Shown piece after piece: positions 1 through 64,000 of a stretch of 64,000 nucleotides of DNA (position 1 is the first letter of the stretch; each line of letters begins with the position of its first letter). The position numbers were made by a program, and so were the translations under genes. Below the pieces are notes generated by a model. It was not told where the DNA came from, did no database searches, and saw only the letters and a list, made by a program, of their open reading frames with translations. Where the stretch lies: NCBI GenBank assembly GCA_002897935.1, contig BDTA01000058.1:5486-69485 (forward strand). Direction: 5' to 3'. This DNA comes from a bacterium BMS3Abin08 (lineage in GTDB: Bacteria; Nitrospirota; Thermodesulfovibrionia; Thermodesulfovibrionales; JdFR-85).

Positions 1-1174
1 TCAGGGCTGACCTGAACTCCCCGGAGGCCTTCTCGAACTGTCCCCTCTTCATGAATATTCCACCCCTGATCTTTGTAATCTCCGGAAATGCTGACGGGTT
101 TTCTATTGCCCCGGTCATCTCAAGGGCATCATCGAGCATCTCAAGCCTGTAATAGAGTTTGGCAAGAAAAAACTTCAGGACATTATCTGAGGGGTTCTCG
201 GCTATACTCTTCTTGTAAAGATTTATCAGGCGCATCGGCTCTCCCACACCGAGTATCAGGTCTTCAAGCCTGGCGAGAACGATCATCGATTTCCGTTCAG
301 TATAAACCCTCTCAAGGTAATTGATGGCATCTTCGGTATTACCCTCCTGGATCATCACTTCCGCATAACCAAGGTGGGCGGGTATAAAGTCTTTTTTCAG
401 CTTGATTACAGCCCTGAATGTCTTTTTTGCTTTCTCGATATCCCCGCTCTCAAGGCTTTCACGCCCCGACTCGTATTTATAGCCGATCTGTAAAGACTGT
501 TCTTTCTGCCTTTCCTCTTCAGAGCCTGCATTCCTCAAAAGCCCCTTCTGCAGATAAACAAGATCATCCCACCTTCCAAGCTTTTCAAGGAGTTTCCTTT
601 TTTTGTACAATGCAGCGATATTCCTGGGATCACTTCCAAGTATATCATCGGCATAGGCGATAGCCTCCTCATATGCCTTCGTCATCTCCTTGATCCTGAC
701 AAGGCTGAGAAGTGTTTCCGTGTTTTCAGGATCAGAAGACAGAGCACGTTTGAGACAATCCATCGCCCTTTTGTAATCCCCTGCATCCATATGGACCTCT
801 CCGAGTCTGAGCAATGCCTGCACATTGCCGGGGTCTTCAGAAAGGATATCCTTGAGCGCATTCACGGCCACATCAGGCCTGCCCGAGTGTAATGCATTGA
901 GAGCCCGTGCATAGAGGTTCTGGATCTTCTCTTTCCGTTTCTGCATCTTCTGGGTCTGGATATTTCCAATAAGCCTCTTGGTATCTCTCATGGTATAAAC
1001 CACAAGCATGAGGAAGGCCCCTGCTGTAACAGAGATGAGGATCAATGCTATCTTCGGTATCTCATAAACGACGTCCTGGGTGATGGAAAGAGAGACCGGC
1101 TCCCTGTTAAGAAGTGCAAGATACGCAATAATGCCAAGAAAGACGATAAATATTAAAGTTATAACCTTTCCCAT
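1..1174 (-). CDS. TPR-repeat protein with N-terminal membrane anchor (LapA/LapB-YciM-like); 3' end lies outside the window
   Basis: Absent from the ORF track because it has no stop in the window. A reverse-strand ATG at 1174-1172 opens a frame that stays open to position 1. It begins MGKVITLIFIVFLGIIAYLALL and has two hydrophobic helices. Repeated TPR-like helices follow (GDYKRAMDCLKRAL, YEEAIAYADDIL, NTEDAINYLERVY). Confidence 0.6.
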   Translation of the reverse strand, partial: MGKVITLIFIVFLGIIAYLALLNREPVSLSITQDVVYEIPKIALILISVTAGAFLMLVVYTMRDTKRLIGNIQTQKMQKRKEKIQNLYARALNALHSGRPDVAVNALKDILSEDPGNVQALLRLGEVHMDAGDYKRAMDCLKRALSSDPENTETLLSLVRIKEMTKAYEEAIAYADDILGSDPRNIAALYKKRKLLEKLGRWDDLVYLQKGLLRNAGSEEERQKEQSLQIGYKYESGRESLESGDIEKAKKTFRAVIKLKKDFIPAHLGYAEVMIQEGNTEDAINYLERVYTERKSMIVLARLEDLILGVGEPMRLINLYKKSIAENPSDNVLKFFLAKLYYRLEMLDDALEMTGAIENPSAFPEITKIRGGIFMKRGQFEKASGEFRSAL

Positions 1175-1618
1175 CTAATGATGATACCTCATTCCTTTTA
1201 TTATTGTCATTCCCCTGAAAAGCTGCTCAAGAAAGATGAGCCTCACCATCTCATGAGTAAACGTCATTGGAGACAGAGAGATCACCTCGCTGGCTGCATT
1301 CTCCACCGCATGAGTTACACCATAAGCGCCGCCTATAACAAAGGTAGCAGCCTGTCTATTGTTTAAATATTCAGCAAACTCTATGGAATCCATCTTCGTG
1401 CCGCTTTCCTTGAACAAAATGAAACTTCCCGCGCTTCTCAGTATACGCTCCTCCTCCATCCGCATCCCCCTTGCCCTGTTCTTCATGCTCCCCTCCCTGA
1501 TCTGTACTACCTCGATCTCTGATAGGGGTTTGAGTTTCTTCAGATACCCTTCAATCCCCTCGGCTATATACCGCTCCTTAGTCCTGCCGACCCATAGAAC
1601 ACGAAACCGCCGCCTCAC
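1175..1618 (-). CDS. rlmH: 23S rRNA (pseudouridine1915-N3)-methyltransferase RlmH (SPOUT/YbeA family)
   Basis: 147 aa. Contains RERYIAEGIEGYLKKL, TFVIGGAYGV and LSLSPMTFTHEMVRLIFLEQLFR, typical of RlmH. The rsfS-rlmH synteny is conserved. Confidence 0.85.
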   Translation of the reverse strand: MRRRFRVLWVGRTKERYIAEGIEGYLKKLKPLSEIEVVQIREGSMKNRARGMRMEEERILRSAGSFILFKESGTKMDSIEFAEYLNNRQAATFVIGGAYGVTHAVENAASEVISLSPMTFTHEMVRLIFLEQLFRGMTIIKGMRYHH

Positions 1619-1629
1619 GTTATACCGCC

Positions 1630-2010
1630 CTAAATCTCAATACGCGGGGCATCCAGCCAGAGCTTCTCAATGGTATAGAACTTCCTCGTTTCATCCTCGA
1701 ATACATGTACAATCACATCACCGAAGTCCATCAGGATCCACTGACTGTTCCTGTATCCTTCCACACCCGCCGGACGAAACCCCTGAGAACGGAGCCGTTC
1801 CTCTATATGATCAACTATTGCCCTAACCTGAGTTGTGCTCTCACCGGAACATACGACAAAGTAATCGGTGATAATAGAGATCTCCTTCAGCTCAAGTACG
1901 GTAACATCCTTTGCCTTTTTGTCCCTAACAGTTGATGCAATTATACGGACCTTCTCCAGACTGTCTAAGTCAATCACCACCTTTCCACCCGGGCTTTCAG
2001 ACGGACCCAC
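1630..2010 (-). CDS. rsfS: ribosome silencing factor RsfS (iojap family)
   Basis: 126 aa. Contains KKAKDVTVLELKEISIITDYFVVCSGESTTQVRAI and WILMDFGDVIVHVF, the RsfS signature. It overlaps the nadD 3' end by 14 nt. Confidence 0.85.
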   Translation of the reverse strand: MGPSESPGGKVVIDLDSLEKVRIIASTVRDKKAKDVTVLELKEISIITDYFVVCSGESTTQVRAIVDHIEERLRSQGFRPAGVEGYRNSQWILMDFGDVIVHVFEDETRKFYTIEKLWLDAPRIEI

Positions 2011-2650
2011 TGTAAAGCCCTTTAGAAATTATATAAAATTCAACTGATTCAGGCAACAAATATTTTATGCTTCGCCCTGATTTCATTCTTCTCCTTATAT
2101 CCGATGCCGATATTTCAAGCTGTGAACACTGTACATAAACAGCAAGACTTCCACTTACAAGTTTAAATATACCTTCTCCTTCACTGCTCTCAAGGGTACC
2201 TCCAATGAAGGGAGATTGCAGGATATCCTTAACACTGTAACCAGGCCTGTTAACAATGACAAAATCCGTTAATGCAACAAGCCTTTCAGGTTCATGCCAG
2301 CCGGGGATATCAAGGAATGCATCAGCCCCGAGGATAAAAAGGGGCTTCCTCCCGGGGTCGAGGTTCCTGTACTCGTCAAGGGTATCCACGGTAAATGACC
2401 GCCCCTGCCTTCTGCATTCAAGATCGGAGACCTCAAAGTAAGTATTTCCCCTTATGGCCTCCTTCACCATACTGAACCTGTGGGTTGAGCCGGCAAGGTC
2501 TTCAGTCTTCAAAGGAGGAATGTTGGAAGGAAGAAAGATTACTCTCCTTAGGCCTAACCTCTCCCTGACTTCTTCAGCTACCCTGAGATGGCCAAAATGT
2601 ATCGGGTTAAAAGTCCCTCCAAACAGGGCGGTTCTTTCTTCCAGGACAAT
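1997..2650 (-). CDS. nadD: nicotinate-nucleotide adenylyltransferase NadD; start codon unresolved (no in-frame ATG/GTG/TTG upstream of the catalytic motif)
   Basis: The track ORF starts at TTG 2512. The in-frame upstream sequence (2513-2650) encodes LFGGTFNPIHFGHLRVAEEV, the essential nucleotidyltransferase (T/H)xGH motif. The upstream in-frame stop is at 2734-2732. Candidate starts are ATT 2650, CTG 2644 and CTG 2665. Confidence 0.7.
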   Translation of the reverse strand: MVLEERTALFGGTFNPIHFGHLRVAEEVRERLGLRRVIFLPSNIPPLKTEDLAGSTHRFSMVKEAIRGNTYFEVSDLECRRQGRSFTVDTLDEYRNLDPGRKPLFILGADAFLDIPGWHEPERLVALTDFVIVNRPGYSVKDILQSPFIGGTLESSEGEGIFKLVSGSLAVYVQCSQLEISASDIRRRMKSGRSIKYLLPESVEFYIISKGLYSGSV

Positions 2651-2730
2651 GGATAATCTCTTCAGTGTTCCTCTTTCCTGCGTTTTATATGCTCCTTGTA
2701 ATTGCAGTAACCCGGCAATAAATATAATTT

Positions 2731-3245
2731 GTCATGCCCCGAAAACTCTCGGGGTATCATTTCAGGGATGACAATTGTGACACCGTTTGTTCACGGGAAT
2801 AACGGTTATACAAGGTTTACAGTCTTTAATTACCGAACTAATAATTGCAATTATTATAACTAATTTCCGCCTTAAAACAAAAGATCCCGTAATACTTCAC
2901 ACTTTATTAAATTTGACTCTTTCGTGTTTTAGTTGAAGACAGGCTTAAAATTCAACTTAACATTAACCACAACGCACAATGTCATTCCCCGAAAGCGTTC
3001 GGGGAATCGTTCTTTAAGAAGGATTCCCGAGACCCGAATGCGTTCGGGATTGCGGGAATGACTAATAAACGTCAAGCTCTCCGACCAAAGGTCGGGGCTT
3101 TCGGCAAGGTGCATTGTAAACACGGGTAGAAAAGAGCAGCATGATTGAAGCTGAAGGGTTTTGAATTTTGCATCAGATTCACCGGGAAGGTGAATTGCAA
3201 AATTCCCTCGGAAGCGGGCGGAATGCCCGCTGAGAATGACTGAAG
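2731..3245. repeat. cluster of interspersed hairpin-module repeats (several families)
   Basis: 2731-2772 reads gtcatgccccgaaaactctcggggtatcatttcagggatgac. 2915-3062 is about 90 percent similar to 19026-19190. 3071-3120 (gtcaagctctccgaccaaaggtcggggctttcggcaaggtgcattgtaaa) recurs at 25926, 26271, 28976 (reverse complement), 52265 and 57101. Confidence 0.7.
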
Positions 3246-3309
3246 ATTCCATCATGTTGGTCCTTAACGTTACTTGCCGCTATACCCGGGGTCTTTTTAT
3301 AACGGGATT

Positions 3310-5058
3310 TTACCCGTCGATCAGGTCTTCATTTATGTTAAAACCGTACTTCTTAAGCTTACGCACTACGGTAGAATGATCAACTCCCAGTAAACGGGCA
3401 GCTTCCCTTGTAGTCTTTTTTATGGATAAGACATGGGCCAGGAGCTTTTTTTCAACCATGGCACGGGCCTGTTCTAAAGGCATTATGCCTTTAACCTGAA
3501 TCATGGAACTGTCACTTGTCTCCTGCTGATAGATATTGTGGGGTAAATGGTATGGCTGAAGCACCTCTTCATCACTTATGATAACCATCCGCTCAATTAC
3601 ATTTTGCAATTCCCGGACATTGCCCGGCCAGTGATAGGATTCCATAAACTGTATGATTTCGGGAGAAAAGGTCTTGGACTGATTAAACTTGTTATTATAA
3701 TTCCGCACAAAGTGCCAGGCCAGCGGAAAGATATCCTCCCTCCGGGTCCTGAGAGGAGGAATTTCAATAGGCACCACATAAAGACGGTAGAACAAGTCTT
3801 CACGGAAATCACCGTCTTTCACCATTTTCTTCAGGTTTTTGTTTGTGGCTGCCAGGATACGTACATTCAGCTTAACAGGGCTCACACCTCCGACCCGCAT
3901 GATTTCAAAATCTTCGATAACCTTAAGAAGTTTCACCTGACAACTGAGGGGTAACTCACCTATTTCATCGAGGAAAATCACGCCCTGATTGGCAAGTTCG
4001 AATAGTCCCGGCTTACCTTCCCTGGAGGCATTGGTAAACGCCCCTCTCACATAACCAAAAAGCTCGGTTTCAAACAGGTTCTCGGGAATTGCTCCACAAT
4101 TAACGGGAATAAACGGACCACATCTGCGGGCGCTCAGCCGGTGGATAAGCCGGGCCATCACCTCCTTGCCCGTACCGCTCTCCCCTTCCAACAATACCGT
4201 CGTATCAACCTGGGCCACCCTGGCGATAAGGTCTAAAACCCCCCGCATAATCCGGTTTTCAGCTATAATCTCACCTCCGGTAATCTGCAAAATACGTGCA
4301 TCCTCGGGAGTTGACAGGTACATGGCCATCAGGCGGGATACCTCATCCTTGAGTAGTTGCAGTTCCGTAATATCCCGGATATGAATAATAGTTTGTGCAA
4401 TGTTTCCCTGAGACATTACAGGTGTGCCTGTTACGTAAATTTCATTACCCTGTTTAAGTTTGCCCATACTGGTGATACTCTTCTTCAGCTGCTGTACCAA
4501 CCGGACAACCTCCTGGATGGTGTGCAAACAAACATGGGTTTCACCGTCGATCTCTTCCACTTTTCTGTTTAAAATGGATTCTCCTTTGAGCCCTGTTATC
4601 CTGCTGAAACTGCTGTTGACCTTGGCAATACGGCAATTTTCAAGAATAATGATACCGTCATAGAAGCTCTCCATTACCGATTCCAGTGTCTGGGGCATAT
4701 CTAAAGAAGAAGCCGGAGCTGTAATGTTTATCTGCGAATCGGTTGATTCGTCAAAAAGATACATTCTGCCGGCAAGTTTTCCATTACACTGAAAAGGCGC
4801 TTTGTATAAGATTAGCTCTTTATCCAGAAGTTTCTGTTTTGTGAAATTCGCACCATTGTTATTCCCGTTTAAAAAACAACCGACCTGTGAGTCGGCAGGT
4901 TTCCCAAGTGCACTCTTTGCTTTAATCCCGAGAATATCTTCAGCCTTCCCGTTAATGAACACAATCCTTCCCTCTACATCCGTGAGAACCAACCCGCAGG
5001 TTGCCCCTTCAACGATATCCGGAAGTACCGTCATATCAAATGATTTGAAAAATGCCAT
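3310..5058 (-). CDS. sigma-54-dependent transcriptional activator with N-terminal PAS domains and C-terminal Fis-type HTH
   Basis: 582 aa. Walker A GESGTGKE. GAFTGA-type loop present as GAFTNA. ESELFGY-like ETELFGY. The motifs FLDEIGELP and RVGG place it in the NtrC AAA+ family. C-terminal HTH TTREAARLLGVDHSTVVRKLKKYG. No receiver domain. Confidence 0.85.
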   Translation of the reverse strand: MAFFKSFDMTVLPDIVEGATCGLVLTDVEGRIVFINGKAEDILGIKAKSALGKPADSQVGCFLNGNNNGANFTKQKLLDKELILYKAPFQCNGKLAGRMYLFDESTDSQINITAPASSLDMPQTLESVMESFYDGIIILENCRIAKVNSSFSRITGLKGESILNRKVEEIDGETHVCLHTIQEVVRLVQQLKKSITSMGKLKQGNEIYVTGTPVMSQGNIAQTIIHIRDITELQLLKDEVSRLMAMYLSTPEDARILQITGGEIIAENRIMRGVLDLIARVAQVDTTVLLEGESGTGKEVMARLIHRLSARRCGPFIPVNCGAIPENLFETELFGYVRGAFTNASREGKPGLFELANQGVIFLDEIGELPLSCQVKLLKVIEDFEIMRVGGVSPVKLNVRILAATNKNLKKMVKDGDFREDLFYRLYVVPIEIPPLRTRREDIFPLAWHFVRNYNNKFNQSKTFSPEIIQFMESYHWPGNVRELQNVIERMVIISDEEVLQPYHLPHNIYQQETSDSSMIQVKGIMPLEQARAMVEKKLLAHVLSIKKTTREAARLLGVDHSTVVRKLKKYGFNINEDLIDG

Positions 5059-5332
5059 GGTCGTAATATTTAATACAAATCCATCGATTGATACCTGCTG
5101 CTACCTGCATGATCCTGTTGATCTTTTCATAAACAGGGAATAAGAGAAGTCACTGAGAGGTATACGGCATGTTAAGCTTAGATCATAAAAGTGAAAGCAG
5201 GGCTGTACCTGTAATTGCTGCATCACTATTGCCTCCTATTTAAACCATACCACAAAAACATACCGTGGTTCAAGAGAGTTGCCGGCCTATGCCTTCCTTA
5301 TCCGGCCATAATTCCACAATCCGGCAGGGGTT

Positions 5333-6043
5333 CTAATACATCAGCATAATGCCCATTATAATTAAAACTAAGAAAAGAGCCTTTTTATATCTTTCCTCGC
5401 TCAACCTTTTGATCCCGTAAATACCGCATAGCATCCCGGTTATCATTACGGGAATTAGTTTCAGGAAGGTCATAGCAATGGCAGACGTTATATTACCACT
5501 GACAAGATGAAACAAAAGCACCAGTATACTGGTGCTGAAAATGAAGAGGTTTAACGATGCTACAACCTCCATTTTGGGCCATTCCCTGTTTGACATATAA
5601 AGGACGGCAGGGGGACCCGTTGTATTATATGCACCCCCTAATGTTCCGGCAAGCACCCCTAATATGTACGCTGTCCAGGCCGGCATCCTGTAGGGAACCC
5701 TCATAATGAAGAGCGAGTACAGGGCGTAAACAATGAGGAACACGCCCAGTATCGACTTCATTAAATCATCACTGAATTCGTTAAGAAGAAAAATTCCTAT
5801 TGGAATCCCGAAGACGGCACCTGTAATAAGTGGAGCGATTTTCCTGAAGTCAAATCTTACCCTGAATCGAAATGTCAGGATCCCGGATATTAACGGCAGA
5901 AAAAGGGCTATCAGCGGCGCTACAAACTTTATATTCAGAAAAAGCAGGAGGAGCGGCATCCCGATCAAAACAAAGGCAAACCCAAACATCCCCTGTAACA
6001 GGGAGGCGATAAATATTACCCCTCCAATATAAATTATCTCCAT
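5333..6043 (-). CDS. TauE/SafE-family (DUF81) anion exporter-like membrane protein
   Basis: 236 aa and polytopic, with about 7-8 hydrophobic helices. Glycine-rich helices (GMFGFAF, GAVFGIPIG, GTLGGAYNTTGPP) are typical of the DUF81/TauE family. Confidence 0.7.
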   Translation of the reverse strand: MEIIYIGGVIFIASLLQGMFGFAFVLIGMPLLLLFLNIKFVAPLIALFLPLISGILTFRFRVRFDFRKIAPLITGAVFGIPIGIFLLNEFSDDLMKSILGVFLIVYALYSLFIMRVPYRMPAWTAYILGVLAGTLGGAYNTTGPPAVLYMSNREWPKMEVVASLNLFIFSTSILVLLFHLVSGNITSAIAMTFLKLIPVMITGMLCGIYGIKRLSEERYKKALFLVLIIMGIMLMY

Positions 6044-6172
6044 AGATAGTGGAAGAATAAAATGCCGTACACAGCTATGACTGCCTCGATGAGGACATCA
6101 AATCGAGCATTTATCCTTACAGTACACTAAAATTCAATTCAGAATGTAATCACTTACCACACTGTGACAGTT

Positions 6173-6589
6173 TTAGAAGGCGAGGAATCCATCGGAGTCC
6201 AGAGCTAAATCTATGAGTGTGGCAGCTCCCGTAATCTTTGCCTGCGGGATTAAATCATCCTCTTTCAGGCCCTTGTTGGCAAAACTCTGGGAACAGACCT
6301 GGAACTCGATCCCGGATTCAACAGCCTCCCGGAGTCTCTGTTTCAAGGTAGGTTTTCCCGGTTTGGTGTCAGGTTCTCTATCAACTGCACCTTTAACCAT
6401 TAGATCAACCCCATCCTGCACACAGTATAAAATCGTCCGGCTGTTGGCCGTTGCAGCAATCGTAGCAAACATGAGGGCTGAACGGGCTGTAGCAGGGGCA
6501 TTCAACCCGGATGTACAAACCACGAGAAACAGTGGTTCCACTTTTTTCTGTTCTCTATCATGAGGTAATGATACCAGTTCATTTTGCAT
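6173..6589 (-). CDS. DsrE/DsrF-like sulfur-relay family protein
   Basis: 138 aa. The beta-alpha-beta start FLVVCTSG and the later YCVQDGVDL and FQVCSQS resemble the DsrE/DsrF fold family. Assignment is by motif recall only. Confidence 0.55.
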   Translation of the reverse strand: MQNELVSLPHDREQKKVEPLFLVVCTSGLNAPATARSALMFATIAATANSRTILYCVQDGVDLMVKGAVDREPDTKPGKPTLKQRLREAVESGIEFQVCSQSFANKGLKEDDLIPQAKITGAATLIDLALDSDGFLAF

Positions 6590-6756
6590 ATTGTCCTCCT
6601 TATATTATTGCTAAGCAAGATGGACTCGTAAAAAGTCCATCTTACCGTTTCAGGATGGCTAAGTAAAAATTCGATATACAGGGAGTAGTGGTGTCGTCCA
6701 GGCGGAGGCATTGGGCGTACCCGCTACGACGCAGGAGATCGATTTTTTGCGAGCCA

Positions 6757-7302
6757 TCAAGCAAGTCTTCTCTTTGAAAACTCATTCGATAACTTAACCG
6801 GTTTAATCATTGTCTGTCCCACCGGAGAAATAGCTAACGCCTGTTCACATATCTCCTCAAGTTCTTCCAGCGCAGCTTTGCTCTTCACAAAAACCTTTGT
6901 TCTTATTTCGTTGAACCCGGGTGTTGAATCTGTACCGGAGGGTTTCTCTTTTGCAAGAAAGGCAGGAATATCAACGTCACCCTCAAGTTCAATTTCCAGT
7001 TTCTCTATCTGTATATCCTTCATTGTTGCAAGAAAAACAAATACTATACTCAGACACGCTCCATACGCACTGAGTAAAAGGGCCATAGGATTTGGAGCAC
7101 TATCAGAACCTCCAAGTGAACAAGGTTCGTCCGCCAGGACTTTAAAGTCCTTAACAGCCGTCTCTATTTTAAAACCACCCCTCCAAACTGATTTTGCCTT
7201 TGTTACTGTTACACCTAACTCCGGTGATGCCTTTAAAACATCCACCAGTTTTTTTATTTGCATCTCGTCTAAACTGTTTAACATGCTCTGTGGTCTCCTC
7301 AA
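6757..7302 (-). CDS. OsmC/Ohr-family protein
   Basis: 181 aa. Contains GGSDSAPNPMALLLSAYGACLS and a C-terminal ISPV motif characteristic of OsmC-like proteins. Confidence 0.7.
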   Translation of the reverse strand: MRRPQSMLNSLDEMQIKKLVDVLKASPELGVTVTKAKSVWRGGFKIETAVKDFKVLADEPCSLGGSDSAPNPMALLLSAYGACLSIVFVFLATMKDIQIEKLEIELEGDVDIPAFLAKEKPSGTDSTPGFNEIRTKVFVKSKAALEELEEICEQALAISPVGQTMIKPVKLSNEFSKRRLA

Positions 7303-7320
7303 CGTGTCTTTATTTTCTCA

Positions 7321-7367
7321 ATATATATATATATATAGTCTGTTTATGAACCAAATTATGAACCAAA
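7321..7367. repeat. (AT)8.5 microsatellite followed by a perfect tandem 12-mer duplication (ttatgaaccaaa x2)
   Basis: Read directly: atatatatatatatata at 7321-7337, then ttatgaaccaaa at 7344-7355 and again at 7356-7367. The region lies in the leader between the sigma-54 promoter and the OsmC start codon. Confidence 0.9.
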
Positions 7368-7369
7368 CT

Positions 7370-7715
7370 TACGGTGTCACCTCTGAAATAAATTCAGGAC
7401 AGACTCTGACATTATGCGCCCCGAAACCTCCCGGGGTAGTGTTTCAGGGAGTATCCGTACCGACCTCAATCCTACTAAGCAAAGTTTATGCCATACTACT
7501 ATTATTTTTTTAACACCCTTTATTGTAAACACTCTTTTATTTTGAACATAATCTAAACGGGCTGTTGCCCAAACCATAAATTGTTACTCCTGAAAAAAAT
7601 CAGGGTAGGCCCTGAACCCTGTGCCCCGAAGGCTCTCGGGGTATTGTTTCATGGTCTCTCAGCTCATTAGTTTTTATTAGATTTCCCGAACTTAATTCGG
7701 GATTCAGAATGACGG
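7370..7715. repeat. hairpin-module repeats (ccccgaa..cggggta and cctgaa..ttcagg modules; attcgggattcagaatgac module)
   Basis: 7418-7450 and 7620-7652 are copies of the 2735-2768 module. 7681-7712 (tttcccgaacttaattcgggattcagaatgac) matches 32711-32741 and the reverse complement of 52524-52552. Confidence 0.6.
7478..7493 (-). promoter_or_regulatory. sigma-54 (-24/-12) promoter for the OsmC/DsrE-like/TauE operon
   Basis: The reverse complement reads TGGCATAAACTTTGCT. GG and GC have exactly the consensus spacing of TGGCAC-N5-TTGCW. It lies about 175 nt upstream of the OsmC ATG (7302). Confidence 0.6.
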
Positions 7716-7921
7716 CAGGGACATTTTCCTGTTTGGGCAACAGACTGTAAAGTAAAAACAGGAGCGCATTGAGGCATCTTTTTCCAACTGATTACTCATT
7801 ATTTGGTGTGTTATTACACCATTACAATGATACTTAGGTGCTGATTTGCACCAACCTATAACCGGCGTTCCGGTTTCTACCGGCAAACTTTCCCTATTAA
7901 TTCAGGAACAATTAACCACAA

Positions 7922-7931
7922 CCCCCCCCCC
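7922..7931. repeat. C10 homopolymer tract
   Basis: Ten consecutive C residues read directly, about 135 nt upstream of the ABC substrate-binding gene. Confidence 0.9.
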
Positions 7932-8064
7932 TGGTATGAATGATGCATGTTTTACATACGCAACAAATACCTAATACAATAGAAACAAAGCTGGCAGCAA
8001 CAGTCCGAGGTTATTAAATTATAAACCAAGAAACAAGAAAAAAACTCATTAGGAGGTAACGAGG

Positions 8065-9180
8065 ATGAAAAAGTTAAGTTATTGTTTGGTTGCTCTCAGT
8101 TGTCTGGCTCTTATTTTGACTATGGGATTCGGGAGCCACTCCAAGGCTGAGGCAGCCGACGCTGTTCACATTAGTTATGGCTACCATCCTTACTGGACAG
8201 GGGGATGGTCGGGCGTTGTTATAAAACACCGGGGACTCTGGAAAAAGTACCTTCCAAAGGGAAGTACCGTAAAATTCGAGGCACACCTTACCGGACCCCC
8301 AATAGTAAACGCCCTTCTGGCCGATAAGATGCAAATCGGCACCATGGGAGACATGCCATCTCTTGTGGCAACAACCAAAAAACGACAGGGGGATATTCGT
8401 CTTGTCAGTGTTCCCATGTTCAGTAACGGTCAGAACTGTAACCTGTTGGTTGTACGGAAGGATGCCCCTGATTTTAAAAGTCCCATGGAGGCACTCAAGT
8501 GGTTGAATGGGAAAAAGGTCGCTGTACACAGAGGAACCTGTGCCAACAGATTCCTGGATTCTATTCTGGAAAAGACCGGGGTAAAGCCCGCCGAGCGTCT
8601 TGATATGACGATTGAGGTCATTGCCTCGAACTTTGAGGCCGGCAAGCTGGACGGAGCCGCAATGTGGGAACCCCATGCCCGCAGGATTGTGAATCAGGGG
8701 TTTGCCAAATATGCAGCCACGGGGGCTCCCTGGGGTGAAACAGATGCGGATTTCACATTAATGCGGCAGGACTTTATTGAAAAACATCCGGAAGCGGCCA
8801 AGGGCTGGATACTGGCTGAAATAGAAGCAGAAAGAATCATGATTAATGAACCTATGGCCGTGGCCAAGATGGTAATGGAAGAGACCCAGGGCTATTCGGA
8901 AAAAACGCTCTGGGAGGCCCTTTACGAGGTGCATCCGGCATCCATAGGAGGAGATCCGGTCAAGTATGTTGCAAAGATGGTCTTCGACAAAGATGTTCTC
9001 AAGCTTATGGACCTTGGTTATGCATTTCTCCACAGGATGAAGGTCATCAGGACCGGCTCAATCCCTGAGGGTGCTATTAATGACAAACCGCTGAGGGCAG
9101 CCCTTAAGGAGTTAGGGTTACCTTACCAGGCCGTTGGTGAGATCAAGGGGTTACCGGCATCTGCCTACAAAGGTAATTAG
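8065..9180 (+). CDS. ABC transporter substrate-binding protein (NMT1/SsuA/TauA-like, NitT/TauT family)
   Basis: 371 aa with signal peptide MKKLSYCLVALSCLALILTMGFGSHSKAEA. Strong RBS aggagg 8 nt upstream. Followed by NitT/TauT-type permease and ATPase genes. Confidence 0.8.
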   Translation: MKKLSYCLVALSCLALILTMGFGSHSKAEAADAVHISYGYHPYWTGGWSGVVIKHRGLWKKYLPKGSTVKFEAHLTGPPIVNALLADKMQIGTMGDMPSLVATTKKRQGDIRLVSVPMFSNGQNCNLLVVRKDAPDFKSPMEALKWLNGKKVAVHRGTCANRFLDSILEKTGVKPAERLDMTIEVIASNFEAGKLDGAAMWEPHARRIVNQGFAKYAATGAPWGETDADFTLMRQDFIEKHPEAAKGWILAEIEAERIMINEPMAVAKMVMEETQGYSEKTLWEALYEVHPASIGGDPVKYVAKMVFDKDVLKLMDLGYAFLHRMKVIRTGSIPEGAINDKPLRAALKELGLPYQAVGEIKGLPASAYKGN

Positions 9181-9199
9181 CAAGTAAAACTACACTACG

Positions 9200-9230
9200 G
9201 CACAAGGGGGCTTGACAAGCCCCCTTGTGC
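9200..9230 (+). other. intercistronic 14-bp-stem hairpin after the binding-protein gene
   Basis: gcacaagggggctt-gac-aagcccccttgtgc is a perfect inverted repeat with no following T-run. More likely an mRNA stabiliser or attenuator than a full terminator. Confidence 0.5.
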
Positions 9231-9275
9231 ATACATAACCTATTGAACAAAGGGGAGGTTTCTAAGTTATATATT

Positions 9276-10208
9276 ATGAGTATGAACTTTATCTTTCCAA
9301 TAGTCGTTATTTCGGCCTTCGCTATATGGATATTCTACTATCGCCAAAAGAAACTCGCATTCTTCTCAGGCATCTCTACCGGCGAACAGATTAGAAAAAC
9401 ACTGACCAGCCAAAGATTCTGGCTGCTTATATTAGGGTTTGTCCTGACCATAGGGTTCTGGTATGTTGCGGTCTACTGGCTGCCCTTTAAGGCCTTTCAC
9501 CGTTTACCGGGACCTGACGAAGTTATCACCGAATGGCTGAGCCGGGACCCCTATTACGGCATCTCCATCTACACGAAAGAGTACTATGTACACATTCTTT
9601 ACAGCACCTACCGGGCGACAACCGCTTTTGTATTGGCCACAGTCCTTGGCGTGCCTTTTGGATTGATTATGGGATGGAACAGGAGATTTTATGAATACTC
9701 CTTCCCACTGGTGGAGATGATCAGACCCATACCCCCTCTGGCCTGGGTCCCTCTCGCAATCCTTATGCTCCCCGGGTCTGAACCGGCCGTTATCTTTGTA
9801 ACGTTTCTGGTAGCATTCTTCGTTACGGCTCTTAACACGCTCCTGGGGGTTCAATCCATTGACGAGGCCTATTTCCGTGCAGCCCGATGCCTCGGTGCAA
9901 GTTCAAAAGAAATCCTTTACGATGTTGTGATTCCAGGCTCTCTTCCTTTTATCTTTACCGGTTTGCAGATTGCCATGGGAGCGGCCTGGTTTTCTCTTGT
10001 AGCAGGGGAAATGATTGCGGCACAATACGGGTTGGGATACCTTATCTGGCAGGGATATTCTCTCGTTAAGTACCCAACCATAATCATAGGGATGTTGACG
10101 TTAGGCATTATTGGATATATCAGCAGTGTAGCAATTCGTTATGTTGGCAAAAAGTTGATGGCATGGCGGGAACAGGACCTGAGCGGATCCGGCGCTACTT
10201 ATGAATAG
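9276..10208 (+). CDS. ABC transporter permease 1 (NitT/TauT family)
   Basis: The EAA-loop region SIDEAYFRAARCLGASSKEILYDVVIPGSLP is typical of SsuC/TauC-type permeases. Start chosen at MSMNF; the track start at 9225 lies within the hairpin. Confidence 0.8.
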   Translation: MSMNFIFPIVVISAFAIWIFYYRQKKLAFFSGISTGEQIRKTLTSQRFWLLILGFVLTIGFWYVAVYWLPFKAFHRLPGPDEVITEWLSRDPYYGISIYTKEYYVHILYSTYRATTAFVLATVLGVPFGLIMGWNRRFYEYSFPLVEMIRPIPPLAWVPLAILMLPGSEPAVIFVTFLVAFFVTALNTLLGVQSIDEAYFRAARCLGASSKEILYDVVIPGSLPFIFTGLQIAMGAAWFSLVAGEMIAAQYGLGYLIWQGYSLVKYPTIIIGMLTLGIIGYISSVAIRYVGKKLMAWREQDLSGSGATYE

Positions 10209-10241
10209 TTAATTCAGAGAAATGAGATAAGAGAGTTAAAA

Positions 10242-11099
10242 ATGTCGACTTTAAGTCTAAAGAACTATAACAATGGAGAAAAAAGAGGTGCACTCTCAAT
10301 CCGGAATGCAACTAAAATCTACGACCCGGAAGGGGTGCATGTGGTTGCACTGGAGGAGTGCTCTCTGGAGGTCAAGGCAGGTGAATTCGTGGCGGTAGTC
10401 GGACCATCAGGGTGTGGCAAAACGACCTTGCTCAATATCATGGCCGGCTTTGATTCTCTGACCCGTGGAGAAATACATCTTGACGGTGAATTGTTAGCTG
10501 CACCCGGCGTCAAGCCCAATCCCGGACCTGACAGGGTGGTTGTCTTTCAGCAGGGAGCCCTTTTCCCCTGGAAGACCGTCCTTGAAAATGTCATTTACGG
10601 CCCGGTAATACAAAAAAAGATGTCCAAAGACGAGGCAATGAAGACCGGCCGGGAGAGGCTTAGCCGGGTCGGGCTGGGACAGATAGAAAATGTATATCCC
10701 GGCCAACTCTCCTCCGGTATGCAGAGGAGAGTCGAGATTGTGAGGGCGCTTATAAACAATCCCCTCGTTCTCTTATTGGACGAACCATTCAGGGGCATGG
10801 ATTCGGTGACCAAAAGTGCCAGTCATGCATGCCTGCTGGAACTTTATGATATATTTCACAAAACGATTTACTTTATTACCCATGACCTGGAGGAGGCCAT
10901 CTTCCTGTCCGACACCGTTGCGGTTATGACTACACGGCCCGGCAAGATCCGATTGACAATAGATGTGGACCTGCCACGCCCGAGAAACTATCGCATGCTT
11001 TCTTCCGACAAGTTCCTGAAATTGAAGGCGATGGCCAAGGATGCGGTCCATGAGGAGGCCTTGAAGGCATTCCAACGTGGTGAAAGGGAGTTGGCATAA
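10242..11099 (+). CDS. ABC transporter ATP-binding protein 1
   Basis: Walker A GPSGCGKTT, signature LSSGMQRR, Walker B LLLDEPF. Confidence 0.85.
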   Translation: MSTLSLKNYNNGEKRGALSIRNATKIYDPEGVHVVALEECSLEVKAGEFVAVVGPSGCGKTTLLNIMAGFDSLTRGEIHLDGELLAAPGVKPNPGPDRVVVFQQGALFPWKTVLENVIYGPVIQKKMSKDEAMKTGRERLSRVGLGQIENVYPGQLSSGMQRRVEIVRALINNPLVLLLDEPFRGMDSVTKSASHACLLELYDIFHKTIYFITHDLEEAIFLSDTVAVMTTRPGKIRLTIDVDLPRPRNYRMLSSDKFLKLKAMAKDAVHEEALKAFQRGERELA

Positions 11100-11100
11100 T

Positions 11101-11946
11101 ATGGATGAGATGAACACCTCAAAAACAGACCAGGATACAGGATTGACCGTTAAAAGAGGTACGTCATTAAGCATGAAACTGAAGAAGAAGCTCCTGAACA
11201 GGACCAACATAAACGGTGCCGTCGCCATTTTGGGCTTTTTTGTATTATGGTACATCCTCGTAGTGATTCAGGCTCCGTTTATGAAACATATCCCCACACC
11301 TATAACAGTCTCAAAGACATTCCTTGTATTTCTTCAAAAGAAACTCTTCTGGATAAGCCTGTGGTTCAGTACAAAAAGGGTATTCTATGGGTTTGCCGTT
11401 GCCATGATCCTGGGTATCCCCCTGGGTCTTGCCATGGGATGGAGTCAAAAATTTAAAGACCTGGCCTTCCCGGTGTTCGAAGTCTTACGTCCAATCCCCC
11501 CCTTAGCCTGGGTTCCCGTCTCCATCCTTTTTTGGCCAACCAACGAACTCAGCATTATCTTCATAACATTCATCGGCGCTTTTTTTACCATTGTGCTGAA
11601 TGTGTTACGGGGGGTGGCATCTATCGACAAAGAACTGTACCGTTCCGCTATCTCTCTGGGAGCCAAACCACGGCATATATTCTGGAAGATCATTCTGCCT
11701 GCGAGTATCCCGTCCATTGCCACCGGTATGATGGTAGGCATAGGTATTACCTGGAACGTTGTGATAGCCGCCGAGATGATCGCCGGCAACAGGGGTATAG
11801 GACGGCTTACATGGGAAGGTTATCTTGCCGGCGATACACCAACGATCATAGTAGGCATGATCACCATAGGTTTTGCCGGGTGGCTTTCAAGCGCAATCGT
11901 CAAGATCGTTGCAGACAAAATGATGCCTTGGCGCAAACTATTTTAG
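11101..11946 (+). CDS. ABC transporter permease 2 (NitT/TauT family)
   Basis: Paralogue of 9276-10208 (shared LRPIPPLAWVP and SIDKELYRSAISLGAKPRHIFWKIILPASIP). Start taken at the ATG 2 nt after the preceding stop. Confidence 0.8.
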   Translation: MDEMNTSKTDQDTGLTVKRGTSLSMKLKKKLLNRTNINGAVAILGFFVLWYILVVIQAPFMKHIPTPITVSKTFLVFLQKKLFWISLWFSTKRVFYGFAVAMILGIPLGLAMGWSQKFKDLAFPVFEVLRPIPPLAWVPVSILFWPTNELSIIFITFIGAFFTIVLNVLRGVASIDKELYRSAISLGAKPRHIFWKIILPASIPSIATGMMVGIGITWNVVIAAEMIAGNRGIGRLTWEGYLAGDTPTIIVGMITIGFAGWLSSAIVKIVADKMMPWRKLF

Positions 11947-11965
11947 AATATATCGAGGTGTAAAA

Positions 11966-12829
11966 ATGGATACGGTTAAAGAAAAAAAGGGACATTTGAA
12001 GGCTGTTAAACTCATCAAACGCTTCCATCAGGCTGGAAGAGAGCCTCTGGTGGTCTTAAAGGATTGTTCCCTATCTGTTGAACCGGGAAAGCTGAATGTA
12101 TTGATCGGAACTTCCGGTTGTGGCAAATCCACTCTGGCAAACATTCTGGCCGGATACGATCGTCCAAATTCCGGACGGATAACGATGGATGGGACCCCGC
12201 TGAACGGCTCCGGCCCCGACAGGCTGATGGTTTTTCAGGAAACCGCCCTATGGCCCTGGATGACCGTCATTGACAACGTGATTTTCGGCCCTACTGTCCG
12301 TGGTGAAATGTCGAAAAAGAAGGCCAAGCTGGAAGCCACCCGGATTCTTGAACTGGTCGGACTTCAGGACTTCTGTGAAAAATACCCTGCTCAGCTCTCA
12401 GGCGGTATGCAACGCAGAGCCGAACTGGCACGGGCACTGATCAACAATCCCAAGGTCATGATAATGGATGAGCCCTTCAGGGGGCTTGATGATATGACGC
12501 GTGAGCTTATGCAGGAGTACTATCTCAAGATTTTTGATGAGAGCCATTGCACCACCCTCTTTATCACCGCTGAAATTGAGGAGGCCATCTTCCTTGCCGA
12601 TCGTATCCTCATAATGACCTATCTCCCTGGAAGTATCAAAACGGTTATCGAGGTAGACCTGCCCAGACCCCGTGACTATAGGGTCCTTACTTCAAAACGC
12701 TATCTGGAGATTAAAGGGGAAACACTTGAGTGTCTGCACGAGGAAGGACAAAAATCTTTCGGTGATGAATGTAATATAGCAAGCAGTATGGTGGCTGAAT
12801 TCAGACGGTTAGCCAAAGAGGTAGAGTGA
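11966..12829 (+). CDS. ABC transporter ATP-binding protein 2
   Basis: Walker A GTSGCGKST, signature LSGGMQRR, Walker B MIMDEPF. Confidence 0.85.
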   Translation: MDTVKEKKGHLKAVKLIKRFHQAGREPLVVLKDCSLSVEPGKLNVLIGTSGCGKSTLANILAGYDRPNSGRITMDGTPLNGSGPDRLMVFQETALWPWMTVIDNVIFGPTVRGEMSKKKAKLEATRILELVGLQDFCEKYPAQLSGGMQRRAELARALINNPKVMIMDEPFRGLDDMTRELMQEYYLKIFDESHCTTLFITAEIEEAIFLADRILIMTYLPGSIKTVIEVDLPRPRDYRVLTSKRYLEIKGETLECLHEEGQKSFGDECNIASSMVAEFRRLAKEVE

Positions 12830-12851
12830 AGGTTCAGGGATGTTTTGCTAT

Positions 12852-12936
12852 TGGTGCGAGAGAGGGGAGTTGAACCCCTACGGGAAATCCCACTGGATCC
12901 TAAGTCCAGCGCGTCTGCCGGTTCCGCCACTCTCGC
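12852..12936 (-). tRNA. tRNA-Leu (anticodon TAG), CCA encoded
   Basis: The reverse complement is GCGAGAGTGGCGGAACCGGCAGACGCGCTGGACTTAGGATCCAGTGGGATTTCCCGTAGGGGTTCAACTCCCCTCTCTCGCACCA. It has a 7-bp acceptor stem, an anticodon stem CTGGA/TCCAG with loop CTTAGGA, a long variable arm and a GGTTCAA T-loop. Confidence 0.9.
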
Positions 12937-13227
12937 TTAGGAGTGCTACCACAAATTTTAATGCATTTTACGGTATTCCGTCAATTATTCTGTTACAGGA
13001 GTTCCACAATTTGACTGGTTTTATCCCGCCCCTATCCCCTTCCCCCGGAGTGGCGGCTTAAAATCAAGGGACTGAAAGAAACCATAGTGATTTACCCATC
13101 GATCCTCCGATACCAATATAGACTCCTACAGAAAACGGCTTTCTCCTGAATCCCCTCTGAATTGCCTTTATTATCCTTGTTTTTCTCTGTTATAATTACT
13201 TATTGCTGGATTGGGGGGGATTATACT

Positions 13228-14190
13228 ATGAAGTTTTGGCTTGGGCTCATCCTCGGAGCCCTTATCCTCGGGGCCATCGTGTTTCTTTCCGGCTGCGACT
13301 CGGGTGGGGAGCGGAAGGAGATTGACTTGAGCGCCCGGATCAGCAATGCCGATTTACGGAAACTTGCTCAGGCCAAGAAAGATGTTGACGTGTTGTGGTT
13401 CGGCTTTGACCTGCGAGCCGGTCCGAAAGAGGATGCCCGGCAGTACATACCGTTTCTGAAATATCTGCAAAGATCAACCGGCTATCGATTTAATCTCCGA
13501 TTCACACCGAAAGGCGGCAGTATTGCAAATGAACTTGGCAGGGGTGTGGTGCAGTTCGCAGCCGTTGGAGCGGGCACCTACATCTTGGCACACGCCAAAT
13601 ACGGGGTCATCCCGGTCGTACGCGGACTCAACTCACAGGGAAAGGCACAATACCGCTCCGTGATCGTCGTACGGCCCGACAGTCCCATCCGGAAGATTGA
13701 AGACCTGCGGGGCAGGAACTTCGCCTTCGGGAGCATCACCTCCACGCAGGGGTATCTTATTCCAGGGATTATTCTGCTCAAGCACGGCATTACACTAAGA
13801 GATCTCGGATCTTACCGCTTTACGGGTTCACACCGCAACTGTGCCAAGGCAGTAATATCCCATCGATTCGATGCCTGCGGGATGCAGGACACAATGGGTA
13901 AGAAGCTGGCAAAGGAAGGGCTGCTCCGCATCATATACACATCGAAACCCTATCCATCCAGCGGCATTGCGGCCAACAGGGACGTCCCCTCCGTGGTTCT
14001 GTCCAGGGTCAAACAGGCCCTGCTTGATTTTCAGCCCAAGGGGCGCGATGCGGCGGGCCTCTACAATTGGGACAAGACAGAGATGCCACGGGGGTTTATA
14101 GAGGCCCATGACGGGGATTACGCGGAACTTCGCAAATGGGCAAAGAAACTCGGGTATATTCCCGACATCAACCCTGAGACGGTGCCGTGA
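13228..14190 (+). CDS. PhnD-like periplasmic binding lipoprotein (phosphonate/phosphite-type SBP fold)
   Basis: Start at MKFWLGLILGALILGAIVFLSGC (lipobox LSGC), with a G-rich RBS upstream. Contains FGSITSTQGYLIP and IYTSKPYPSSGIAA, typical of the PhnD family. No ABC permease or ATPase is adjacent. Confidence 0.7.
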   Translation: MKFWLGLILGALILGAIVFLSGCDSGGERKEIDLSARISNADLRKLAQAKKDVDVLWFGFDLRAGPKEDARQYIPFLKYLQRSTGYRFNLRFTPKGGSIANELGRGVVQFAAVGAGTYILAHAKYGVIPVVRGLNSQGKAQYRSVIVVRPDSPIRKIEDLRGRNFAFGSITSTQGYLIPGIILLKHGITLRDLGSYRFTGSHRNCAKAVISHRFDACGMQDTMGKKLAKEGLLRIIYTSKPYPSSGIAANRDVPSVVLSRVKQALLDFQPKGRDAAGLYNWDKTEMPRGFIEAHDGDYAELRKWAKKLGYIPDINPETVP

Positions 14191-16607
14191 GACTTCAAAC
14201 CAAAATCATCCTGCTGATCTTCTTCATTGCGGTAAGCATCGGTCTGTTGTCTTCACTGTTGGTCAGCCGCCTCATGTTCAAGGCATTGGAGAAGGAGATG
14301 GAACAGGAAGGTCTAATCCTTGCCCAGGCACTCGCGGAACATATCACTCTCGATGTAATCAACCACGATATTCTTTCCACCCGTGAAGCCCTCCGTAATA
14401 TTGTGAGGCGCACGGAGGACGTGGACTTTGCATACGTCATCGGATTCGACGGAAGTATATTCACATACTCATTCGAGGGTGGTTTTCCAAGGGCATTGCT
14501 GAAGAAAACGCATGAAGTGCTCCACGGGGAAGCCATTGACAGGTACACAACCGGGGAAGGCCCTATTGTGGAAATAGGCTACCCGCTCATCAACGGCATG
14601 CAAGCACGAATCTACGTAGGGGTGAATGAGAGGAATATATACAGCCAAATCGACAACATGCGTAATCGCATAATATACCTCACTTTCAGCATAGTGCTGC
14701 TTGGTATTTTGTTGGGCATTATTCTGAGCCGTCGTATTGTCAGGCCCCTCGAACGGTTGTCGGAATCCATGCGGGCCTTCGGTAAAGGGGAAGTTGAAGA
14801 TGAGATTGTTTTGAGCGGTAAAGGGCTGGAAGTGAATGAACTGATGCGCTCCTTCAATAATATGATATCCGGACGTAAACGGGTGGAGGAGGAATTACGC
14901 AGAGTCAACCGTGCGCTTAAGACGCTCAGTGGATGCAACCAGGCGGTATTGCGTGCCGGGGAGGAGGCGGACCTGCTGCGTGACATATGCCGGATCATAG
15001 TGGAATACGGCGGCTATCGCATGGCATGGGTCGGCTTCGCCGAGCAGGACGAAGACAAGACCGTACGTGTCGTGGCACAGGCAGGATACGATGATGGGTA
15101 TCTCGGTACGGTGAACATAACATGGGCGGATACGGAACAGGGGCGTGGTCCCACAGGCACGGCCATCCGGACCGGCAAACCCTGCATTGCAAAAAACATC
15201 CTGACCGATCCTGAATACACCCCCTGGCGGGCTGAAGCGACCAGACGCGGCTATGCATCATCGCTATCTCTCCCCCTGACCGCAAACGCACAGCCCTTTG
15301 GTGCGCTGAACATATATGCCGCGGAACCGGATGCCTTTGACACAGAGGAAGTGAAGCTGCTGACGGAACTGTCCGACGACCTGGTGTTCGGCATCAAGTC
15401 GCTGCGCGCGCGAATTAAGCACAAGCAAACGAGGGAGGAGAAAGAAGAGATACATGCCCAACTCCTCCACGCGCAGAAAATGGAAGCCGTTGGAACATTA
15501 ACCGCGGGGATAGCCCACGACTTCAATAATCTGCTGACAGCCATCATTGGTTACAGCGAGATCCTGTTGAACCGTCTTGAAGAACGCAACCCCCTGCGCA
15601 AGGACATTGAACAGATCAAGAAAGCCGGGGAACGGGCCGCCTCGCTGACCCGTCAGCTCCTGGCCTTCAGCCGCAGGCAGGTGCTCCAAACTAAGGTACT
15701 GAACCTCAATGCCCTGGTTGAGGGTATGGATAACATGCTTCGGCATCTTATCGGTGAGGACGTTGACCTAATTACCGTTTTAGGGCCGGGGCTGGCGTGT
15801 GTAAAAGCCGATCCGGGCCAGATCGAACATGTCATCATGAACCTCGCCATCAACGCCCGCGACGCCATGCCCGAAGGCAGAAAACTCACTATCATGACGG
15901 AAAACGTGACCCTGAACAAAGTCCATTGCTCTACCATCCCCGAGGCCCGACCCGGTGACTTTGTCTGTCTGTCCGTTGCGGACTCGGGTGTCGGCATGGA
16001 TAAAGAAATCCTCCAGCACATCTTTGAACCCTTCTTCAGCACAAAGGAAGCTGGAAAGGGGACCGGCCTCGGCCTGTCCGTTGTCTACGGCATTGTTAAA
16101 CAGCACGGCGGGTGGGTAAATGTTTACAGTGAGCCCGGACAAGGCTCGATATTCAAGGTCTACCTGCCGGCTTTTTTCGCGACTGCGGACGACAAAACCG
16201 AAGAGACAGTCCCGTTACAGGGGCTTCGGGGCAACGGCGAACGGATTCTCCTTGTTGAGGATGAAACAGAGGTCCTTGAATTTGCCGTGAGGGTGCTTGC
16301 TGAAAACAACTACTCCGTATTTAAGGCCGCAAATGCAAAAGAGGCGATGGATATCTTTGAGAGAGAAAAGGGGGATTTCCATGTTGTCTTCAGCGACGTG
16401 GTACTGCCTGATAAAAACGGTCTTCAGTTGGTTAACCAATTACTCTCTCACAAACCCGGACTCCGGGTCTTGCTGAGCAGCGGGTACGCGGACCGGAAAA
16501 CGCAATGGCCCCTTATACGCAAAATGGGATTCCGGTTTCTACAGAAACCTTACGCCTTGAGCGATCTGCTTCTGGCAGTCAGAGAGGTTTTAGGGCAGGC
16601 CGGATAA
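14187..16607 (+). CDS. hybrid sensor histidine kinase (2 TM sensor, HAMP, GAF, HisKA, HATPase_c, C-terminal receiver)
   Basis: 806 aa. The GTG start overlaps the upstream stop (GTGA). H-box [11 protein letters not shown]-boxes DSGVGM and GTGLGLS, receiver ILLVEDE...[11 protein letters not shown]. Confidence 0.85.
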
Positions 16608-16624
16608 AAACAGCGAAACAAAAG

Positions 16625-16648
16625 CCTGCATATCTCAGATGCAGGTTT
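16625..16648 (+). terminator. possible rho-independent terminator after the hybrid kinase
   Basis: cctgcat-atctcag-atgcagg followed by ttt. The stem is short (7 bp), so confidence is low. Confidence 0.35.
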
Positions 16649-16908
16649 AAATGATATACATTTACTCTGACTTGTCATTTCAAGCCTCTCTTGACACCTC
16701 CAAGGCCCTTCGTCCTTTTTATTTATAATCGAGTTATTGTAAACTTATATTAGATCAATATCCCCTGTGCCGTAGAGCACTGTTAAGGTTCTTCCGGGAA
16801 GTCCTGAAATCTCCCGAAGGGACAGGTTATGCATATTGTAATACCTCTACCCATATATTTACCGGAAGGATTCATAACTTCTTCACAGTCGGAATACTAT
16901 TATAGGAT

Positions 16909-17601
16909 ATGGATAATATGAAAATACTGATTGTAGAAGATGAGCAAAAGATAGCGGATATCGTAAAGGCCTATCTTGAAAAGGAAGGCTTTACGATATT
17001 TACTGCTGAAAACGGCCGGCGTGCCATTGAACTACTGAAAGAGGGTTTTGGTTTGATCATTCTCGATTTAATGCTTCCGGATATCTCAGGAGAAGAGATA
17101 TGCAGCACAATCCGTAACGACTCGGATATTCCGATTATAATGTTAACCGCAAAGAGTGAAGAAGATGAGAGAATCAAGGGCCTGGGCCTTGGAGCCGACG
17201 ACTACGTTGTCAAACCCTTCAGCCCAAGAGAACTCGTAGCACGTGTAAAGGCACTTTTAAGGAGGACAAAGGGGCAGAAGAAGGCTTACAGTTTCAACGG
17301 CAGCGATCTCACGATAGATGCTTCTTCTCTTGAGGTATACAAGGGAGGAGCCCTGGTAGTCCTTACACCTACCGAGTTTAAGCTGCTTCAATGCCTTGCG
17401 GAGAGGCCCGGGCAGGTCTTTACCCGTTTGCAGCTTGTCAACACTATCCTGGGATATGACTTTGAAGGGTATGACAGGACAATCGATGCACACATAAAAA
17501 ACATAAGGCAGAAGATAGAAGACAGCCCGAGGAACCCCGCCTATATAAAAACCGTCTATGGTGTAGGGTACAAATTCATCGGCAAGGCAGATGAGGACTA
17601 A
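16909..17601 (+). CDS. OmpR-family response regulator
   Basis: 230 aa. Receiver ILIVEDE...LDLMLPD...MLTAK and a winged-helix C-terminus (YIKTVYGVGYKF). Confidence 0.9.
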   Translation: MDNMKILIVEDEQKIADIVKAYLEKEGFTIFTAENGRRAIELLKEGFGLIILDLMLPDISGEEICSTIRNDSDIPIIMLTAKSEEDERIKGLGLGADDYVVKPFSPRELVARVKALLRRTKGQKKAYSFNGSDLTIDASSLEVYKGGALVVLTPTEFKLLQCLAERPGQVFTRLQLVNTILGYDFEGYDRTIDAHIKNIRQKIEDSPRNPAYIKTVYGVGYKFIGKADED

Positions 17602-18979
17602 GTTATTCCTTTCCTTCATACTCATAATACTTCTTGCTCTGCTGTCCAACACCGTCTTTGAAAGACTGATCAGGAACGATTTCAAGGAATACATCCAGAG
17701 CACACAGGAAGACAAGGTTTACTGGGTCCTGGCAACGGTCGAGGGGAGCTACAGGAACAAGAGATGGGAAATGCCCCTCCTTAAAGAGGCCCTTCACTGG
17801 AGCATAATGCTTGGCTTTGAGGCATATGTTGTTGACCCCTCGGGCAAAAAGCTCCTCTCATCGACAGACACTCTCTCTATGCTCAATACAACGATGCTTA
17901 AGAGGATGAGCGCCCTCTTTGAACTCCCTACAGGAGTTGGGGAATTCACATGGTATCCACTCTTTGTGGAAGGAAATGAAATAGGGAAACTCTACATCCG
18001 TCCTTTGAAGCGACTCGGGTTTGTACCCCGGAAAGAATCCATCTTTCTCAGGCGTGGCAGGGAATTCCTTCTTATCTCATTTTTAATTGCAGGTGCCGGA
18101 GCCCTTCTCCTTTCGGTCCTCTTCACCATCTTTCTTTCAATGCCGATCAGGAGATTGACAAAGGCTGCAGAAAAGATAGCAGCGGGTGATTTCACCGTCA
18201 AGATAAAGAGACAGCACAAACCGTTATACGGATTGCTCAGGACAGAGGACGAGATAGACAGACTGACAAGGGCCTTCAATTATATGGCTGAGGCCCTGAA
18301 GCGAGAGGATGCCCTGAGAAAGCACCTGACATCCAATATAGCCCATGAGCTGAGGACCCCCCTGACAATAATTAAAGGTAACCTTGAAGCGATCGAAGAC
18401 GGAGTTATTTCCGATGCACAATCCGTTCTTAAAAATATCAACTCTGAAATAGAGAGAATCATTTCCCTCATCGAAGGCATTGACGACATAACCCAGGCTG
18501 AAGCAAGTTTTTTTAAAAAGGGAAAAAAAGAACGGATACGCCTTGCGGAACTTATACGTTCAATTGTTGATGGCATGAGACAGCTCATTGAAGAAAAGGG
18601 GCTTTCAATAGAGATATCAGGACCTGATATTACTGTGGAAACTTACCCTGAAAAGCTCCACATCATCCTGAAGAACCTTATCACAAACGCCTGTAAATTT
18701 ACTGAAAGGGGCGGCATTGAGATATCATGGCAGGGTGAGCCGACCAATGATCCGGGAACTTTTTCTATTTCCGTAAGGGACTCCGGAAGAGGAATACAGA
18801 GGAAGGACCTTCATAGAATCTTTGACCGTTTTTACAAAGACAGGGAATCCCCGGGAAGAGGACTTGGTCTTGCTATTGTGAAGGAGTTGACAGAGACAAT
18901 GGATGGGACGATACAGGTGCGTAGCCGGCCACAGAAGGGAACAGAATTCTTAATCCAGTTCGAGGAGACCGAAGGATGA
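17591..18979 (+). CDS. sensor histidine kinase (2 TM, HAMP, HisKA, HATPase_c)
   Basis: 462 aa. H-box NIAHELRTPLT. ATP-binding motifs DSGRGI and GLGLAIV. Overlaps the regulator gene by 11 nt. Confidence 0.85.
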   Translation: MRTKLFLSFILIILLALLSNTVFERLIRNDFKEYIQSTQEDKVYWVLATVEGSYRNKRWEMPLLKEALHWSIMLGFEAYVVDPSGKKLLSSTDTLSMLNTTMLKRMSALFELPTGVGEFTWYPLFVEGNEIGKLYIRPLKRLGFVPRKESIFLRRGREFLLISFLIAGAGALLLSVLFTIFLSMPIRRLTKAAEKIAAGDFTVKIKRQHKPLYGLLRTEDEIDRLTRAFNYMAEALKREDALRKHLTSNIAHELRTPLTIIKGNLEAIEDGVISDAQSVLKNINSEIERIISLIEGIDDITQAEASFFKKGKKERIRLAELIRSIVDGMRQLIEEKGLSIEISGPDITVETYPEKLHIILKNLITNACKFTERGGIEISWQGEPTNDPGTFSISVRDSGRGIQRKDLHRIFDRFYKDRESPGRGLGLAIVKELTETMDGTIQVRSRPQKGTEFLIQFEETEG

Positions 18980-19025
18980 CCGGATTTTGCCTGCACACTC
19001 TATCAGGACAGCCTGCTTATATTTT

Positions 19026-19300
19026 GGCTCTTTCGTGTTTAGTTGAGGACAGGCTTGAAATTCAACTTAACATTAAGCACAACGCACGCAGAGGGCAGAG
19101 TTGTCGTTTTTCCGTCATTCCGTCATTCCGGCTTGTCCGGAATCGTTCTTTAAGAAGGATTCCCGACATGCTTCGCTTGCGGGAATGACAAATGACTATA
19201 ATTTATACACGGACCATAATTAGACAAAGCAATCCAACATTTAGTAATTTATACGAGAATATCGCAGAAACGATTCCGGACAAGCCGGAATGACAGGACA
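19026..19300. repeat. repeat cluster: copy of the 2915-2985 module plus an inverted, one-ended family-A MITE and an isolated ccggacaagccgg hairpin
   Basis: 19097-19222 is the reverse complement of the left 125 bp of 23004-23130. It ends in tttatacacggaccataattag. 19271-19293 reads gattccggacaagccggaatgac. Confidence 0.7.
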
Positions 19301-19330
19301 AAACAGTTCTTGTTTTTATGGAAAGACGCA

Positions 19331-19690
19331 ATGGCAAAGCATAAAAGTGCAGGATTACGGAGCAGTGAAATAAAGGCCGGCATTCCTTTGATGACTCTGC
19401 TACTGATTCTTGTTTTTTCCTCTGCCGCCCTTGCCTGGCACAGGGATCATCCTGTTACTCCCTATGGGGACTTCTGTCCTGAATGCAGCAGTTACGGTAT
19501 GTGCAAGGTAATGTTAAGTCCGGAAAAAGCGGAAAAGGCAATCAGAAATTACTATGAACATAAGGGGTTTAACGTCGAAATCGATGGGGTAAGGGGAAGG
19601 TTTATCAGGGCAACAATCAGGAATGACGACGAGGTTGTGGACAAAATCATATTTGACAGAAAGACAGGACGGATAAGGTCTATTTATTGA
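19331..19690 (+). CDS. small exported or membrane-anchored protein, PepSY-like C-terminus (tentative)
   Basis: Hydrophobic segment IPLMTLLLILVFSSAALA, then a compact domain ending IIFDRKTGRIRSIY. Its position downstream of an OmpR/HK pair is typical for PepSY-type proteins. The start codon is uncertain (TTG 19310 or ATG 19331). Confidence 0.45.
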   Translation: MAKHKSAGLRSSEIKAGIPLMTLLLILVFSSAALAWHRDHPVTPYGDFCPECSSYGMCKVMLSPEKAEKAIRNYYEHKGFNVEIDGVRGRFIRATIRNDDEVVDKIIFDRKTGRIRSIY

Positions 19691-19702
19691 TAGATAAATA
19701 TC

Positions 19703-20056
19703 TCATAGTCTATCATACTTCTTTGCGGTCCCTTTTGCCTTATCGGCAGGATACTTCTGCTCGTTTATTCTTATTTTATCCTCAACTGCCTTAATGATAT
19801 CCACCCCTGTTTCATGACACAGCAGAAGGAGATAAATCATGATATCAGCCACTTCTTCCCTGACCGATTCAAAGCCCTTGCCCTGCAGATACTCTCTTAC
19901 CTCCTTATCGTCCTTCCATTGGAACTCCTGGAGCAGCTCTGCCGTCTCAATGGCAATGGATATGGCAAGATCCTTAGGTGTATGAAACTGCTCCCAGTCT
20001 CTGCGGTTCCTGAAGTCAAGGAGTTGATTAACTATGTCCTTTAGTTCTTTGCTCAT
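19703..20056 (-). CDS. MazG-like nucleotide pyrophosphohydrolase
   Basis: 117 aa. Contains RDWEQFHTPKDLAISIAIETAELLQEFQW and EEVADIMIYLLLL, the EExxE/D metal-binding helices of the all-alpha NTP-PPase family. Confidence 0.75.
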   Translation of the reverse strand: MSKELKDIVNQLLDFRNRRDWEQFHTPKDLAISIAIETAELLQEFQWKDDKEVREYLQGKGFESVREEVADIMIYLLLLCHETGVDIIKAVEDKIRINEQKYPADKAKGTAKKYDRL

Positions 20057-20174
20057 TCAGTCTCTTCGTTAAAGCCGGTATAGCCGTCGACTCAAAGTAT
20101 ATCAGAAACATTTTTTTATAACAAGTTTATCGAGTATCCTTGATAACTCCTCATGCTTAAGGTTACATTATAGG

Positions 20175-21833
20175 ATGGTAAGCTGGAGGCTTATAGAAAA
20201 AACCGACGGATTGTTACAAAAAGAGAAGGGAACCATATTCAAAGACCCAGGCGGCAGGGTGAATATATGCCTCGTCTATCCCAATACCTACAGGGTGGGC
20301 ATGTCAAACCTCGGTTTCCAGGGAATTTACGGCATCCTCAACAGCAGGCACGATACAGTCTGCGAGAGGGCATTCCTCCCTGACGAGGAAGATCTGACAG
20401 AGTTTGAAAGGACGGGTTCGGAACTCTTCTCCATGGAATCCAGGAGACCCCTTAACCGGTTTGATATCATAGCCTTCTCCGTATCCTTTGAGAACGACTA
20501 TCCTGCCATACCATTTATTTTAGCGCTCTCAAACCTCAAGCCTCTCAGTTCAGAGAGGGATGAGCGCTCTCCCATTGTCATGCTTGGCGGAGTCTGCGCA
20601 AGTTTCAATCCCGAACCCATAGCAGATCTTTTTGACCTCATCTTCATAGGCGAAGCAGACCGGTCGATCCACTCCCTTATAGAGACATTCAAAAAGACCT
20701 CTGTAAGACAGGAGTTCTTAAACGCGATATCTTCATATGCGGGCTTCTATGTCCCGCAGTTCTACAGGTTGGCTTATTCTGAAACCGGGGAACTCAAGGA
20801 AAGAACCCATATCCCTCCCGCCCCTGAACGGATCAGAAAGGTAACCGAAAAAAAGATTGATACCACGATAAGACCTGCTATAGTAACCCCTGAGGCCGAG
20901 TTTTCCGGAATGTATCTCCTTGAGGCGATGAGGGGATGTGTGTGGAGCTGCAGGTTCTGTATTGCCGGGCATATCTATAACCCGCCGAGGTATAAAGAGA
21001 AAGACATCCTCCTTGAGGAGATAGGACAAGCCAGGGAAAAAACTGACAGGATAGGGCTTGTCGGCCCCTCTCTTACAGACTATAAATACTGCGCTGAAGC
21101 CTTAAAGGTTAAAGATGTGGACTTCTCAATAACATCGCTGAGGGCTTCACCCAGGTCGGCGGAAATCCTGTCTCTCATGAAGGGTAAGCGGAGCATATCC
21201 ATTGCTCCCGAGGCCGGCACGGAACACCTGAGAAGGATTATAAACAAAAAGGTCTCCGAAGAAGAGATAATCGAAACCTCCAGAGAAATCCTGGCCTGCG
21301 GCATCTCATCACTCAGACTGTACTTCATGATCGGGCTACCCTATGAAAGAGATGAGGATATCGAGGGTATTATATCTCTGGCAGGGAAGATCCGCTCCTT
21401 ATCTGCCAGGGGGAATATCGTTTTGAGTATCAGCACCTTTGTACCAAAGCCCTTCACCCCCTTTCAGTGGCATCCCATGAGAGATGAAAAGACCGTAAAG
21501 AGACGCCTGAAGATGATAAAATCACAGACCGGCAGGAACAAAGGGATCAGGGTGCTTCATGATGTGGTGAAATACGCATATTTACAGGGCGTATTTTCAA
21601 GGGGGGACAGGCGAATCAGCAAAGCAATTACCGAGATGAGGCAGGCAGGCAGATGGAGAGACATAATGAGAGGGAAAGGACTTAGGATAGAAGACTATCT
21701 CTTCAGACCCCGGCGTTATGATGAACTCCTTCCCTGGGACTTTATTGATATCGGCATTACAAAGGAATATCTCTGGAGCGAGTATGAAAAGGCCCGGTAC
21801 CTATCTCTCCCTGATGCCGGAAAAGAGAGATAA
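20175..21833 (+). CDS. B12-binding-domain radical SAM protein (uncharacterised housekeeping-type family)
   Basis: 552 aa. N-terminal VYPNTYRVGMSNLGFQGIY, radical SAM cluster motif CVWSCRFC, and EAGTEHLRRIINK. Confidence 0.75.
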   Translation: MVSWRLIEKTDGLLQKEKGTIFKDPGGRVNICLVYPNTYRVGMSNLGFQGIYGILNSRHDTVCERAFLPDEEDLTEFERTGSELFSMESRRPLNRFDIIAFSVSFENDYPAIPFILALSNLKPLSSERDERSPIVMLGGVCASFNPEPIADLFDLIFIGEADRSIHSLIETFKKTSVRQEFLNAISSYAGFYVPQFYRLAYSETGELKERTHIPPAPERIRKVTEKKIDTTIRPAIVTPEAEFSGMYLLEAMRGCVWSCRFCIAGHIYNPPRYKEKDILLEEIGQAREKTDRIGLVGPSLTDYKYCAEALKVKDVDFSITSLRASPRSAEILSLMKGKRSISIAPEAGTEHLRRIINKKVSEEEIIETSREILACGISSLRLYFMIGLPYERDEDIEGIISLAGKIRSLSARGNIVLSISTFVPKPFTPFQWHPMRDEKTVKRRLKMIKSQTGRNKGIRVLHDVVKYAYLQGVFSRGDRRISKAITEMRQAGRWRDIMRGKGLRIEDYLFRPRRYDELLPWDFIDIGITKEYLWSEYEKARYLSLPDAGKER

Positions 21834-23000
21834 CCCTATTATAAAGAAAAGCACTATAGAGAGAACCGCATACCTCTGGCTGCCTGTGACGGAAGAAATG
21901 CTCCCGAAGAGTATGGGACCGAGGATAGCCGATGTCTTCCCGGTCAGTGCATAAACTCCAAAGTACTTTCCCTCTTCCCCTTCCGTTATAAACCGGCTGT
22001 AGAACGCCCTTGAGGCTGCCTGAATAACACCCAGTCCCCCGCCTGCTGCTATGGCTATCCCCCAGAAGAGCCCCTTATCATGGATGAAATAGGCGGCGGC
22101 GGTTACAACAATCCAGAAGACCAACAGGCCCCGAATCATCTGCCGGGGTCCCAGTCGGTCGGTCATCCCTGCAAGCAGGAAGGAACCGGCCATGGCTGTA
22201 AACTGGACAAGGAGATAGAGGAAAACCAGTTCTTGCATTGAGAAGGACAGAGTAACCGAGGCATATATGCTTGAAAATATAATTATCGTATTTACCCCAT
22301 CCTTGTAAAAGAAGTAGGAAAGGAGAAACATCCTCGCATCCCTTCTTGCCAGGATCTCCCTCACTGCTGAACAGGTCTCCCTGAGGCCTTTCAGCAGGGC
22401 GATCTTCGGGGAGTATCCGCCACCGCCACCGGAGAGGCTTAAAAAGGCAGGCAGAGAGAAAAGGAAAAAAAAGAGGGATACCATAGGCCATATAAGAGTG
22501 ACCCTCCCTGCCTTCATCAAAAAGAGGGCAAGCAGAAGAGCAAGGATGGACCCTGCATATCCAAGACCGAAACCCCAACCGGAGATCCTTCCCCTGAACT
22601 GGTATGGGACGAGTTCGGGCAGATAAGAATTATAGAATACAAGGGCTCCCTCCATACCGACATTAGCAAGTACCACAAGAAGGACTGTCTCAAGAATCAT
22701 TCCCCTCTCAACAAAGGCAAGAAGGCCCACGGAAATAACGCAGAGAAGGGTATAGAAGAAGAGCATCGCCTTTCTCTTCCCTGCATTGTCTGCGAGCCCT
22801 CCCACAAAAGGAGAAGTTACCGCAACGAAAGCCATGCTCAGAGATATCGCCCTTCCCCACCAGAGGTCTCCCACTAAAGGATCGGGGGCAATACCCTTAA
22901 CAAAATAGACAGGGAATATGACAGCGGCTATTACGGAAGAATAAGAAGAGTTGGCAAAATCATAGAGGCACCAGCTGAGGATCTGTTTTCTGTTTTCCAT
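21801..23000 (-). CDS. MFS transporter (UMF1-like)
   Basis: 399 aa with about 12 hydrophobic helices. Begins SWCLYDFANSSYSSVI, which is typical of the UMF1 subfamily. Its 3' end overlaps the convergent radical SAM gene by 33 nt. Confidence 0.75.
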   Translation of the reverse strand: MENRKQILSWCLYDFANSSYSSVIAAVIFPVYFVKGIAPDPLVGDLWWGRAISLSMAFVAVTSPFVGGLADNAGKRKAMLFFYTLLCVISVGLLAFVERGMILETVLLVVLANVGMEGALVFYNSYLPELVPYQFRGRISGWGFGLGYAGSILALLLALFLMKAGRVTLIWPMVSLFFFLFSLPAFLSLSGGGGGYSPKIALLKGLRETCSAVREILARRDARMFLLSYFFYKDGVNTIIIFSSIYASVTLSFSMQELVFLYLLVQFTAMAGSFLLAGMTDRLGPRQMIRGLLVFWIVVTAAAYFIHDKGLFWGIAIAAGGGLGVIQAASRAFYSRFITEGEEGKYFGVYALTGKTSAILGPILFGSISSVTGSQRYAVLSIVLFFIIGLSLFSGIRER

Positions 23001-23003
23001 TAG

Positions 23004-23180
23004 TTAGTGTCTGTGTATAAATTACAGTCATTTGTCATTCCCGCAAGCGAAGCATGTCGGGAATCCTTCTTAAAGAACGATTCCGGACAAGCCGGAATGA
23101 CGGAAAAACGACAACTGAAAACTCCGGATTTCTGCTTAAGGACTGCTGGAATGACAGATATGGAATTTGAGTTTATACAC
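23004..23180. mobile_element. chimeric MITE-like element (left half family-A type 1, right half type 2)
   Basis: Left end ttagtgtctgtgtataaattacagtc and right end gagtttatacac. The interior combines the cccgcaagcgaagcatgtcggg and ccggacaagccgg hairpins with ctgcttaaggactgctggaatgac. Confidence 0.6.
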
Positions 23181-23274
23181 TACAGCGTCATACCTGAAAT
23201 GAATTCAGGGCAGGCTCCGGCCCACACTCGATGTGGGGATAGAACAACACCAGTACAGGCTCATGGTCTCCTGT

Positions 23275-24303
23275 TTATCTCCTGCTCTGGTCATGGACCA
23301 AATTCACAAGGGTCTTTGCCATCTCCGGTGATGTCTGTGGCAGTATACCATGACCGAGGTTAAAGATGTGACCACGGGCACGGCTTCCTTTTTTCAGAAT
23401 ATCCCCAACCTTGCTTTTCAGTGTATCTCTGTCCGAAAAGAGTGCACAGGGGTCAAGGTTTCCCTGAATGGACACACCCTTCCCCAGCCTGGTAATCGCC
23501 TTTCCAATATCAACCCTCCAGTCAATGCCGATGACATCCGCCCCGGAAGTCCCGGCCATCTCAAGCAGGCCGCCACAGTTATTGACGAAGTATATTACAG
23601 GGACACCAAGTGGTTTTAATGCACTGATGGTCCTCTTCACATAGGGAAGGGAAAACAGCCTGTAGTCATCCGGGGCAAGTGCACCTGCCCAGGAGTCAAA
23701 GACCTGAATCGCCTGGGCGCCGGCCTTTATCTGGGCGGCAAGATAGTTGATTGTCGTCTCGGTAATCCTCTCCATAAGGGAATGAAACATCCCGGGAGTG
23801 CTGAACATCACGGTCTTTGTATTCAGAAAGTTCTTTGAACTACCACCCTCGATCATGTATGTGGCAAGGGTAAACGGCGCCCCGGAGAAACCAATGAGCG
23901 GGATCTTCCTTCTGAGTTTCCTTCTCAGGATCCTTATTGTTTCAAGTACAAAGGGGACGTCTTTTTTCGGATCTATTACCACCAGATGGTCAAGATCTCT
24001 CTGTTTCCTTACAGGCTTGCTCAGGACCGGCCCCTTTTTTTCGAGAAAACGGAGCTTCATACCCATCGCCTCAACAGGGATCAGGATGTCGGAAAAGAGT
24101 ATAGCCGCATCAACACCGAGGATATCCACCGGCTGAAGTGTCACCTCAGCAGCAAGCTCAGGGGTCTTACACAGGGTAAGAAAGTCCACCCTCCGCCTCA
24201 CCTCCCGGTATTCAGGCAGGTACCTGCCTGCCTGACGCATTATCCATACAGGGGTGTACTCCACGGCTTCACCTCTGCATGCCCTGAGAAAAGTATCGTT
24301 CAT
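23275..24303 (-). CDS. hemE: uroporphyrinogen decarboxylase HemE
   Basis: Contains FLRACRGEAVEYTPVWIMRQAGRYLPEYR and later NLGHGILP. Start moved to the ATG at 24303, which has a strong RBS (taaggagg, 5 nt spacing). Confidence 0.85.
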   Translation of the reverse strand: MNDTFLRACRGEAVEYTPVWIMRQAGRYLPEYREVRRRVDFLTLCKTPELAAEVTLQPVDILGVDAAILFSDILIPVEAMGMKLRFLEKKGPVLSKPVRKQRDLDHLVVIDPKKDVPFVLETIRILRRKLRRKIPLIGFSGAPFTLATYMIEGGSSKNFLNTKTVMFSTPGMFHSLMERITETTINYLAAQIKAGAQAIQVFDSWAGALAPDDYRLFSLPYVKRTISALKPLGVPVIYFVNNCGGLLEMAGTSGADVIGIDWRVDIGKAITRLGKGVSIQGNLDPCALFSDRDTLKSKVGDILKKGSRARGHIFNLGHGILPQTSPEMAKTLVNLVHDQSRR

Positions 24304-24319
24304 AAAAACCTCCTTACTA

Positions 24320-24391
24320 AACACAGATGATCACTGATACAAGCGCAGATGACCGCAGATACTGTGCTAATCTGTATTTTTTCTATCTGTG
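24320..24391. repeat. heptamer array, left flank of the GxxExxY cassette (CRCAGAT x3, then ATCTGTG-type x2)
   Basis: CACAGAT 24322, CGCAGAT 24344, CGCAGAT 24354, ATCTGT 24370, ATCTGTG 24385; all read directly. Confidence 0.8.
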
Positions 24392-24808
24392 TTATTTATC
24401 AGTGTAAATAAGCCTTTTTACCCCAAGTTTACTTGTTCCAAAATTAGCCAGCAATACAAGTTTATACTTTGTGCCTTTCACATAATAATAGACTTGGTCT
24501 CTCATAGCTTTTGTAATAGCCGGTGCCACTTTAACTTCTAATATAACTTTTTCATCTATAATGAAATCAGGTCTGTATACCCCCACTTTCTTTCCCTTGT
24601 ATTTAACATCTATGGTTTTTTCTTCTACAAAAGGAATTCCTTTTTCAATTAATTCTATAGTAATTGCCTTATGATAAATAATTTCTTTATGTACACTACC
24701 CAATTCTTTATGAATTTCATAAAGAACCCCTATGATTTTGTAGGTTAAATCTTTATAAATATATTCTGTTTCTTTATATGTGCCCATCTGTGTCTTTTCT
24801 GCGATCAT
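24392..24808 (-). CDS. GxxExxY-family protein (PD-(D/E)XK nuclease-fold superfamily)
   Basis: 138 aa (131 aa if the start is M8 at 24787). Contains IIGVLYEIHKELGSVHKEIIYHKAITIEL and RPDFIIDEKVILEVKV. Visibly AT-rich compared with its neighbours. Confidence 0.7.
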   Translation of the reverse strand: MIAEKTQMGTYKETEYIYKDLTYKIIGVLYEIHKELGSVHKEIIYHKAITIELIEKGIPFVEEKTIDVKYKGKKVGVYRPDFIIDEKVILEVKVAPAITKAMRDQVYYYVKGTKYKLVLLANFGTSKLGVKRLIYTDK

Positions 24809-24862
24809 TTGCGTTTCTCATCTGCGATCATCTGTGCTTTTCTCCATCTGTGCCAATCTGTG
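24785..24862. repeat. heptamer array, right flank of the GxxExxY cassette (ATCTGYG x5)
   Basis: catctgtg 24785, catctgcg 24819, catctgtg 24829, catctgtg 24845, aatctgtg 24855. The array overlaps the last 16 codons of the radical SAM gene. Confidence 0.8.
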
Positions 24863-25912
24863 TTTCTTAGGCATATAGCCGCAGAAAGGCTCCTCATCCA
24901 GGAAGTCTCCGGTAACTGCATACGCCCTTGCCCGACAGCCGCCACAGACATTTATGTACTCACAGGAGCCGCAGCGTCCCTTGTAACTCTTGAAGTCACG
25001 GAGTTCCCTGAAGAGCTCCGAGTTCTCCCATATGTCCTTGAAGGGCTGCTCAAAGACGTTCCCCGCCGACTTTGGAAAGTAACTGCAGGGAAGCACATCC
25101 CCGTCAACATCAATAAGACATATCAACTGTCCGGCAATACAACCCTTTGCACCACCTGTGGAGAACTTAAGAGATCTCCTCTCAAACGCCTCACCCTCAT
25201 GCCTCGATTGCTGAAGCACTATTCTGTAGTAGTGAGGGGCGCAGGTAGGTCTTACAAGCATCTCCTTTTCGAGTTTTTCCATCTGATAGTGCCACTCGAG
25301 GATCTCCTCATAATCCTCCTTTGAGATAAGTTCGTTCATAATCTCCTCACCCCTGCCTGTAGGAACAATCATGAACATATACCATGCAGTGGCGCCAAGT
25401 TCCTTTGCCAGACGGTAGACCCGCGGGATCTCCTCCTGGTTCCTCTTCGTAAAGGAAGAATTTATAATAAACTCTATCCCATGTTTTCTGAAGAGCCCGG
25501 CAGCCCTGATGGTACCCTCAAAGGCACCCCTCTGCTTACGGAAGTCATCATGAACATCTGCGGTTGATCCGTCAAGGCTCAAGGAGACTATCTTTATGCC
25601 CGATTCCTTTATCCTCTCACATCTTTCGTCATCAACAAGCAGACCGTTCGTCGCCATACACATCCTGAGCCCCTTATCAGTGCCGTATCCGGCAATATCA
25701 AAGACGTCTTTTCTCATCAACGGCTCTCCACCTGAAAGCACAACTACAGGCTTTGCGTAACTTGCAATGTCATCAATGACCCGGTATGCATCCTCTGTCG
25801 GAAAATCAGGGTGCCCCTTCACCACGGCCTCGGATGCAGATCGGCAGTGAACGCACCTGAGGTTACATCTTCTTGTAATTTCCCATGCTATCCACTTAGG
25901 TCTGAATTCCAT
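24818..25912 (-). CDS. radical SAM/SPASM protein, AhbD/NirJ-like (haem-biosynthesis type)
   Basis: 364 aa. Contains [16 protein letters not shown] (CxxxCxxC) and the C-terminal SPASM cysteines CSYFP...[18 protein letters not shown]. Confidence 0.7.
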
Positions 25913-25925
25913 GTCTTACTCCTGC

Positions 25926-26065
25926 GTCAAGCTCTCCGGCCGAAGGCCGGAGCTTGCCGATGGCATGCCTTACAGCATAGCAATGTAAGGTTTTGATATT
26001 TTATCTTTATATTTGCCTCCGGCACTTCGGTGCTTTCGGCAAAGAACATTGTAAGGAAATTTGAT
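25926..26065 (+). repeat. 140-bp repeat 'C-long' (left copy of an inverted pair)
   Basis: gtcaagctctccggccgaaggccggagcttgcc...cattgtaaggaaatttgat. The reverse complement of 29040-29179 is about 93 percent identical by eye. Confidence 0.8.
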
Positions 26066-26270
26066 TAATTAGAGTCCGTGTATAAACTCGAACAGTTGCC
26101 GTTACTCCGTCATTCCCCGAAAGCATTCGGGAAATTATTCAAAGCGCAAAGCGCATAGCATTAGTTTTTCTGTCATTCCGGCTTGTCCGGAATCTGTCTT
26201 TAAGAAGGATTCCCGACGCGCTTCACTTGCGGGAATGACAAATAACCGTAGTTTACACAGACTCTGCTTA
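26066..26270. mobile_element. family-A MITE-like element inserted into the C repeat
   Basis: Ends TAATTAGAGTCCGTGTATAAAC and GTTTACACAGACTCTGCTTA. The interior carries cccgaaagcattcggg, ccggcttgtccgg and cccgacgcgcttcacttgcggg hairpins. Confidence 0.7.
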
Positions 26271-26328
26271 CATTCCTTGCCTTCATCCCCGACCAAAGAT
26301 CGGGGCTTTCGGTAAGGTGCATTGTAAA
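26271..26328 (+). repeat. repeat 'C-short'
   Basis: cattccttgccttcatccccgaccaaagatcggggctttcggtaaggtgcattgtaaa. Copies at 3071-3120 (partial), 28976-29033 (reverse complement) and 57456-57511. Confidence 0.8.
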
Positions 26329-26577
26329 TTTTAAAACCTCAAATACTCCGGCACATTGAGCAAATACCGGTTGTTTTGCCTGAACTAAGCGATTCTTCAG
26401 AAAAAATGAGAGGATTGCGGAATTAGCGGTTATGTCACCCCTGCCCTCCTCCATCAAGGTGGAGAGGGAATTTTTGAGAAGTCCCCATCCCCTAATGGGA
26501 GAGCATTGGGGAGAGGTGTTCAAAATCATTTAATTCAGGTTTTATCAAAACTCAGTGTCTCTGTGGTTCGGTCTTTA

Positions 26578-28221
26578 TTATACAACCATTCCGGCCGGTT
26601 TTTCACTCCAGAGCCTCTCTTCTATAGCGCTCAGCAGTGGTGGAAAGGTATTCCTGTCAAGCGCGGAGATGGATACAGCACTGTAAAGCACGGCTATATG
26701 CCCTGCCTCCTCGGGCGGCAGTTTGTCTATCTTGTTAAATACAAGGAGCCTTTCCTTGTCGGAGAGGCCAAGCTCCCTAAGGGTCCGCTCAACCGATTGA
26801 ATATGCAGTTCAAACCCTGGATTGGATGCATCCACCAGTTGAATTAAAAGATCTGCATCATCAAGTTCTTCAAGGGTTGATTTAAAGGCGGACATCAGGT
26901 CTTTCGGCAGGTCCCTGATGAAACCAACCGTGTCTGTTATGATAATCTCCCTCTCCCTCGGGAAACGGAGCCTTCTGCTTGCAGTATCAAGGGTAGCAAA
27001 CATCCTCTTCTCCGTAAAGGTACCGCTTTCCGTGAGGTTGTTAAGCAGGGTGGACTTGCCCGCATTGGTGTATCCTACAATAGAAACAATGGGTATCCCC
27101 CTCTGCACCCTTCTTCTTTTTCTCTGATACCTTGCCTTGGAGAGTTTCTTCAACTCCCGTTCAAGGAGGTGGATCCTGTCACGGACACGCCTTCTGTCTA
27201 TCTCCAGCTTCATCTCACCAGGCCCCCTGCCACCTATTCCACCTGTAAGACGGCTCATTGCCGTTCCCTTTCCCGTGAGCCTCGGGAGCCTGTATTTCAA
27301 CTGTGCCAGCTCAACCTGAACCTTACCATCCCCTGTATGTGCCCTCTTTGCAAATATATCCAGTATCAGTTGTGTCCTGTCTATAACCTTAAGTTCCGTC
27401 AGTTCGGCTATCGCCTTCATCTGTGATGGTGTAAGGTTCTGGTTAAAAATCAGGAGGGTTGCGCCCTTTGAAAGGGCCTCTATTATCAGTTCCCTGAGCC
27501 TTCCCATCCCCATCAGCAGCCTGGGATTCACCACCTTAATTCTCTGAACAACACTACCGAGAACCACCACATCAGCGGACCCGGCAAGCTCGTTCAGCTC
27601 TGCAATTGATTCCTCCTGTTCATGCCTGGGTTTGTTTGAAACACTAATCAGGATCGCCCTCTCCCTCTTGTCATCGGGAGAGATATACCTTAAACGGTCC
27701 ATCTCCTCCTCGACTGATCTGATAAAGGCCTGAAAGTCGAGATGGAAACTGTATACCCTGGCCGGCTCCATTATCTCGTAAGGTCTCTCACTGCTCTCGG
27801 GAAGGAGATAAGCCGCATAAACAGTGTGCGGTAAAGAATCCTTAATCCCCACGGCTATGATGATATCGAACCTCAACAGGGCAAGGTCTGTCATATCATC
27901 AAGATTCAGGGGCTCATTGGAAAGATGGGTATGGATCAGTCTCAGCCCCCTCAATGCCTTTTTGCCGAGGGGAAAGGCCGACAGATCAGGGATAAAGATC
28001 CCCCTGGAGTCACCGATTATTACATGGGTAACCACGCCGGCACGGTTCACAAGGATTGCCACTTGACGGTTAATATGGAGAGACAAATCAGATATGAATC
28101 TTACAATCTCCTGGGTAAAGACTTTTTCAGGCGGGATACGGCGTCTGTATAGCCTTTCGAGGGTTTTGATATCCTGTTTTTTAAGACCTGCTGTATTTCC
28201 AAAAACTGAAGCGATTTCCAT
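26578..28221 (-). CDS. hflX: GTPase HflX (long form)
   Basis: 547 aa. Contains GGIGGRGPGE, the G1 motif GYTNAGKSTLLN, DTVGF, and NKID. Confidence 0.9.
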   Translation of the reverse strand: MEIASVFGNTAGLKKQDIKTLERLYRRRIPPEKVFTQEIVRFISDLSLHINRQVAILVNRAGVVTHVIIGDSRGIFIPDLSAFPLGKKALRGLRLIHTHLSNEPLNLDDMTDLALLRFDIIIAVGIKDSLPHTVYAAYLLPESSERPYEIMEPARVYSFHLDFQAFIRSVEEEMDRLRYISPDDKRERAILISVSNKPRHEQEESIAELNELAGSADVVVLGSVVQRIKVVNPRLLMGMGRLRELIIEALSKGATLLIFNQNLTPSQMKAIAELTELKVIDRTQLILDIFAKRAHTGDGKVQVELAQLKYRLPRLTGKGTAMSRLTGGIGGRGPGEMKLEIDRRRVRDRIHLLERELKKLSKARYQRKRRRVQRGIPIVSIVGYTNAGKSTLLNNLTESGTFTEKRMFATLDTASRRLRFPREREIIITDTVGFIRDLPKDLMSAFKSTLEELDDADLLIQLVDASNPGFELHIQSVERTLRELGLSDKERLLVFNKIDKLPPEEAGHIAVLYSAVSISALDRNTFPPLLSAIEERLWSEKPAGMVV

Positions 28222-28371
28222 TTCCTCCTATATTTATATCTCCTATATTTATATTCTATCACAATACGGAAGATATTTCAGCACATTTATGAAAAAACAC
28301 GGGAGAGCCTCAGATTCGGGAGAATGGAGGGGAGGAACTTGATTCGGGATTCAGGATGACAAAAACGACCG

Positions 28372-28505
28372 TAATTAGAGTCTGTGTATAAACTGTGTTG
28401 TTGTCATTCCCGTGAAAACGGGAATCCAGTAAAATCAAGCGGTTCTGGATTCCGCATCAAGTGCGGAATGACGGAATAGATGAGTTTATACACAGACACT
28501 AATTA
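28372..28505. mobile_element. family-A MITE-like element, copy 1 of a tandem triple
   Basis: TAATTAGAGTCTGTGTATAAACT ... AGTTTATACACAGACACTAATTA. Internal hairpins are cccgtgaaaacggg and ccgcatcaagtgcgg. Confidence 0.75.
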
Positions 28506-28653
28506 GAGTCTGTGTATAAACTGCCGTTTTTTATTTCTGTCATGTCCCGAACGCTTTCGGGATATCCAGAACTTATTGAAAAGACTGGATTCCGGCTTAA
28601 TGACTGCCGGAATGACAGATAGAAGAATTGAGTTTATACACAGTCTCTACTTA
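28500..28653. mobile_element. family-A MITE-like element, copy 2 (shares the TAATTA junction with copy 1)
   Basis: TAATTAGAGTCTGTGTATAAACT ... GAGTTTATACACAGTCTCTACTTA. Internal hairpins are cccgaacgctttcggg and ccggcttaatgactgccgg. Confidence 0.75.
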
Positions 28654-28798
28654 GTGTCTGTGTAAATTACAGTCACTTGTCATTCCCGCAATCCCGAACG
28701 CATTCGGGAGTCGGGAATCCTTCTCAAAGAACGATTCCGGACAAGCCGGAATGACAGAATAACGACAACTGTTCGACTTTATACACAGACTCTAATTA
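28648..28798. mobile_element. family-A MITE-like element, copy 3
   Basis: TACTTAGTGTCTGTGTAAATTAC ... GACTTTATACACAGACTCTAATTA. The interior matches 45899-46039 and 23004-23110. Confidence 0.75.
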
Positions 28799-28927
28799 GT
28801 TCCTGTTGCTGAAGTTTTAATTGTCACCCTGAATTTATTTCAGGGTCTCGCAACTCTTGTTATTATTAGATTCTGAAACAAATTCAGAATGACAGTTTTT
28901 GGATTTTCGTTTTTCCGCAACAGGAAC
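28799..28927. repeat. 129-bp element with 11-bp perfect terminal inverted repeat gttcctgttgc / gcaacaggaac
   Basis: Termini read directly. The interior contains the gtcaccctgaatttatttcagggtctc and attcagaatgac modules shared with family B. Confidence 0.65.
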
Positions 28928-28975
28928 TATTTAAGGGAAAACAATGCAGGTAAGAGGCTATCTCTTGAGCGGAGA

Positions 28976-29179
28976 TTACAATTGAACCTTGCCGAAAGCC
29001 CGACCTTTGGTCCGGGGATGAAGGCAAGGAATGTAATTAATAAATTTTCCTTACAATGTTCTTTGCCGAAAGCACCGAAGTGCTGGAGGCAAATATAAAG
29101 ATAAAACATCAAAACCTTACATTGCTAAGCTGTAAGGTATGCCATTGGCAAGCTCCGGCCTTTGGTCGGAGAGCTTGAC
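28976..29179 (-). repeat. uninterrupted C-short + TAATTA + C-long repeat (reverse orientation); the empty-site allele
   Basis: The reverse complement reads ...cattgtaaggaaaatttatTAATTAcattccttgccttcatcc..., so the two C halves are contiguous with a single TAATTA at 29034-29039. Confidence 0.8.
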
Positions 29180-29265
29180 AAAATTCCCGGCGCCCTTAGA
29201 AAAAGAGGAAGGGGAAACCGGACGTTTCCCCTTCCTCTCCTATGTTATATTTCACCGGTTACGTT

Positions 29266-31317
29266 TTACAGTAAAGCGATCAGAGGAGCAATAACGAGAG
29301 ATACAACACTCATAAGTTTGATAAGTATATTCATTGAAGGACCGGAAGTGTCCTTGAATGGATCTCCAACAGTGTCCCCAACAACCGCAGCCTTATGGGC
29401 ATCCGATCCCTTACCTCCGAGATTCCCCTTCTCAATATACTTCTTGGCGTTGTCCCATGCGCCACCACCATTGGACATCATCAGGGCAAGCATCACACCT
29501 GTCGCTGTAGCTCCGGCAAGCATACCTCCAAGGGCTGCCGGCCCTAGGACAAAACCTATCACGACAGGGCTTATAACTGCAGTCAGCCCAGGCACTATCA
29601 TCTCTTTAAGGGCGGCTGTTGTGCTGATATCAACACATTTCTTGGAGTCCGGCTTCACGCCGGGCTTTCCTTCGAGAAGCCCCGGGATCTCTTTAAACTG
29701 ACGTCTTATCTCATTCACCATCTTGAAGGCTGCCCTTCCCACAGCAGTCATGGTGAGGGCGGCAATAAAGAACGGTAAGACCGCACCTATGAGTAGCCCT
29801 ATCACAACCAGTGGGTCTGTAAGGATAATGGTCAGGTGTTGCATCCCCTCGGCCGCTCTTTTTGCATTTACACTCTGTGTATAAGCTGAGAAAAGGGCAA
29901 GGGCGGTGAGGGCTGCAGAACCTATAGCAAAACCCTTTCCGATAGCTGCAGTAGTGTTACCAAGTGCATCAAGGCTATCGGTTATCTCTCTTGTATCCTC
30001 GCCAAGCCCGGCCATCTCGGAGATACCACCGGCATTATCTGCAATAGGACCATAGGCATCAACACTCATGGTGATACCTATGGTACCCAGCATGCCGACT
30101 GCAGCGATACCGATACCATAGAGTCCTGCAACCAGGTCAGCCACATAGATCGCAGCACAGATACCAAGCACAGGAAGTGCCGTACTCCCAAACCCGACAG
30201 CAAGACCTGTGATAATATTTGTTCCAGCCCCTGTCAGACTTGCTTCTGCTATTCTCCTGATAGGCTTGCCGGAGGTATAATATTCGGTGAGAAGACCGAT
30301 AACTATTCCACCGAAACAACCTGCCACGACTGCCCAGAAGACACCATTATTTACATCCATGGACGAGACTGCAAAATATGAGATGACAAGGAATATAGCG
30401 GCAGCTATAAATGTTGAGTATCTGAGGGCTGCTGCAGGGTCCATCTTCTCAAGTATCCTCATTGCGACGATACCGAGCACAGAGGCGACAATACCCACCA
30501 CTGCAAGGAGTACGGGAAGGGCCATCAGATGTAGTGCAGACCCGAGACCGGCAACCTTTGAACCTGCTACCAATCCCGCGGTAGCCCCTATAGCAATGGT
30601 TGCAATTATGGAATTCACATAAGATTCAAAGAGGTCGGCACCCATACCTGCAACATCACCCACATTGTCACCCACATTGTCCGCAATAACACCGGGGTTA
30701 CGGGGGTCGTCCTCCGGAATACCCGCCTCAAGCTTACCAACAAGGTCGGCACCAACATCAGCAGCCTTTGTATAGATACCACCACCGACACGCATAAACA
30801 GCGCTATAGATGATGCACCCATACCAAAGGCATTAATGACAAATGCAGTCTGGGGGTTGCGGGCATACAGATAATAAAATATACCCACTCCAATGAGACC
30901 GACTCCAGCCACTGAAAGTCCCATAACTGCGCCACCATTGAAGGCGACAGAGAGTGCCTTTGCCGTATCAGGCTTATATCTGTTGGCAGCCTCAGCAGTT
31001 CTGGTATTCGCCCTTGTGGCGGCGTTCATACCAAGGTATCCGGCTGCTATTGAGCATAGAGCGCCTGATAGGAATGCAACGGCTGAAGGAAGCCCGAGAT
31101 AAAGATACATGGCAATGAAGACGATGACCACAAAGATAGAAAGGATCGAATACTGCCTCTTGAGGTAGGTCATTGCACCTTCGTGTATCATTGCCCCTAT
31201 CTCCCGCATGACCTCGTTACCGGCAGGCTTCTTGGCAACTGCTGCAAGCAGGAACAGTGCTATAATCACTCCAGCGGCACCGAACAGGGGAGCAAAATTA
31301 GTTAAACCTTCCATCAA
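29266..31317 (-). CDS. hppA: membrane-integral pyrophosphate-energised ion pump (K+-dependent-type signature)
   Basis: 683 aa. Contains the DNVGDNVGD motif (present as [23 protein letters not shown]), [21 protein letters not shown] and [12 protein letters not shown]. The GNTTAA form (Ala rather than Lys) is the K+-dependent signature. Confidence 0.9.
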
Positions 31318-31479
31318 TCATACCTCCTTAGAGATTTTTAATATATTAAGGATTTTAATATATTCCGGCAAAATGCCTTAACTTTTTATCTGAACAACTA
31401 TCTCTATTAATCTCTTATGTATCCTGACTGAATATACCCGTCGGAAATGTACTCCTTCAGGATATCCTGTGCCTGCATA

Positions 31480-32592
31480 CTATTGCACGTCCCAGTTTCT
31501 CATTTTGGCGAATGTTATGGCAAGTGTCCTGTATCCCATGTGAGCAAGCTTGGAATAGGGAAAGTACACTATGATATAGAAAACAAAAGTCAGGTGAATG
31601 AGGTACATTGGATACGCAAGTGATGCCATATCAGCGAGTCTTATCAGCTCTGTCAGCAGCCCTGTAATGGCAATCAACAGCACCATGACTATAAAGGTCC
31701 AGTCGAATGAGGATGTCTTGGAGTTGATACCCTTGTCCTTCAATCTGTTGGCTACAATCAAGAGAATCCCGACAAGAAGCGATAAGGCGCTGAGATTCCC
31801 GAGCCACTTCATGGGATCGGCAAGTGATATAGGTGAATGACGATTGAAGGCATAGTAGTAAACCGTTATCCAGAGAGTGGTGATAAAGAGTCCCACAAAA
31901 CCATAAAACACAAGCATATGGCCATTTTTCCTGTCGGCATTTGCCTCACATTTCTCGAATTTCTTGTGGAACAGGAATTCCTTGACGGTATCTATAAATG
32001 CGGGACCGAATGTCTTCAGATAGGGGGTTTCGGTTCCCTCATTGAGGTTTTGCCAAAACCTGTTGAGACTCACCGCATAGCCGATACTTGCAAGTCCCAC
32101 GGCCGCCAAAAAAAGGATCTCAATATAGGGGATGGGAAAAAAATGGGAATAGACTATCCTCCCCTCAGGGATTTGGAGATGGCCGGTCAGACCAAGAATC
32201 ACAAGGAAAAACACAAAGGGGATCACAAGAGACAGGATGGTCAACCCGGGATTCGTCACCAGATTCCCCATAACCCTGGGGAATGCATTATCCTTGATAA
32301 CACCCTGCCTCAAGGCACCCAGGACATCACCGGGGCTTGCTCCTCTCGGGCAGTATTTCGAGCAGTCATTACAGTTATGACATGTCCATATGTCGGGGCT
32401 GGAAAACAGTTCATCCTTCAGACCCCACTGGGCCATAATCATCTGCTTTCTCGGAAAGGGGTTATCATCGGGCGAAATCGGGCAAACCACGGAACATGTG
32501 GCGCACTGATAACACTTCTTCAGAGACTCGCCTCCTGAATTCATTATTTTCTTAACAAATTCTAAATCAGGTTTAATAATCTTTTCCGTCAT
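31480..32592 (-). CDS. qmoC: QmoC, membrane subunit of the quinone-interacting membrane-bound oxidoreductase (HdrC-like ferredoxin domain + cytochrome b domain)
   Basis: 370 aa. Two 4Fe-4S motifs (CYQCATCSVVCP and CHNCNDCSKYCP) are followed by about 6 TM helices. Synteny with qmoA and qmoB. Confidence 0.85.
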   Translation of the reverse strand: MTEKIIKPDLEFVKKIMNSGGESLKKCYQCATCSVVCPISPDDNPFPRKQMIMAQWGLKDELFSSPDIWTCHNCNDCSKYCPRGASPGDVLGALRQGVIKDNAFPRVMGNLVTNPGLTILSLVIPFVFFLVILGLTGHLQIPEGRIVYSHFFPIPYIEILFLAAVGLASIGYAVSLNRFWQNLNEGTETPYLKTFGPAFIDTVKEFLFHKKFEKCEANADRKNGHMLVFYGFVGLFITTLWITVYYYAFNRHSPISLADPMKWLGNLSALSLLVGILLIVANRLKDKGINSKTSSFDWTFIVMVLLIAITGLLTELIRLADMASLAYPMYLIHLTFVFYIIVYFPYSKLAHMGYRTLAITFAKMRNWDVQ

Positions 32593-32628
32593 TTACTCCT
32601 CCTCATTTAAAATTCAAATATCAAAATG

Positions 32629-32782
32629 CAAAATTGATGCACTCGTAAAAAGTCCTGATTGTCACCCTGAACTTGTTTCAGGGTCTCATAACTTCTTGAT
32701 TTATATAGCTTTCCCGAAGTTAATTCGGGATTCAGAATGACAGAATAGGGTATTTCTGATTTTTTACGAGACTGTCAAAATT
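32629..32782. mobile_element. family-B MITE-like element inside the qmoB-qmoC spacer
   Basis: CAAAATT-gatgcactcgtaaaaag ... ttttttacgagactgt-CAAAATT. Near-identical (in reverse orientation, apart from a roughly 50-bp insertion) to 52482-52684. Confidence 0.7.
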
Positions 32783-32837
32783 ATGGAATTTATTTTAATT
32801 AAAAAATTTCCTCAATTCTAATTTTTGAATTTTTTAT

Positions 32838-35042
32838 TTAGAATCCCTTATACGGGTTAGGGCCGAACCCCTCCAATCTTTCCAAAAACTCATCTAATAT
32901 CCGCGGTATTTTGTAATATTCGGAGATAGATACCTGTTCCATCTGGACCCTTCCAGACTCGAGCTTTAGTCTGTCAAGTGTTTCTGAAACCTTTGACAAT
33001 CTGATTTTCGCCAGGTGGCTTCCTGTAGCCATATGGCACTGGTAATCATCGCCATATTGACATCCCAGAATGAGTATACCGTCAATACCCTTTGAAAGGG
33101 CATCAGCCACCCATACCAGGTTCATTGAGCCTGCACATCTCAGAGGTATTACCCTAACGAAAGAATTATACTGGAGTCTGTTAAGTCCAACCATGTCCAG
33201 CGCCGGATAGGCATCATTTTCACAGGCAAAAACTATTATCCTCGGCTTTTCCTCCTCTTCTTCAGGAACCTCTATATTTTTTACCATATTTCCGATCATA
33301 TCAACTGAATAATTCTTAAAGGACATGATTCTCTCAGGACATGCACCCATACAGATCCCGCATCTCCTGCATCGCGTCGGGTTATAAAGCGGGTTTGCCT
33401 TTTCATCCTCATTGATTGCCCCGAAGGGACATTCCTCCGTGCATCTTTTGCACTGAGTGCATTTTTGCAGAAAGATATCTATATAGGATGTATCTCCGAC
33501 CCTCGGATGCACTGCCTCTCCCCTTGATGTTAATTCAACACACTGGATTGCCTTAAGTGCTGCGCCTGTGGCGTCTGTTACGGTTGAAGGAATATCCATA
33601 GGAGCCCTTACAGAACCGGCAGCGTAAACACCTGTTCTTCGGGTTTCATATGGGAAACAGATGAAGTTGGAATCAGGATAACCATTAATGAGAACCGGCA
33701 CCTCTCCTCCCTGTCTGTATTCGAGATTTAAGATGTCTGTTTCAATCATAACATATGGAATGAACTCATCCCCTGGTTTTACTCCTGGTGGAAGTACTTC
33801 CTCTCCCAATGCGGTTACAGGAACCATACCCGTGGCAAGAACAACAAGGTCAGCATTCACACTGATTTTTTCACCAAGGAGGGTATTTTCTACTTCTACC
33901 ACAAGGTCCTTATTTTCATCCTCTGTAATGCCTATAACATCTCCTTTTGTCAGGAATACCCCTGGGTCATTCTGCATACTCTTATAAAAATATTCATAAT
34001 GACCGGGTGTCCTCATGTCTTTATAAAATATGTAAGCCTTTGAATCAGGGTCCTGAAGCCTTATGTATTTTGCCTGCTTGAGAGACTCGACACAGCAGGT
34101 TGCTGAACAATAAGGCAGATGATTCTCATCCCTTTGCCCGGCGCACTGGATGAAGGCAACGCTTTTGACAGGCTTGCCATCAGAGGGACGCACCATTTTC
34201 CCTTTTGCAGCCATATCCTCCATCATATAGTTCGTTATTACATTGGGATATTTCCCAAAACCGAGATTGGTAATTTTTGTTGCATCATAAGGCACTGTAC
34301 CGGCAGCCTCAACTATAGCGCCAACTCTAAATGTCTCAGCGCCTCCATTTCGTTTGACAGTGACATCATACAAACCCGGGGCGCCATCTATCTTCTCAAT
34401 TAATGAAGATGTATAAATCTTAACCTTTGGATTCTGTTGAATCTCTTTGATTAGGTTATTAATTACCGGCTCTTCCATCTCTGCATAAGGAGGCTTCGTA
34501 GGAGGTTGTTTGTAAATTTTGGACATCCATCCGCCGAGGGATTCGTTCTTTTCTACTAAGAAGACATCATAACCTGCCTTAGCTGCCTCATTGGCAGCAG
34601 TGATTCCAGCCAGTCCGCCGCCAACAATCAGAACATTCTTAGAGGGCTCCTCTACCTTATAGGGTTCTGGTGCCTCCATCTTCTGCATCTTAAGAATGCC
34701 CATTCTAATATAGTCTTCAGCCATCATCTGTGTATCTTCATCATTAGGTGGGTGAGACCAGACAACCCCTTCCCTTAAATTTACCCTTTCCACAAGCGGG
34801 ATACCGAGATCAAAGACATCATAATTTACGCGTAGCGAACAGGCGGCAATTATAACTGCATTAACGCCTTCTTGAGCCATATCTTTTTTTATGAATTCCA
34901 CACCTTCCTTCTGACACAGCGATGGATGGGTCTTGACAAGAGGGACCTTCATTTCGGCAGCAACCTTTGCTAATTCGTCTAGGTTGATGGCATTCCCTAT
35001 TTCACAATCTGTACAGATATATAGTCCTATCTTTTTCTCCAT
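32838..35042 (-). CDS. qmoB: QmoB (HdrA-like flavoprotein with ferredoxin and MvhD-like domains)
   Basis: 734 aa. FAD motif VGGGLAGITAA, CxxCxxCxxxCP pairs (CTQCKRCTEECP and CRRCGICMGACP), and a C-terminal MvhD-like region (FACENDAY...LRCAGS). Confidence 0.9.
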   Translation of the reverse strand: MEKKIGLYICTDCEIGNAINLDELAKVAAEMKVPLVKTHPSLCQKEGVEFIKKDMAQEGVNAVIIAACSLRVNYDVFDLGIPLVERVNLREGVVWSHPPNDEDTQMMAEDYIRMGILKMQKMEAPEPYKVEEPSKNVLIVGGGLAGITAANEAAKAGYDVFLVEKNESLGGWMSKIYKQPPTKPPYAEMEEPVINNLIKEIQQNPKVKIYTSSLIEKIDGAPGLYDVTVKRNGGAETFRVGAIVEAAGTVPYDATKITNLGFGKYPNVITNYMMEDMAAKGKMVRPSDGKPVKSVAFIQCAGQRDENHLPYCSATCCVESLKQAKYIRLQDPDSKAYIFYKDMRTPGHYEYFYKSMQNDPGVFLTKGDVIGITEDENKDLVVEVENTLLGEKISVNADLVVLATGMVPVTALGEEVLPPGVKPGDEFIPYVMIETDILNLEYRQGGEVPVLINGYPDSNFICFPYETRRTGVYAAGSVRAPMDIPSTVTDATGAALKAIQCVELTSRGEAVHPRVGDTSYIDIFLQKCTQCKRCTEECPFGAINEDEKANPLYNPTRCRRCGICMGACPERIMSFKNYSVDMIGNMVKNIEVPEEEEEKPRIIVFACENDAYPALDMVGLNRLQYNSFVRVIPLRCAGSMNLVWVADALSKGIDGILILGCQYGDDYQCHMATGSHLAKIRLSKVSETLDRLKLESGRVQMEQVSISEYYKIPRILDEFLERLEGFGPNPYKGF

Positions 35043-35045
35043 GAT

Positions 35046-36311
35046 TTACCTCCTCACCAAAGATTGAATTGACTTAAGGGCTGCTGCTGCAGCAGTCTGG
35101 GCAGATGAGTAGACATCAATCGGCTTTATAGCGCAACCAGCAGCATACACTCCGGGCATACCGGTATTTGATAGGACAAAACCATCAGTATCACAAGATA
35201 CGCTTGAGGGGATTTTGCATTCTTGCGTGCTTGGAGCCATACCGGTGGCAAGTACAACAAGGTTAACCTTTTCACAAATCTTATCCCCTATAAGCGTATC
35301 TTCTGCGGTAACTGTAAGATCCTTTGTAGCAGGGTCTTCCTCAATCTTTGCAACCTTACCTTTAATAAAGTTTATATTTTCATCCTGCTGAATCTTTTTA
35401 TAAAACCTTTCATATCTCGTTCCAGGCGAACGAATGTCAATATAAAATACAAATATCTGTGCCTTAGGATATTGCTCCCGCACATAGGTCGCCTCCTTCA
35501 TAGAGGCCAGGCAGCAAATGTAAGAACAGTAAGGAAGATGGTTCTCATCGCGGGAACCGGCGCACTGGACAAAGGCCACCCTTAAGGGCTCCTTTCCATC
35601 GGAGGGTCGAAGGATTTTACCATTAGTAGGGCCATTTTGAGAGGCCAGTCTCTCCATCATCATATTTGTTACGACGTTTTGATATTTCCCGAATCCAAGA
35701 TTATCAATCTTCGCGGCATCATAAGGCTTCCAACCGGTGGCCCAGACAATAGAGCCTGTTTTTAAAGAAATACTCTCAGGCTTCATATTCAGGTCAATAG
35801 CGTTATATGTGCAAGCATCTAAACATTTGGTACATTTCTCTTTAGTGCAATATTTGTCATCAATAACATATCTCAATGGAAAGGCAAACTCATGAGGGAG
35901 ATAGATAGCCTTTGTCTTATTCATACCAAAATTGAAATCATTTGGTCTTTCTACAGGACATGCCTTAACACACTCCCCGCAGGCAGTACACCTTTCATTC
36001 ACAAAGCGAGGATTAAGCTTCACTGTTACATCAAAGTTTCCTTCTGAACCAGAGAGCTTTTCTACTTCTGCTAAGGTGTAAATTTTAACCCTCGGATTGT
36101 TCTTGATTCTTCTATAATTTATCTCAAGTCCGCAATTAGGCGGGCATAATTTCGGGAAATACTTATTAAGCTGTGTTACCCTGCCACCAAGATAGGGATT
36201 CTTCTCAATAAGCGTGACCTCATACCCAACCTCGGCTGCTTCCACCGCGGTGGTTATTCCACTTATTCCTCCACCTACAACCATTATGTTTTTTGTCTTT
36301 TCCAATGCCAT
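35046..36311 (-). CDS. qmoA: QmoA (HdrA-like flavoprotein)
   Basis: Contains VVGGGISGITTAVEAAEVGYEVTLIEK and CTACGECVKACP. Start moved to the ATG at 36311, which has the RBS tggaggaaataac; the track ATG at 36344 has no RBS. Confidence 0.9.
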   Translation of the reverse strand: MALEKTKNIMVVGGGISGITTAVEAAEVGYEVTLIEKNPYLGGRVTQLNKYFPKLCPPNCGLEINYRRIKNNPRVKIYTLAEVEKLSGSEGNFDVTVKLNPRFVNERCTACGECVKACPVERPNDFNFGMNKTKAIYLPHEFAFPLRYVIDDKYCTKEKCTKCLDACTYNAIDLNMKPESISLKTGSIVWATGWKPYDAAKIDNLGFGKYQNVVTNMMMERLASQNGPTNGKILRPSDGKEPLRVAFVQCAGSRDENHLPYCSYICCLASMKEATYVREQYPKAQIFVFYIDIRSPGTRYERFYKKIQQDENINFIKGKVAKIEEDPATKDLTVTAEDTLIGDKICEKVNLVVLATGMAPSTQECKIPSSVSCDTDGFVLSNTGMPGVYAAGCAIKPIDVYSSAQTAAAAALKSIQSLVRR

Positions 36312-36483
36312 GTTATTTCCTCCATAAATATTATTATTCCCCATAAACTTTAAACTTTAAAGTTTATCAATATACGATATATATGTATCAACCTAAACTT
36401 TTAAATAAACTAATAAATTTAATAAATCCAACCTCCTTGACCACAGGGTATTCCCCGACACTTCTCGGAAGTGCGGGGTATTC

Positions 36484-37023
36484 TCAGGGTGCTGGACGAA
36501 AACCACATTCTTCTGATTTGATTGATTCAAATGCCAGGAATACCCTCTTTTCCTTCTCTCTTTTATCATCGGGGAGTTCTTTAAATTCAATCCTCTTGAT
36601 AGCCTCAAGGGCCTCATGCCTTGAAGGTATCTCCACTAAACCGTAACCGATTGCTTTACCAGTTACCGGGTCCAGAATCTCCGCATCCTCTCCATCAGTT
36701 ATAACAGCAACGGGGATTACATAAATATCAAAGATTCTTGCACAGGATAAGACCTCCCTTTCCCATGAAGACAATGAACCACGAGAACATTTTATAATCA
36801 TGAATCTCTTTCCTTCAACACTTATAACAAGGTCAACCTTTGCCCTGTTTATTTTTTCGTCTATAACGATGTCAAATCCCCTGTCAACCTCTATATCATC
36901 TTTTGAATAACCCTTCTCTTCAATTAGAAACCGCTCTATCCCCTGCCTTACCCTTTCATCAGTTGTGTCAACAACCTTCTGCCCTGTTATAAAGTCGATA
37001 AGTTTTTTTTCAACACCATTCAT
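36484..37023 (-). CDS. HsdR_N-like (type I restriction enzyme R-protein N-terminal, PD-(D/E)XK-fold) single-domain protein
   Basis: 179 aa. Contains ERVRQGIERFLIEEKGYSKDDIEV and KVDLVISVEGKRFMIIKC, resembling the stand-alone HSDR_N_2 family. Its ATG is 2 nt after the upstream stop. No helicase, HsdM or HsdS gene is nearby. Confidence 0.55.
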   Translation of the reverse strand: MNGVEKKLIDFITGQKVVDTTDERVRQGIERFLIEEKGYSKDDIEVDRGFDIVIDEKINRAKVDLVISVEGKRFMIIKCSRGSLSSWEREVLSCARIFDIYVIPVAVITDGEDAEILDPVTGKAIGYGLVEIPSRHEALEAIKRIEFKELPDDKREKEKRVFLAFESIKSEECGFRPAP

Positions 37024-37025
37024 AC

Positions 37026-37811
37026 TTATACTGCCTTCTTTTTATACCCTTCCTTCACCTTTAATGTCTCTTCAAGCATCAGGATATATTTCAGGTATTT
37101 GAATCCGAATTTCATCAGCGCTATCTCGTCAGTCTTCATCTTCTCGACCTCTTCTTTATCAATATCAAAGAGATCAAAAAAATTGCTCTCAAAGATAAAT
37201 TTCTTGAACCTATCTATATCATAACTTGCCATGTAAAGCATGCCCTGCTTCTTCGAGTCGAGCTGGGGCTGCCCGGAGACATTTCTCCTTAACTGAATAT
37301 CTTTCCACTCCTTGTTCATCTCATCATAAAGGTCAACCCCCTGGTCAATCCTCCATGTCTCTATCGTCCACTCCTTTTCCTCCTGATAACCGAGGCAATT
37401 GGGGTCTTTTATAAAAAAGTAGAACTCTTCATTTACCGCCCCTTTCTCTGAGCCCATTATCATGAGACCCTGGCCAATGGGATAATATCTACAGTTGGAA
37501 GGACGGTCTTCATAGATACTACAGCCTTCATCTGTAACAAAGGGACATTCCCCTCCATCATCTATCATCTTAAGCGCTGCGTAAGGATGTGAGGACTTTT
37601 CATCAATATGGGTGTATGTGTATCTATCAAGTAACTCTCCTGAAGTAATTCCCAATCTATTTTTCATCCTTACGATGTCATAAGGTGTAAGAAGCACATC
37701 TGCACGACTACAGCATTTACTAAAACAGACGATACCCTTATAACACCCGAATTTGAATTTGGAATTCAGTGTGCGCTTAATAGGTTCAACAAGCCTTCTA
37801 CTCAGAAACAT
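37026..37811 (-). CDS. YkgJ/UPF0153-type cysteine-cluster protein (CxxCxxCC family), paralogue A
   Basis: 261 aa. Contains FKFGCYKGIVCFSKCC and CPFVTDEGCSIYEDRPSNCRYYP. Overlaps paralogue B by 14 nt. Confidence 0.65.
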   Translation of the reverse strand: MFLSRRLVEPIKRTLNSKFKFGCYKGIVCFSKCCSRADVLLTPYDIVRMKNRLGITSGELLDRYTYTHIDEKSSHPYAALKMIDDGGECPFVTDEGCSIYEDRPSNCRYYPIGQGLMIMGSEKGAVNEEFYFFIKDPNCLGYQEEKEWTIETWRIDQGVDLYDEMNKEWKDIQLRRNVSGQPQLDSKKQGMLYMASYDIDRFKKFIFESNFFDLFDIDKEEVEKMKTDEIALMKFGFKYLKYILMLEETLKVKEGYKKKAV

Positions 37812-38616
37812 GGGGTAACCCTTTCCCTCCCGACTGCAGGAGCTTATCCATTGCCTTATCTTTTAGTTTAAAGGTATCCTCGTTAAATAGATTGAATCTC
37901 ACCCATCTATAGCCAAAACTTAAAAGTTCTTCTTCGTCTTTCTTTATCTTTTCTATAACCTCATTGTCCACATCATAGATATCAAAAAAATTAGTTTCAA
38001 AAAGAAATCTCTTAAACTCATTCAGGTCGTAACAAGCCTTATAGAGCAACTTCGCCCTTCCAGAATCAAGCTTATTCCCCTTCTGAAAATAATCATGGAA
38101 GGTGATCTCCTTATATAATTCATTCATTTTATCATAGATATCGATCCCCTGATCTTTCTTCCACTCCGGTGTTGTCCATTGTCTTCCATCTTTTCCTCCA
38201 GAGGCGGATCTGCCTTCGGCAGAAAATCCAAGGCATGAAAGATCCTTCTTTATCAGAAATTCTTCCTCCTTCGAGGAAGCCGGGAATATGGGATACATCC
38301 TGCATGACCATGGCCTGTGCTTATATATGCTGCATCCATCCGGGGAGACAAAAGGGCAGCTTTTATTTTCATCCTCCATCATCTTAAGCACTACCAGAGG
38401 TATTCCCTCATCTCCTAAAAGCGCTACGGTATATCTTTTTAAGAACTCTCCAGAAGGCATCCATGTAGTTTTTCTCATTCTCAGGACATCATAAGGTGTG
38501 AGAAAGATGTTTACATCATTACAGCATGTATTAAAACAGGAAAGCCCTTTATGACATGAGAATTTGAATCTGTCATTTAGAGAGATTTGTTGTTCTTCGG
38601 TATATTCTTCATTCAT
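37798..38616 (-). CDS. YkgJ/UPF0153-type cysteine-cluster protein (CxxCxxCC family), paralogue B
   Basis: Contains FKFSCHKGLSCFNTCC and CPFVSPDGCSIYKHRPWSCRMYP. Start set at MNEEY (ATG 38616, RBS ggaaaggaa), because the track's 56-codon N-terminal extension is encoded by an interspersed repeat. Confidence 0.65.
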   Translation of the reverse strand: MNEEYTEEQQISLNDRFKFSCHKGLSCFNTCCNDVNIFLTPYDVLRMRKTTWMPSGEFLKRYTVALLGDEGIPLVVLKMMEDENKSCPFVSPDGCSIYKHRPWSCRMYPIFPASSKEEEFLIKKDLSCLGFSAEGRSASGGKDGRQWTTPEWKKDQGIDIYDKMNELYKEITFHDYFQKGNKLDSGRAKLLYKACYDLNEFKRFLFETNFFDIYDVDNEVIEKIKKDEEELLSFGYRWVRFNLFNEDTFKLKDKAMDKLLQSGGKGLPHVSE

Positions 38617-38636
38617 AGCGAATTCCTTTCCAATGG

Positions 38637-38720
38637 TCTTCATTCCCGCTTGTCTTGTCATTCCAGCTTGTCTGGAATCGTTCCTTGTTTTAAGAAGGAT
38701 CCCGAACGAGTCGGAATGAC
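38637..38720. repeat. hairpin-module repeat between aprA and the cysteine-cluster genes
   Basis: gtcttcattcccgcttgtcttgtcattccagcttgtctggaatcgttccttgttttaagaaggatcccgaacgagtcggaatgac is a degenerate copy of the family-A core. Confidence 0.65.
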
Positions 38721-38748
38721 ACTTGTTAGGTCTATCTAATAAATCTAT

Positions 38749-38773
38749 GGGGGTGACCTGAAAGGTCACCCCC
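38749..38773 (-). terminator. hairpin 30 nt downstream of aprA (terminator or attenuator)
   Basis: gggggtgacc-tgaaa-ggtcaccccc has a 10-bp GC-rich stem. On the minus strand it is followed by atagatttatt. Confidence 0.5.
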
Positions 38774-38803
38774 TCATACATCATCTCATGACCTACTATC
38801 TTA

Positions 38804-40729
38804 TTAAACGATAGGAATCATCGGCCTTTCAATCGTCTTCCATTCCTTTTTATCCGCATCATACTTGATATTTATGAAGTGTTTGTTGCCTTCATCCAGA
38901 TCCGGGTAATCTAACTTGTGGTAATATCCAGGCCATCTTGACTCTTTTCTCGCGAGTCTTGTCCTTACACATGCCATGCCGACCCACATCCTGTGAACAG
39001 CCTCCCAGGCCCTCATCAGCTCATGATTGTTCTTCTCAAGATTAACACCGAGCTTCTCTACATCCTCTTCTAGTAAACCCAATTTCCAGAGAGCTGTCTC
39101 AAGCATCTTGTCGGTTGTCTCATAATTTGTCTCCCAACTGCCTGCATATTCACCCATTATCTTCTGCAGCCTGAATAGGAAATTATGCGCTGAGATATAG
39201 TTAGGATTTACATCCGGGCTTGTTGTATATGTCTTCTTTTCCTCATAGAGGGCAACAGGTTTAAAAACTATCTCAGTGAGTTTCTTTATCGTATCATCAG
39301 ATACAGTCGGCGTGTAGCCCTTGTGATCATAGGCATACTTCACTGCTGCCTTTGCTGCAATCCTTCCCGATACATGTGAGCCACTTGAGAACTTATGCGC
39401 GCTTGCACCTATGCCGCAACCTGCTGTAAATAGACCATTGACAGTGGTCATAAAGTTATACTGCTCAGGGAATGCATCAGCATATTCTTTTGGCATAAGG
39501 TCAGGAGCACCACAGGCCCATGCACCGCAGGATGCAGCATGTGAACCTATAAAGCAAGGATCTCCTAACTGAAGCTCCGAAGGTTTTTCCAATGGGTCAA
39601 TATTCAGTGAAGCCCAGAGCGTTGCACCCGCAATAGTCATATCAAGGAAGTCCTCCCATGATTCGCTCTCATACTTCTTAAGCGCTTTTTTCTGCTCCTT
39701 TGGGTCTGTTACCTCCTTCTTTATCCTCTCTGTCACCTTCTCTGTATGCATTAACAGTGGTGACTTACCAGCCTTTGTTGCGAGTATCATCTCGTAGTTT
39801 CTCACAGGTGTTGGACAGGGCTTTATCTTTGAATACGGCGCCCACTTATCTGTCTCGGATGTATATGCAAATACATAGGGATCCCCATAAACATCCGTTG
39901 CAGGTGTCTTAAAGAGAAGGAAGAATGTCCCGACAGGTCCGTATGCGTCCTTAAACCTCGGAGGGACGAATGGCACATCCATCTGTGTAAGCTCGCCACC
40001 TGCCTGGAGAATGGTGGCATAAGTCGAGCCTCCAAGGAATGGAGGCATCCATGACCTTCCAAAGCCCTCACCCTGAGACCTTGGCCTGAATACATGGACA
40101 GCGCCGCCCAGACCATCGTAAACCGCATTTGCCTTAAACACATAGAATTTATCTTCCCTTACGCTGAAGCCTACTGCACCACATACCCTATTTGACTCCT
40201 TCTCATCCTTCAGAAGGTGCGTGATATAAACCCTCTCAATGAGCTGGCCCTTATCACCGAGGGTAGCAATGGCATTCTTTGCCGCCTCTGCCACGATAAT
40301 CTTGTAGCTCTCGCCTGATATCGCCACCTGCCATGCGCCTGATTTGGCATAATTCCCATTCTCGTCCTTCCATATAGGAAGCCCCCATTTATCGAAAGTC
40401 TTGACAGAGGAATCCACATGCCTTGCGATATCATAGATGATGTCCTGTCTTGTAAGACCCATCTGGTCATTTGTCACATACTTTACAAAATCCTCAGGCT
40501 GATGGGAATCATGTGTTACCTTTCCATCTAACCCCATATAGGTATTAATAGCAGAAAGCCCCATTGCAACAGGACCACTCCTGTCAACAGCAGCCTTGTC
40601 TACCCAGGTTACCTTTAAACCCAGTGGCTTTGTCCAGTATGAAGCCTCAACTACAGCGCCGCAGCCACCCATACCTCCACCGAGTATCAATACATCGGTT
40701 TCAATAACCTCTGTTGTAAATTCTTTCAT
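38804..40729 (-). CDS. aprA: adenylylsulfate (APS) reductase alpha subunit
   Basis: 641 aa. FAD motif DVLILGGGMGGCGA. Adjacent to aprB and sat. Confidence 0.9.
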   Translation of the reverse strand: MKEFTTEVIETDVLILGGGMGGCGAVVEASYWTKPLGLKVTWVDKAAVDRSGPVAMGLSAINTYMGLDGKVTHDSHQPEDFVKYVTNDQMGLTRQDIIYDIARHVDSSVKTFDKWGLPIWKDENGNYAKSGAWQVAISGESYKIIVAEAAKNAIATLGDKGQLIERVYITHLLKDEKESNRVCGAVGFSVREDKFYVFKANAVYDGLGGAVHVFRPRSQGEGFGRSWMPPFLGGSTYATILQAGGELTQMDVPFVPPRFKDAYGPVGTFFLLFKTPATDVYGDPYVFAYTSETDKWAPYSKIKPCPTPVRNYEMILATKAGKSPLLMHTEKVTERIKKEVTDPKEQKKALKKYESESWEDFLDMTIAGATLWASLNIDPLEKPSELQLGDPCFIGSHAASCGAWACGAPDLMPKEYADAFPEQYNFMTTVNGLFTAGCGIGASAHKFSSGSHVSGRIAAKAAVKYAYDHKGYTPTVSDDTIKKLTEIVFKPVALYEEKKTYTTSPDVNPNYISAHNFLFRLQKIMGEYAGSWETNYETTDKMLETALWKLGLLEEDVEKLGVNLEKNNHELMRAWEAVHRMWVGMACVRTRLARKESRWPGYYHKLDYPDLDEGNKHFINIKYDADKKEWKTIERPMIPIV

Positions 40730-40756
40730 TTCTTCTCTCCTTTCTTATTTCCTTTC

Positions 40757-41200
40757 TTATTTTTTTGTCGGGAGTTCTTTTACTCCCAGCATATCCGGCT
40801 CTGAAAACAGCAATTGATTGTTTAAATCTTCTACCTTTGCCTCAGGAAATCCCTCAAGCGCCTTTATAGAACCCTCTGGAGTAGTCCTCGTTGCATACTT
40901 AAACCTCTTGATCCTTCCATCCCTGTAAGTGATGGTCCACATGATGTCCTCTGTCCCTCTCAAGGGAGTTGATGCAGCGCCGAGGGGCATAAAGTCCTGG
41001 TATCCCCTCACATCCATAGCCTGCTGTGGACATATCTTTACACAACAGTAGCACTCCCAGCAATAAGTAGGCTCCTGATTGTAAGCCTTCATCCTCTCCT
41101 TGTCCAGCATCATCAGGTCATTGGGGCATATGTACATGCAAGCAGTTTTATCCTGCCCCTTGCAGCCGTCACATTTTTCTGTCATTACAAAACTTGGCAT
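40757..41200 (-). CDS. aprB: adenylylsulfate (APS) reductase beta subunit
   Basis: 147 aa. Begins MPSFVMTEKCDGCKG...CMYICPNDLM and continues CWECYCCVKICPQQA, giving two 4Fe-4S clusters. Confidence 0.9.
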   Translation of the reverse strand: MPSFVMTEKCDGCKGQDKTACMYICPNDLMMLDKERMKAYNQEPTYCWECYCCVKICPQQAMDVRGYQDFMPLGAASTPLRGTEDIMWTITYRDGRIKRFKYATRTTPEGSIKALEGFPEAKVEDLNNQLLFSEPDMLGVKELPTKK

Positions 41201-41349
41201 TTTAATACCTCCTTACTTTAGTTGAGTTAATAATTGACCTTAACGCTTAAAGCCTGAATTTAACGATTCTAAACTTTCACCCCCTCTCCTTAAATTATAA
41301 GGGATTGGTTGTTAGGGTCTGAGGATTGGTATTTACCAACCCCTGATCT

Positions 41350-42567
41350 TTACTTCATTCCCTCTGCATATTTATGCATCTTGATCTCGACCTTTTCCGT
41401 CAACCCCTCGTAGTAAGCGCGAAGTATCTCCAGCACCTCGGTCCGGCTGAACTTATCCGAGACAGCCTCACCCTCGGAGAGCATCTTACGCAGCTTGGTC
41501 CCGCTCAGGATAAGCCTGTCCTCCTTGCTATGGGGGCATGTCTTCATCGATGCCATCTGGTCACACTTGTTACACCAGAAGGTCCAGTCAATCTTGAGGG
41601 GCTGTGTCTCAAGGGCATCCTTGGGGATCTCGTCAAAGATACGGTGGGCATCAAAAGGACCATAGTAGTCACCAACACCTGCATGGTCACGACCGACAAT
41701 AAGATGACTGCATCCAAAATTCTGTCTGAATAGGGCATGCAGAAGCGCCTCTCTCGGACCTGCGTATCTCATGTCAAGGGGATAACCACCAACCATGATG
41801 GTGTCCTTCACGAAATAGTTTTCAATAAGGGTTTCGATGGCCTTGCCCCTTACATCTGCCGGTATGTCCCCGGGCTTGAGTTTTCCAAGAAGCATGTGGA
41901 TAAAGACACCGTCACATATCTCGATTGCGATCTTGGCGAGGTATTCATGGGAGCGGTGCATGGGGTTACGGGTCTGAAATGCTGCAACTGTGGTCCAGCC
42001 CTTCTCCTCAAAGACCCTCCTTGTCTCATCGGGCCTCATATAGACCCCCTTGAACTCTTTGGGGAAGATACCCTCACTCAGGACCTTTACCGGACCGGCA
42101 AGATTTACATCTGCCTGGGCCATAACCTTTGCAACACCCGGATGTTCGGTATCTGTGGTCTTGAATACCTGTCGACACTCATGCTCCTTGTCGATTGTAT
42201 ATTTTTCGGTAATCTTCATCGTTCCCATGATCTCACCACTGTCTTCATCTACAAGGGTTACCTCTTCGCCTTCCTTGATGCTGTTTGCCTGCCCCTTTGT
42301 GGTGGAGAGCGTTATAGGAATGGGCCAGAATGTCCCATCAGCCATCTTGTACTCATCACAAACACCCTTCCAGTCATCATGTCCCATAAAACCTTCAAGG
42401 GGAGTAAACCCGCCGATACCCATCATTATAAGGTCTCCGGTCTCCCTCGAGGTCATCCTTATGTGTGTCAGGTCCTTTGCCTTTCCCATCTCCTCCTTCA
42501 GTTCATCGCCTTCAAGAAGGAGCGGGTTCAGTTTTTTCTCTTTTCCATGAGGATTAACTAACGCCAT
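41350..42567 (-). CDS. sat: sulfate adenylyltransferase (ATP sulfurylase)
   Basis: 405 aa. Contains [13 protein letters not shown] and [12 protein letters not shown]. Confidence 0.9.
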
Positions 42568-42642
42568 CTCAAGCCTCCTTAATTTATTAATGTTGAATGC
42601 TTAATTAATAATTATCGAGCGTTTCACTCTTAACATTCAGCG

Positions 42643-43293
42643 CTACTTTATGCTGTCGAGAATAGCACAGACATTTGCAAAAATCTCCTCTATATTACCC
42701 ACTCCATTGACGCTCTTAAGAATACCCTTGTTTTTATAGTACTCTATCAGAGGTGCTGTCTGGTTCTCATAAACCTCGAGTCTTTTCCTGATCGTCTCCT
42801 CCTTGTCGTCATCCCTGTGATAGAGTTCCCCACCGCATTTATCGCAGATCCCCTCTTTTGCCGGAGGACTGAAATAGATGTTGTACATCTGACCGCACTG
42901 CCTGCAGGTACGCCTGCCGGTGAGCCTCTTCATAAGGACATCAGGATCCACATCCACACTAAGCGCTATCTGAAGAGGAACGCCCATCTCACCCAAAACA
43001 CGGTCAAGTGTCTCAGCCTGAGCTGTATTTCTGGGAAAACCATCAAGTATAAACCCCTTCTTGCAGTCATCCTGCTGCAGCCTCTCCTTAACAAGCCCGA
43101 TTACAACTGAATCGGGAACAAGTTCTCCCTTATTCATATAGGACTTTGCCTCTGTGCCAAGGGGGGTACCGTCTGCTACGGCCTTTCTGAGGATGTCTCC
43201 GGTAGATATCTGTGGAATGCCATACTTGTCGATAAGTTTCTTAGCCTGGGTCCCCTTGCCTGCTCCTGGTGCACCAAGAAGAACGATTCTCAT
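42643..43293 (-). CDS. adk: adenylate kinase (Zn-finger lid type)
   Basis: 216 aa. P-loop GAPGAGKGTQ. Lid cysteines CRQCGQMY...CDKCGG. Confidence 0.9.
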   Translation of the reverse strand: MRIVLLGAPGAGKGTQAKKLIDKYGIPQISTGDILRKAVADGTPLGTEAKSYMNKGELVPDSVVIGLVKERLQQDDCKKGFILDGFPRNTAQAETLDRVLGEMGVPLQIALSVDVDPDVLMKRLTGRRTCRQCGQMYNIYFSPPAKEGICDKCGGELYHRDDDKEETIRKRLEVYENQTAPLIEYYKNKGILKSVNGVGNIEEIFANVCAILDSIK

Positions 43294-43508
43294 TTATTTA
43301 CCTCCATGTTAGGATTTATTTAACGCGCAATTCCACCAAGAAGACGGAAGACGCAATATACTACATAAAGTCAAATTTTATTTCAAGACAAAAATTAAAA
43401 TCGTTTTATAAGATTTTCTTATATTTTTCCGCCCTTTCTTTAACAAAGGGGGGAAAACGGGAAAAAAACACTGAAAAGACGGTCGATTAATAAGGTAACC
43501 TGCTGTTG

Positions 43509-44213
43509 TTAAAATAAATTCCTTAACAATACGATGAAGGCAACCCCCTTTGCAACCTCGATCCATCCGGTAACCTTCAGAGGCACCCTGTAAAGGGTAA
43601 GGCTATGGAGGAGGTTTTCAGAAAGGGGAAGGATAATCAGAACCGGAAGGCCACAGACATAATAAACAATGAGAGAAAAAAAGACGTATGCTACCATCAT
43701 AAACCGCTCCCTCACGCCCTTTCTCAGCTGAACCCTGACCTTAAAGACCCCGGCGGCAAAGAAAACCGCCACCGCAACATACAATCTGATATCCAGTTCC
43801 CCGGCAGTCAGAAACCTTGCGATAAGAGAGGAAAGGGAGAGGGTGGCAAAACCAATGACCTCCGTATAGAGCTTATGCCCTCTTCCGGAGATAAAGAAAA
43901 GGGCATAGAGCAATGGAACGAGAGCAAAGGGGGCAAGTGTCACAAAAGAGCCGAGGGTAAGATAAATGATAATTAAGGAAGCAACAACCACCTGCACAAT
44001 AAATATAAAAAGATGGGGGCCATGGCCCTTCTTTTTCAACCATAAAGCAAGACATTGCTTGGAGTTCACATATAAAGAAAGGGCAACAAGACCTAAAACG
44101 GCACTTAAGGCGGCCTCCCCGGACATTTTCAGACCGGCGATATAGGACAACAGCAGTACAGTCCATGAACCATACTCCTTCAAGATATATGGCCTTAGTG
44201 ACCTCAACAACAC
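43509..44213 (-). CDS. polytopic membrane protein, possibly YwiC-like
   Basis: 234 aa with about 8 hydrophobic helices. The N-terminal PYILKEYGSWTVLL resembles the P-x-EHGAW start of YwiC-like proteins. Weak, recall-based call. Confidence 0.4.
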   Translation of the reverse strand: MLLRSLRPYILKEYGSWTVLLLSYIAGLKMSGEAALSAVLGLVALSLYVNSKQCLALWLKKKGHGPHLFIFIVQVVVASLIIIYLTLGSFVTLAPFALVPLLYALFFISGRGHKLYTEVIGFATLSLSSLIARFLTAGELDIRLYVAVAVFFAAGVFKVRVQLRKGVRERFMMVAYVFFSLIVYYVCGLPVLIILPLSENLLHSLTLYRVPLKVTGWIEVAKGVAFIVLLRNLF

Positions 44214-44391
44214 AAAATCTCCTCCGGTCTGTTAAATAAAACGCTCAGGCACCTCCGCCCTGACAATAACCCCCGGACAGCATGTTTTCATTTAATCCCG
44301 CATCCGGCGGTAAGTTAACTCCATGGCTTTGAAGCAACCGGATTCAGGTTTAAATTGCTTGATTCAGGGTATATTATACATGCTCGATCTG

Positions 44392-45492
44392 ATGAAAAAA
44401 ATGAGATATATCATACTACTTATAGTCCTCACGTTGATAACTATCCTCTCCCTGTTCCTTACAGGAACGGTCAACGGAGGTGAATCACATTCCTATCTCT
44501 TACTAATAACAGGCCTGGGGATCGGGATCATTATAATCCTCGGGGGATGTGAACTCTTTGCGAACGGTGTGGAATGTTTCGGAGACAGGTTTAATATGTC
44601 CCATGCAACCGTAGGCAGTCTGCTCGCAGCCATTGGGACCGCCATGCCCGAAACCCTGATTCCCATACTTGCGCTCCTCTTTGCCGGTAAAGGACACAGG
44701 GAGGGGATAGCCGTAGGCGCTATTCTCGGTGCCCCTTTTATGCTCGGCACCCTTGCTATGTTCCTTCTCGGGATAACGGTCTTTATCCGTAAACTCATCA
44801 AGAAACGACCCAGAGCAGAAATGGACGTTAACTTATCAGCATTCACCTTCGAGATGAAGTACTTCCTCGTTATCATGTCTTTTTTGCTTCTGATTTCCGT
44901 CATTAAAAATCCTCTGATCAATCATATAACGGGAGGACTTCTGATAGTTGTCTACGGCATATTCTTTTTTTACTCACTGAAACATGAAGCTGAAGAGGGA
45001 GAGGAATATACGGATAACTTTCACTTCGGCCTCTTTTTAGGCTGTCCGAGGAGGGTCCGATGGATCTCATTGCAGATACTTGTCGGCCTCTTTTTTATCA
45101 TTACAGGGGCAAATCTTTTCATCGGGTACCTGACGGCATTCTCTCTTAAGACAGGGATACCCTCTCTGATTCTCTCCCTTCTCATAACTCCCATAGCTAC
45201 GGAGCTGCCTGAGAAATTCAACTCGATAACCTGGACCTTAAAGGGCAAGGACACAATAGCATTGGGGAATCTCTCCGGTGCAATGGTCTTTCAGGCTACA
45301 ATACCTGCATCAATCGGCCTTCTCTTTACTGACTGGATATTGGGAACACGTGAGCTGTTCACTATCGGCTCCGCTCTTTTCATGGGGGGGATTATTTTAT
45401 GCTATGTATCATATAAGAAGAGACTGCCTGCAACAGTTCTCCTTATAGGTGGGGTGTTTTACTTCATTTATGTACTAACCGTATTTATATAA
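44392..45492 (+). CDS. Ca2+/cation antiporter (CaCA/YrbG-like)
   Basis: Two alpha-repeat regions (GTAMPETLIPILA and GNLSGAMVFQATIPASIG) and about 10 TM helices. The start among M20, M24 and M27 is uncertain. Confidence 0.7.
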   Translation: MKKMRYIILLIVLTLITILSLFLTGTVNGGESHSYLLLITGLGIGIIIILGGCELFANGVECFGDRFNMSHATVGSLLAAIGTAMPETLIPILALLFAGKGHREGIAVGAILGAPFMLGTLAMFLLGITVFIRKLIKKRPRAEMDVNLSAFTFEMKYFLVIMSFLLLISVIKNPLINHITGGLLIVVYGIFFFYSLKHEAEEGEEYTDNFHFGLFLGCPRRVRWISLQILVGLFFIITGANLFIGYLTAFSLKTGIPSLILSLLITPIATELPEKFNSITWTLKGKDTIALGNLSGAMVFQATIPASIGLLFTDWILGTRELFTIGSALFMGGIILCYVSYKKRLPATVLLIGGVFYFIYVLTVFI

Positions 45493-45514
45493 AAACGCTC
45501 CCTGAAACGCAAGC

Positions 45515-45877
45515 CTACGTATCATCCTCATCATCATCGGGCACAATAAAGGGATTCTTCTTTTTCCGGTTTCTGAAGATAAACTTGGGATAATAATAGA
45601 AAGAAAGGAATCCGTCAAGTTTTATTATCTCGTTGACATCGGGGTTACCTCTCAGAACACCTATTATCCTCCGGATATACAGGAAGAATATAAATGAAAA
45701 GACCTCCATTGCAAGTGCAAAAAGAAATATCACCCTCTCGCTGTCACGGTCAGGATAGAACCTTATCAGTAACAGAAAAAAGATAACCACGGAAAAGAGA
45801 CTAACATAGCTAAGGAACCCGGCCTTTATTATGAGTTCCTTTACGGCCTTCTCTTTTGCCTTTTTATTCAAACTCAT
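45515..45877 (-). CDS. hypothetical small membrane protein
   Basis: 120 aa with two hydrophobic helices and an acidic C-terminal tail (DDDEDDT). No recognisable family. Confidence 0.4.
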   Translation of the reverse strand: MSLNKKAKEKAVKELIIKAGFLSYVSLFSVVIFFLLLIRFYPDRDSERVIFLFALAMEVFSFIFFLYIRRIIGVLRGNPDVNEIIKLDGFLSFYYYPKFIFRNRKKKNPFIVPDDDEDDT

Positions 45878-45898
45878 ATTTTAAAATACCGCCTATTG

Positions 45899-46039
45899 TT
45901 AGAGTCCGTGCATAAATAACAGTCATTTGTCATTCCCGCAAGCGAAGCGAGTCGGGAATCCTTCTTAAAGACAGATTCCGGACAAGCCGGAATGACAAAA
46001 TAACGACAACTGTTCGACTTTATACACAGACTCTAATTA
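45899..46039. mobile_element. family-A MITE-like element
   Basis: ttagagtccgtgcataaataacagtc ... gactttatacacagactctaatta. The interior is near-identical to 28648-28798. Confidence 0.75.
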
Positions 46040-46146
46040 CAGAGGGTTTTTGTGGCGTAAGCCCGTCAATCAGGGTATCTCATTCAGAACTCTCTGACCG
46101 GCTTGATTCAGTATTGATTCAGAATACATATATCCAGAGGAAAATA

Positions 46147-46182
46147 GACACCCTGACGGAATAATAAAGCCGTCAGGGTGTC
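46147..46182 (-). terminator. rho-independent terminator (13-bp stem)
   Basis: gacaccctgacgg-aataataaag-ccgtcagggtgtc. On the minus strand it is followed by ctattttcc. It lies 10 nt after the stop of the 58-aa ORF. Confidence 0.65.
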
Positions 46183-46191
46183 CTGGCCCGG

Positions 46192-46368
46192 CTACATCTC
46201 CTTACCTGCCTCCTCAACATTCTCATAGCATCTCTTCTTCTCTTCCTCGGTCAGGCTGGAAGGATCTCTCAGATCTGACAGCCTGCATATGAACTCCTTC
46301 CCTGATTTGTCCTTTACAACTATAAACTGGGTTGCTGTTGATTCTGTTACCTCGGGTTTCTTCTCCAT
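46192..46368 (-). CDS. 58-aa hypothetical protein (below the ORF-track length cutoff)
   Basis: Strong RBS ggagggtgat before the ATG at 46368. Sequence: MEKKPEVTESTATQFIVVKDKSGKEFICRLSDLRDPSSLTEEEKKRCYENVEEAGKEM. A strong terminator follows. Confidence 0.5.
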   Translation of the reverse strand: MEKKPEVTESTATQFIVVKDKSGKEFICRLSDLRDPSSLTEEEKKRCYENVEEAGKEM

Positions 46369-46443
46369 ATCACCCTCCTTACATATAGCATAAATTTGAA
46401 TAACAAACCCTGATATTTTACCTTACACAAACAAAAATGTTTC

Positions 46444-46469
46444 AGGCAAGGCCCGTACGGGCCTTGCCT
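46444..46469 (-). terminator. rho-independent terminator after the UPF0324-like transporter gene
   Basis: aggcaaggccc-gtac-gggccttgcct has an 11-bp stem. On the minus strand it is followed by gaaacatttttgtttg. Confidence 0.6.
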
Positions 46470-46488
46470 TTATAATACAATATTCGAT

Positions 46489-48090
46489 CTATTGGACAAA
46501 CCCTGCTATATTCGGCAACTGCATCCCGTGGTGGAAGAGGTACGCAATAATCATGGCAATCGGGATTATGAAGAAGAAAAGGGAAATAAAATAGACCCAG
46601 ACCATCTTGCCGAATTTTGCTTCTGCGAGCTTCCTGAAGTCCGTAATGATACCGAGACTCATGAATGTCAGCATGAAGAAGAGCTTCCTCATAGGTCCTT
46701 CAACCGGTACTGCACCAGCCTTTACCGTCTTAAGGTAAGGCATGGCTTCAGGTGCGCCACCCTGCCCCGGGCCGAAGTACAGGGCAAGCAGGAAGAACCA
46801 GCAGAAGAAGTACCCAAGGACGAATTTAGGGAATCTGTGCCAGACCTCCGAGGCAGGCACTTTCTCCCCCGGCCGTCGTTCTATCTTGTAAACCCAGACC
46901 AACGCCAGCACAAAGGCCCAGATCCCGATGAACATGTCAATCCAAACCTTGGTCATAACAGCACTTGCAGTGATAATACCGGCTGGCCATTTGATTGCGC
47001 CGTTTGATTCGACCTCGATCTTATTACGCATAAATTCATCCAGCAACTCTCCGGCGGCAGCGTCGGCACCATCCGTCTTGACCGACATACCCATGGCAGC
47101 TCCGGCGACAATCGGATCAGCCGTTCCGGGCCATACATGGGTGAAGAACGCGGGAAGGATAACAAGCTCTATAACCGCCCATACCACAACAAGAGCGGAT
47201 ACCATGATGGAGACAACCGGTTTAGCACGCACTGCACCACCTGTGGCCACAGCAGCAGAGACACCGCAGATGGAGATTCCGGAGCCAAGAACAGCGGCCG
47301 TCTTACGTGGAAGTTTGAACAACTTTCTTGATATCAGGTATACAATCGGCCAAAATATCATATAGGCCACTATGGTTGCCGCAGCGCCTGCAACAAAGAG
47401 GTCAAACGTCAGCCCTGCAGCCTCTTTACCCAGCTTGTGAGAAAAACCGGCAAGTTTGATAGGCAGGTAACCAAGCTTGACACCCAGTGTAACGATCGCC
47501 GTCTTGATATACCATTCCGGTTTTGCCGCCTCGCTCAGGTAATTCGCAAAGGGTTTGAAGAAGTTGCCGATTATCAGGCCGACAATCAACGCAAGGATAA
47601 ATGAGCCACCTCCACCGAGGGAGAGGGCAAATTTCAGCCCGTACTTATTCATGTTGATCTTGTTGGCTGCGATGAAGGCATGATGACCAACAAACCACGT
47701 GGCGATCGTCATAAAATAAATGATTGTCCAGCCGACAAAAAACCTCTTCAGATTCCACTTCATGAATGCCGCGCCAATGCAGGTAGCAATGGTAAATGCA
47801 ACATATGTCCAAATTATACTCCACCATCCAAGACCCGAATAAAAACCCTTGGCTGTAATACTGGTTTTCTTACCGATTGCGTAAAAGGCATGGCCAATAG
47901 CACCTTTGCCTCCTTCAGGAACGTTAGCAACCCATTTTGTAGGATAAGTAAGAAAACCAACAACATCAATCCCCGCTAAATTTAGAAGCCCCAGGAAGAA
48001 GAAGCCGACACCGAGCCAGACGGCCCACCAGTCCTCCTGAGTCAGCATTCCTGTGTACCATTTCCTGTTTGTTAGGTCAGCCATTAACAC
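46489..48090 (-). CDS. enlarged UPF0324/YeiH-like ('putative sulfate exporter family') membrane transporter
   Basis: 533 aa with at least 12 hydrophobic helices. GSGISICGVSAAVATGGAV resembles the G-x-SICG-x-SA motif of the UPF0324 family. It is about 180 aa longer than typical YeiH. Confidence 0.5.
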   Translation of the reverse strand: MLMADLTNRKWYTGMLTQEDWWAVWLGVGFFFLGLLNLAGIDVVGFLTYPTKWVANVPEGGKGAIGHAFYAIGKKTSITAKGFYSGLGWWSIIWTYVAFTIATCIGAAFMKWNLKRFFVGWTIIYFMTIATWFVGHHAFIAANKINMNKYGLKFALSLGGGGSFILALIVGLIIGNFFKPFANYLSEAAKPEWYIKTAIVTLGVKLGYLPIKLAGFSHKLGKEAAGLTFDLFVAGAAATIVAYMIFWPIVYLISRKLFKLPRKTAAVLGSGISICGVSAAVATGGAVRAKPVVSIMVSALVVVWAVIELVILPAFFTHVWPGTADPIVAGAAMGMSVKTDGADAAAGELLDEFMRNKIEVESNGAIKWPAGIITASAVMTKVWIDMFIGIWAFVLALVWVYKIERRPGEKVPASEVWHRFPKFVLGYFFCWFFLLALYFGPGQGGAPEAMPYLKTVKAGAVPVEGPMRKLFFMLTFMSLGIITDFRKLAEAKFGKMVWVYFISLFFFIIPIAMIIAYLFHHGMQLPNIAGFVQ

Positions 48091-48149
48091 CTCCCTTGTT
48101 AAGGTTAAACGTTAAATTTTAAAGAGTTATGTCGGTTCCGGCATCCTCA

Positions 48150-48395
48150 TCACCCCTCCACCACCAGTACTCTGTTAAAATAATGCTGGGCGTACTGGCG
48201 GATCCACTGGGGGATGGTAGAGTTATCAAAAAGCATCCGCACCTCGGTCTTCTGACCATTTTTAACGAGACCTTCCCTCCTCACGAATTCCCTGACCTCG
48301 GCATCTATACCATCCAGCGTTGGAGATGCAAGCCTCAGGTCCCCCTTCTCCACTACCCAGTTCCTGCCGTCATGTCTTATCACCATATCTATCAT
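48150..48395 (-). CDS. 81-aa soluble hypothetical protein (DUF1902/HicB-like N-terminal fold suspected)
   Basis: MVIRHDGRNWVVEKGDLRLASPTLDGIDAEVREFV resembles the beta-strand-rich HicB/DUF1902 N-terminus. No HicA-like partner is present. Confidence 0.35.
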   Translation of the reverse strand: MIDMVIRHDGRNWVVEKGDLRLASPTLDGIDAEVREFVRREGLVKNGQKTEVRMLFDNSTIPQWIRQYAQHYFNRVLVVEG

Positions 48396-48401
48396 AACGG
48401 T

Positions 48402-48602
48402 TCAATGTAAGACTGAGGTTGGAACAAGAAACAGACCGATTATCAGGGCAACGACAGCAATAACCAAGGACCACGCAACAAGTTTGGTCTCGATAGGATC
48501 CCAGGGCTCAGCACCTGCAAGGACATCATCTACTTCAAGTGCAGCTCCTGTTAATGACCCTGTTCCTGAAACCTCTTTTTTTTCCTCATTTGCATCAGCC
48601 AT
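48402..48602 (-). CDS. 66-aa single-pass membrane protein, acidic N-terminus
   Basis: MADANEEKKEVSGTGS...WDPIETKLVAWSLVIAVVALIIGLFLV. First gene downstream of the sigma-54 promoter. The RBS is aaggaggtaagaatg. Confidence 0.5.
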   Translation of the reverse strand: MADANEEKKEVSGTGSLTGAALEVDDVLAGAEPWDPIETKLVAWSLVIAVVALIIGLFLVPTSVLH

Positions 48603-48686
48603 TCTTACCTCCTTTCAGGATTGTTTTAAAAAAAACAAACTTCAAACATCACCCCCTTTCTTTAATTTTAGTCCGGGATAAATAAG

Positions 48687-48702
48687 AGCAATAGACATGC
48701 CA
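48687..48702 (-). promoter_or_regulatory. sigma-54 (-24/-12) promoter
   Basis: The reverse complement reads TGGCATGTCTATTGCT, matching TGGCAC-N5-TTGCW with correct GG/GC spacing. It lies about 85 nt upstream of the ATG at 48602. Confidence 0.7.
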
Positions 48703-48749
48703 GGAAAGGGGTATTGAAAGGATTATTAAATTTAATCACGAAGTGGCTA

Positions 48750-48770
48750 ATCTAAAAGGAAATTTTAGAT
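48750..48770. promoter_or_regulatory. palindrome ATCTAAAA-N5-TTTTAGAT upstream of the sigma-54 promoter (candidate activator or IHF site)
   Basis: 8-bp perfect arms read directly. A second dyad, TGCA-N10-TGCA, is at 48809-48826. Confidence 0.3.
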
Positions 48771-48848
48771 CAACAGGATTTTGCTATACGATCGGTTGGC
48801 CAGTAATGTGCAAAAACAGTATTGCAGTCTGTTTAAAGCCTCTTGCAC

Positions 48849-50240
48849 TCACCGGAAGTCTTTCGAATCTATCCCGTACTTTCTCATCAGGTGCTGAATT
48901 GACTGCCGTTCAAGTTCAGCCATCCGTGCGGCATGAGTCACATTGCCTGAGGTCTTCTTGAGAAGATGCCTGATATAGTTCACGGTAAAATGCTCAAGGA
49001 CCCTGTTTCGAGCCGTCTTATAATCCATCGACATGGTTTCACAGGAGACACCACCGGTGAAATGCCCAAACTGAGTTGTATCCTCAAAGGCATCCCTGTC
49101 TATAATGGACCCTTTTGAAAAGATAACGGCCCTCTTTATTGTATTCTGAAGCTCCCGGACATTTCCCCTCCACTCTCTGACCTTAAGATAATCCAGGGCG
49201 TCCCGGGAAAAACCCGTTATACTCTTGCCGTACTCAAGGGCGTACTCTATAAGGAAATGCTCTGCAAGGAGAGGAATATCATCAACCCGATCATTTAAAG
49301 AGGGCATCCTTACGGTAATCACATTCAACCTGTAATAGAGATCGTCTCTGAACTGGCCATCTTCAATCTTCCTCTCAATCTCCTGGTTCGTTGAAGCGAT
49401 GACCCTTACATTCACCTTCACACTCGCTGTATCCCCAAGGGGTTTGAACTCCTTTTCCTGAAGAACCCTGAGGAGTTTACTCTGAACGGAGAGAGGGATA
49501 TCTCCGATCTCATCGAGGAAGAGCGTTCCGCCATCGGCCGCCTCAAAGAGGCCCTTTCTGTCGCTGACGGCAGAGGTAAAGGCCCCCTTCCTGTAGCCGA
49601 AGAGTTCACTTTCGAGGATGGACTCGGGGATGGCAGGGCAGTTCACAGCGATAAAGGGTCCCTTCGATCGTCTGCTGAAACGGTGGGTCGTTCGGGCAGC
49701 CAGTTCCTTGCCGGTCCCGGTCTCTCCTGTAATCAGGACGGTCTCACCCGTCTCTGCAATGGTCCTGATCCTGTCAAGAAGGTTGGCCATCACATCACTC
49801 TCACCAATCAACTCCCTCTTCAGGGAGGCATACTTCACGCGTTCTTCGAGAAAACGCTTCTCTTTAAGAACCCTCCTGTACTCCAGCGCCCTCTTTAACG
49901 TATGGATTAACCTCTCGTTATCTACCGGTTTGGTCAGGAAATCATAGGCACCCTTCTTTAGTGCCTCAACAGCAAGATCCACCGTCCCGTATCCTGTCAG
50001 TATGATCACGATGAGGTCGCTGTCAATCTTCCTGAGATCCTCGAGCAGGGCGATCCCGTCTTTCCCCGGCATCTTCACGTCGGTGATCACCACATCAACC
50101 CCATCACCGGATATAGCGCCAACGGCATCCCTCCCCCTCGTCACCCCCACCACCTGTACATTCAGTTCAGTTGAAAGAAGTCTTTCAAGGAATACAAGCA
50201 TATCCTTTTTATCATCCACAACAAGGACTTTTTCAGACAT
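48849..50240 (-). CDS. NtrC-family sigma-54-dependent response regulator
   Basis: 463 aa. Receiver (VLVVDDKKD...ITDVKMPGKDG), AAA+ domain (GETGTGKE, GAFTSA, FLDEIGDIP) and HTH (GNVTHAARMAELERQSIQHLMRKYG). Confidence 0.9.
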   Translation of the reverse strand: MSEKVLVVDDKKDMLVFLERLLSTELNVQVVGVTRGRDAVGAISGDGVDVVITDVKMPGKDGIALLEDLRKIDSDLIVIILTGYGTVDLAVEALKKGAYDFLTKPVDNERLIHTLKRALEYRRVLKEKRFLEERVKYASLKRELIGESDVMANLLDRIRTIAETGETVLITGETGTGKELAARTTHRFSRRSKGPFIAVNCPAIPESILESELFGYRKGAFTSAVSDRKGLFEAADGGTLFLDEIGDIPLSVQSKLLRVLQEKEFKPLGDTASVKVNVRVIASTNQEIERKIEDGQFRDDLYYRLNVITVRMPSLNDRVDDIPLLAEHFLIEYALEYGKSITGFSRDALDYLKVREWRGNVRELQNTIKRAVIFSKGSIIDRDAFEDTTQFGHFTGGVSCETMSMDYKTARNRVLEHFTVNYIRHLLKKTSGNVTHAARMAELERQSIQHLMRKYGIDSKDFR

Positions 50241-52197
50241 GACCGCTCCTCACGCCCCTTTCCATAGGCAGAGAGACCGTAAAGGTGCTGCCTCTGCCGA
50301 CCTCGGATTCAACAATAATATCGCCATGGTGTTCCTTTACTATACCATAGCTTACTGAAAGACCGAGCCCCGTCCCTTCCCCGGGCTCCTTCGTTGTAAA
50401 GAAGGGTTCAAATATCCTTCCCCTGATCTCCTCCGGGATACCCACGCCGTTGTCCCGCACAGAAATGAAAATCCGGGACGGAGACTTATTGCAGTTGCTT
50501 TCTATCATTATCTCCCCACCGGGAGAGACTGCCTGTATGGCGTTCACTATAATATTCATAAAGACCTGTCTCATCTTTTCCCGGTCAAGCATCACCTCAG
50601 GCACAGAGGATGAGTACTTTCTTGCTATATCAACCCCCTTCGCCTCAACTTGATAGGAAAGCATCTCTACAACCCCGTCAACCAGCCTGTGAATATCGAG
50701 CAATTCAGGACGTGTTTCAGTGCGGCGTGAAAACTTCAGCAGGTCCTCAACTATCCGTTTACATGTCTCCGCGTTCCGGCTGATCACCCCTATATCCGAT
50801 CTTACGCCGTCTTTTTCTCTTAGTTCTTTCATCAGTATCCCGGAGTACCCGAGGATAATCCCCAAGGGGTTGTTAAGCTCATGAGCAAGCCCGGCAGCAA
50901 GCTGGCCTATGGATGCTAAACGGTCTGCCTCCTTTAGCCGGTCCTGTACCCTCTTCCACTCACTGATATCCTTTACGATCGCCTCGAACCCACATATCTC
51001 TCCATCATCACTCCTCCGGAAATTTGCTGTAATAAGTACGTCTATCAACCCGCCGTCAATACCCCTCAGTTGTGTCTCGTAGTCTTTAACAAAGCCTACA
51101 TTCTTCATCCTGTCGAGGAAGTCGGTATAATCATCCTTATTGATAAAGATGTCATAGAACGTCTTATGCCGGATCAGGTTTGACTTGTCTTCACATCCAA
51201 AGAGTTCGAGCCCTGCAGGATTAACGTCCTGGATAAATCCTTCACAGTCGGCAATCAGTATCGTGTCCTTCGAGCCTTCAAAAATACGCCTGTATTTCAA
51301 CTCGGAACCCTTCATTTTATCCTGTGAGTTCTTCAGATAAGCCATCATTCGGTTGAATGCCTCGGCCAGTTCACCGATCTCGTCTTTACTCGCGACCTCA
51401 ACCCTCGTATCGAGGTCTTTCTCGCCCTTGACGACAGACTTGAAAAACCTGCTTACATCCTTTATCGGTTTTACAGCAACGATATTTATGTAGTAGTTCA
51501 CCGAAAGAAAGAGGAATACAACTCCCACAATCCCGGTCAGAAAAATAGAGAAGACCAGTCCCTTGATCTGCAGAAAGGCCTCGTCTATGGGGATTGCAAT
51601 GGACTCGACTCCGATGATTTCTCCGGCGGTTCTGTAAAACCCCCCTTTTTTGCCATACAACCTGACAAGGGATACCGGCGCATTAGCAGGATCCCCGTGG
51701 CATAAAAGACATTCCTTCTCTATAACTATCGGGCGGGCCTGTATAAAGTATCTCTTTCCATTCTGCTTTACCACTTCCCGTATTTTCTCAATTTTTTTAT
51801 TCCTGAAGAGCCCTATGTATCGCAAATCGAGCTTATTCGGGCTGTTCCGGGGGTTCATCGGGTTGATTGCCACCCTCCGGTATTCAAAATCGGGGAAGGA
51901 CTTCTTGAACTCCGACATAATTCCCTTGTTCATGAACGAAACCGACATGGCTTCGGGGATAAAAGAATCTTCCGGCAGGATATGAAACAGCTTGGGACGC
52001 ACCTGTTTTCTAATATATTGAACCGTTGCCTGTATATGAGAAAAGAGGATATCTGTCTTTTCATAAGTCTGGTTGATGCTTGTATCCTTTAGATTGAAAT
52101 AAATGAGGACGTTGAAGAGGCACCAGAAAAAGATAACGATAAAACCGATTCCAAGAAAGAACTTGGTGGTGAGGCTCATGTCTCTGAGGGGTTTCAT
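50233..52197 (-). CDS. sensor histidine kinase with extracytoplasmic c-type haem-binding (CxxCH, DUF3365/Tll0287-like) sensor domain, HAMP, PAS, HisKA, HATPase_c
   Basis: 654 aa. TM1 [22 protein letters not shown], then about 190 aa containing [13 protein letters not shown], then TM2 [19 protein letters not shown]-box [11 protein letters not shown]-box GTGLGLS. Confidence 0.8.
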
Positions 52198-52481
52198 GAC
52201 AAAGTTACACGTCAGGGATTTTGCGTTATTTGCGTTACCGGATAACCTGCTAAGAATACCATAGAGTGAAGCTCCCCGGCCAAAGACCGGGGCATTCAGT
52301 CGGCATCCTCGTAAAAAGACATCCAGTGTCTGTTTATCTCATTGCGGGCTCGACCCGGAATCAGGTCTTGTCGCTCCGGGTCCCCGCTCCCGGATCAAAA
52401 TCGTCGCGAGGCATAGCAATAATGACGAATGGGATCTGCAACAACGAACAAGCAGACTTAACTTGTGAATTTATCAGTAGT

Positions 52482-52684
52482 CAAAATTGATACACTCGTA
52501 ATAAATCAGAAATACCCTATTCTGTCATTCTGAATCCCGAATTAACTTCGGGAAATCTATATAAATCAAGAAGTTATGAGACCCTGAAACAATACTGAAT
52601 CAAGTTCAGCACATGGTTCAGAGCCTGCCCTGAATTTATTTCAGGGGTGACAATCAGGACTTTTTACGAGTGCATCAAAATTGA
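52482..52684. mobile_element. family-B MITE-like element (long variant)
   Basis: CAAAATT-gatacactcgtaataaa ... ctttttacgagtgcat-CAAAATT. It is the reverse complement of the qmoB-qmoC copy plus an extra cctgaa..ttcagg module of about 50 bp. Confidence 0.7.
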
Positions 52685-52687
52685 TAT

Positions 52688-52827
52688 TCCGGTAAAAAGT
52701 CGTCATTCCCGAGAAAGCGGGAACCCGGAAAGCGTGTAACTATTTGAAATAACTGGATTCCCGTTTCCACGGGAATGACAAAAAACACTTTTTCAGATTT
52801 TTCCGACTTTTTATGAGAATATCAAAA
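52688..52827. mobile_element. family-B-related element abutting the previous one and the pheS stop codon
   Basis: Starts right after the shared CAAAATT (gatattccggtaaaaagtcg) and ends cgactttttatgagaatat-CAAAACT. The interior has cccgagaaagcggg and cccgtttccacggg hairpins. Confidence 0.55.
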
Positions 52828-53886
52828 CTGTTTTAAGAACCGAAGGCCATTTTCAAAGAAGAGCCTTATATCATCTATGCCGTATTTGAGCATTGTGAGC
52901 CTTTCAACTCCCATGCCAAAGGCAAACCCCGTATATTTCTCGGTATCGTAGTTCACGGCTTCAAATACCCTGGGGTGAACCATACCTGACCCGAGGACTT
53001 CAAGCCACCCGGTTCCTTTACAGACCCTGCACCCCTGTCCTCCGCAAAGGATACATCCAATATCCACCTCAGCCGACGGTTCCGTGAAGGGGAAATAACT
53101 GGGCCTGAATCTCACAGGAGTATCAGGGCCAAAGAGGTTGTGGATAAAAACCTCAAGAATTCCCTTCAGGTGGGCAAAGGTGATATCCTCTCCAACCATC
53201 AGGCCCTCAACCTGATGGAACATCGGTGTGTGAGAAACATCGGCATCACACCTGTAGACCTTACCGGGGGCAATAACACGGAATGGGGGATTTCTCCGCT
53301 CCATTACCCTGATCTGGACAGGTGAGGTATGGGTCCTCAGCACCACATCGCTTTCAAATGTATACTCCATACCGGGGGTGCTGTCCCCGACCCCTGTCTC
53401 TACATAGAAGGTATCCTGCATGTCCCTGGCAGGATGATCCTTTGGTATGTTCAGCGCCTCAAAATTATAGTAATCAAGTTCAACCTCGGGACCTTCTTCA
53501 ACTGTAAATCCCATGAAGGTAAAAATATCGATAATTTCTTCAAGAACCTGATTAACCGGATGGATTGTGCCTGGTTGAATATATTTACCGGGAAGGGTTA
53601 TATCGAGGGATTCCGAGGCGACCTTTTCCACCATATCCCTCTCGGATAATGCTGCCTCCAGCCTTTCGATCTCTTCTTCAACAAACCTCTTCAGTTCATT
53701 GATCTCTTTCCCGGCCTCCGGACGTTCCTCCTTCGGCAGCAACGAAAGGGACCTGAGTTGTTGGGTCAGCAATCCCTTCTTACCCAGATACCTGACCTTT
53801 AAGTCCCTTAGTTGCCGGAGTGTATTTAAACCTTTCAAATCAGACAGGAAGCCGTCCCTGAGCCCCTTTATATCTTCCATTACCAT
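52822..53886 (-). CDS. pheS: phenylalanine--tRNA ligase alpha subunit
   Basis: 354 aa. Contains [16 protein letters not shown] and [18 protein letters not shown]. Confidence 0.9.
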
Positions 53887-53889
53887 AGA

Positions 53890-54249
53890 TTATGCAGCAA
53901 GTGCCTGCTTTGCCTTTTCAACGAGTTCACCAAATGTATTGGGATCACTGTAGGCAATTTCAGCGAGAACCTTCCTGTCAAGGCCGATTTCAGCCTTCTT
54001 TAGGCCACAGATAAACTCACCATAGGTCATACCGGCCTGCCTTGCTGCAGCATTAATCCTTATTATCCAGAGACGCCTGAAATCACGCTTCTTTGCCCTT
54101 CTGTCCCTGTAGGCATCCTGCAGTGCATGTTCAACGGCCTGTTTTGCAACCTTGTAACATCTGCTTCTGGCCCCGTAAAAACCGCTGGCCATCTTGAGGA
54201 CTTTCTTCCTCCTTCTTCTTGTCTTGAAACCACCCTTTGCCCTTGGCAT
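53890..54249 (-). CDS. rplT: 50S ribosomal protein L20
   Basis: 119 aa. Contains [26 protein letters not shown]. Confidence 0.95.
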
Positions 54250-54364
54250 TTTATAAAACCTCCTTATATCTCCATCTCTGTATCTCTGTGTTAAGCATTA
54301 CACATCGAGGGTCGAACATCCGGCATCTAAATCTAAGACAACATCAGGCATCAAACTTTAAACA

Positions 54365-54562
54365 CTATCCATACGGCATCATCTTCTTAATGGACTTCTC
54401 CTGGGTCTTATCCACTGTATCGCCCTGTCTGAGCCTCCTTGTCCTCTTTGCGGGCTTCCCTGTGAGGAGATGGCTCTTGTTTGCCTTCCATCTCTTAACC
54501 TTACCTGTTCCGGTTATCTTGAATCTCTTTGCTGCACCTCTATGGGTCTTCATCTTCGGCAT
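54365..54562 (-). CDS. rpmI: 50S ribosomal protein L35
   Basis: 65 aa. Contains [21 protein letters not shown]. Confidence 0.95.
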
Positions 54563-54583
54563 CTTTCCTCCTTCCTCCCTAAA

Positions 54584-55078
54584 CTACTTTGGTGATACAA
54601 CCATTATTATGCTTTTACCCTGAAGTTTTGGTTTAGCCTCTATATTATACTGGTCACCAAGCCGTTCGATAATCTTCTCAAACACCTGCATGCCAAGTTC
54701 AGGCCTCACAATCTCCCTTCCCCTGAAAAAGAGAGAGACCTTTACCTTGTGCCCGCTATCCAGAAACCGGATGGTATTCCTGATCTTCAGTTCAAGGTCA
54801 TGATCACCTATACGTGGCCTGACCTTTATCTCTTTGACGTCAACCGTCTTCCGGTGGGAGTGTTTCTTGTTCTGCTGGTACTTGAACTTACCGTAATCAA
54901 GGATTTTACAGACCGGGGGCTTTGCCTGTGGAGCTACTTCCACCAGGTCAAGCTCTCGTTCCTCAGCCTTCTTGAGGGCTTCTGAAATTGGAACAACCCC
55001 GACCTGTTGGCCATCTACATCGACAAGCCTCACCTCTCTTGCTCGAATAAACCTGTTTACCCGGTATTTCTGTGCTAT
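54584..55078 (-). CDS. infC: translation initiation factor IF-3, non-canonical ATA start
   Basis: The track ORF starts at an internal GTG (55033). The in-frame upstream codons encode IAQKYRVNRFIRAREV, the conserved IF-3 N-terminus. The ATA at 55078-55076 is 7 nt after GGAGG. Confidence 0.8.
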   Translation of the reverse strand: MAQKYRVNRFIRAREVRLVDVDGQQVGVVPISEALKKAEERELDLVEVAPQAKPPVCKILDYGKFKYQQNKKHSHRKTVDVKEIKVRPRIGDHDLELKIRNTIRFLDSGHKVKVSLFFRGREIVRPELGMQVFEKIIERLGDQYNIEAKPKLQGKSIIMVVSPK

Positions 55079-55138
55079 AACACCACCTCCTGAACAGTTA
55101 TTAATTGTCTTCTTTTCATTATGAAGACTGCTTCGGAT

Positions 55139-57010
55139 TCAGAGCTTAAGTTTAAGCCTCCTGTCGCCAATCTCCTCAGCAAGACCTGAAACCAGATCCT
55201 CCGGCAAGTAGGGACCGCTCTGTTCTCCGCCCCTTTTTCTCACCGGCAACAGTCCCGACTCTATCTCCTTGTCACCTATTATAACTGAATAGGGAACCTT
55301 TCTAACAGATACCTGTCGGATTTTGTAGCCCACTTTCTCATTTTCAAAGTAAGGCTCTGCCCGTATCCCTGAGCGTTTAAAACCACTGAGCACCTCCCCG
55401 GCAAACTCAATATGCCGCTCCGCTACCGTTATAACCGCCATCTGGACGGGTGCAAGCCACAGTGGAAAGGCCCCGGCATAGTGTTCTATCAGGATACCGA
55501 AAAACCGCTCCAGGGACCCCATAAGTGCCCGATGTATCATTATTGGTTTGTGTTCTTTTCCGTCAGCCCCCCGGTAGGTCACGTCAAACCGCTCCGGGTT
55601 GTTGAAATCCACCTGGATTGTGCTGCACTGCCACTGCCTCATGAGGGAATCCTTCACCTTGATATCTATCTTTGGTCCATAAAACACCCCCTCTCCGGGG
55701 TCTATTTCATAGGCAAGGCCCTTGTTATCAAGTGCCGTTTTTAAGGCATTTGTTGCTCTCTCCCAGCTATCAAGGGATCCTACGTACTTCTCAGGACGCG
55801 TGGAGAGATATATATCATACCGGTCGAACCCGAAGGTCCTCAGCACAAAGAGAGTAAAGTCGAGAACATTCAATATCTCTTCCTCTATCTGGTCTTCCCT
55901 GCAGAAGATGTGTGCGTCATCCTGGGTAAACCCCCTGACGCGCAAAAGACCATGCAGGACCCCTGAACGCTCGAAACGGTAGACCGTTCCAAGCTCTGCA
56001 TACCGGATGGGTAATTCCCTGTAACTCTTCAGACCGCTGTTGAATATGGCGATATGAAAGGGACAGTTCATGGGCTTTAACTCATAGTTGATACCCTCAA
56101 CCTCCATCGGGGAGTACATGTTCTCCCGGTAGAAGTCCAGGTGGCCGCTCTTCTCCCAGAGATTAAGTTTCGCAATATGGGGGGTATAGAGAAGCTTGTA
56201 GTCCGCCTTCAGATGCTCGTCCCTCCAGAAGTCCTCGATCGTCTTTCTGATGAGTGCGCCGTCAGGATGCCAGAGTATAAGTCCCGGGCCTATCTCCTCG
56301 TTGATACTGAAGAGGTCCAACGCCTTACCCAGCCTCCGGTGATCACGCTTCTTTACCTCCTCAAGGAAATCAAGATACTCCCTCAGTTGAGCCTTGTCAG
56401 TGAAAGCGGTACCGTAAATCCTCTGGAGCATCTTCTTCCGTTCATCCCCTCTCCAGTAGGCACCTGCGATACTGAGAAGCTTGAAGGCCTTGATATAACC
56501 GGTTGAAGGCAGATGCGGCCCCCTGCAGAGGTCAACAAAACCGTCCTCCTCGTAAACTGAAACATGATCGTCCTCAATCTCCTCAACGATCTCCACCTTG
56601 TAATCCTCGCCCGTTCTCCTGAAAAACTCATTGGCCTCATCCCTCCTGATATCTTTTCTCAGGAAGGGGGAGTTCTTTTTTATAATATCCTTCATCCTTT
56701 TTTCTATCTTCTCAAGGTCCTCGGGAGTAAGCGCCCTCTCCATATCAAAGTCATAGTAAAAACCCTCGTCGGTTGCAGGCCCTATCGCTACCATGGTTCC
56801 CGGAAAGAGATCCTTTACGGCATGGGCCATTACATGGGAGGTGCTGTGCCGGTAAATCTCAAGCCCCTCCGGCGAATCAAGAGGTACAGGCTCGATGACG
56901 GATTCATCAGAGAGGTCATTCACCGACGCCAGATCCCGCAATTGCCCCTCCACCTTCACGGCCACGGCCCTGATCTTACGCAAGAACTTCCGGAGTTCCT
57001 CTCCGGACAA
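55139..57010 (-). CDS. thrS: threonine--tRNA ligase
   Basis: 623 aa. Contains HRDHRRLGK, FRRE-like YRFERSG, and HRA..GS..R (present as HRALMGSLERF). Confidence 0.9.
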   Translation of the reverse strand: MSGEELRKFLRKIRAVAVKVEGQLRDLASVNDLSDESVIEPVPLDSPEGLEIYRHSTSHVMAHAVKDLFPGTMVAIGPATDEGFYYDFDMERALTPEDLEKIEKRMKDIIKKNSPFLRKDIRRDEANEFFRRTGEDYKVEIVEEIEDDHVSVYEEDGFVDLCRGPHLPSTGYIKAFKLLSIAGAYWRGDERKKMLQRIYGTAFTDKAQLREYLDFLEEVKKRDHRRLGKALDLFSINEEIGPGLILWHPDGALIRKTIEDFWRDEHLKADYKLLYTPHIAKLNLWEKSGHLDFYRENMYSPMEVEGINYELKPMNCPFHIAIFNSGLKSYRELPIRYAELGTVYRFERSGVLHGLLRVRGFTQDDAHIFCREDQIEEEILNVLDFTLFVLRTFGFDRYDIYLSTRPEKYVGSLDSWERATNALKTALDNKGLAYEIDPGEGVFYGPKIDIKVKDSLMRQWQCSTIQVDFNNPERFDVTYRGADGKEHKPIMIHRALMGSLERFFGILIEHYAGAFPLWLAPVQMAVITVAERHIEFAGEVLSGFKRSGIRAEPYFENEKVGYKIRQVSVRKVPYSVIIGDKEIESGLLPVRKRGGEQSGPYLPEDLVSGLAEEIGDRRLKLKL

Positions 57011-57100
57011 CTCCTTTGTTTCACCACCGTATAAGATCTTGATAGTAACCTCCCGTCATTATCAACCAAACTCCTAAAATGCCAATAACGCACTTAACAA

Positions 57101-57152
57101 GTCAAGCTCTCCGGCCAAAGGTCGGGGCTTGACAATGTAAGGAAAATTTGAT
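57101..57152 (+). repeat. truncated C-long repeat
   Basis: gtcaagctctccggccaaaggtcggggcttgac|aatgtaaggaaaatttgat. The internal roughly 90 bp of the 25926 copy are absent. Confidence 0.7.
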
Positions 57153-57306
57153 TAAATAGAGTCTGTGTATAAAGTCAACAATAGAGCCGTCATTCCCGCG
57201 GTCTGTTGGGCGGGAATCCAGTCTTTTCAGTAACTTCCGGATACCCGACTACAAACTTCGGGCATGACAAAAATAAAAAATGGCAGTTTGTACACAGACT
57301 CTAATT
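57153..57306. mobile_element. family-A MITE-like element (tandem pair, copy 1)
   Basis: TAAATAGAGTCTGTGTATAAAG ... GTTTGTACACAGACTCTAATTA. Hairpins are cccgcggtctgttgggcggg and cccgactacaaacttcggg. Confidence 0.75.
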
Positions 57307-57455
57307 AGAGACTGAGTATAAAGTCAGTCCCTCTGTCTGTCATTCCGGCAGTCCTTAAGCCGGAATCCAGTCTTTTCAATAAGTTCCGGATATCCCGAAA
57401 GCGTTCGGGGCATGACAAAAATAAAAAATGGCAATTTATACACAGACTCTAATTA
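57301..57455. mobile_element. family-A MITE-like element (tandem pair, copy 2; shares the TAATTA junction)
   Basis: TAATTAGAGACTGAGTATAAAG ... ATTTATACACAGACTCTAATTA. It is the reverse complement of the 28500-28653 type. Confidence 0.75.
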
Positions 57456-57511
57456 CATTCCTTGCCTTCATCCCGACCAGAGATCGGGGCTTTCGGCAAG
57501 GTGCATTGTAA
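57456..57511 (+). repeat. C-short repeat
   Basis: cattccttgccttcatcccgaccagagatcggggctttcggcaaggtgcattgtaa. Confidence 0.8.
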
Positions 57512-57774
57512 CAGACTTATAGTACCCTGATGCTGAAGTTGGTTTCTGTAAAGAAGAACAAAAATAAGAGAAATTATACACGATTCACTATATACTTTTC
57601 AAACAGAAGACCTGGTCCCGTCGTTGGAAACAACATAAATTATAAATAATACGGCAAGGAAGGGGCTTTCTTACTATGTGTGTATACCTAAGGATACTTC
57701 TTTTTCAGGTACAAACCTGGGGGAGCAGGAAGTCTTTAAACTCAAGCAAACCCCTCCTCAGCTCCTTATTTTGA

Positions 57775-57897
57775 TAATTCGAGTCTGTGTATAAATTGCC
57801 ATTTTTTATTTTTGTCATACCCGAAGTCTGAAGTCGGGTATCCGGAACTTATTGAAAAGACTGGATTCCGGCTTAAGGACTGCCGGAATGACAGATA
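57775..57897. mobile_element. family-A MITE-like element, right end truncated
   Basis: TAATTCGAGTCTGTGTATAAATTGCC ... ccggcttaaggactgccggaatgacagatagg. No right terminal repeat. Confidence 0.6.
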
Positions 57898-58172
57898 GGA
57901 AACCGCACTGGACGACATTAATCGGGAAGAACTCCATGGATATGATAATTTGGAGGACATCACCGGCGGCGGGGAGTCGTGGCTAACCGTCCCCGGAAAC
58001 AATGGACGTATCCGGACTTTAGAATCTGGATGAGAATGAAAACTCCCCGCTGCAGAGACGGCGGAGTATCGTTAGGTAGAGTTTATTAGATTTAAAAATC
58101 CCCCCTCGCCCCCCTTTGCTAAAGGGGATTATAGGGCTGAGTAGTTACGAAAATTGTATCTTTATTTTCGGT

Positions 58173-58398
58173 GTCATTCCGGCTTGTCCGGAATCCTTCT
58201 ACATTGTTTGGGACCACAAGAAAGATTCCGGACAAGCCGGAATGACGGAAAAACGACTACTGCTCGACTTTATATAGTCGTTTGTCATTCCCGCAAGCGA
58301 AGCACGTCGGGAATCCTTCTACATTGTTCGGGACCACAAGAAAGATTCCGGACAAGCCGGAATGACGGAAAAACGACTACTGCTCGACTTTATACACA
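58173..58398 (+). repeat. about 120-bp tandem duplication (2 units) of a family-A-derived sequence
   Basis: 58189-58276 and 58309-58396 differ at 2 of 88 positions. The first unit carries a ccggcttgtccgg hairpin where the second carries cccgcaagcgaagcacgtcggg. Confidence 0.85.
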
Positions 58399-58566
58399 GG
58401 TAACTACTCAGGTCTCCCCATTTGAAAGGGGGGGTTATAAGGAAACCCCACAGCAGAGACCTATGGCGATGCAAGCTATGATTATGCCGACTCCATCCGT
58501 TAGAAACCGGATGAGAATAAAATCACACCTGTCATAATCTGCAGTATTAATGATATAATTTTCACC

Positions 58567-59328
58567 ATGTTGGAAGCCATAATCCTCGGTATAGTCCAGG
58601 GGCTTACGGAGTTTATCCCTGTGAGCAGCACTGCACATCTGATTTTGATCCCGAAACTCCTTGGCTGGGGAGGCACCGTCAATTCCCTGAGTTTTGATAT
58701 CGCCCTCCACGGGGGCACATTACTTGCCCTCCTCATCTATTTCCGGAAGGACATTATCAGTTTTTTAACGAAAGAACACTATATGCTCGTCACATTACTG
58801 TTAGCCACAATCCCGGCCGGGGTGGCCGGGGTCCTGCTTAAGGACATAGTGGCCACCAACCTGAGAAAACCCTATCTGATAGCAGTAAGTCTTGTAATCT
58901 TCGGTCTTTACATGCTTGCTTCAGAGAGAAAGCGGGGACAGGGTACGATGAAGGACATAAAGATAAAGGATGCCCTCCTTGTGGGAATTGCACAGGCCGT
59001 TGCGCTCTTCCCCGGTGTATCGAGGTCGGGTATAACAATATCCACAGCCCTCTTTCTTGGGATCGACAGGAGTGATTCCGCAAGATTTTCATTTCTTCTC
59101 TCTATACCCGTTGTTGCAGGGGCGTCACTCCTCGAATTAACCCATATCATCAAGGCAGGTTCAGACTATAATCTTCCGGTGTTCCTATCCGGATTTATAG
59201 CCTCAGCCGTTACAGGATTTCTTACTATAAAATTTCTCCTGTGGTTCTTCAGAAGGTTCTCTCTCAGGGCCTTTGTTTACTACAGATTCACCCTTGCTGT
59301 TATAATACTATTGACGTACCTGATGTGA
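58567..59328 (+). CDS. uppP: undecaprenyl-diphosphate phosphatase (BacA/UppP)
   Basis: 253 aa. Contains GIVQGLTEFIPVSSTAHL and FPGVSRSGITIS. Confidence 0.9.
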   Translation: MLEAIILGIVQGLTEFIPVSSTAHLILIPKLLGWGGTVNSLSFDIALHGGTLLALLIYFRKDIISFLTKEHYMLVTLLLATIPAGVAGVLLKDIVATNLRKPYLIAVSLVIFGLYMLASERKRGQGTMKDIKIKDALLVGIAQAVALFPGVSRSGITISTALFLGIDRSDSARFSFLLSIPVVAGASLLELTHIIKAGSDYNLPVFLSGFIASAVTGFLTIKFLLWFFRRFSLRAFVYYRFTLAVIILLTYLM

Positions 59329-59333
59329 TTACC

Positions 59334-61385
59334 ATGGCACAGAACATAAAGAGGATCAAGGAAGAGGTCCTGGGAATTCTGCTTGTGCTTTTCAGTATTT
59401 ATGTTGCCCTCAGCCTCTTCAGTTACACAAAGTGGGATCCGTCCTTCTTTACCGCCGGCAGCAGCACCACCAGGAATTATGGTGGGTTAGTCGGTTCATA
59501 TATGGCAGACACCATAATCAGCCTTGTCGGACTGACATCCTACCTCCTCCCTTTCTGCCTGATAATATATGGTATCAAACGCCTCCTCGGCAAGGACAAG
59601 AGAAGAGAAATCTTAATCGGAACAATACTGCTTTTAATCGCAACCCCCATTCTTATGTCCCTCATCGTTAAGACCTTCGGGCTCAGATCACCGTTCCATC
59701 CGGGCGGGCTGTTGGGCTATGAAACATCGAATCTCCTGGTGAGGTTTCTTTCTCTCCCGGGAGCCTATATATTCTCACTCTCTATTTTCTTCTCCTCCCT
59801 GATAATAATGAGCCCGGTCCCCACATCGGATTTCATTGGAAAGATCCTGAGCAGGAAGCCCGGGGGTTCTCCACCGAAAAGAAAGATCAAGGTCGTTGAA
59901 GAGCATCACACATCCCTCAAGGATGAGGACACCTTCCGTGAGCCCCTTGCAACCCCATTGTTCAAATCACAGCCTTCCGGACACAAAGAAACGAACCGGT
60001 CGAAGGCATACAGGATCCCGCCTGTCGAACTGCTCTTACATTACGAAAAGTCCAAAAAACCCCCCAGGGATGAAATATTTGAACGGGCAGGCCTTCTCGA
60101 AGATAAATTCAAGGATTTCAATATCACAGGGAAGGTAACGCAGGTCCATCCGGGCCCTGTAGTGACAATGTATGAGTTCGAACCATCCCCCGGCATAAAG
60201 ATCAGCAAAATCGTCTCCCTTGCGGATGACCTCGGCAGGGCACTTGGCGGGCTTAGTATACGTATCTCGTCAATCCCCGGCAAGACACCCCTGGGGATCG
60301 AGGTCCCCAACAAGCACAGGGGAGTGGTAGCACTGCGGGAGATCATCGATTCGAAAAACTTCCTGAAAAGCCAGGCCAGGCTTACACTGGCAATCGGGAA
60401 GGATATCTATGGAAGACCCATTGTTTCCGACCTTACCCGTATGCCCCACCTCCTCGTTGCCGGGACAACAGGTTCCGGTAAAAGCGTTGCCATCAGTTCA
60501 ATGATCATGAGCATAATCTACAAGGCCACACCTGAAGAGGTGAAGATGCTGATGATCGATCCCAAACTGCTTGAACTCTCCACGTTCGACGGCATTCCAC
60601 ACCTTGTAAGCCCCGTTGTCACCAATCCAAAGGAGGCAACGCTGGCACTTAAGAAAATGGTAATGGAAATGGAGCAGAGATACAGACTGATTGCCGGAAA
60701 GGGCGCAAGGAATATAGAAAACTTCAACAAAAATGTCCCCGACGAGGAGCGTATACCCTACATCGTCGTAATAATCGACGAACTCGCCGACCTCATGTTT
60801 ACAGCTTCCAAGGATGTGGAAGACTCCATTGTCAGACTCGCACAGATGGCCAGGGCATCGGGAATCCATCTCATCGTTGCAACCCAAAGGCCCTCTGTCG
60901 ATGTAATAACCGGCATCATCAAGGCAAACTTTCCCACCCGAATGGCCTTCCAGGTATCTTCAAAAGTGGACTCGAGGACAATCCTCGACAGCCACGGTGC
61001 AGAACATCTTATAGGAAAAGGAGACATGCTTTTGATGACACCCGGGGCAAGGATAACAAGGCTCCACGGTGCTTATGTATCGGAGGAGGAGGTCAGAAAT
61101 GTAACCAACTTCATAAAATCCCAGGCAGAGCCGGACTTTACGATGTTTGAAGCAATAGAAATCGAGAGTGCCGAGTCCCGGGCAGATCATTCAGGTGAAA
61201 AGGACGAACTCTACGACCAGGTGATAGAGTATGCAGCATCCGTAGGAGAGATATCAATTTCATCGATTCAAAGAAGGTTCAAAATAGGATATAATAGGGC
61301 CGCCCGTATGATGCAGCTGTTCGAGGAAGCCGGCCTCGTGGGTCCGCCTAAAGGCGCAGGCAAGCCGAGGGATTTCATAAGATGA
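59334..61385 (+). CDS. ftsK: DNA translocase FtsK
   Basis: Start at MAQNIKRIKEE (ATG 59334, just after the uppP stop). Four N-terminal TM helices, Walker A GTTGSGKSV, and a gamma-domain winged helix (ISISSIQRRFKIGYNRAARMM). Confidence 0.9.
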   Translation: MAQNIKRIKEEVLGILLVLFSIYVALSLFSYTKWDPSFFTAGSSTTRNYGGLVGSYMADTIISLVGLTSYLLPFCLIIYGIKRLLGKDKRREILIGTILLLIATPILMSLIVKTFGLRSPFHPGGLLGYETSNLLVRFLSLPGAYIFSLSIFFSSLIIMSPVPTSDFIGKILSRKPGGSPPKRKIKVVEEHHTSLKDEDTFREPLATPLFKSQPSGHKETNRSKAYRIPPVELLLHYEKSKKPPRDEIFERAGLLEDKFKDFNITGKVTQVHPGPVVTMYEFEPSPGIKISKIVSLADDLGRALGGLSIRISSIPGKTPLGIEVPNKHRGVVALREIIDSKNFLKSQARLTLAIGKDIYGRPIVSDLTRMPHLLVAGTTGSGKSVAISSMIMSIIYKATPEEVKMLMIDPKLLELSTFDGIPHLVSPVVTNPKEATLALKKMVMEMEQRYRLIAGKGARNIENFNKNVPDEERIPYIVVIIDELADLMFTASKDVEDSIVRLAQMARASGIHLIVATQRPSVDVITGIIKANFPTRMAFQVSSKVDSRTILDSHGAEHLIGKGDMLLMTPGARITRLHGAYVSEEEVRNVTNFIKSQAEPDFTMFEAIEIESAESRADHSGEKDELYDQVIEYAASVGEISISSIQRRFKIGYNRAARMMQLFEEAGLVGPPKGAGKPRDFIR

Positions 61386-61441
61386 GGTAGAACCGAAGAG
61401 GTTGGAGAAGCTTAAAATTTATACTAAAGGAAGTAGAGCTT

Positions 61442-62176
61442 ATGGATAAGAAAAGGTATATACTTATAGTACTTGTAGCGATTGTGTCAATTATCTATTC
61501 AGCAAACGCAGACGCGGCAGGGCAGACCCCTAATGCCTGTATAACATGTCACGAATCACTTGGAGGTAAACTTGCAAAGCCCGTTTCAGAGTGGAAAGGC
61601 TCAATTCATCAACAGAATGGAATTACATGTGATTATTGTCACGGAGGAAATGCGGATGTCGATCTCGGGAATATAAAACAACTGTCCCAACAGCAATTTG
61701 CAGCCAAGCGCGCACTCGCAATGTCAAAAGCCGGCGGCTTCATCGGCATACCTTCAGGAAAGGCAATGTTTGATACCTGCAGACAGTGTCACAGCGATTC
61801 CGTTGACAGATACGAAAACAGTATTATGGGCAAGGCGTATCTCGATAACAAGGGCGGGCCTTCGTGTGTCACCTGCCATAAAGCTCATCATAATTCCATG
61901 CCGGTTGTTCCAAAGGTATGTGAGAGCTGCCATAAAGATACGGCCGGGTTTGATCAGATAGACCCGATGAGTGTTAATAAAACGACTATTACCACACTTT
62001 CAAGGATAAGGATAGAACTCGCCGAGCAAAAGGCAAAAGGCAATAAACCTCCTCTGATCCCCGAGTTCCCGGAAGAACTCGGTGCTTTCCAGATAGGGTT
62101 TGTTGCATTTGGTGCTGTTCTTGTTCTATTCATCATTGGTTATATCACTTACATTCTACTGGAGAAGAGGAGGTAA
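61442..62176 (+). CDS. pentahaem c-type cytochrome with signal peptide and C-terminal membrane anchor
   Basis: 244 aa. Five CxxCH motifs (CITCH, CDYCH, CRQCH, CVTCH, CESCH). N-terminal signal ending ANADA. C-terminal helix FVAFGAVLVLFIIGYITYILL. Confidence 0.8.
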   Translation: MDKKRYILIVLVAIVSIIYSANADAAGQTPNACITCHESLGGKLAKPVSEWKGSIHQQNGITCDYCHGGNADVDLGNIKQLSQQQFAAKRALAMSKAGGFIGIPSGKAMFDTCRQCHSDSVDRYENSIMGKAYLDNKGGPSCVTCHKAHHNSMPVVPKVCESCHKDTAGFDQIDPMSVNKTTITTLSRIRIELAEQKAKGNKPPLIPEFPEELGAFQIGFVAFGAVLVLFIIGYITYILLEKRR

Positions 62177-62177
62177 C

Positions 62178-62441
62178 ATGGGCTTCGAGGTTATACAGGA
62201 AAAGAAACCCACATATTCAGGGGGCGCCATGATTGCAATTGTGCTCCTTTCCATTATACTGCTTGGTATTGGTGTTGTCTTTGCCTATCTCCTTATATCA
62301 GGCAGGGGTAATGATTACATAATGGGCACACTGCTATCTTTTGAATTCCTGATTGCAGGCATTGAGGTCGTTATCTTTGCAAGATACTTTATCGCATTCA
62401 GAGAGGTATCGGAGGACCGTGAGGAGGAGTTATTATGGTAG
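62178..62441 (+). CDS. 87-aa two-helix membrane protein (putative small subunit of the bc-type complex)
   Basis: ATG at 62178 preceded by aggagg. The sequence MGFEVIQEKK...AMIAIVLLSIILLGIGVVFAYLLI...FLIAGIEVVIFARYF follows. The track's longer ORF (62100) overlaps the cytochrome gene. Confidence 0.5.
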   Translation: MGFEVIQEKKPTYSGGAMIAIVLLSIILLGIGVVFAYLLISGRGNDYIMGTLLSFEFLIAGIEVVIFARYFIAFREVSEDREEELLW

Positions 62442-63049
62442 CTGGAAACACTGAAAATAAAGAGGATAAAACAGGGATAACACGCAGGAGGTTTACTCTT
62501 GGTGCAATCATTGTGTCTATTGCAGGTGCATTCGCTTCTCTCCTGTCGCTCCTTAAAGTTTTATCACCGGAAAAGAAAGGCAGCGGTTATGTATCAACCA
62601 TTAAACCTGGAGACAGGCTTGTTTATGCAAAGGGCGCCAACACAGGAGATTTCATAAAGCTTTCATCACTGAATGTTGGTGATGCCGTGCTTGCTTACCC
62701 GACAGGTAAAACGTCAAATCCTGCAAACCTTGTTCAGCTGATTAAATTAGATGAAGAAGTATATAAAGCACCTACCAAGATTAAACTTACGGATCAGGGC
62801 CTTGTAGCTTACAGCGCAATATGTACGCATCTCGGATGTACTGTTTCCTGGGTAGAAAATCAGAAATCACCCGACACCTCGTACACGGAATGCTTCTGTC
62901 ATAACAGCATATTCGATCCCACAAGAGGTGCAAAGGTTTTAGGTGGCCCGGCACCAATTCCTCTCGCTCAGATCGGTATTAAAGTAAGAGACGACGGAAC
63001 ACTTGTCTTTACAAGCGATTTTACGGGGCCTATCGGGCCACAAGTATAA
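62435..63049 (+). CDS. Rieske 2Fe-2S subunit (Tat signal)
   Basis: 204 aa. Twin-arginine TRRRFTLGA. Cluster ligands CTHLGCTV and CFCHNSIF. Confidence 0.85.
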   Translation: MVAGNTENKEDKTGITRRRFTLGAIIVSIAGAFASLLSLLKVLSPEKKGSGYVSTIKPGDRLVYAKGANTGDFIKLSSLNVGDAVLAYPTGKTSNPANLVQLIKLDEEVYKAPTKIKLTDQGLVAYSAICTHLGCTVSWVENQKSPDTSYTECFCHNSIFDPTRGAKVLGGPAPIPLAQIGIKVRDDGTLVFTSDFTGPIGPQV

Positions 63050-63068
63050 GGAGGCGAGGTTAAATAAG

Positions 63069-64000
63069 ATGATCTTTAAATGGTTTGATGAACGACTGGA
63101 ACTCGGAAAATTCAAGGATAAATTTCTAAGCAAGACATTCCCGACTCATCCCACATTTTTAATCGGGGAGATAGCTTTGTTTTCTTTCATTACACTTGTT
63201 GTCACGGGAATCTTCCTCGGATTTCTTTATGAGCCTTCAACCAAGCTGGTCTCCCTGTTCGGTGCAATGGTTCCGTCAGCCTATGCGAGCGTTGTAAGGA
63301 TAGACCTCCTCCCCATGGGCATGATTATAAGACGGATACACCACTGGTCGGCAATGATAATGATAGCCGCTGTTCTTGCCCATCTTATGAGGGTTTATTT
63401 TACTTCGTCATACAGGAAGCCGAGGGAGATTAACTGGCTTATCGGACTCAGTCTCTGGAGTATATCAATGGGTGCGGCATTTACCGGTTATTTACTGCCG
63501 TACAGTAAATTCTCAGTGACGGCTACATCCATAGCCTATTACATGGCAAAGTCGGTGCCATGGATGGGAGACTGGATTTCAAGCCTGTTGTTTGCAGGCA
63601 ATTTCCCTTCAACCGGTACTGTACCGCGGTTTTTCTTTATGCATGTCATGTTAATCCCTACAATGCTTATAGGCCTCATCGCCCTGCATATGATAATACT
63701 GGTTAAACAGAAGCACACTGAACCGATGTCAAATAAAAACAAAAAGGCGGCAGCGGGAGGCAAGAGGCTTATCGGCATTCCAATCTGGCCGGAGCAGGCG
63801 GTCATCAGTATCTCCTTCTATTTCTTTCTATTGTTCATAATTACCCTGATCGCCACATATATCCCTTTGAACCCGATAGAAACCTATGGCCCGCCTTCGC
63901 CGGGAACGCCTGTCATGCGGCCCGACTGGTATTTTCTTATCGTATACGGTATCCTGAAGTTAATACCGGGCGACCTGTCATTTTCTATCCTTGGAGGTAA
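63069..64000 (+). CDS. cytochrome b subunit of a bc-type complex; 3' end outside the window
   Basis: Absent from the track because it has no stop. ATG at 63069. The sequence MIFKWFDERLELGKF...RRIHHWSAMIMIAAVLAHLMRVYF...GYLLPY...FFMHVMLIPTMLIGLIALHM contains the conserved bis-His haem b ligand pattern. Confidence 0.85.
   Translation, partial: MIFKWFDERLELGKFKDKFLSKTFPTHPTFLIGEIALFSFITLVVTGIFLGFLYEPSTKLVSLFGAMVPSAYASVVRIDLLPMGMIIRRIHHWSAMIMIAAVLAHLMRVYFTSSYRKPREINWLIGLSLWSISMGAAFTGYLLPYSKFSVTATSIAYYMAKSVPWMGDWISSLLFAGNFPSTGTVPRFFFMHVMLIPTMLIGLIALHMIILVKQKHTEPMSNKNKKAAAGGKRLIGIPIWPEQAVISISFYFFLLFIITLIATYIPLNPIETYGPPSPGTPVMRPDWYFLIVYGILKLIPGDLSFSILGG

Follow-up and report, generated by a model that had tools for sequence, protein, structure and literature searches.

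A conserved pair of cysteine-cluster proteins encoded beside aprBA and its probable link to dissimilatory APS reduction

Dissimilatory sulfate reduction has two redox steps, of which APS reduction is one. The electron route to AprBA, together with the further proteins that may take part, has been debated since the discovery of the Qmo complex. The window (the whole stretch of 64,000 nt that was analysed) carries three genes, here called Y1, Y2 and H3, between aprBA and qmoABC. The question raised by this locus is whether these genes belong to the APS reduction step and, if so, in what capacity.

The genes are arranged on the minus strand in the order adk, sat, aprB, aprA, Y1, Y2, H3, qmoA, qmoB, qmoC and hppA, as confirmed by HMM searches (Table 1). 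The adk gene is the first of the sulfate-activation and APS-reduction cluster, and it holds the same position in related loci and in Thermodesulfobium narugense. The qmoA gene is 70-86% identical to the qmoA of related Nitrospirota loci. The mechanical ORF of Y1 extends to 38784 (328 aa); the start at 38616 is supported because all orthologues begin at the MNEEYTE methionine. Direct reading of the sequence placed the ATG of Y2 (37811-37809) inside Y1, the stop codon of which is 37800-37798, with an overlap of 14 nt (ATGTTTCTGAGTAG), and the ATG of H3 (37023) follows the TAA of Y2 (37028-37026) after 2 nt. The gene order, coordinates, overlap and gap described in an earlier note on this DNA were all confirmed by ORFs, HMMs and sequence reading. 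The coupling by overlap, from which the note had suggested translational coupling of the three genes, characterises the window; the Y1-Y2 gaps of other loci range from -10 to ~700 nt.

Table 1. Features of the apr-qmo region, with coordinates in the window
Feature	Coordinates	Strand	Evidence and remarks
adk, adenylate kinase	42643..43293	-	PF00406, E 3.7e-60
sat, sulfate adenylyltransferase	41350..42567	-	PF01747 + PF14306
aprB, APS reductase beta subunit	40757..41200	-	TIGR02060, 210 bits (cutoff 136)
aprA, APS reductase alpha subunit	38804..40729	-	TIGR02061, 757 bits (cutoff 642)
GC-rich hairpin	38749..38773	-	GGGGGTGACC-TTTCA-GGTCACCCCC, 10-bp stem, ~30 nt after aprA stop
Dispersed genome-specific repeat, one copy	38632..38725	-	core GACAAGCNGGAATGA, present twice here
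Y1, 272 aa	37798..38616	-	PF03692, E 2.6e-11
Y2, 261 aa, Y1 paralogue	37026..37811	-	PF03692, E 7.8e-10
H3, 179 aa	36484..37023	-	PF13588, E 1.3e-14
H3-qmoA spacer, AT-rich, 139 nt	36345..36483	-	sequence reading
qmoA	35046..36344	-	HdrA-like matches; alternative start, ATG at 36311
qmoB	32838..35042	-	HdrA-like + VhuD-like C-terminus; synteny
qmoC	31480..32592	-	NF038018, 470 bits (cutoff 300)
hppA, membrane pyrophosphatase, final cluster gene	29266..31317	-	PF03030, 874 bits

Y1 and Y2 are anciently duplicated cytoplasmic proteins of the YkgJ type with eight invariant cysteines. Their paralogy, which had been proposed from common motifs, was borne out by an identity of 39% over 263 residues (E 3e-71), and the motifs themselves (FKF-C-x5-C-x3-CC, LTPYD, CPF...GC.IY..RP..CR.YP, DQG.D.YD and NFFD) were recovered in both proteins. 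The family predictions, PF03692 for Y1 and Y2 and PF13588 for H3, both proved right in the Pfam search; against PF03692, Y1 scored 44.5 bits and Y2 39.8 bits (gathering cutoff 23). The N-terminal PF03692 domain covers only about residues 21-125 and is followed by a helical C-terminal domain without a Pfam match. Cysteines C21, C27, C31, C32, C87, C95, C105 and C128 were invariant in both paralogues and all orthologues (62 sequences), and all eight were invariant or at least 90% conserved in the wider family (63-sequence alignment). The spacing C21-x5-C27-x3-C31-C32 is x5/x3, compared with x2/x2 in the PF03692 family name. In the AF2 model of Y1 (pLDDT 75), residues 149-264 were confident, and the predicted metal-binding cysteine loops were of low confidence. 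Searches by sequence and by fold returned no PDB relative of the Y proteins, the structure search gave no match to a ferredoxin-like fold, and no DNA-binding, RNA-binding or signalling domain was detected in Y1/Y2 by Pfam and NCBIfam profile searches.

Homologue searches yielded 888 sequences for Y1 and 1946 for Y2, named "YkgJ family cysteine cluster protein" or "Fe-S-cluster containing protein" in the source databases. The best 120 of the 888 Y1 homologues were 61-100% identical to Y1, with an identity of at most 81% when the near-identical top match was excepted. The architecture of 250-270 aa with C-terminal motifs (DQG.D.YD, YD.D.F and FFD) defines a distinct subfamily, which comprises 262 cluster representatives at E <= 1e-30. 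Across phyla, the conservation of Y1 (55-81%) and Y2 (62-90%) was close to that of AprA.

Genomes were scanned with two peptide patterns, a procedure biased to close Y1/Y2 relatives, and 54 loci, with one genome per species, could be assessed. A Y gene was located directly after aprA in 44 of the 54 loci, and Y2 came next in 37 of these 44; in six others a Y gene immediately followed hppA in an aprA-qmoABC-hppA cluster. Y homologues had aprBA/qmoABC as neighbours in 50 of the 54 loci, clearly against the possibility, raised in the note, that homologues in other genomes never adjoin apr/qmo. The loci belong to metagenome-assembled genomes labelled Nitrospirota, Desulfobacterota and Acidobacteria, mostly from uncultured sulfate reducers, and its recurrence across phyla puts the arrangement far outside what chance would give. 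In at least three phyla, Y1/Y2 and aprBA have been passed on together as one unit. Around Y1/Y2, rearrangements and, in L013 and L018, insertions were observed, while both genes stayed intact beside aprA. Relatives of 30-40% identity were found after qmoC in the cultured T. narugense, after qmoAB-hdrCB, or divergent from aprBA (L062), and such varied arrangements argue for function over frozen synteny. No mention of a linkage between the Y genes and apr/qmo was found in the searchable literature.

Among more distant members of the family, several had no apr/qmo linkage. Family members other than Y1/Y2 had neighbours that included ETF-QO, a NuoF-like protein and LutB-like proteins; one distant member follows a large PAS histidine kinase, another precedes an HTH gene, and in one family member the domain forms part of a fusion with a radical SAM/SPASM peptide maturase, after which come ORFs of 51 and 55 aa. 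Since several distant members are unlinked, the chemistry of the family would be general, with recruitment to Apr specific to some subfamilies. According to published locus tags, the aprA of T. yellowstonii and of S. fumaroxidans is immediately followed by qmoA with no Y pair between them, in agreement with the earlier statement that the best-known loci run from aprBA straight into qmo. A Y protein is therefore dispensable for the core reaction.

The pair had been placed exactly at the apr/qmo junction. This is the case in the window, but overall the pair tracks aprBA, in some loci with qmo distant or a second aprBA in between. In L019, L021 and L028, a sat-aprBA-Y1-Y2 cluster stands ahead of a second, 48%-identical aprBA-qmoABC, and in L002, L012 and L020 aprBA-Y1-Y2 has no qmo after it. 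The pair follows aprBA more than qmo. In most loci qmoAB(C) still comes immediately behind Y2, and the pair is therefore no replacement for Qmo. Between two groups defined by their Qmo proteins, mean identity was 0.79 for AprA, 0.71 for Y2, 0.67 for Y1, 0.60 for QmoA and 0.61 for QmoB, and the AprA proteins of all Y1/Y2-type loci were 71-81% identical. Distance-matrix correlations of Y1 were r = 0.59 with AprA and 0.65 with QmoA, values too similar to tell whether Apr or Qmo is the partner with which it co-evolves.

The hairpin reported at 38749-38773 was verified by sequence reading and folding as a 10-bp GC-rich stem, and an A/T-rich tail follows it. Of 40 related loci, drawn from two phyla, about 38 carried the same hairpin (GGGGCGACC...GGTCGCCCC); its consensus fold has 10 pairs, four of them with compensatory changes, and it had no Rfam match. 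It is probably a partial terminator or a 3' stabiliser that separates aprBA from the downstream genes. The neighbouring repeat copy forms a long imperfect hairpin, and the spacer containing it folds with z = -5.9; its core GACAAGCNGGAATGA had 12 matches in the window, against 0.45 expected. This repeat is not part of the conserved module. The H3-qmoA spacer is a possible internal promoter region for qmoABC, and a promoter scan of it gave consensus-level promoter-like matches only, which were not enriched over shuffles.

Because the same pair follows aprBA in dozens of genomes from several phyla, Y1 and Y2 are probably undescribed helpers of the APS reduction step. The conserved synteny thereby supports the earlier suggestion of these cysteine-cluster proteins as candidates for an accessory or maturation role in APS reduction. 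A functional link of Y1/Y2 to APS reductase/Qmo is likely; that the pair acts on the enzyme, as a specific mechanism, is suggested more tentatively. The best explanation overall, although held at somewhat less than even confidence, is that Y1/Y2 may be a pair of Fe-S accessory proteins that serve APS reductase specifically, for its maturation or modification. Y1 and Y2 would form a heteromeric metalloprotein, most probably with [4Fe-4S]-type clusters as in FliB, that would serve as a dedicated accessory of dissimilatory APS reductase. It would assist AprBA in maturation, cofactor insertion, repair or post-translational modification, and would perhaps act also on the related flavo-Fe-S subunits QmoAB; the electron path would not depend on it. 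H3 might be a non-catalytic adaptor or scaffold, and the conserved hairpin after aprA would keep Y1-Y2-H3 (and qmo) less transcribed than aprBA, as would suit a sub-stoichiometric helper.

Several observations touch on such an accessory enzyme from both sides. In its favour are the linkage to aprA, the varied arrangements of deep relatives, the closer tracking of Apr than of Qmo, the eight cysteines kept in both paralogues, the absence of the pair from T. yellowstonii and S. fumaroxidans, the conserved hairpin and the recurrence of H3-like proteins with Y genes. FliB acts on a protein, and the fusion to a radical SAM/SPASM maturase is in keeping with an enzyme of this kind. Against a helper, the very high conservation of the Y proteins would be no less fitting for a stoichiometric subunit of a complex, and the retention of all eight cysteines in both paralogues would also fit a pure electron carrier. 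The similar distance-matrix correlations of Y1 for AprA and QmoA, and the several distant family members without apr/qmo linkage, likewise count against a helper.

An electron relay ranks as a close second to the maturation or modification accessory. As such a "third partner", a soluble Fe-S Y1-Y2 protein would dock on AprB (or QmoA/B) and feed or withdraw electrons, which is possible, if doubtful. In a variant, Y1-Y2 might link AprBA to a low-potential donor, or might replace or supplement Qmo after horizontal transfer of aprBA. The literature leaves room for an additional partner: the passing of electrons by Qmo to Apr was not reconstituted in early work in vitro and additional partner proteins were suggested (PMC3333476), and a second electron donor with confurcation was proposed (PMC4215793). 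The eight invariant cysteines of both paralogues, in a motif that binds a redox-active [4Fe-4S] cluster in FliB, are consistent with a relay, as are the conservation close to that of AprA, which is expected of a complex subunit, the aprBA-Y1-Y2 arrangements without adjacent qmo in several genomes, and the Fe-S flavoproteins (ETF-QO, NuoF-like, LutB-like) that adjoin other family members. However, model sulfate reducers do not have the pair and their AprBA and Qmo work regardless, qmoAB(C) still stands right after Y2 in most loci, the known precedent in the family, FliB, is an enzyme rather than a carrier, and a ferredoxin-like fold match is lacking. Taken more broadly, Y1-Y2 could be a previously unrecognised Fe-S component of APS reduction, acting either as an extra electron partner (confurcation or Qmo bypass) or as a FliB-like [4Fe-4S] enzyme that modifies AprBA; this wording, too, is put forward with more doubt than confidence. 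It covers widespread sulfate reducers of the environment, namely Nitrospirota, Syntrophobacteraceae, Acidobacteria and Thermodesulfobium.

H3 requires separate treatment. It matched PF13588 (HSDR_N_2) with 54.6 bits (cutoff 25) over profile positions 2-110 of 110, and its AF2 model (pLDDT 82) has a restriction-endonuclease-like PD-(D/E)xK fold. The best Foldseek matches were the BsaXI nuclease domain (E 1.6e-4, probability 1.0) and Cas4 SSO0001, and further matches were other PD-(D/E)xK proteins. When the orthologues were inspected, the conserved catalytic D ... (D/E)-x-K motif was not found: D64 and K72 show ~90% conservation, E, K or Q may stand at the acidic position ahead of the lysine, and the next strand reads M-I-I-K/S/R-C. 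Cysteines C79 and C94 are conserved, and a C-terminal C-x3-C is present in most orthologues. About 160 homologues of 45-97% identity were obtained, nearly all from Nitrospirota, and many of them are on contigs equal in length to those of Y1/Y2 matches and probably identical with them. H3 was located between Y2 and qmoA, 6-42 nt after Y2, in 8 related loci, and it was present in 8 of the 14 Nitrospirota loci having both Y2 and qmoA. A 37%-identical relative occurs near a Y pair and aprBA in the deep-branching lineage of L062, and an H3-like protein near a Y gene in L069. The earlier grouping of all three genes therefore stands for part of the Nitrospirota and one deep-branching lineage, but not for other loci.

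That H3 alone is a restriction, defence or mobile-element remnant, inserted in one Nitrospirota lineage and unrelated to sulfur metabolism, is improbable. Type I restriction R subunits have PF13588 as their N-terminal domain, the weak matches of H3 were to N-termini of defence methyltransferases only, and H3 is confined to the fraction of Nitrospirota loci given above, all of which would suit a remnant. Nevertheless, no hsdM/hsdS, helicase, restriction-modification, defence or mobility genes were found near H3 in the window or the related loci, the conserved (D/E)xK catalytic motif is absent, and nearly all homologues share the same position and phylum, tightly spaced after Y2, with relatives recurring near Y genes in L062 and L069. 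H3 resembles stand-alone HSDR_N_2 proteins and type I/IIB enzymes such as BsaXI in its full-length PF13588 match and its fold. It differs from type I/IIB restriction enzymes in having no methylase, specificity or helicase partners and no conserved (D/E)xK, and in having conserved cysteines and a fixed place after Y2 in the apr-qmo cluster.

It is quite unlikely that Y1/Y2 have no functional link to APS reduction and merely hitch-hiked with a horizontally spread aprBA cassette, the synteny reflecting recent common descent. The range of AprA identity among Y1/Y2-type loci is consistent with one transferred cassette, and distant family members are unlinked; however, deep relatives show independent arrangements (after qmoC, qmoAB-hdrCB or hppA, or divergent from aprBA), and strong purifying selection has kept both genes intact beside aprA across phyla. 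Least probable is a redox or metal sensor, in which the Y1/Y2 cysteine clusters would sense redox state, sulfite or iron and modulate Apr/Qmo activity or expression: cysteine-cluster proteins are common as sensors, the pair stands behind a conserved hairpin where aprBA and downstream expression would diverge, and a PAS histidine kinase and an HTH gene adjoin distant members, but no DNA-binding, RNA-binding or signalling domain was detected, a paralogue pair with all cysteines kept in both would be unusual for a regulator, and the conservation is above that usual for regulators.

A dedicated accessory pair would matter beyond this locus. Almost as conserved as AprA and encoded in the apr-qmo cluster, the Y pair is a testable candidate for a missing accessory, in sulfate reducers that are abundant and mostly uncultured; T. 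narugense is a cultured organism carrying a Y-family member. An accessory role, if true, would place the large and almost uncharacterised YkgJ/PF03692 family in a physiological context. In addition, a distinct aprBA cassette that is horizontally mobile can be recognised by the Y pair together with the conserved hairpin, which is relevant to the use of aprA as an environmental marker gene.

Among known systems, FliB, the flagellin lysine-N-methyltransferase of Salmonella, is the only biochemically characterised PF03692 protein; it has the motif CX4CX3CC and eight conserved cysteines, and binds an O2-sensitive, redox-active [4Fe-4S] cluster that is needed for activity on its protein substrate (PMC8598068). 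FliB and the Y proteins are alike in the N-terminal C-x(4-5)-C-x3-CC, the eight conserved cysteines and the cytoplasmic location. Unlike FliB, the Y proteins are shorter, form a paralogous pair with a C-terminal helical domain of their own, and have aprBA/qmoABC rather than flagellar genes as neighbours. No NCBIfam family, FliB-type or other, matched Y1/Y2 or two further paralogues at E <= 10, and membership of Y1/Y2 in the FliB-type lysine-N-methyltransferases was rejected on this ground and for want of an association with flagellin genes. With the YkgJ/YeiW-type UPF0153 proteins (PF03692, COG0727, function uncharacterised), Y1/Y2 share a match above the gathering threshold, and they are set apart from them by a length of 250-270 aa and the conserved C-terminal domain.

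QmoD of Desulfovibrio (DVU0851 / Dde_1114) is a soluble protein of ~26 kDa encoded directly after qmoC and co-expressed with qmo, and Chhabra et al. found no homologues of DVU0851 outside Desulfovibrio. Its position is that of the Thermodesulfobium Y member, whereas Y1/Y2 in the window precede qmoA; if Y1-Y2 is an Fe-S component of APS reduction, QmoD might be a diverged counterpart of Y. Finally, sulfur oxidisers have AprM, and Gram-positive and some delta-proteobacterial sulfate reducers have HdrBC/HdrD together with QmoAB. Like Y, these are lineage-specific genes within apr/qmo clusters, and they are believed to adapt the path of electrons in APS reductase. The Y proteins differ from AprM in having no membrane segment and from HdrB/D in having no CCG domain (PF02754), Pfam giving PF03692 only, and an assignment of Y1/Y2 to the HdrB/HdrD-type CCG proteins was rejected for the lack of a PF02754 match. 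True CCG proteins are encoded separately from Y in L061, and an HdrCB-like gene of L047 was judged from sequence only. In contrast to the AprM and HdrBC modules, Y coexists with QmoC or HdrCB-type genes rather than replacing them.

The three genes that the earlier note had placed between aprBA (the APS reductase genes) and qmoABC (the genes of its electron-supplying complex) are here called Y1, Y2 and H3, and the minus-strand order adk-sat-aprB-aprA-Y1-Y2-H3-qmoA-qmoB-qmoC-hppA was recovered from the ORF list and the HMM searches. Y1 and Y2 proved to be paralogous over their whole length (39% identity, E 3e-71), as proposed, and the 14-nt overlap of their genes (ATGTTTCTGAGTAG) and the 2-nt gap between Y2 and H3 were confirmed by reading the sequence directly. 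The suggested families, PF03692 (YkgJ-type) for Y1 and Y2 and PF13588 (HSDR_N_2) for the 179-aa H3 protein, were both matched above the gathering scores; every statement of the earlier note that could be checked in the sequence holds, and the Y1/Y2 finding is real. Read mechanically, the Y1 ORF reaches upstream to 38784. This extended ORF of 328 aa was rejected because its added N-terminus spans a hairpin and a dispersed repeat, and 38616 was taken as the real start because the MNEEYTE methionine is the first residue in all orthologues.

Genes of the apr-qmo cluster and dispersed-repeat core matches, in window positions
Feature	Position	Strand	Basis
adk	42643-43293	minus	strong Pfam match
sat	41350-42567	minus	strong Pfam match
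aprB	40757-41200	minus	NCBI equivalog cut-off passed, 210 bits
aprA	38804-40729	minus	NCBI equivalog cut-off passed, 757 bits
Y1	37798-38616	minus	PF03692 above gathering score
Y2	37026-37811	minus	PF03692 above gathering score
H3	36484-37023	minus	PF13588 above gathering score
qmoA	35046-36344	minus	ORF list and HMM searches
qmoB	32838-35042	minus	ORF list and HMM searches
qmoC	31480-32592	minus	NCBI equivalog cut-off passed, 470 bits
hppA	29266-31317	minus	strong Pfam match
Dispersed-repeat core matches	19123, 19279, 19612, 23086, 26173, 28740, 38640, 38658, 45981, 58174, 58231, 58351		

The sat gene of the window showed 68-79% identity to the sat of three numbered loci from other genomes (L026, L032 and L034), and 61-71% to the sat of those Desulfobacterota loci in which one was matched. 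Against the sat genes that hold this place in most sister Nitrospirota loci (compared: L004-L018), identity was only 27-36%; two sat types therefore fill one slot.

One genome per species was scanned with two conserved peptide patterns of the Y proteins, and the window proteins were then placed by tblastn. The scan gave 58 loci, all from MAGs, labelled as Nitrospirota/Thermodesulfovibrionia, Thermodesulfobacteriota (Syntrophobacteraceae, Syntrophaceae, Desulfobacteria and the complete ORM2a genome) and Acidobacteria; as the scan was limited by the Y patterns, its counts cover Y-bearing loci and not the share of all apr loci. The synteny of the homologues with aprBA/qmoABC was borne out. The first Y gene lies immediately downstream of aprA in 44 loci, with Y2 next in 37 of these, and in 6 loci Y lies directly 3' of the hppA of an aprA-qmoABC-hppA cluster. 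A contig end cuts off 4 of the 58 loci, and 4 are without an apr/qmo gene upstream, one of them with hppA-qmoCB beside a second Y copy. Insertions of 2.6-3.3 kb were seen between Y1 and Y2 in L013 (10760-14065) and L018 (10770-13430), that of L018 containing a vWA-domain protein and a 173-aa Cys-rich ORF on the opposite strand. Nearly the same apr-Y-qmo cluster was found under Nitrospinota, Methanobacteriota, Pseudomonadota and Ca. Methanoperedens bins (L006, L015, L030, L038 and L040), whose odd taxon labels are probably binning or labelling errors.

Deeper Y relatives, with 30-40% identity, were found in Thermodesulfobium narugense, metagenome contigs and Syntrophobacteraceae. The cultured sulfate reducer T. 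narugense DSM 14796 has the order adk-sat-DUF6955-aprB-aprA-qmoA-qmoB-qmoC-Y, in which Y starts 20 nt 3' of qmoC; the small DUF6955 gene between sat and aprB (L059 2438-2755) is uncharacterised. Two Y paralogues lie 3' of qmoAB-hdrCB on one metagenome contig (L061), as does a third Y paralogue in Syntrophobacteraceae, and in L062 a Y-SDR-Y group is divergent from aprBA-qmoA, with a 37%-identical H3 relative 1.9 kb beyond. Members of the Y family came independently to adjoin apr/qmo genes. Five more distant members have unrelated gene surroundings, and the family is therefore broader than its Apr-linked subfamilies. When plasmids were searched by tblastn, only two records matched, NZ_CP061967.1 and NZ_CP061968.1, both 'Klebsiella pneumoniae plasmids' (L072-L074). 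These unannotated records, which carry sat-aprBA and a Y-family gene beside a NuoF-like gene and a spore-germination permease, respectively, look like mislabelled contigs of a Gram-positive sulfate reducer, and their Y gene is one further member unlinked to apr/qmo. On the complete Syntrophobacteraceae MAG chromosome of L012 (15257-20086), a third Y paralogue of 257 aa lies 7 kb from aprBA-Y1-Y2, directly 3' of ORFs judged etfB-etfA-like by eye alone and of an ETF:quinone oxidoreductase gene that Pfam confirmed.

Y1 and Y2 were inherited together with aprBA. In L019, L021 and L028 the order is sat-aprBA-Y1-Y2-aprB'A'-qmoABC, with the aprBA before Y1 at 76% and aprB'A' at 48%, and in L002, L012 and L020 aprBA-Y1-Y2 stands without qmo behind it. 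The tandem aprBA copies of L019 (CP113000, ORM2a), L021 and L028 thus include a second copy of only 48% identity. When the loci were grouped by Qmo type, the mean identity between groups was 0.60 for QmoA and 0.61 for QmoB (within-group 0.80/0.83 and 0.68/0.67), and 0.79 for AprA, 0.71 for Y2 and 0.67 for Y1, near their own within-group values. This pattern fits an aprBA-Y1-Y2 cassette that was transferred between phyla and joined qmo genes already present in the recipients. It also appears to fit Apr rather than Qmo as the partner of Y1/Y2, a question that the distance-matrix (Mantel-type) correlations alone do not settle, being all alike (r = 0.56-0.76) and giving no preference for either as the co-evolving partner.

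A 10-bp hairpin (GGGGCGACC-loop-GGTCGCCCC) with an A/T-rich tail was found about 25-30 nt past the aprA stop (window 38749-38773). It is conserved in about 38 of 40 aprBA-Y1-Y2 loci from two phyla (loci among L002-L047), with a few compensatory changes, including GTGACC/GGTCAC of the window; a search of Rfam with the apr-qmo spacers, this hairpin included, gave no match. The hairpin travels with the aprBA-Y1-Y2 cassette, and it is probably a partial terminator or 3' stabiliser that would let aprBA be expressed more strongly than the genes behind it. A promoter and terminator scan returned sites no more numerous than in shuffles, and the conserved hairpin is not among the hits of its terminator pattern, a simple T-run. 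A dispersed repeat of about 85-90 nt with internal hairpins (core GACAAGCNGGAATGA) has 12 core matches in the window against 0.45 expected, and one copy accounts for the extra length and the second large hairpin of the aprA-Y1 spacer.

Y1 and Y2 form a conserved pair of Cys8 paralogues. Eight cysteines (C21-x5-C27-x3-C31-C32, C87, C95, C105 and C128 in Y1 numbering) are invariant across 62 orthologues of both paralogues; in an alignment of 63 cluster representatives with only 27-42% identity to Y1, each of the eight is either invariant or conserved to at least 90%. The PF03692 domain spans only about residues 21-125; the C-terminal half was modelled with confidence by AlphaFold as a helical domain (pLDDT 90-97), which is without a Pfam match yet has conserved motifs of its own. 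An exhaustive profile search gave 262 cluster representatives at E <= 1e-30 and 1337 at E <= 1e-10, most of them 240-280 aa long, so the Y family is sizeable and its architecture fixed. Against all PDB sequences the family profile gave one chance match only (E 0.25), the Foldseek comparison of the Y1 model with PDB gave no match below E 3.7, and PADLOC gave no family for Y1/Y2. The only characterised PF03692 protein is FliB, in which a CX4CX3CC motif binds a [4Fe-4S] cluster that is sensitive to oxygen and needed for the SAM-dependent methylation of flagellin (PMC8598068). FliB resembles Y1/Y2 in having eight conserved cysteines; Y1 and Y2 are not its orthologues, since NCBIfam gave no family for them even at E <= 10. 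A reading of Y1/Y2 as HdrB-like CCG proteins was rejected for lack of a profile match. Low-complexity insertions or extensions of 30-40 residues (e.g. NATHVLHGNTKDNENNPPSPPFNKGGMGGFSG) occur near residue 115 in the Y1 orthologues P0060 and P0063 and at the C-terminus of the L008 H3; they look like translated intergenic repeats inside coding regions.

H3 has a restriction-endonuclease-like fold (AF2 pLDDT 82); Foldseek matched the model best to the BsaXI nuclease domain (E 1.6e-4) and next to Cas4-type proteins. No (D/E)xK motif is conserved among H3 orthologues, which makes a catalytic nuclease role unlikely. Only about 160 homologues were detectable, nearly all from Nitrospirota (51-97% identity), and many lie on contigs equal in length to those of Y1/Y2 matches, with which they are probably identical. 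H3 lies between Y2 and qmoA, 6-42 nt past Y2, in 8 of the 14 Nitrospirota loci of the genome scan that contain both, and a deep-branching relative is near Y genes in L062 and L069. Since no restriction, defence or mobility genes were found alongside H3 in the surveyed loci and no catalytic motif is conserved, H3 was rejected as a defence gene; it is read as a lineage-specific third member of the module, probably non-catalytic.

Comparative genomics supports the cautious reading of the earlier note, in which the Cys-cluster proteins are candidate accessory or maturation components of APS reduction, and a functional link of Y1/Y2 to Apr/Qmo is very probable. Y1 and Y2 would together make up one heteromeric protein, carrying Fe-S (or Fe/Zn), that cooperates with APS reductase, and may act on the enzyme by maturation, cofactor insertion, repair or modification. 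Such a maturation-type mechanism is put forward tentatively. It is preferred because FliB offers the precedent of a cluster-dependent enzyme with a protein substrate, because in one case a radical SAM/SPASM peptide maturase and a family member make up a single protein, with two tiny ORFs after it, and because the Y genes are absent from model sulfate reducers and sit behind a hairpin expected to lower their expression relative to aprBA. A close rival, an electron relay or an extra redox partner, is conceivable but rather doubtful; in its favour are a Y conservation near the AprA level, the fact that neither paralogue has lost any of the cysteines, and the repeated finding of family members next to other Fe-S flavoproteins (ETF-QO, NuoF-like and LutB-like). 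Models of Y1/Y2 as a sensor or as hitch-hikers are less likely.

The fused maturase is of the RiPP type and is joined to a full Y-family domain in L066 (2942-5014) and L067 (2990-5062), as protein P0290; P0401 is a second radical SAM/SPASM-Y fusion protein. In L066 the fusion is followed by ORFs of 51 and 55 aa that look like precursor peptides, and in L067 by a 51-aa ORF before the contig end.

According to published locus tags, qmoA directly follows aprA in T. yellowstonii and several Nitrospirae bins (PMC5812927) and in S. fumaroxidans (PMC5947623), and Y1/Y2 are therefore dispensable for the core reaction. Full-text literature searches found no description of an apr/qmo linkage of YkgJ/UPF0153/PF03692/COG0727 proteins, and the Ca. 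Sulfobium proteome supplement has no Y-type proteins among its entries. The Y genes make up a putative accessory module, apparently not described before, of a pathway that is itself well known, and the module is built from a known and almost uncharacterised protein family; it is of interest to specialists because it bears on the debate over what serves AprBA and because one of its carriers is in culture.

Among published proteins, QmoD of Desulfovibrio (DVU0851/Dde_1114) is the closest analogue in position. It is a 25.8-kDa protein encoded 3' of qmoC, which is co-expressed with qmo, is pulled down by rubredoxin and was reported to be without homologues outside Desulfovibrio. Zane et al. reportedly observed in 2010 that a DVU0851 deletion strain lagged when grown on sulfate. 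No transposon insertions were mapped in Dde_1111-1114 (PMC4045070). The Y member of Thermodesulfobium sits exactly at the place of QmoD, to which it is likened by position alone.

Follow-up and report, generated by a model that had tools for sequence, protein, structure and literature searches.

A conserved three-gene transporter module with predicted haem-kinase and sigma-54 control as a candidate sulfur-oxyanion carrier

The DNA analysed here, referred to as the window, is a stretch of 64,000 nucleotides from the bacterium BMS3Abin08 (Nitrospirota). All genes given with coordinates below lie on its reverse strand. In the direction of transcription, the locus comprises a sensor kinase gene, a response regulator gene, a predicted sigma-54 promoter and a set of three genes, hereafter the trio, encoding two small proteins and a transporter. 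The open reading frames of 66, 81, 533 and 58 aa named in the original prediction were all confirmed. The kinase (50233-52197, 654 aa) consists of a first transmembrane (TM) helix (aa 14-32), a periplasmic sCache_heme (Tll0287-like) domain, a second TM helix (aa 213-231), and HAMP, PAS, HisKA and HATPase_c domains. The sensor domain matched Pfam PF11845 with an E value of 3.9e-32, and the other four domains were matched as well. As predicted, a single CxxCH is located between the two TM helices. This haem-c attachment motif, CLLCH (aa 163-167, 51697-51711, in the context ECLLCHG), lies in the periplasmic loop, which is otherwise free of cysteine. In an alignment with Tll0287 (PDB 5B82) the CxxCH motifs were in register and, judged by its sequence, the sensor is a genuine member of the Tll0287/sCache_heme family. 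The kinase gene shares the anticipated 8 nt (50233-50240) with the gene for an NtrC-type sigma-54 enhancer-binding response regulator (48849-50240, 463 aa). The predicted receiver, AAA+ and HTH architecture with a GAFTSA loop was recovered in the regulator by Pfam (Response_reg, E 1e-26; Sigma54_activat, E 3.5e-70; AAA_lid_14), with a weak HTH_8 match. None of the NCBIfam equivalog cut-offs was reached by the regulator in the profile search.

The sensor domain was compared among trio-linked loci and with known proteins. Orthologues of the domain, with the CxxCH, were kept in all 26 trio-linked kinases for which the sensor region was recovered, despite three gene arrangements and two cytoplasmic architectures. 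These sensors form an orthologous group of their own, in which an AMS(x)SF/Y motif is conserved; this motif may provide a Met ligand. PF11845, the invariant CxxCH, the extracytoplasmic location and the fusion to HAMP are shared with sCache_heme (DUF3365/Tll0287-like) signalling proteins such as the NO-binding sensor of P. azotoformans and Geobacter GSU0582/GSU0935. An axial cysteine is found in stand-alone Tll0287 but is absent from these signalling proteins and from the window kinase. No target genes have been reported for the characterised sCache_heme proteins, whereas here a sigma-54 activator and a regulated operon can be identified. Sulfate is not known to be a haem ligand, so the kinase sensor cannot be a direct sulfate sensor.

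A near-consensus -24/-12 element had been predicted about 150 nt past the regulator gene. It is present there and is conserved in homologous loci. The sequence TGGCAT-N5-TTGCT (TGGCATGTCTATTGCT, 48687-48702, reverse strand; GG at 48700-48701, GC at 48688-48689) lies 147 nt past the regulator stop codon and has one mismatch to TGGCAC-N5-TTGCW; transcription would be expected to start near 48677. Three sites this close to the consensus were observed in the window against 1.6 expected, so that the site by itself is not significant. An equivalent site (at least 9 of 11 positions) was detected in 33 of 71 loci, compared with 2 of 71 in a control region. It occurred in 27 of the 30 loci with kinase and regulator and in 6 of the 41 without them (Fisher p 1.6e-10). 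Across the 71 loci, the presence of the promoter thus follows that of the regulator, and the element is strongly conserved in homologous loci.

Further upstream lies a dyad CTGCAATACTGTTTTTGCAC (consensus GTGCAA-N8-TTGCAC; 48808-48827, reverse strand), which begins 125 nt before the -24 element and has its centre about 115 nt before it. The dyad agrees with the consensus at 11 of 12 positions, a score equalled in 0 of 200 shuffles, and no other site in the window comes within one mismatch of the consensus. Among 15 loci that share the kinase-regulator arrangement, 10 carry the dyad, at -80 to -168, and it is also present in two further loci (L036 and L038). Upstream dyads differed between the arrangement classes and were significant against shuffles. 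The 48808-48827 dyad is therefore the likely activator site. The original prediction had noted a palindrome with 8-bp arms in front of the promoter. This AT-rich element, ATCTAAAA-N5-TTTTAGAT at 48750-48770, does exist in the window, but it was absent from every homologous upstream region compared and was ruled out as a conserved activator site.

The first gene of the trio (48402-48602) encodes a 66-aa single-pass membrane protein with an acidic N-terminal tail, a TM helix at aa 42-60 and a conserved GAEPWxPIETK motif, for which no family was found in Pfam or NCBIfam. The second (48150-48395) encodes an 81-aa soluble DUF5395 protein (PF17373, E 2.8e-27). The most conserved part of DUF5395 is a C-terminal helix-strand motif with a near-invariant FDNSTIPQWIRQYAQHYFNR. 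Its AF2 model (pLDDT 92) has the topology beta-beta-beta-alpha-beta-alpha-beta and gave no significant match to solved structures, being neither PII-like nor TusA-like. Among 1.84 billion representatives the family accounts for no more than 128 clusters, all of them stand-alone. DUF5395 was never seen apart from the trio setting, and we found it mentioned in no publication. The third gene encodes the transporter.

Co-occurrence of the small proteins with the large transporter, proposed in the original prediction as a check, was found in about 75 of 80 reference genomes from at least eight phyla, with the same order and strand. A homologue of the 66-aa protein was located directly 5' of DUF5395 in about 74 of the 80 loci and in 46 of 55 metagenome loci. 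A search in the opposite direction, from DUF5395, agreed, with the transporter within 400 nt in 41 of 49 loci. The genes are separated by 2-12 nt, and start and stop codons sometimes overlap. On this comparative evidence the co-occurrence is almost invariable, and the synteny suggests that the three proteins probably form one complex. The small partners were also kept in loci that lack kinase and regulator and are thus not accessories of the signalling system. It could be argued that the 66-aa protein and DUF5395 are independent co-transcribed factors, such as an assembly chaperone, a kinase regulator or an antitoxin-like pair, and that the transporter is self-sufficient. Fusions of trio proteins were looked for and none was found, a weak match links the N-terminal half of DUF5395 to a HicB-like antitoxin fold (3k6q, 42 columns, probability 0.66), and canonical YeiH functions without such partners. 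Nevertheless, we regard this explanation as very improbable in view of the near-absolute two-way co-occurrence in fixed order with tight or overlapping junctions and the retention of the partners where kinase and regulator are missing; moreover, the conserved helix-strand motif of DUF5395 is not a DNA- or toxin-binding feature.

The open reading frame of the transporter (46489-48090) has 533 aa, and the true length of the protein is probably 531 aa, starting from an ATG at 48084. It had been described as an oversized UPF0324/YeiH-like protein. Membership in PF03601 held (65.3 bits, cut-off 24.5), but the YeiH subfamily model TIGR00698 was failed by a wide margin (31.1 bits, cut-off 232.6), so the reading as an oversized YeiH was rejected in favour of a distinct long PF03601 subfamily. 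With YeiH, SuyZ and TauZ (PF03601, UPF0324, TCDB 2.A.98, Putative Sulfate Exporter family) the protein shares a re-entrant motif G-x-G-(S/I)-SICG-x-(S/A)A and the CPA/AT elevator-type fold, and the trio has in common with them a genetic association with sulfur-oxyanion metabolism. The G-x-SICG-x-SA-type motif noted originally is GSGISICGVSAAVA, and the two re-entrant motifs are GSGISICGVSAAVATGG and GMSVKTDGADAAAGE. The protein exceeds YeiH by about 180 aa. One TM helix, an extracytoplasmic beta region and two further TM helices extend it at the N terminus, and its C-terminal half is also longer. The second hairpin motif, predicted in YeiH to line the ligand site, reads VKTDGADAAAGE here and TVHEVAQVVAAG in YeiH. 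Because of this difference and an identity to E. coli YeiH of only 22% over about 200 aa, the substrate cannot be transferred by homology. YeiH is also encoded without small partners and is controlled by the divergent sulfite-binding LysR regulator YeiE, in contrast to the two-component system and sigma-54 promoter of the trio. Among phyla, the transporter subfamily is 60-90% identical. The AF2 model (pLDDT 86) gave only weak structural matches, the best being to elevator-type CitS, the Na+/H+ antiporters NHA2, NapA and NhaP, and CNT, SbtA and ASBT; these weak matches suggest a fold in agreement with cation-coupled elevator carriers.

Two terminators had been predicted downstream, and both hairpins are present. 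The one at 46147-46182 (reverse strand, -27.1 kcal/mol) is followed by UAUUUU and resembles an intrinsic terminator. The strong hairpin 3' of the transporter gene (46444-46469, reverse strand, -23.7 kcal/mol) has no adjacent U-run, which begins 5 nt past the stem, and is a possible attenuator or partial terminator. Between the hairpins, the gene at 46192-46368 encodes a 58-aa soluble protein with two conserved cysteines (C28 and C47) and no family match in Pfam or NCBIfam. The open reading frame exists as predicted but is not separate from the module: a homologue lies 60-200 nt past the transporter in 17 of 80 loci. It is followed by a gene for a 120-aa two-TM protein with a conserved C-terminal YYYPKF...KRNPFIVPDDED (45515-45877), whose homologues occupy the equivalent position in 7 loci; 29 others have there a two-TM protein of similar size (about 120 aa) that is unrelated to it. 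With these syntenic accessories the module reaches beyond the originally described 46192-52197.

The sulfate-activation cluster reported about 3 kb away proved real and larger than stated. On the strand of the trio and 3-4 kb downstream, Pfam identified adenylate kinase (adk, 42643-43293), sat (41350-42567), aprB (40757-41200), aprA (38804-40729), two CxxCxxCC proteins (37026-38784), qmoA (35046-36344), qmoB (32838-35042), qmoC (31480-32592) and a membrane H+-pyrophosphatase (hppA, 29266-31317), spanning 29266-43293 in total. The link had been described as proximity only, which was correct but understated, as in other lineages the trio sits within apr or dsr clusters. The arrangement of trio and sat-apr-qmo is the same in L017 and L040. 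In L147, aprBA and CxxCxxCC genes are followed by the trio and then by sirohaem genes and dsrC-N-D-B-A; in L085 the trio is divergent from dsrABD-L-N-C-MK; in L046/L047 it lies downstream of dsrAB-N; and in L079 it is found between dsrEF-OP and dsrC-AB-L-M, an oxidative dsr cluster. In total, the trio lies inside or beside dissimilatory sulfur clusters in five independent lineages, with both reductive and oxidative dsr types, and in two lineages it may plausibly share a transcription unit with apr or dsr genes. At 80% identity, 5 of 15 transporter clusters had sulfur genes adjacent against 0.3-0.9 expected by chance, an enrichment that is only rough because two dsr-linked loci were chosen individually and not drawn from a uniform sample.

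In about 90% of the individual trio loci, sulfur genes are absent from the surrounding 10 kb. Intact trios, about 70% identical, occur without sulfur-gene neighbours in Nitrosococcus (aerobic marine ammonia oxidisers) and in many Gammaproteobacteria, so the trio is not specific to dissimilatory sulfur metabolism. These loci, together with trios among unrelated neighbours in Bacteroidota and Planctomycetota MAGs, would fit a carrier of another ion or small solute that is linked to marine, saline or hydrothermal habitats and is horizontally mobile, as 60-80% identity among phyla suggests. It might move bicarbonate or an organic anion or exchange Na+ for H+, the sulfur neighbours being a coincidence or a product of shared genomic islands. 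The structural matches listed above, the architectural parallel of SbtA with its small soluble partner SbtB, and the Na+/Ca2+-exchanger gene and H+-PPase near the trio in the window agree with such a carrier. We nonetheless consider it distinctly unlikely, since the trio lies inside or flanks apr or dsr operons in five independent lineages where a rough chance expectation is below one, PF03601 is the one CPA/AT family with members genetically tied to sulfite or sulfate, and DUF5395 is not PII-like.

Given a sulfur oxyanion, the trio could still be a YeiH-like exporter that, on a block of sulfite reductase, releases the cytoplasmic sulfite formed by APS reductase or reverse Dsr. The haem kinase would then sense NO, nitrite or sulfite itself and induce the exporter; NO and nitrite are classic inhibitors of dissimilatory sulfite reductase. 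In the oxidative dsr cluster of L079 sulfite is the cytoplasmic product, and in L147 the trio lies beside aprBA. Against this reading, the sensor here is periplasmic, as is commoner for uptake systems (DctB/DctD-DctA), whereas YeiE and the other known sulfite-exporter regulators respond to cytoplasmic sulfite. Canonical PF03601 proteins give sulfite resistance or respond to sulfite-generating conditions, and genetic evidence connects the distant relatives YeiH and SuyZ with the handling of sulfite/sulfate (PMC12880088, PMC11582611, bioRxiv 10.64898/2026.04.22.720190). The sole signalling-type sCache_heme protein tested, which like the window sensor lacks an axial cysteine, bound NO tightly (bioRxiv 10.64898/2026.02.01.703092), although NO binding is known from this one distant homologue only. 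Also against an exporter, identity to YeiH is low and the second hairpin motif differs, many trio loci have no haem kinase at all, and export of an intermediate that costs two ATP equivalents would be wasteful for a constitutive partner of sat-apr. Overall, a sulfite safety valve appears unlikely.

The core of the original prediction, in which a haem-c kinase and an NtrC-type regulator act through sigma-54 on a small-protein and transporter set near sulfate-activation genes, is supported comparatively. We favour a PF03601-type carrier that consists of three proteins, transports a sulfur oxyanion and is controlled by the haem kinase and sigma-54, with a probability of roughly 0.55. Its regulation is deduced from domain families and conserved sites, and its proposed function from the surrounding genes and from remote family membership. 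The signal would be ligand binding or a redox change at the covalent haem c of the periplasmic Cache domain; it would reach the kinase core by way of HAMP and PAS, and the kinase would then phosphorylate the regulator. The regulator would bind the GTGCAA-N8-TTGCAC dyad and, with ATP and its GAFTSA loop, open the promoter at 48687-48702. The transcript would encode the 66-aa protein, DUF5395 and the elevator-type secondary transporter of about 530 aa from the PF03601 (YeiH/PSE) superfamily, followed by the two accessory genes.

The same logic is known from DctB/DctD-DctA for C4-dicarboxylates, where a periplasmic Cache sensor flanked by two TM helices and a REC-AAA+-HTH activator likewise control a secondary transporter from a -24/-12 promoter with a dyad upstream. 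Here, however, the Cache domain is predicted to carry covalently bound c-type haem instead of a carboxylate pocket, so that the kinase would respond to a haem ligand or to redox state, which need not be the transported substrate, and the target is a three-protein PF03601 module. Carrier genes beside small accessory proteins are also found in SbtA-SbtB (the cyanobacterial Na+/bicarbonate carrier), TRAP DctQ, TctB and YeeE-YeeD, and by analogy the soluble cytoplasmic partner may gate or regulate the trio carrier. DUF5395, however, is neither PII-like nor TusA-like, and the trio adds a single-pass membrane partner.

In a survey of sulfate transporters in sulfate reducers the PF03601-type family was not considered; most candidate transporters lay far from sat, apr or dsr, and some of the organisms had no SulP, DASS or CysP (PMC5840216). 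The trio complex would carry sulfate or sulfite over the cytoplasmic membrane by H+ or Na+ symport. In the sulfate reducer of the window the most likely role would be sulfate import, inward as opposed to YeiH, feeding the adk-sat-aprBA-qmoABC-PPase pathway, although import of sulfate specifically is a tentative proposal with less than an even chance. For sulfur oxidisers, outward transport by the same carrier would be expected. Through the haem sensor, expression would be tied to the redox or ligand state of the periplasm, for example to an over-reduced periplasm at times when the electron acceptor runs short. The trio is thus a conserved three-gene membrane transporter never studied before and a candidate sulfate/sulfite carrier of sulfur-respiring and sulfur-oxidising bacteria.

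The trio studied here comprises the genes for a 66-aa membrane protein (48402..48602), an 81-aa protein (48150..48395), and a 533-aa transporter (46489..48090), all on the minus strand. The open reading frames and motifs of the original prediction were all found on that strand at the places described. To define the distribution of the trio, one genome per species was scanned with the transporter alignment. Relatives were present in 338 species, and the best 80 loci were analyzed (loci in other genomes or MAGs are designated by L numbers). A gene for the 81-aa family, DUF5395, immediately preceded the transporter in 77 of the 80 loci and was itself immediately preceded by a gene for a 66-aa protein homologue in ~74. 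Order and strand were constant in this set, and the exceptions were nearly all contigs ending at the transporter. In a metagenome scan starting from DUF5395, 41 of the 49 loci whose downstream sequence was long enough had the transporter start within 400 nt, and the 66-aa gene was found upstream in 46 of 55. The expected co-occurrence of the small proteins with the large transporter in other genomes was thus observed from both directions. Gaps between the 66-aa and DUF5395 genes are typically 2–12 nt, and the codons of DUF5395 and the transporter overlap in some loci. The three genes are an obligate module, and their products would form a complex. In a profile search of 1.84 billion representative proteins, no real fusion of DUF5395 with a partner protein was found; longer matches, considered as Rosetta-stone fusions, look like miscalled ORFs and were rejected.

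Hosts of the trio belong to Nitrospirota, Desulfobacterota, Bacillota (Desulfotomaculum, Desulforadius), Bacteroidota, Planctomycetota, Myxococcota, Gammaproteobacteria, and Nitrospinota. Cultured carriers include Desulfacinum hydrothermale, Desulfobulbus rhabdoformis, Thermodesulfatator, and Nitrosococcus. Judged from organism and sample names, the cultured carriers and many of the source samples seem to be of marine, saline, or hydrothermal origin.

The transporter had been described as an oversized UPF0324/YeiH-like protein. Membership in PF03601 was confirmed (65.3 bits against a gathering score of 24.5, aa 163–492), but the protein fails the YeiH subfamily model TIGR00698 with 31.1 bits against a cut-off of 232.6. 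Its similarity to Escherichia coli YeiH amounts to 22% identity over ~200 aa (BLASTP, E 2e-7; hhalign probability 81%). The first re-entrant hairpin motif, GxGxSICGxxA, is recognizable in both proteins: GSGISICGVSAAVA of the transporter aligns with GAGSSICGAAAVLA of YeiH and is invariant in 91 homologues; the shared motif reads GSGISICGVSAA. The second re-entrant motif differs, reading TVHEVAQVVAAG in YeiH and VKTDGADAAAGE in the transporter. The TVHE(V/A)... motif of YeiH, which holds the predicted ligand-site Glu-Val-Ala (bioRxiv 10.64898/2026.04.22.720190), is replaced by the invariant SVKTDGADAAAGE. Identity within the transporter family is 60–90% across phyla, with ~150 invariant positions in the 91 sequences. 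The AlphaFold model (pLDDT 86, pTM 0.86) contains helix-break-helix hairpins at both motifs and an N-terminal extension that YeiH lacks. A Foldseek search of the PDB with this model yielded weak matches only, to the elevator-type CPA/AT carriers CitS, NHA2, NapA/NhaP, CNT, SbtA, and ASBT. No relative was found when solved structures were searched with the transporter profile, and a literature search on UPF0324/COG2855 returned no publication on this subfamily.

The 81-aa protein matches DUF5395 (PF17373) over its full length (E 2.8e-27, 95.5 bits against a gathering score of 25). An exhaustive profile search of the 1.84 billion representative proteins gave 128 clusters of this family, nearly all of them stand-alone proteins of 77–125 aa. 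The AF2 model (pLDDT 92) has the order beta-beta-beta-alpha-beta-alpha-beta. When it was compared with the PDB by Foldseek, no match had E <0.1, and only a weak, partial HicB-like resemblance was seen. A PII-like or SbtB-type transporter regulator, which would have the ferredoxin-like PII fold, was ruled out for DUF5395, because the PDB matches of the model included no PII protein. A profile sequence search of solved structures gave nothing relevant, and no publication mentioning DUF5395 was found in a full-text literature search.

Neither the 66-aa protein nor the 58-aa protein encoded downstream of the trio matched a Pfam or NCBIfam family. Two cysteines are conserved in the 58-aa protein, which is present in 17 of the 80 loci. 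Its gene had been regarded as a separate ORF but is syntenic with the trio in part of the family, as is the gene downstream of it for a two-TM protein of ~120 aa (45515–45877). The latter protein belongs to a 7-locus family. In 29 other loci this position is taken by an unrelated protein that resembles it in size and topology, and no homology was found between the two alternatives. Both hairpins proposed as terminators are strong (−23.7 and −27.1 kcal/mol), but a U-run directly follows the second and not the first. Further downstream, the window encodes a membrane protein of the PF01699 Na+/Ca2+-exchanger family on the opposite strand (44323–45492, plus strand), between the module and sat. Homologues 56–65% identical to it adjoin the module in L001, L002, L016, L017, and L094, and the exchanger may be part of the same ion-handling neighborhood. 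A YwiC-like membrane protein (PF14256; 43509–44213, minus strand) is also encoded between the module and adk-sat.

The sensor kinase (654 aa; 50233–52197, minus strand) has hydrophobic helices at aa 14–32 and 213–231 that are predicted to enclose a loop of ~180 aa. The loop was assigned by Pfam to the Tll0287-like domain PF11845 (aa 40–203, E 3.9e-32, 112.1 bits against a gathering score of 24.1), and HAMP, PAS, HisKA, and HATPase_c domains follow. The only cysteines of the loop are those of a single CLLCH at aa 163–167. In a phmmer comparison with the Tll0287 crystal structure 5B82 (E 9e-5), the CxxCH motifs of the two proteins are in register. The sensor domain is predicted to be extracytoplasmic, as c-type heme attachment requires, and would bind heme. 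CxxCH was found in 26 of 26 trio-linked kinases examined. Their periplasmic domains are orthologous, share the motifs AMS(x)SF/Y and YRRV, and contain no periplasmic cysteine beyond CxxCH. The sixth heme ligand in the structure of Geobacter GSU0935 is reportedly a methionine, and the conserved methionine of EAMSVSF is therefore a candidate heme ligand in the kinase of the window. Trio-linked kinases occur in two architectures, of ~650 and ~830 aa. In L040, from a close relative of the window organism, a second, shorter Tll0287-type kinase (493 aa; 4174–5655) is located immediately upstream of the main one, which suggests tandem heme sensors.

The DUF3365/Tll0287 domain has been redefined as sCache_heme, a Cache domain with c-type heme, in which CxxCH is 99% conserved and which is enriched in Nitrospirota and Desulfobacterota (bioRxiv 10.64898/2026.02.01.703092). 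According to the same study, the heme of stand-alone members is ligated by Cys/His and these members resemble redox proteins, whereas the one signaling-fused member tested lacks the Cys, binds NO tightly (koff ~6e-4 per s), and shows no stable O2 binding. The kinase of the window belongs to the signaling class. The signal may be NO, sulfide, or sulfite, or it may be purely a change in redox state.

The regulator gene (48849–50240, minus strand), which overlaps the kinase gene by 8 nt, encodes an NtrC-type protein to which the kinase would pass its phosphoryl group. Response_reg (E 1e-26) and Sigma54_activat (E 3.5e-70) domains and the GAFTSA motif were identified; the HTH_8 match is weak (E 0.023, under the gathering score). 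No NCBIfam equivalog cut-off was reached, the best scores all being far short (e.g. AtoC, 411.6 against 714). The protein is therefore not AtoC, NtrC, ZraR, or another named regulator; GlrR was also considered. Across loci, the kinase-regulator pair has three positions relative to the trio: upstream in the same orientation (the arrangement of the window), upstream but divergent, or downstream. Just upstream of the kinase in the window are pheS, rplT, and rpmI (52822–54562, minus strand). The order thrS-infC-rpmI-rplT-pheS precedes the module also in the related Nitrospirota loci L020 and L040, indicating that its chromosomal position is stable in this clade.

The −24/−12 element TGGCATGTCTATTGCT (48687–48702, minus strand) lies 147 nt past the stop codon of the regulator gene and matches 10 of 11 consensus positions. 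A promoter was defined by GG and GC dinucleotides 10 nt apart in TGGCAC-N5-TTGCW, upstream of the regulated gene, and conserved among orthologous loci. Within the window, three near-consensus sites were counted against 1.6 expected, which is not significant alone; the argument for the promoter is its conservation. When the 450 nt upstream of the 66-aa gene were scanned, an element (GG-N10-GC, at least 9 of 11 positions) was found in 33 of 71 loci, compared with 2 of 71 for a control region of the same size inside the transporter gene. The element was present in 27 of 30 loci with a heme kinase and/or activator no more than 10 kb away, compared with 6 of the 41 other loci (Fisher p 1.6e-10). 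The sigma-54 promoter thus tracks the presence of the regulator across loci. Further matches with one mismatch at 7478–7493 and 63545–63560 (both minus strand) have no GTGCAA-N8-TTGCAC dyad nearby. A search of the operon against Rfam matched no RNA element.

As binding site for the activator, the AT-rich palindrome at 48750–48770 had been proposed. This palindrome is present in the window and absent from every related upstream region, and it was rejected because it is not conserved. Instead, a dyad of the form GTGCAA-N8-TTGCAC was found 80–168 nt upstream of the −24 element in loci with the arrangement of the window. It was significant in 10 of 15 such loci, as well as in L036 and L038. The copy in the window, CTGCAATACTGTTTTTGCAC (48808–48827), matches 11 of 12 positions, was equaled in 0 of 200 shuffles, and is the sole match with at most one mismatch in the window. 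Loci of the divergent class carry TGCTAAC-N4-GTTAGCA and those of the downstream class TGTAAAC-N4-GTTTACA, each at about −80. Activator-binding sites would be expected to change with the regulator class, as these dyads do. The core interpretation, a heme kinase and regulator that act through a sigma-54 promoter on the trio, is supported, with corrections to the activator site, the transporter subfamily, and the extent of the module. Domain identities, synteny, conservation of promoter and dyad, and neighborhood statistics were observed directly. Its regulatory parts are of known kinds; the regulated object, a trio built on a divergent PF03601 carrier, is undescribed.

The gene neighborhoods point to sulfur metabolism in several lineages. 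In the window, from a Nitrospirota MAG, the same strand carries, 3–4 kb downstream of the trio, genes for adenylate kinase, sat, aprB, aprA, two CxxCxxCC proteins, qmoABC, and a membrane H+-pyrophosphatase (29266..43293), a complete sulfate-activation and APS-reduction set. The apr and qmo genes are separated by one for an HSDR_N_2-domain protein (36484–37023, minus strand). In L147, qmoCBA is followed by aprB-aprA-Ogr-CxxCxxCC-trio-radical SAM on one strand with gaps of at most ~100 nt, and then by sirohaem-synthesis genes and dsrC-N-D-B-A-P-O. The CxxCxxCC genes (PF03692) directly after aprA, two in the window (37026–38784, minus strand) and one in the unrelated L147 (8576–9418), immediately before the trio, look like a conserved apr-associated gene. 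In L085–L087 the trio is divergent from dsrA-B-D-(dsrL-like)-N-C-M-K, and in Desulfobacula (L046/L047) it lies ~2 kb downstream of dsrAB-N. In the Nitrospinota MAG locus L079 (2500–19500) it is placed in the middle of an oxidative-type cluster, dsrN-OsmC-dsrE-dsrF-dsrO-dsrP-trio-dsrC-dsrA-dsrB-dsrL-dsrM. Because Nitrospinota are known mainly as nitrite oxidizers, such a cluster would be unusual there. When transporters were grouped at 80% identity, 5 of 15 groups included an apr- or dsr-adjacent locus, compared with 0.3–0.9 by a rough chance expectation, two of the loci having been hand-picked. Weak extra hints of a sulfur context are a YeeE/YedE-like Sulf_transp protein (PF04143; e.g. L006, 2483–3922) and a periplasmic two-domain rhodanese with an adjacent universal stress protein (e.g. 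L018, 1629–3195), each near the trio in ~5 loci and too few to build on.

Possibly, however, the trio carries a solute unrelated to sulfur. Across the 80 loci, the only recurrent neighbors were the kinase, the regulator, and the small downstream membrane proteins. A search seeded with a Firmicutes member retrieved transporter homologues ~70% identical from Nitrosococcus halophilus, N. oceani, N. watsonii, and many gammaproteobacterial MAGs. The three Nitrosococcus species, aerobic marine ammonia oxidizers, have the trio intact. In N. halophilus Nc4 (L148, CP001798.1, 9438–11464) the intact trio adjoins a cytoplasmic PAS-PAS histidine kinase, not a heme sensor, and no sulfur genes are nearby; in four more loci, too, the trio has a context with no relation to sulfur. 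It follows that dissimilatory sulfur metabolism is not the only setting of the module, and the idea of a trio confined to sulfate reducers was rejected once Nitrosococcus and other aerobes proved to carry it. All contexts would be compatible with a reversible sulfate:cation symporter, serving respiratory import, assimilatory import, and export in oxidizers; a sulfite carrier would suit them as well.

Dissimilatory sulfate reduction begins with sulfate uptake, a step that influences its rate, but to our knowledge no specific protein has been assigned to this step. The route by which sulfur oxidizers export cytoplasmic sulfate or sulfite is, as far as we know, equally uncertain. Canonical PF03601 proteins are genetically tied to sulfite and sulfate: YeiH is the main sulfite-resistance determinant of Salmonella (PMC12880088), yeiH of Hyphomicrobium is induced 526-fold by thiosulfate and encodes a proposed sulfite exporter (PMC11582611), and Bordetella BP2808 has been proposed as a sulfite exporter (bioRxiv 10.64898/2026.04.22.720190). 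The standard genomic survey of sulfate transporters in sulfate reducers covers five families, SulT, SulP, CysP, DASS, and CysZ, and makes no mention of the family of the trio's transporter (PMC5840216). Most candidates in that survey are >100 genes away from sat, apr, or dsr; some sulfate reducers lack SulP, DASS, and CysP, so that only poorly defined CysZ/TSUP candidates remain. Desulfohalobium retbaense and Thermodesulfobium narugense are without the known families, whereas Thermodesulfovibrio yellowstonii has two CysP candidates but neither SulP nor DASS. High-affinity sulfate uptake appears only under sulfate limitation (PMC5840216), which implies regulation.

Both substrate and direction of transport are inferred from these contexts. 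Our boldest reading, to which we assign a probability of about 0.3, is that the trio is the missing cation-coupled carrier for sulfate (or a sulfur oxyanion) in many sulfate reducers and sulfur oxidizers from marine and hydrothermal settings. The carrier would consist of three subunits, and in this lineage a periplasmic heme-c sensor would control its expression, responding to a shortage of electron acceptor, or to NO or sulfide, through a change in heme state. If so, the trio would represent a previously undescribed kind of three-subunit transporter and the first PF03601 carrier to need small partner subunits. DUF5395 and the unnamed 66-aa membrane protein family gain a genomic context, and the newly defined family of heme-containing Cache sensors gains its first identifiable regulon for a member. 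A compact, highly conserved three-gene module inside apr and dsr clusters of several lineages is a concrete candidate that makes an old question testable, namely which proteins carry sulfate and sulfite in sulfur-respiring and sulfur-oxidizing bacteria. If the reading is correct, dissimilatory sulfate reduction would gain a dedicated, regulated uptake step encoded beside sat-apr-qmo or dsr.
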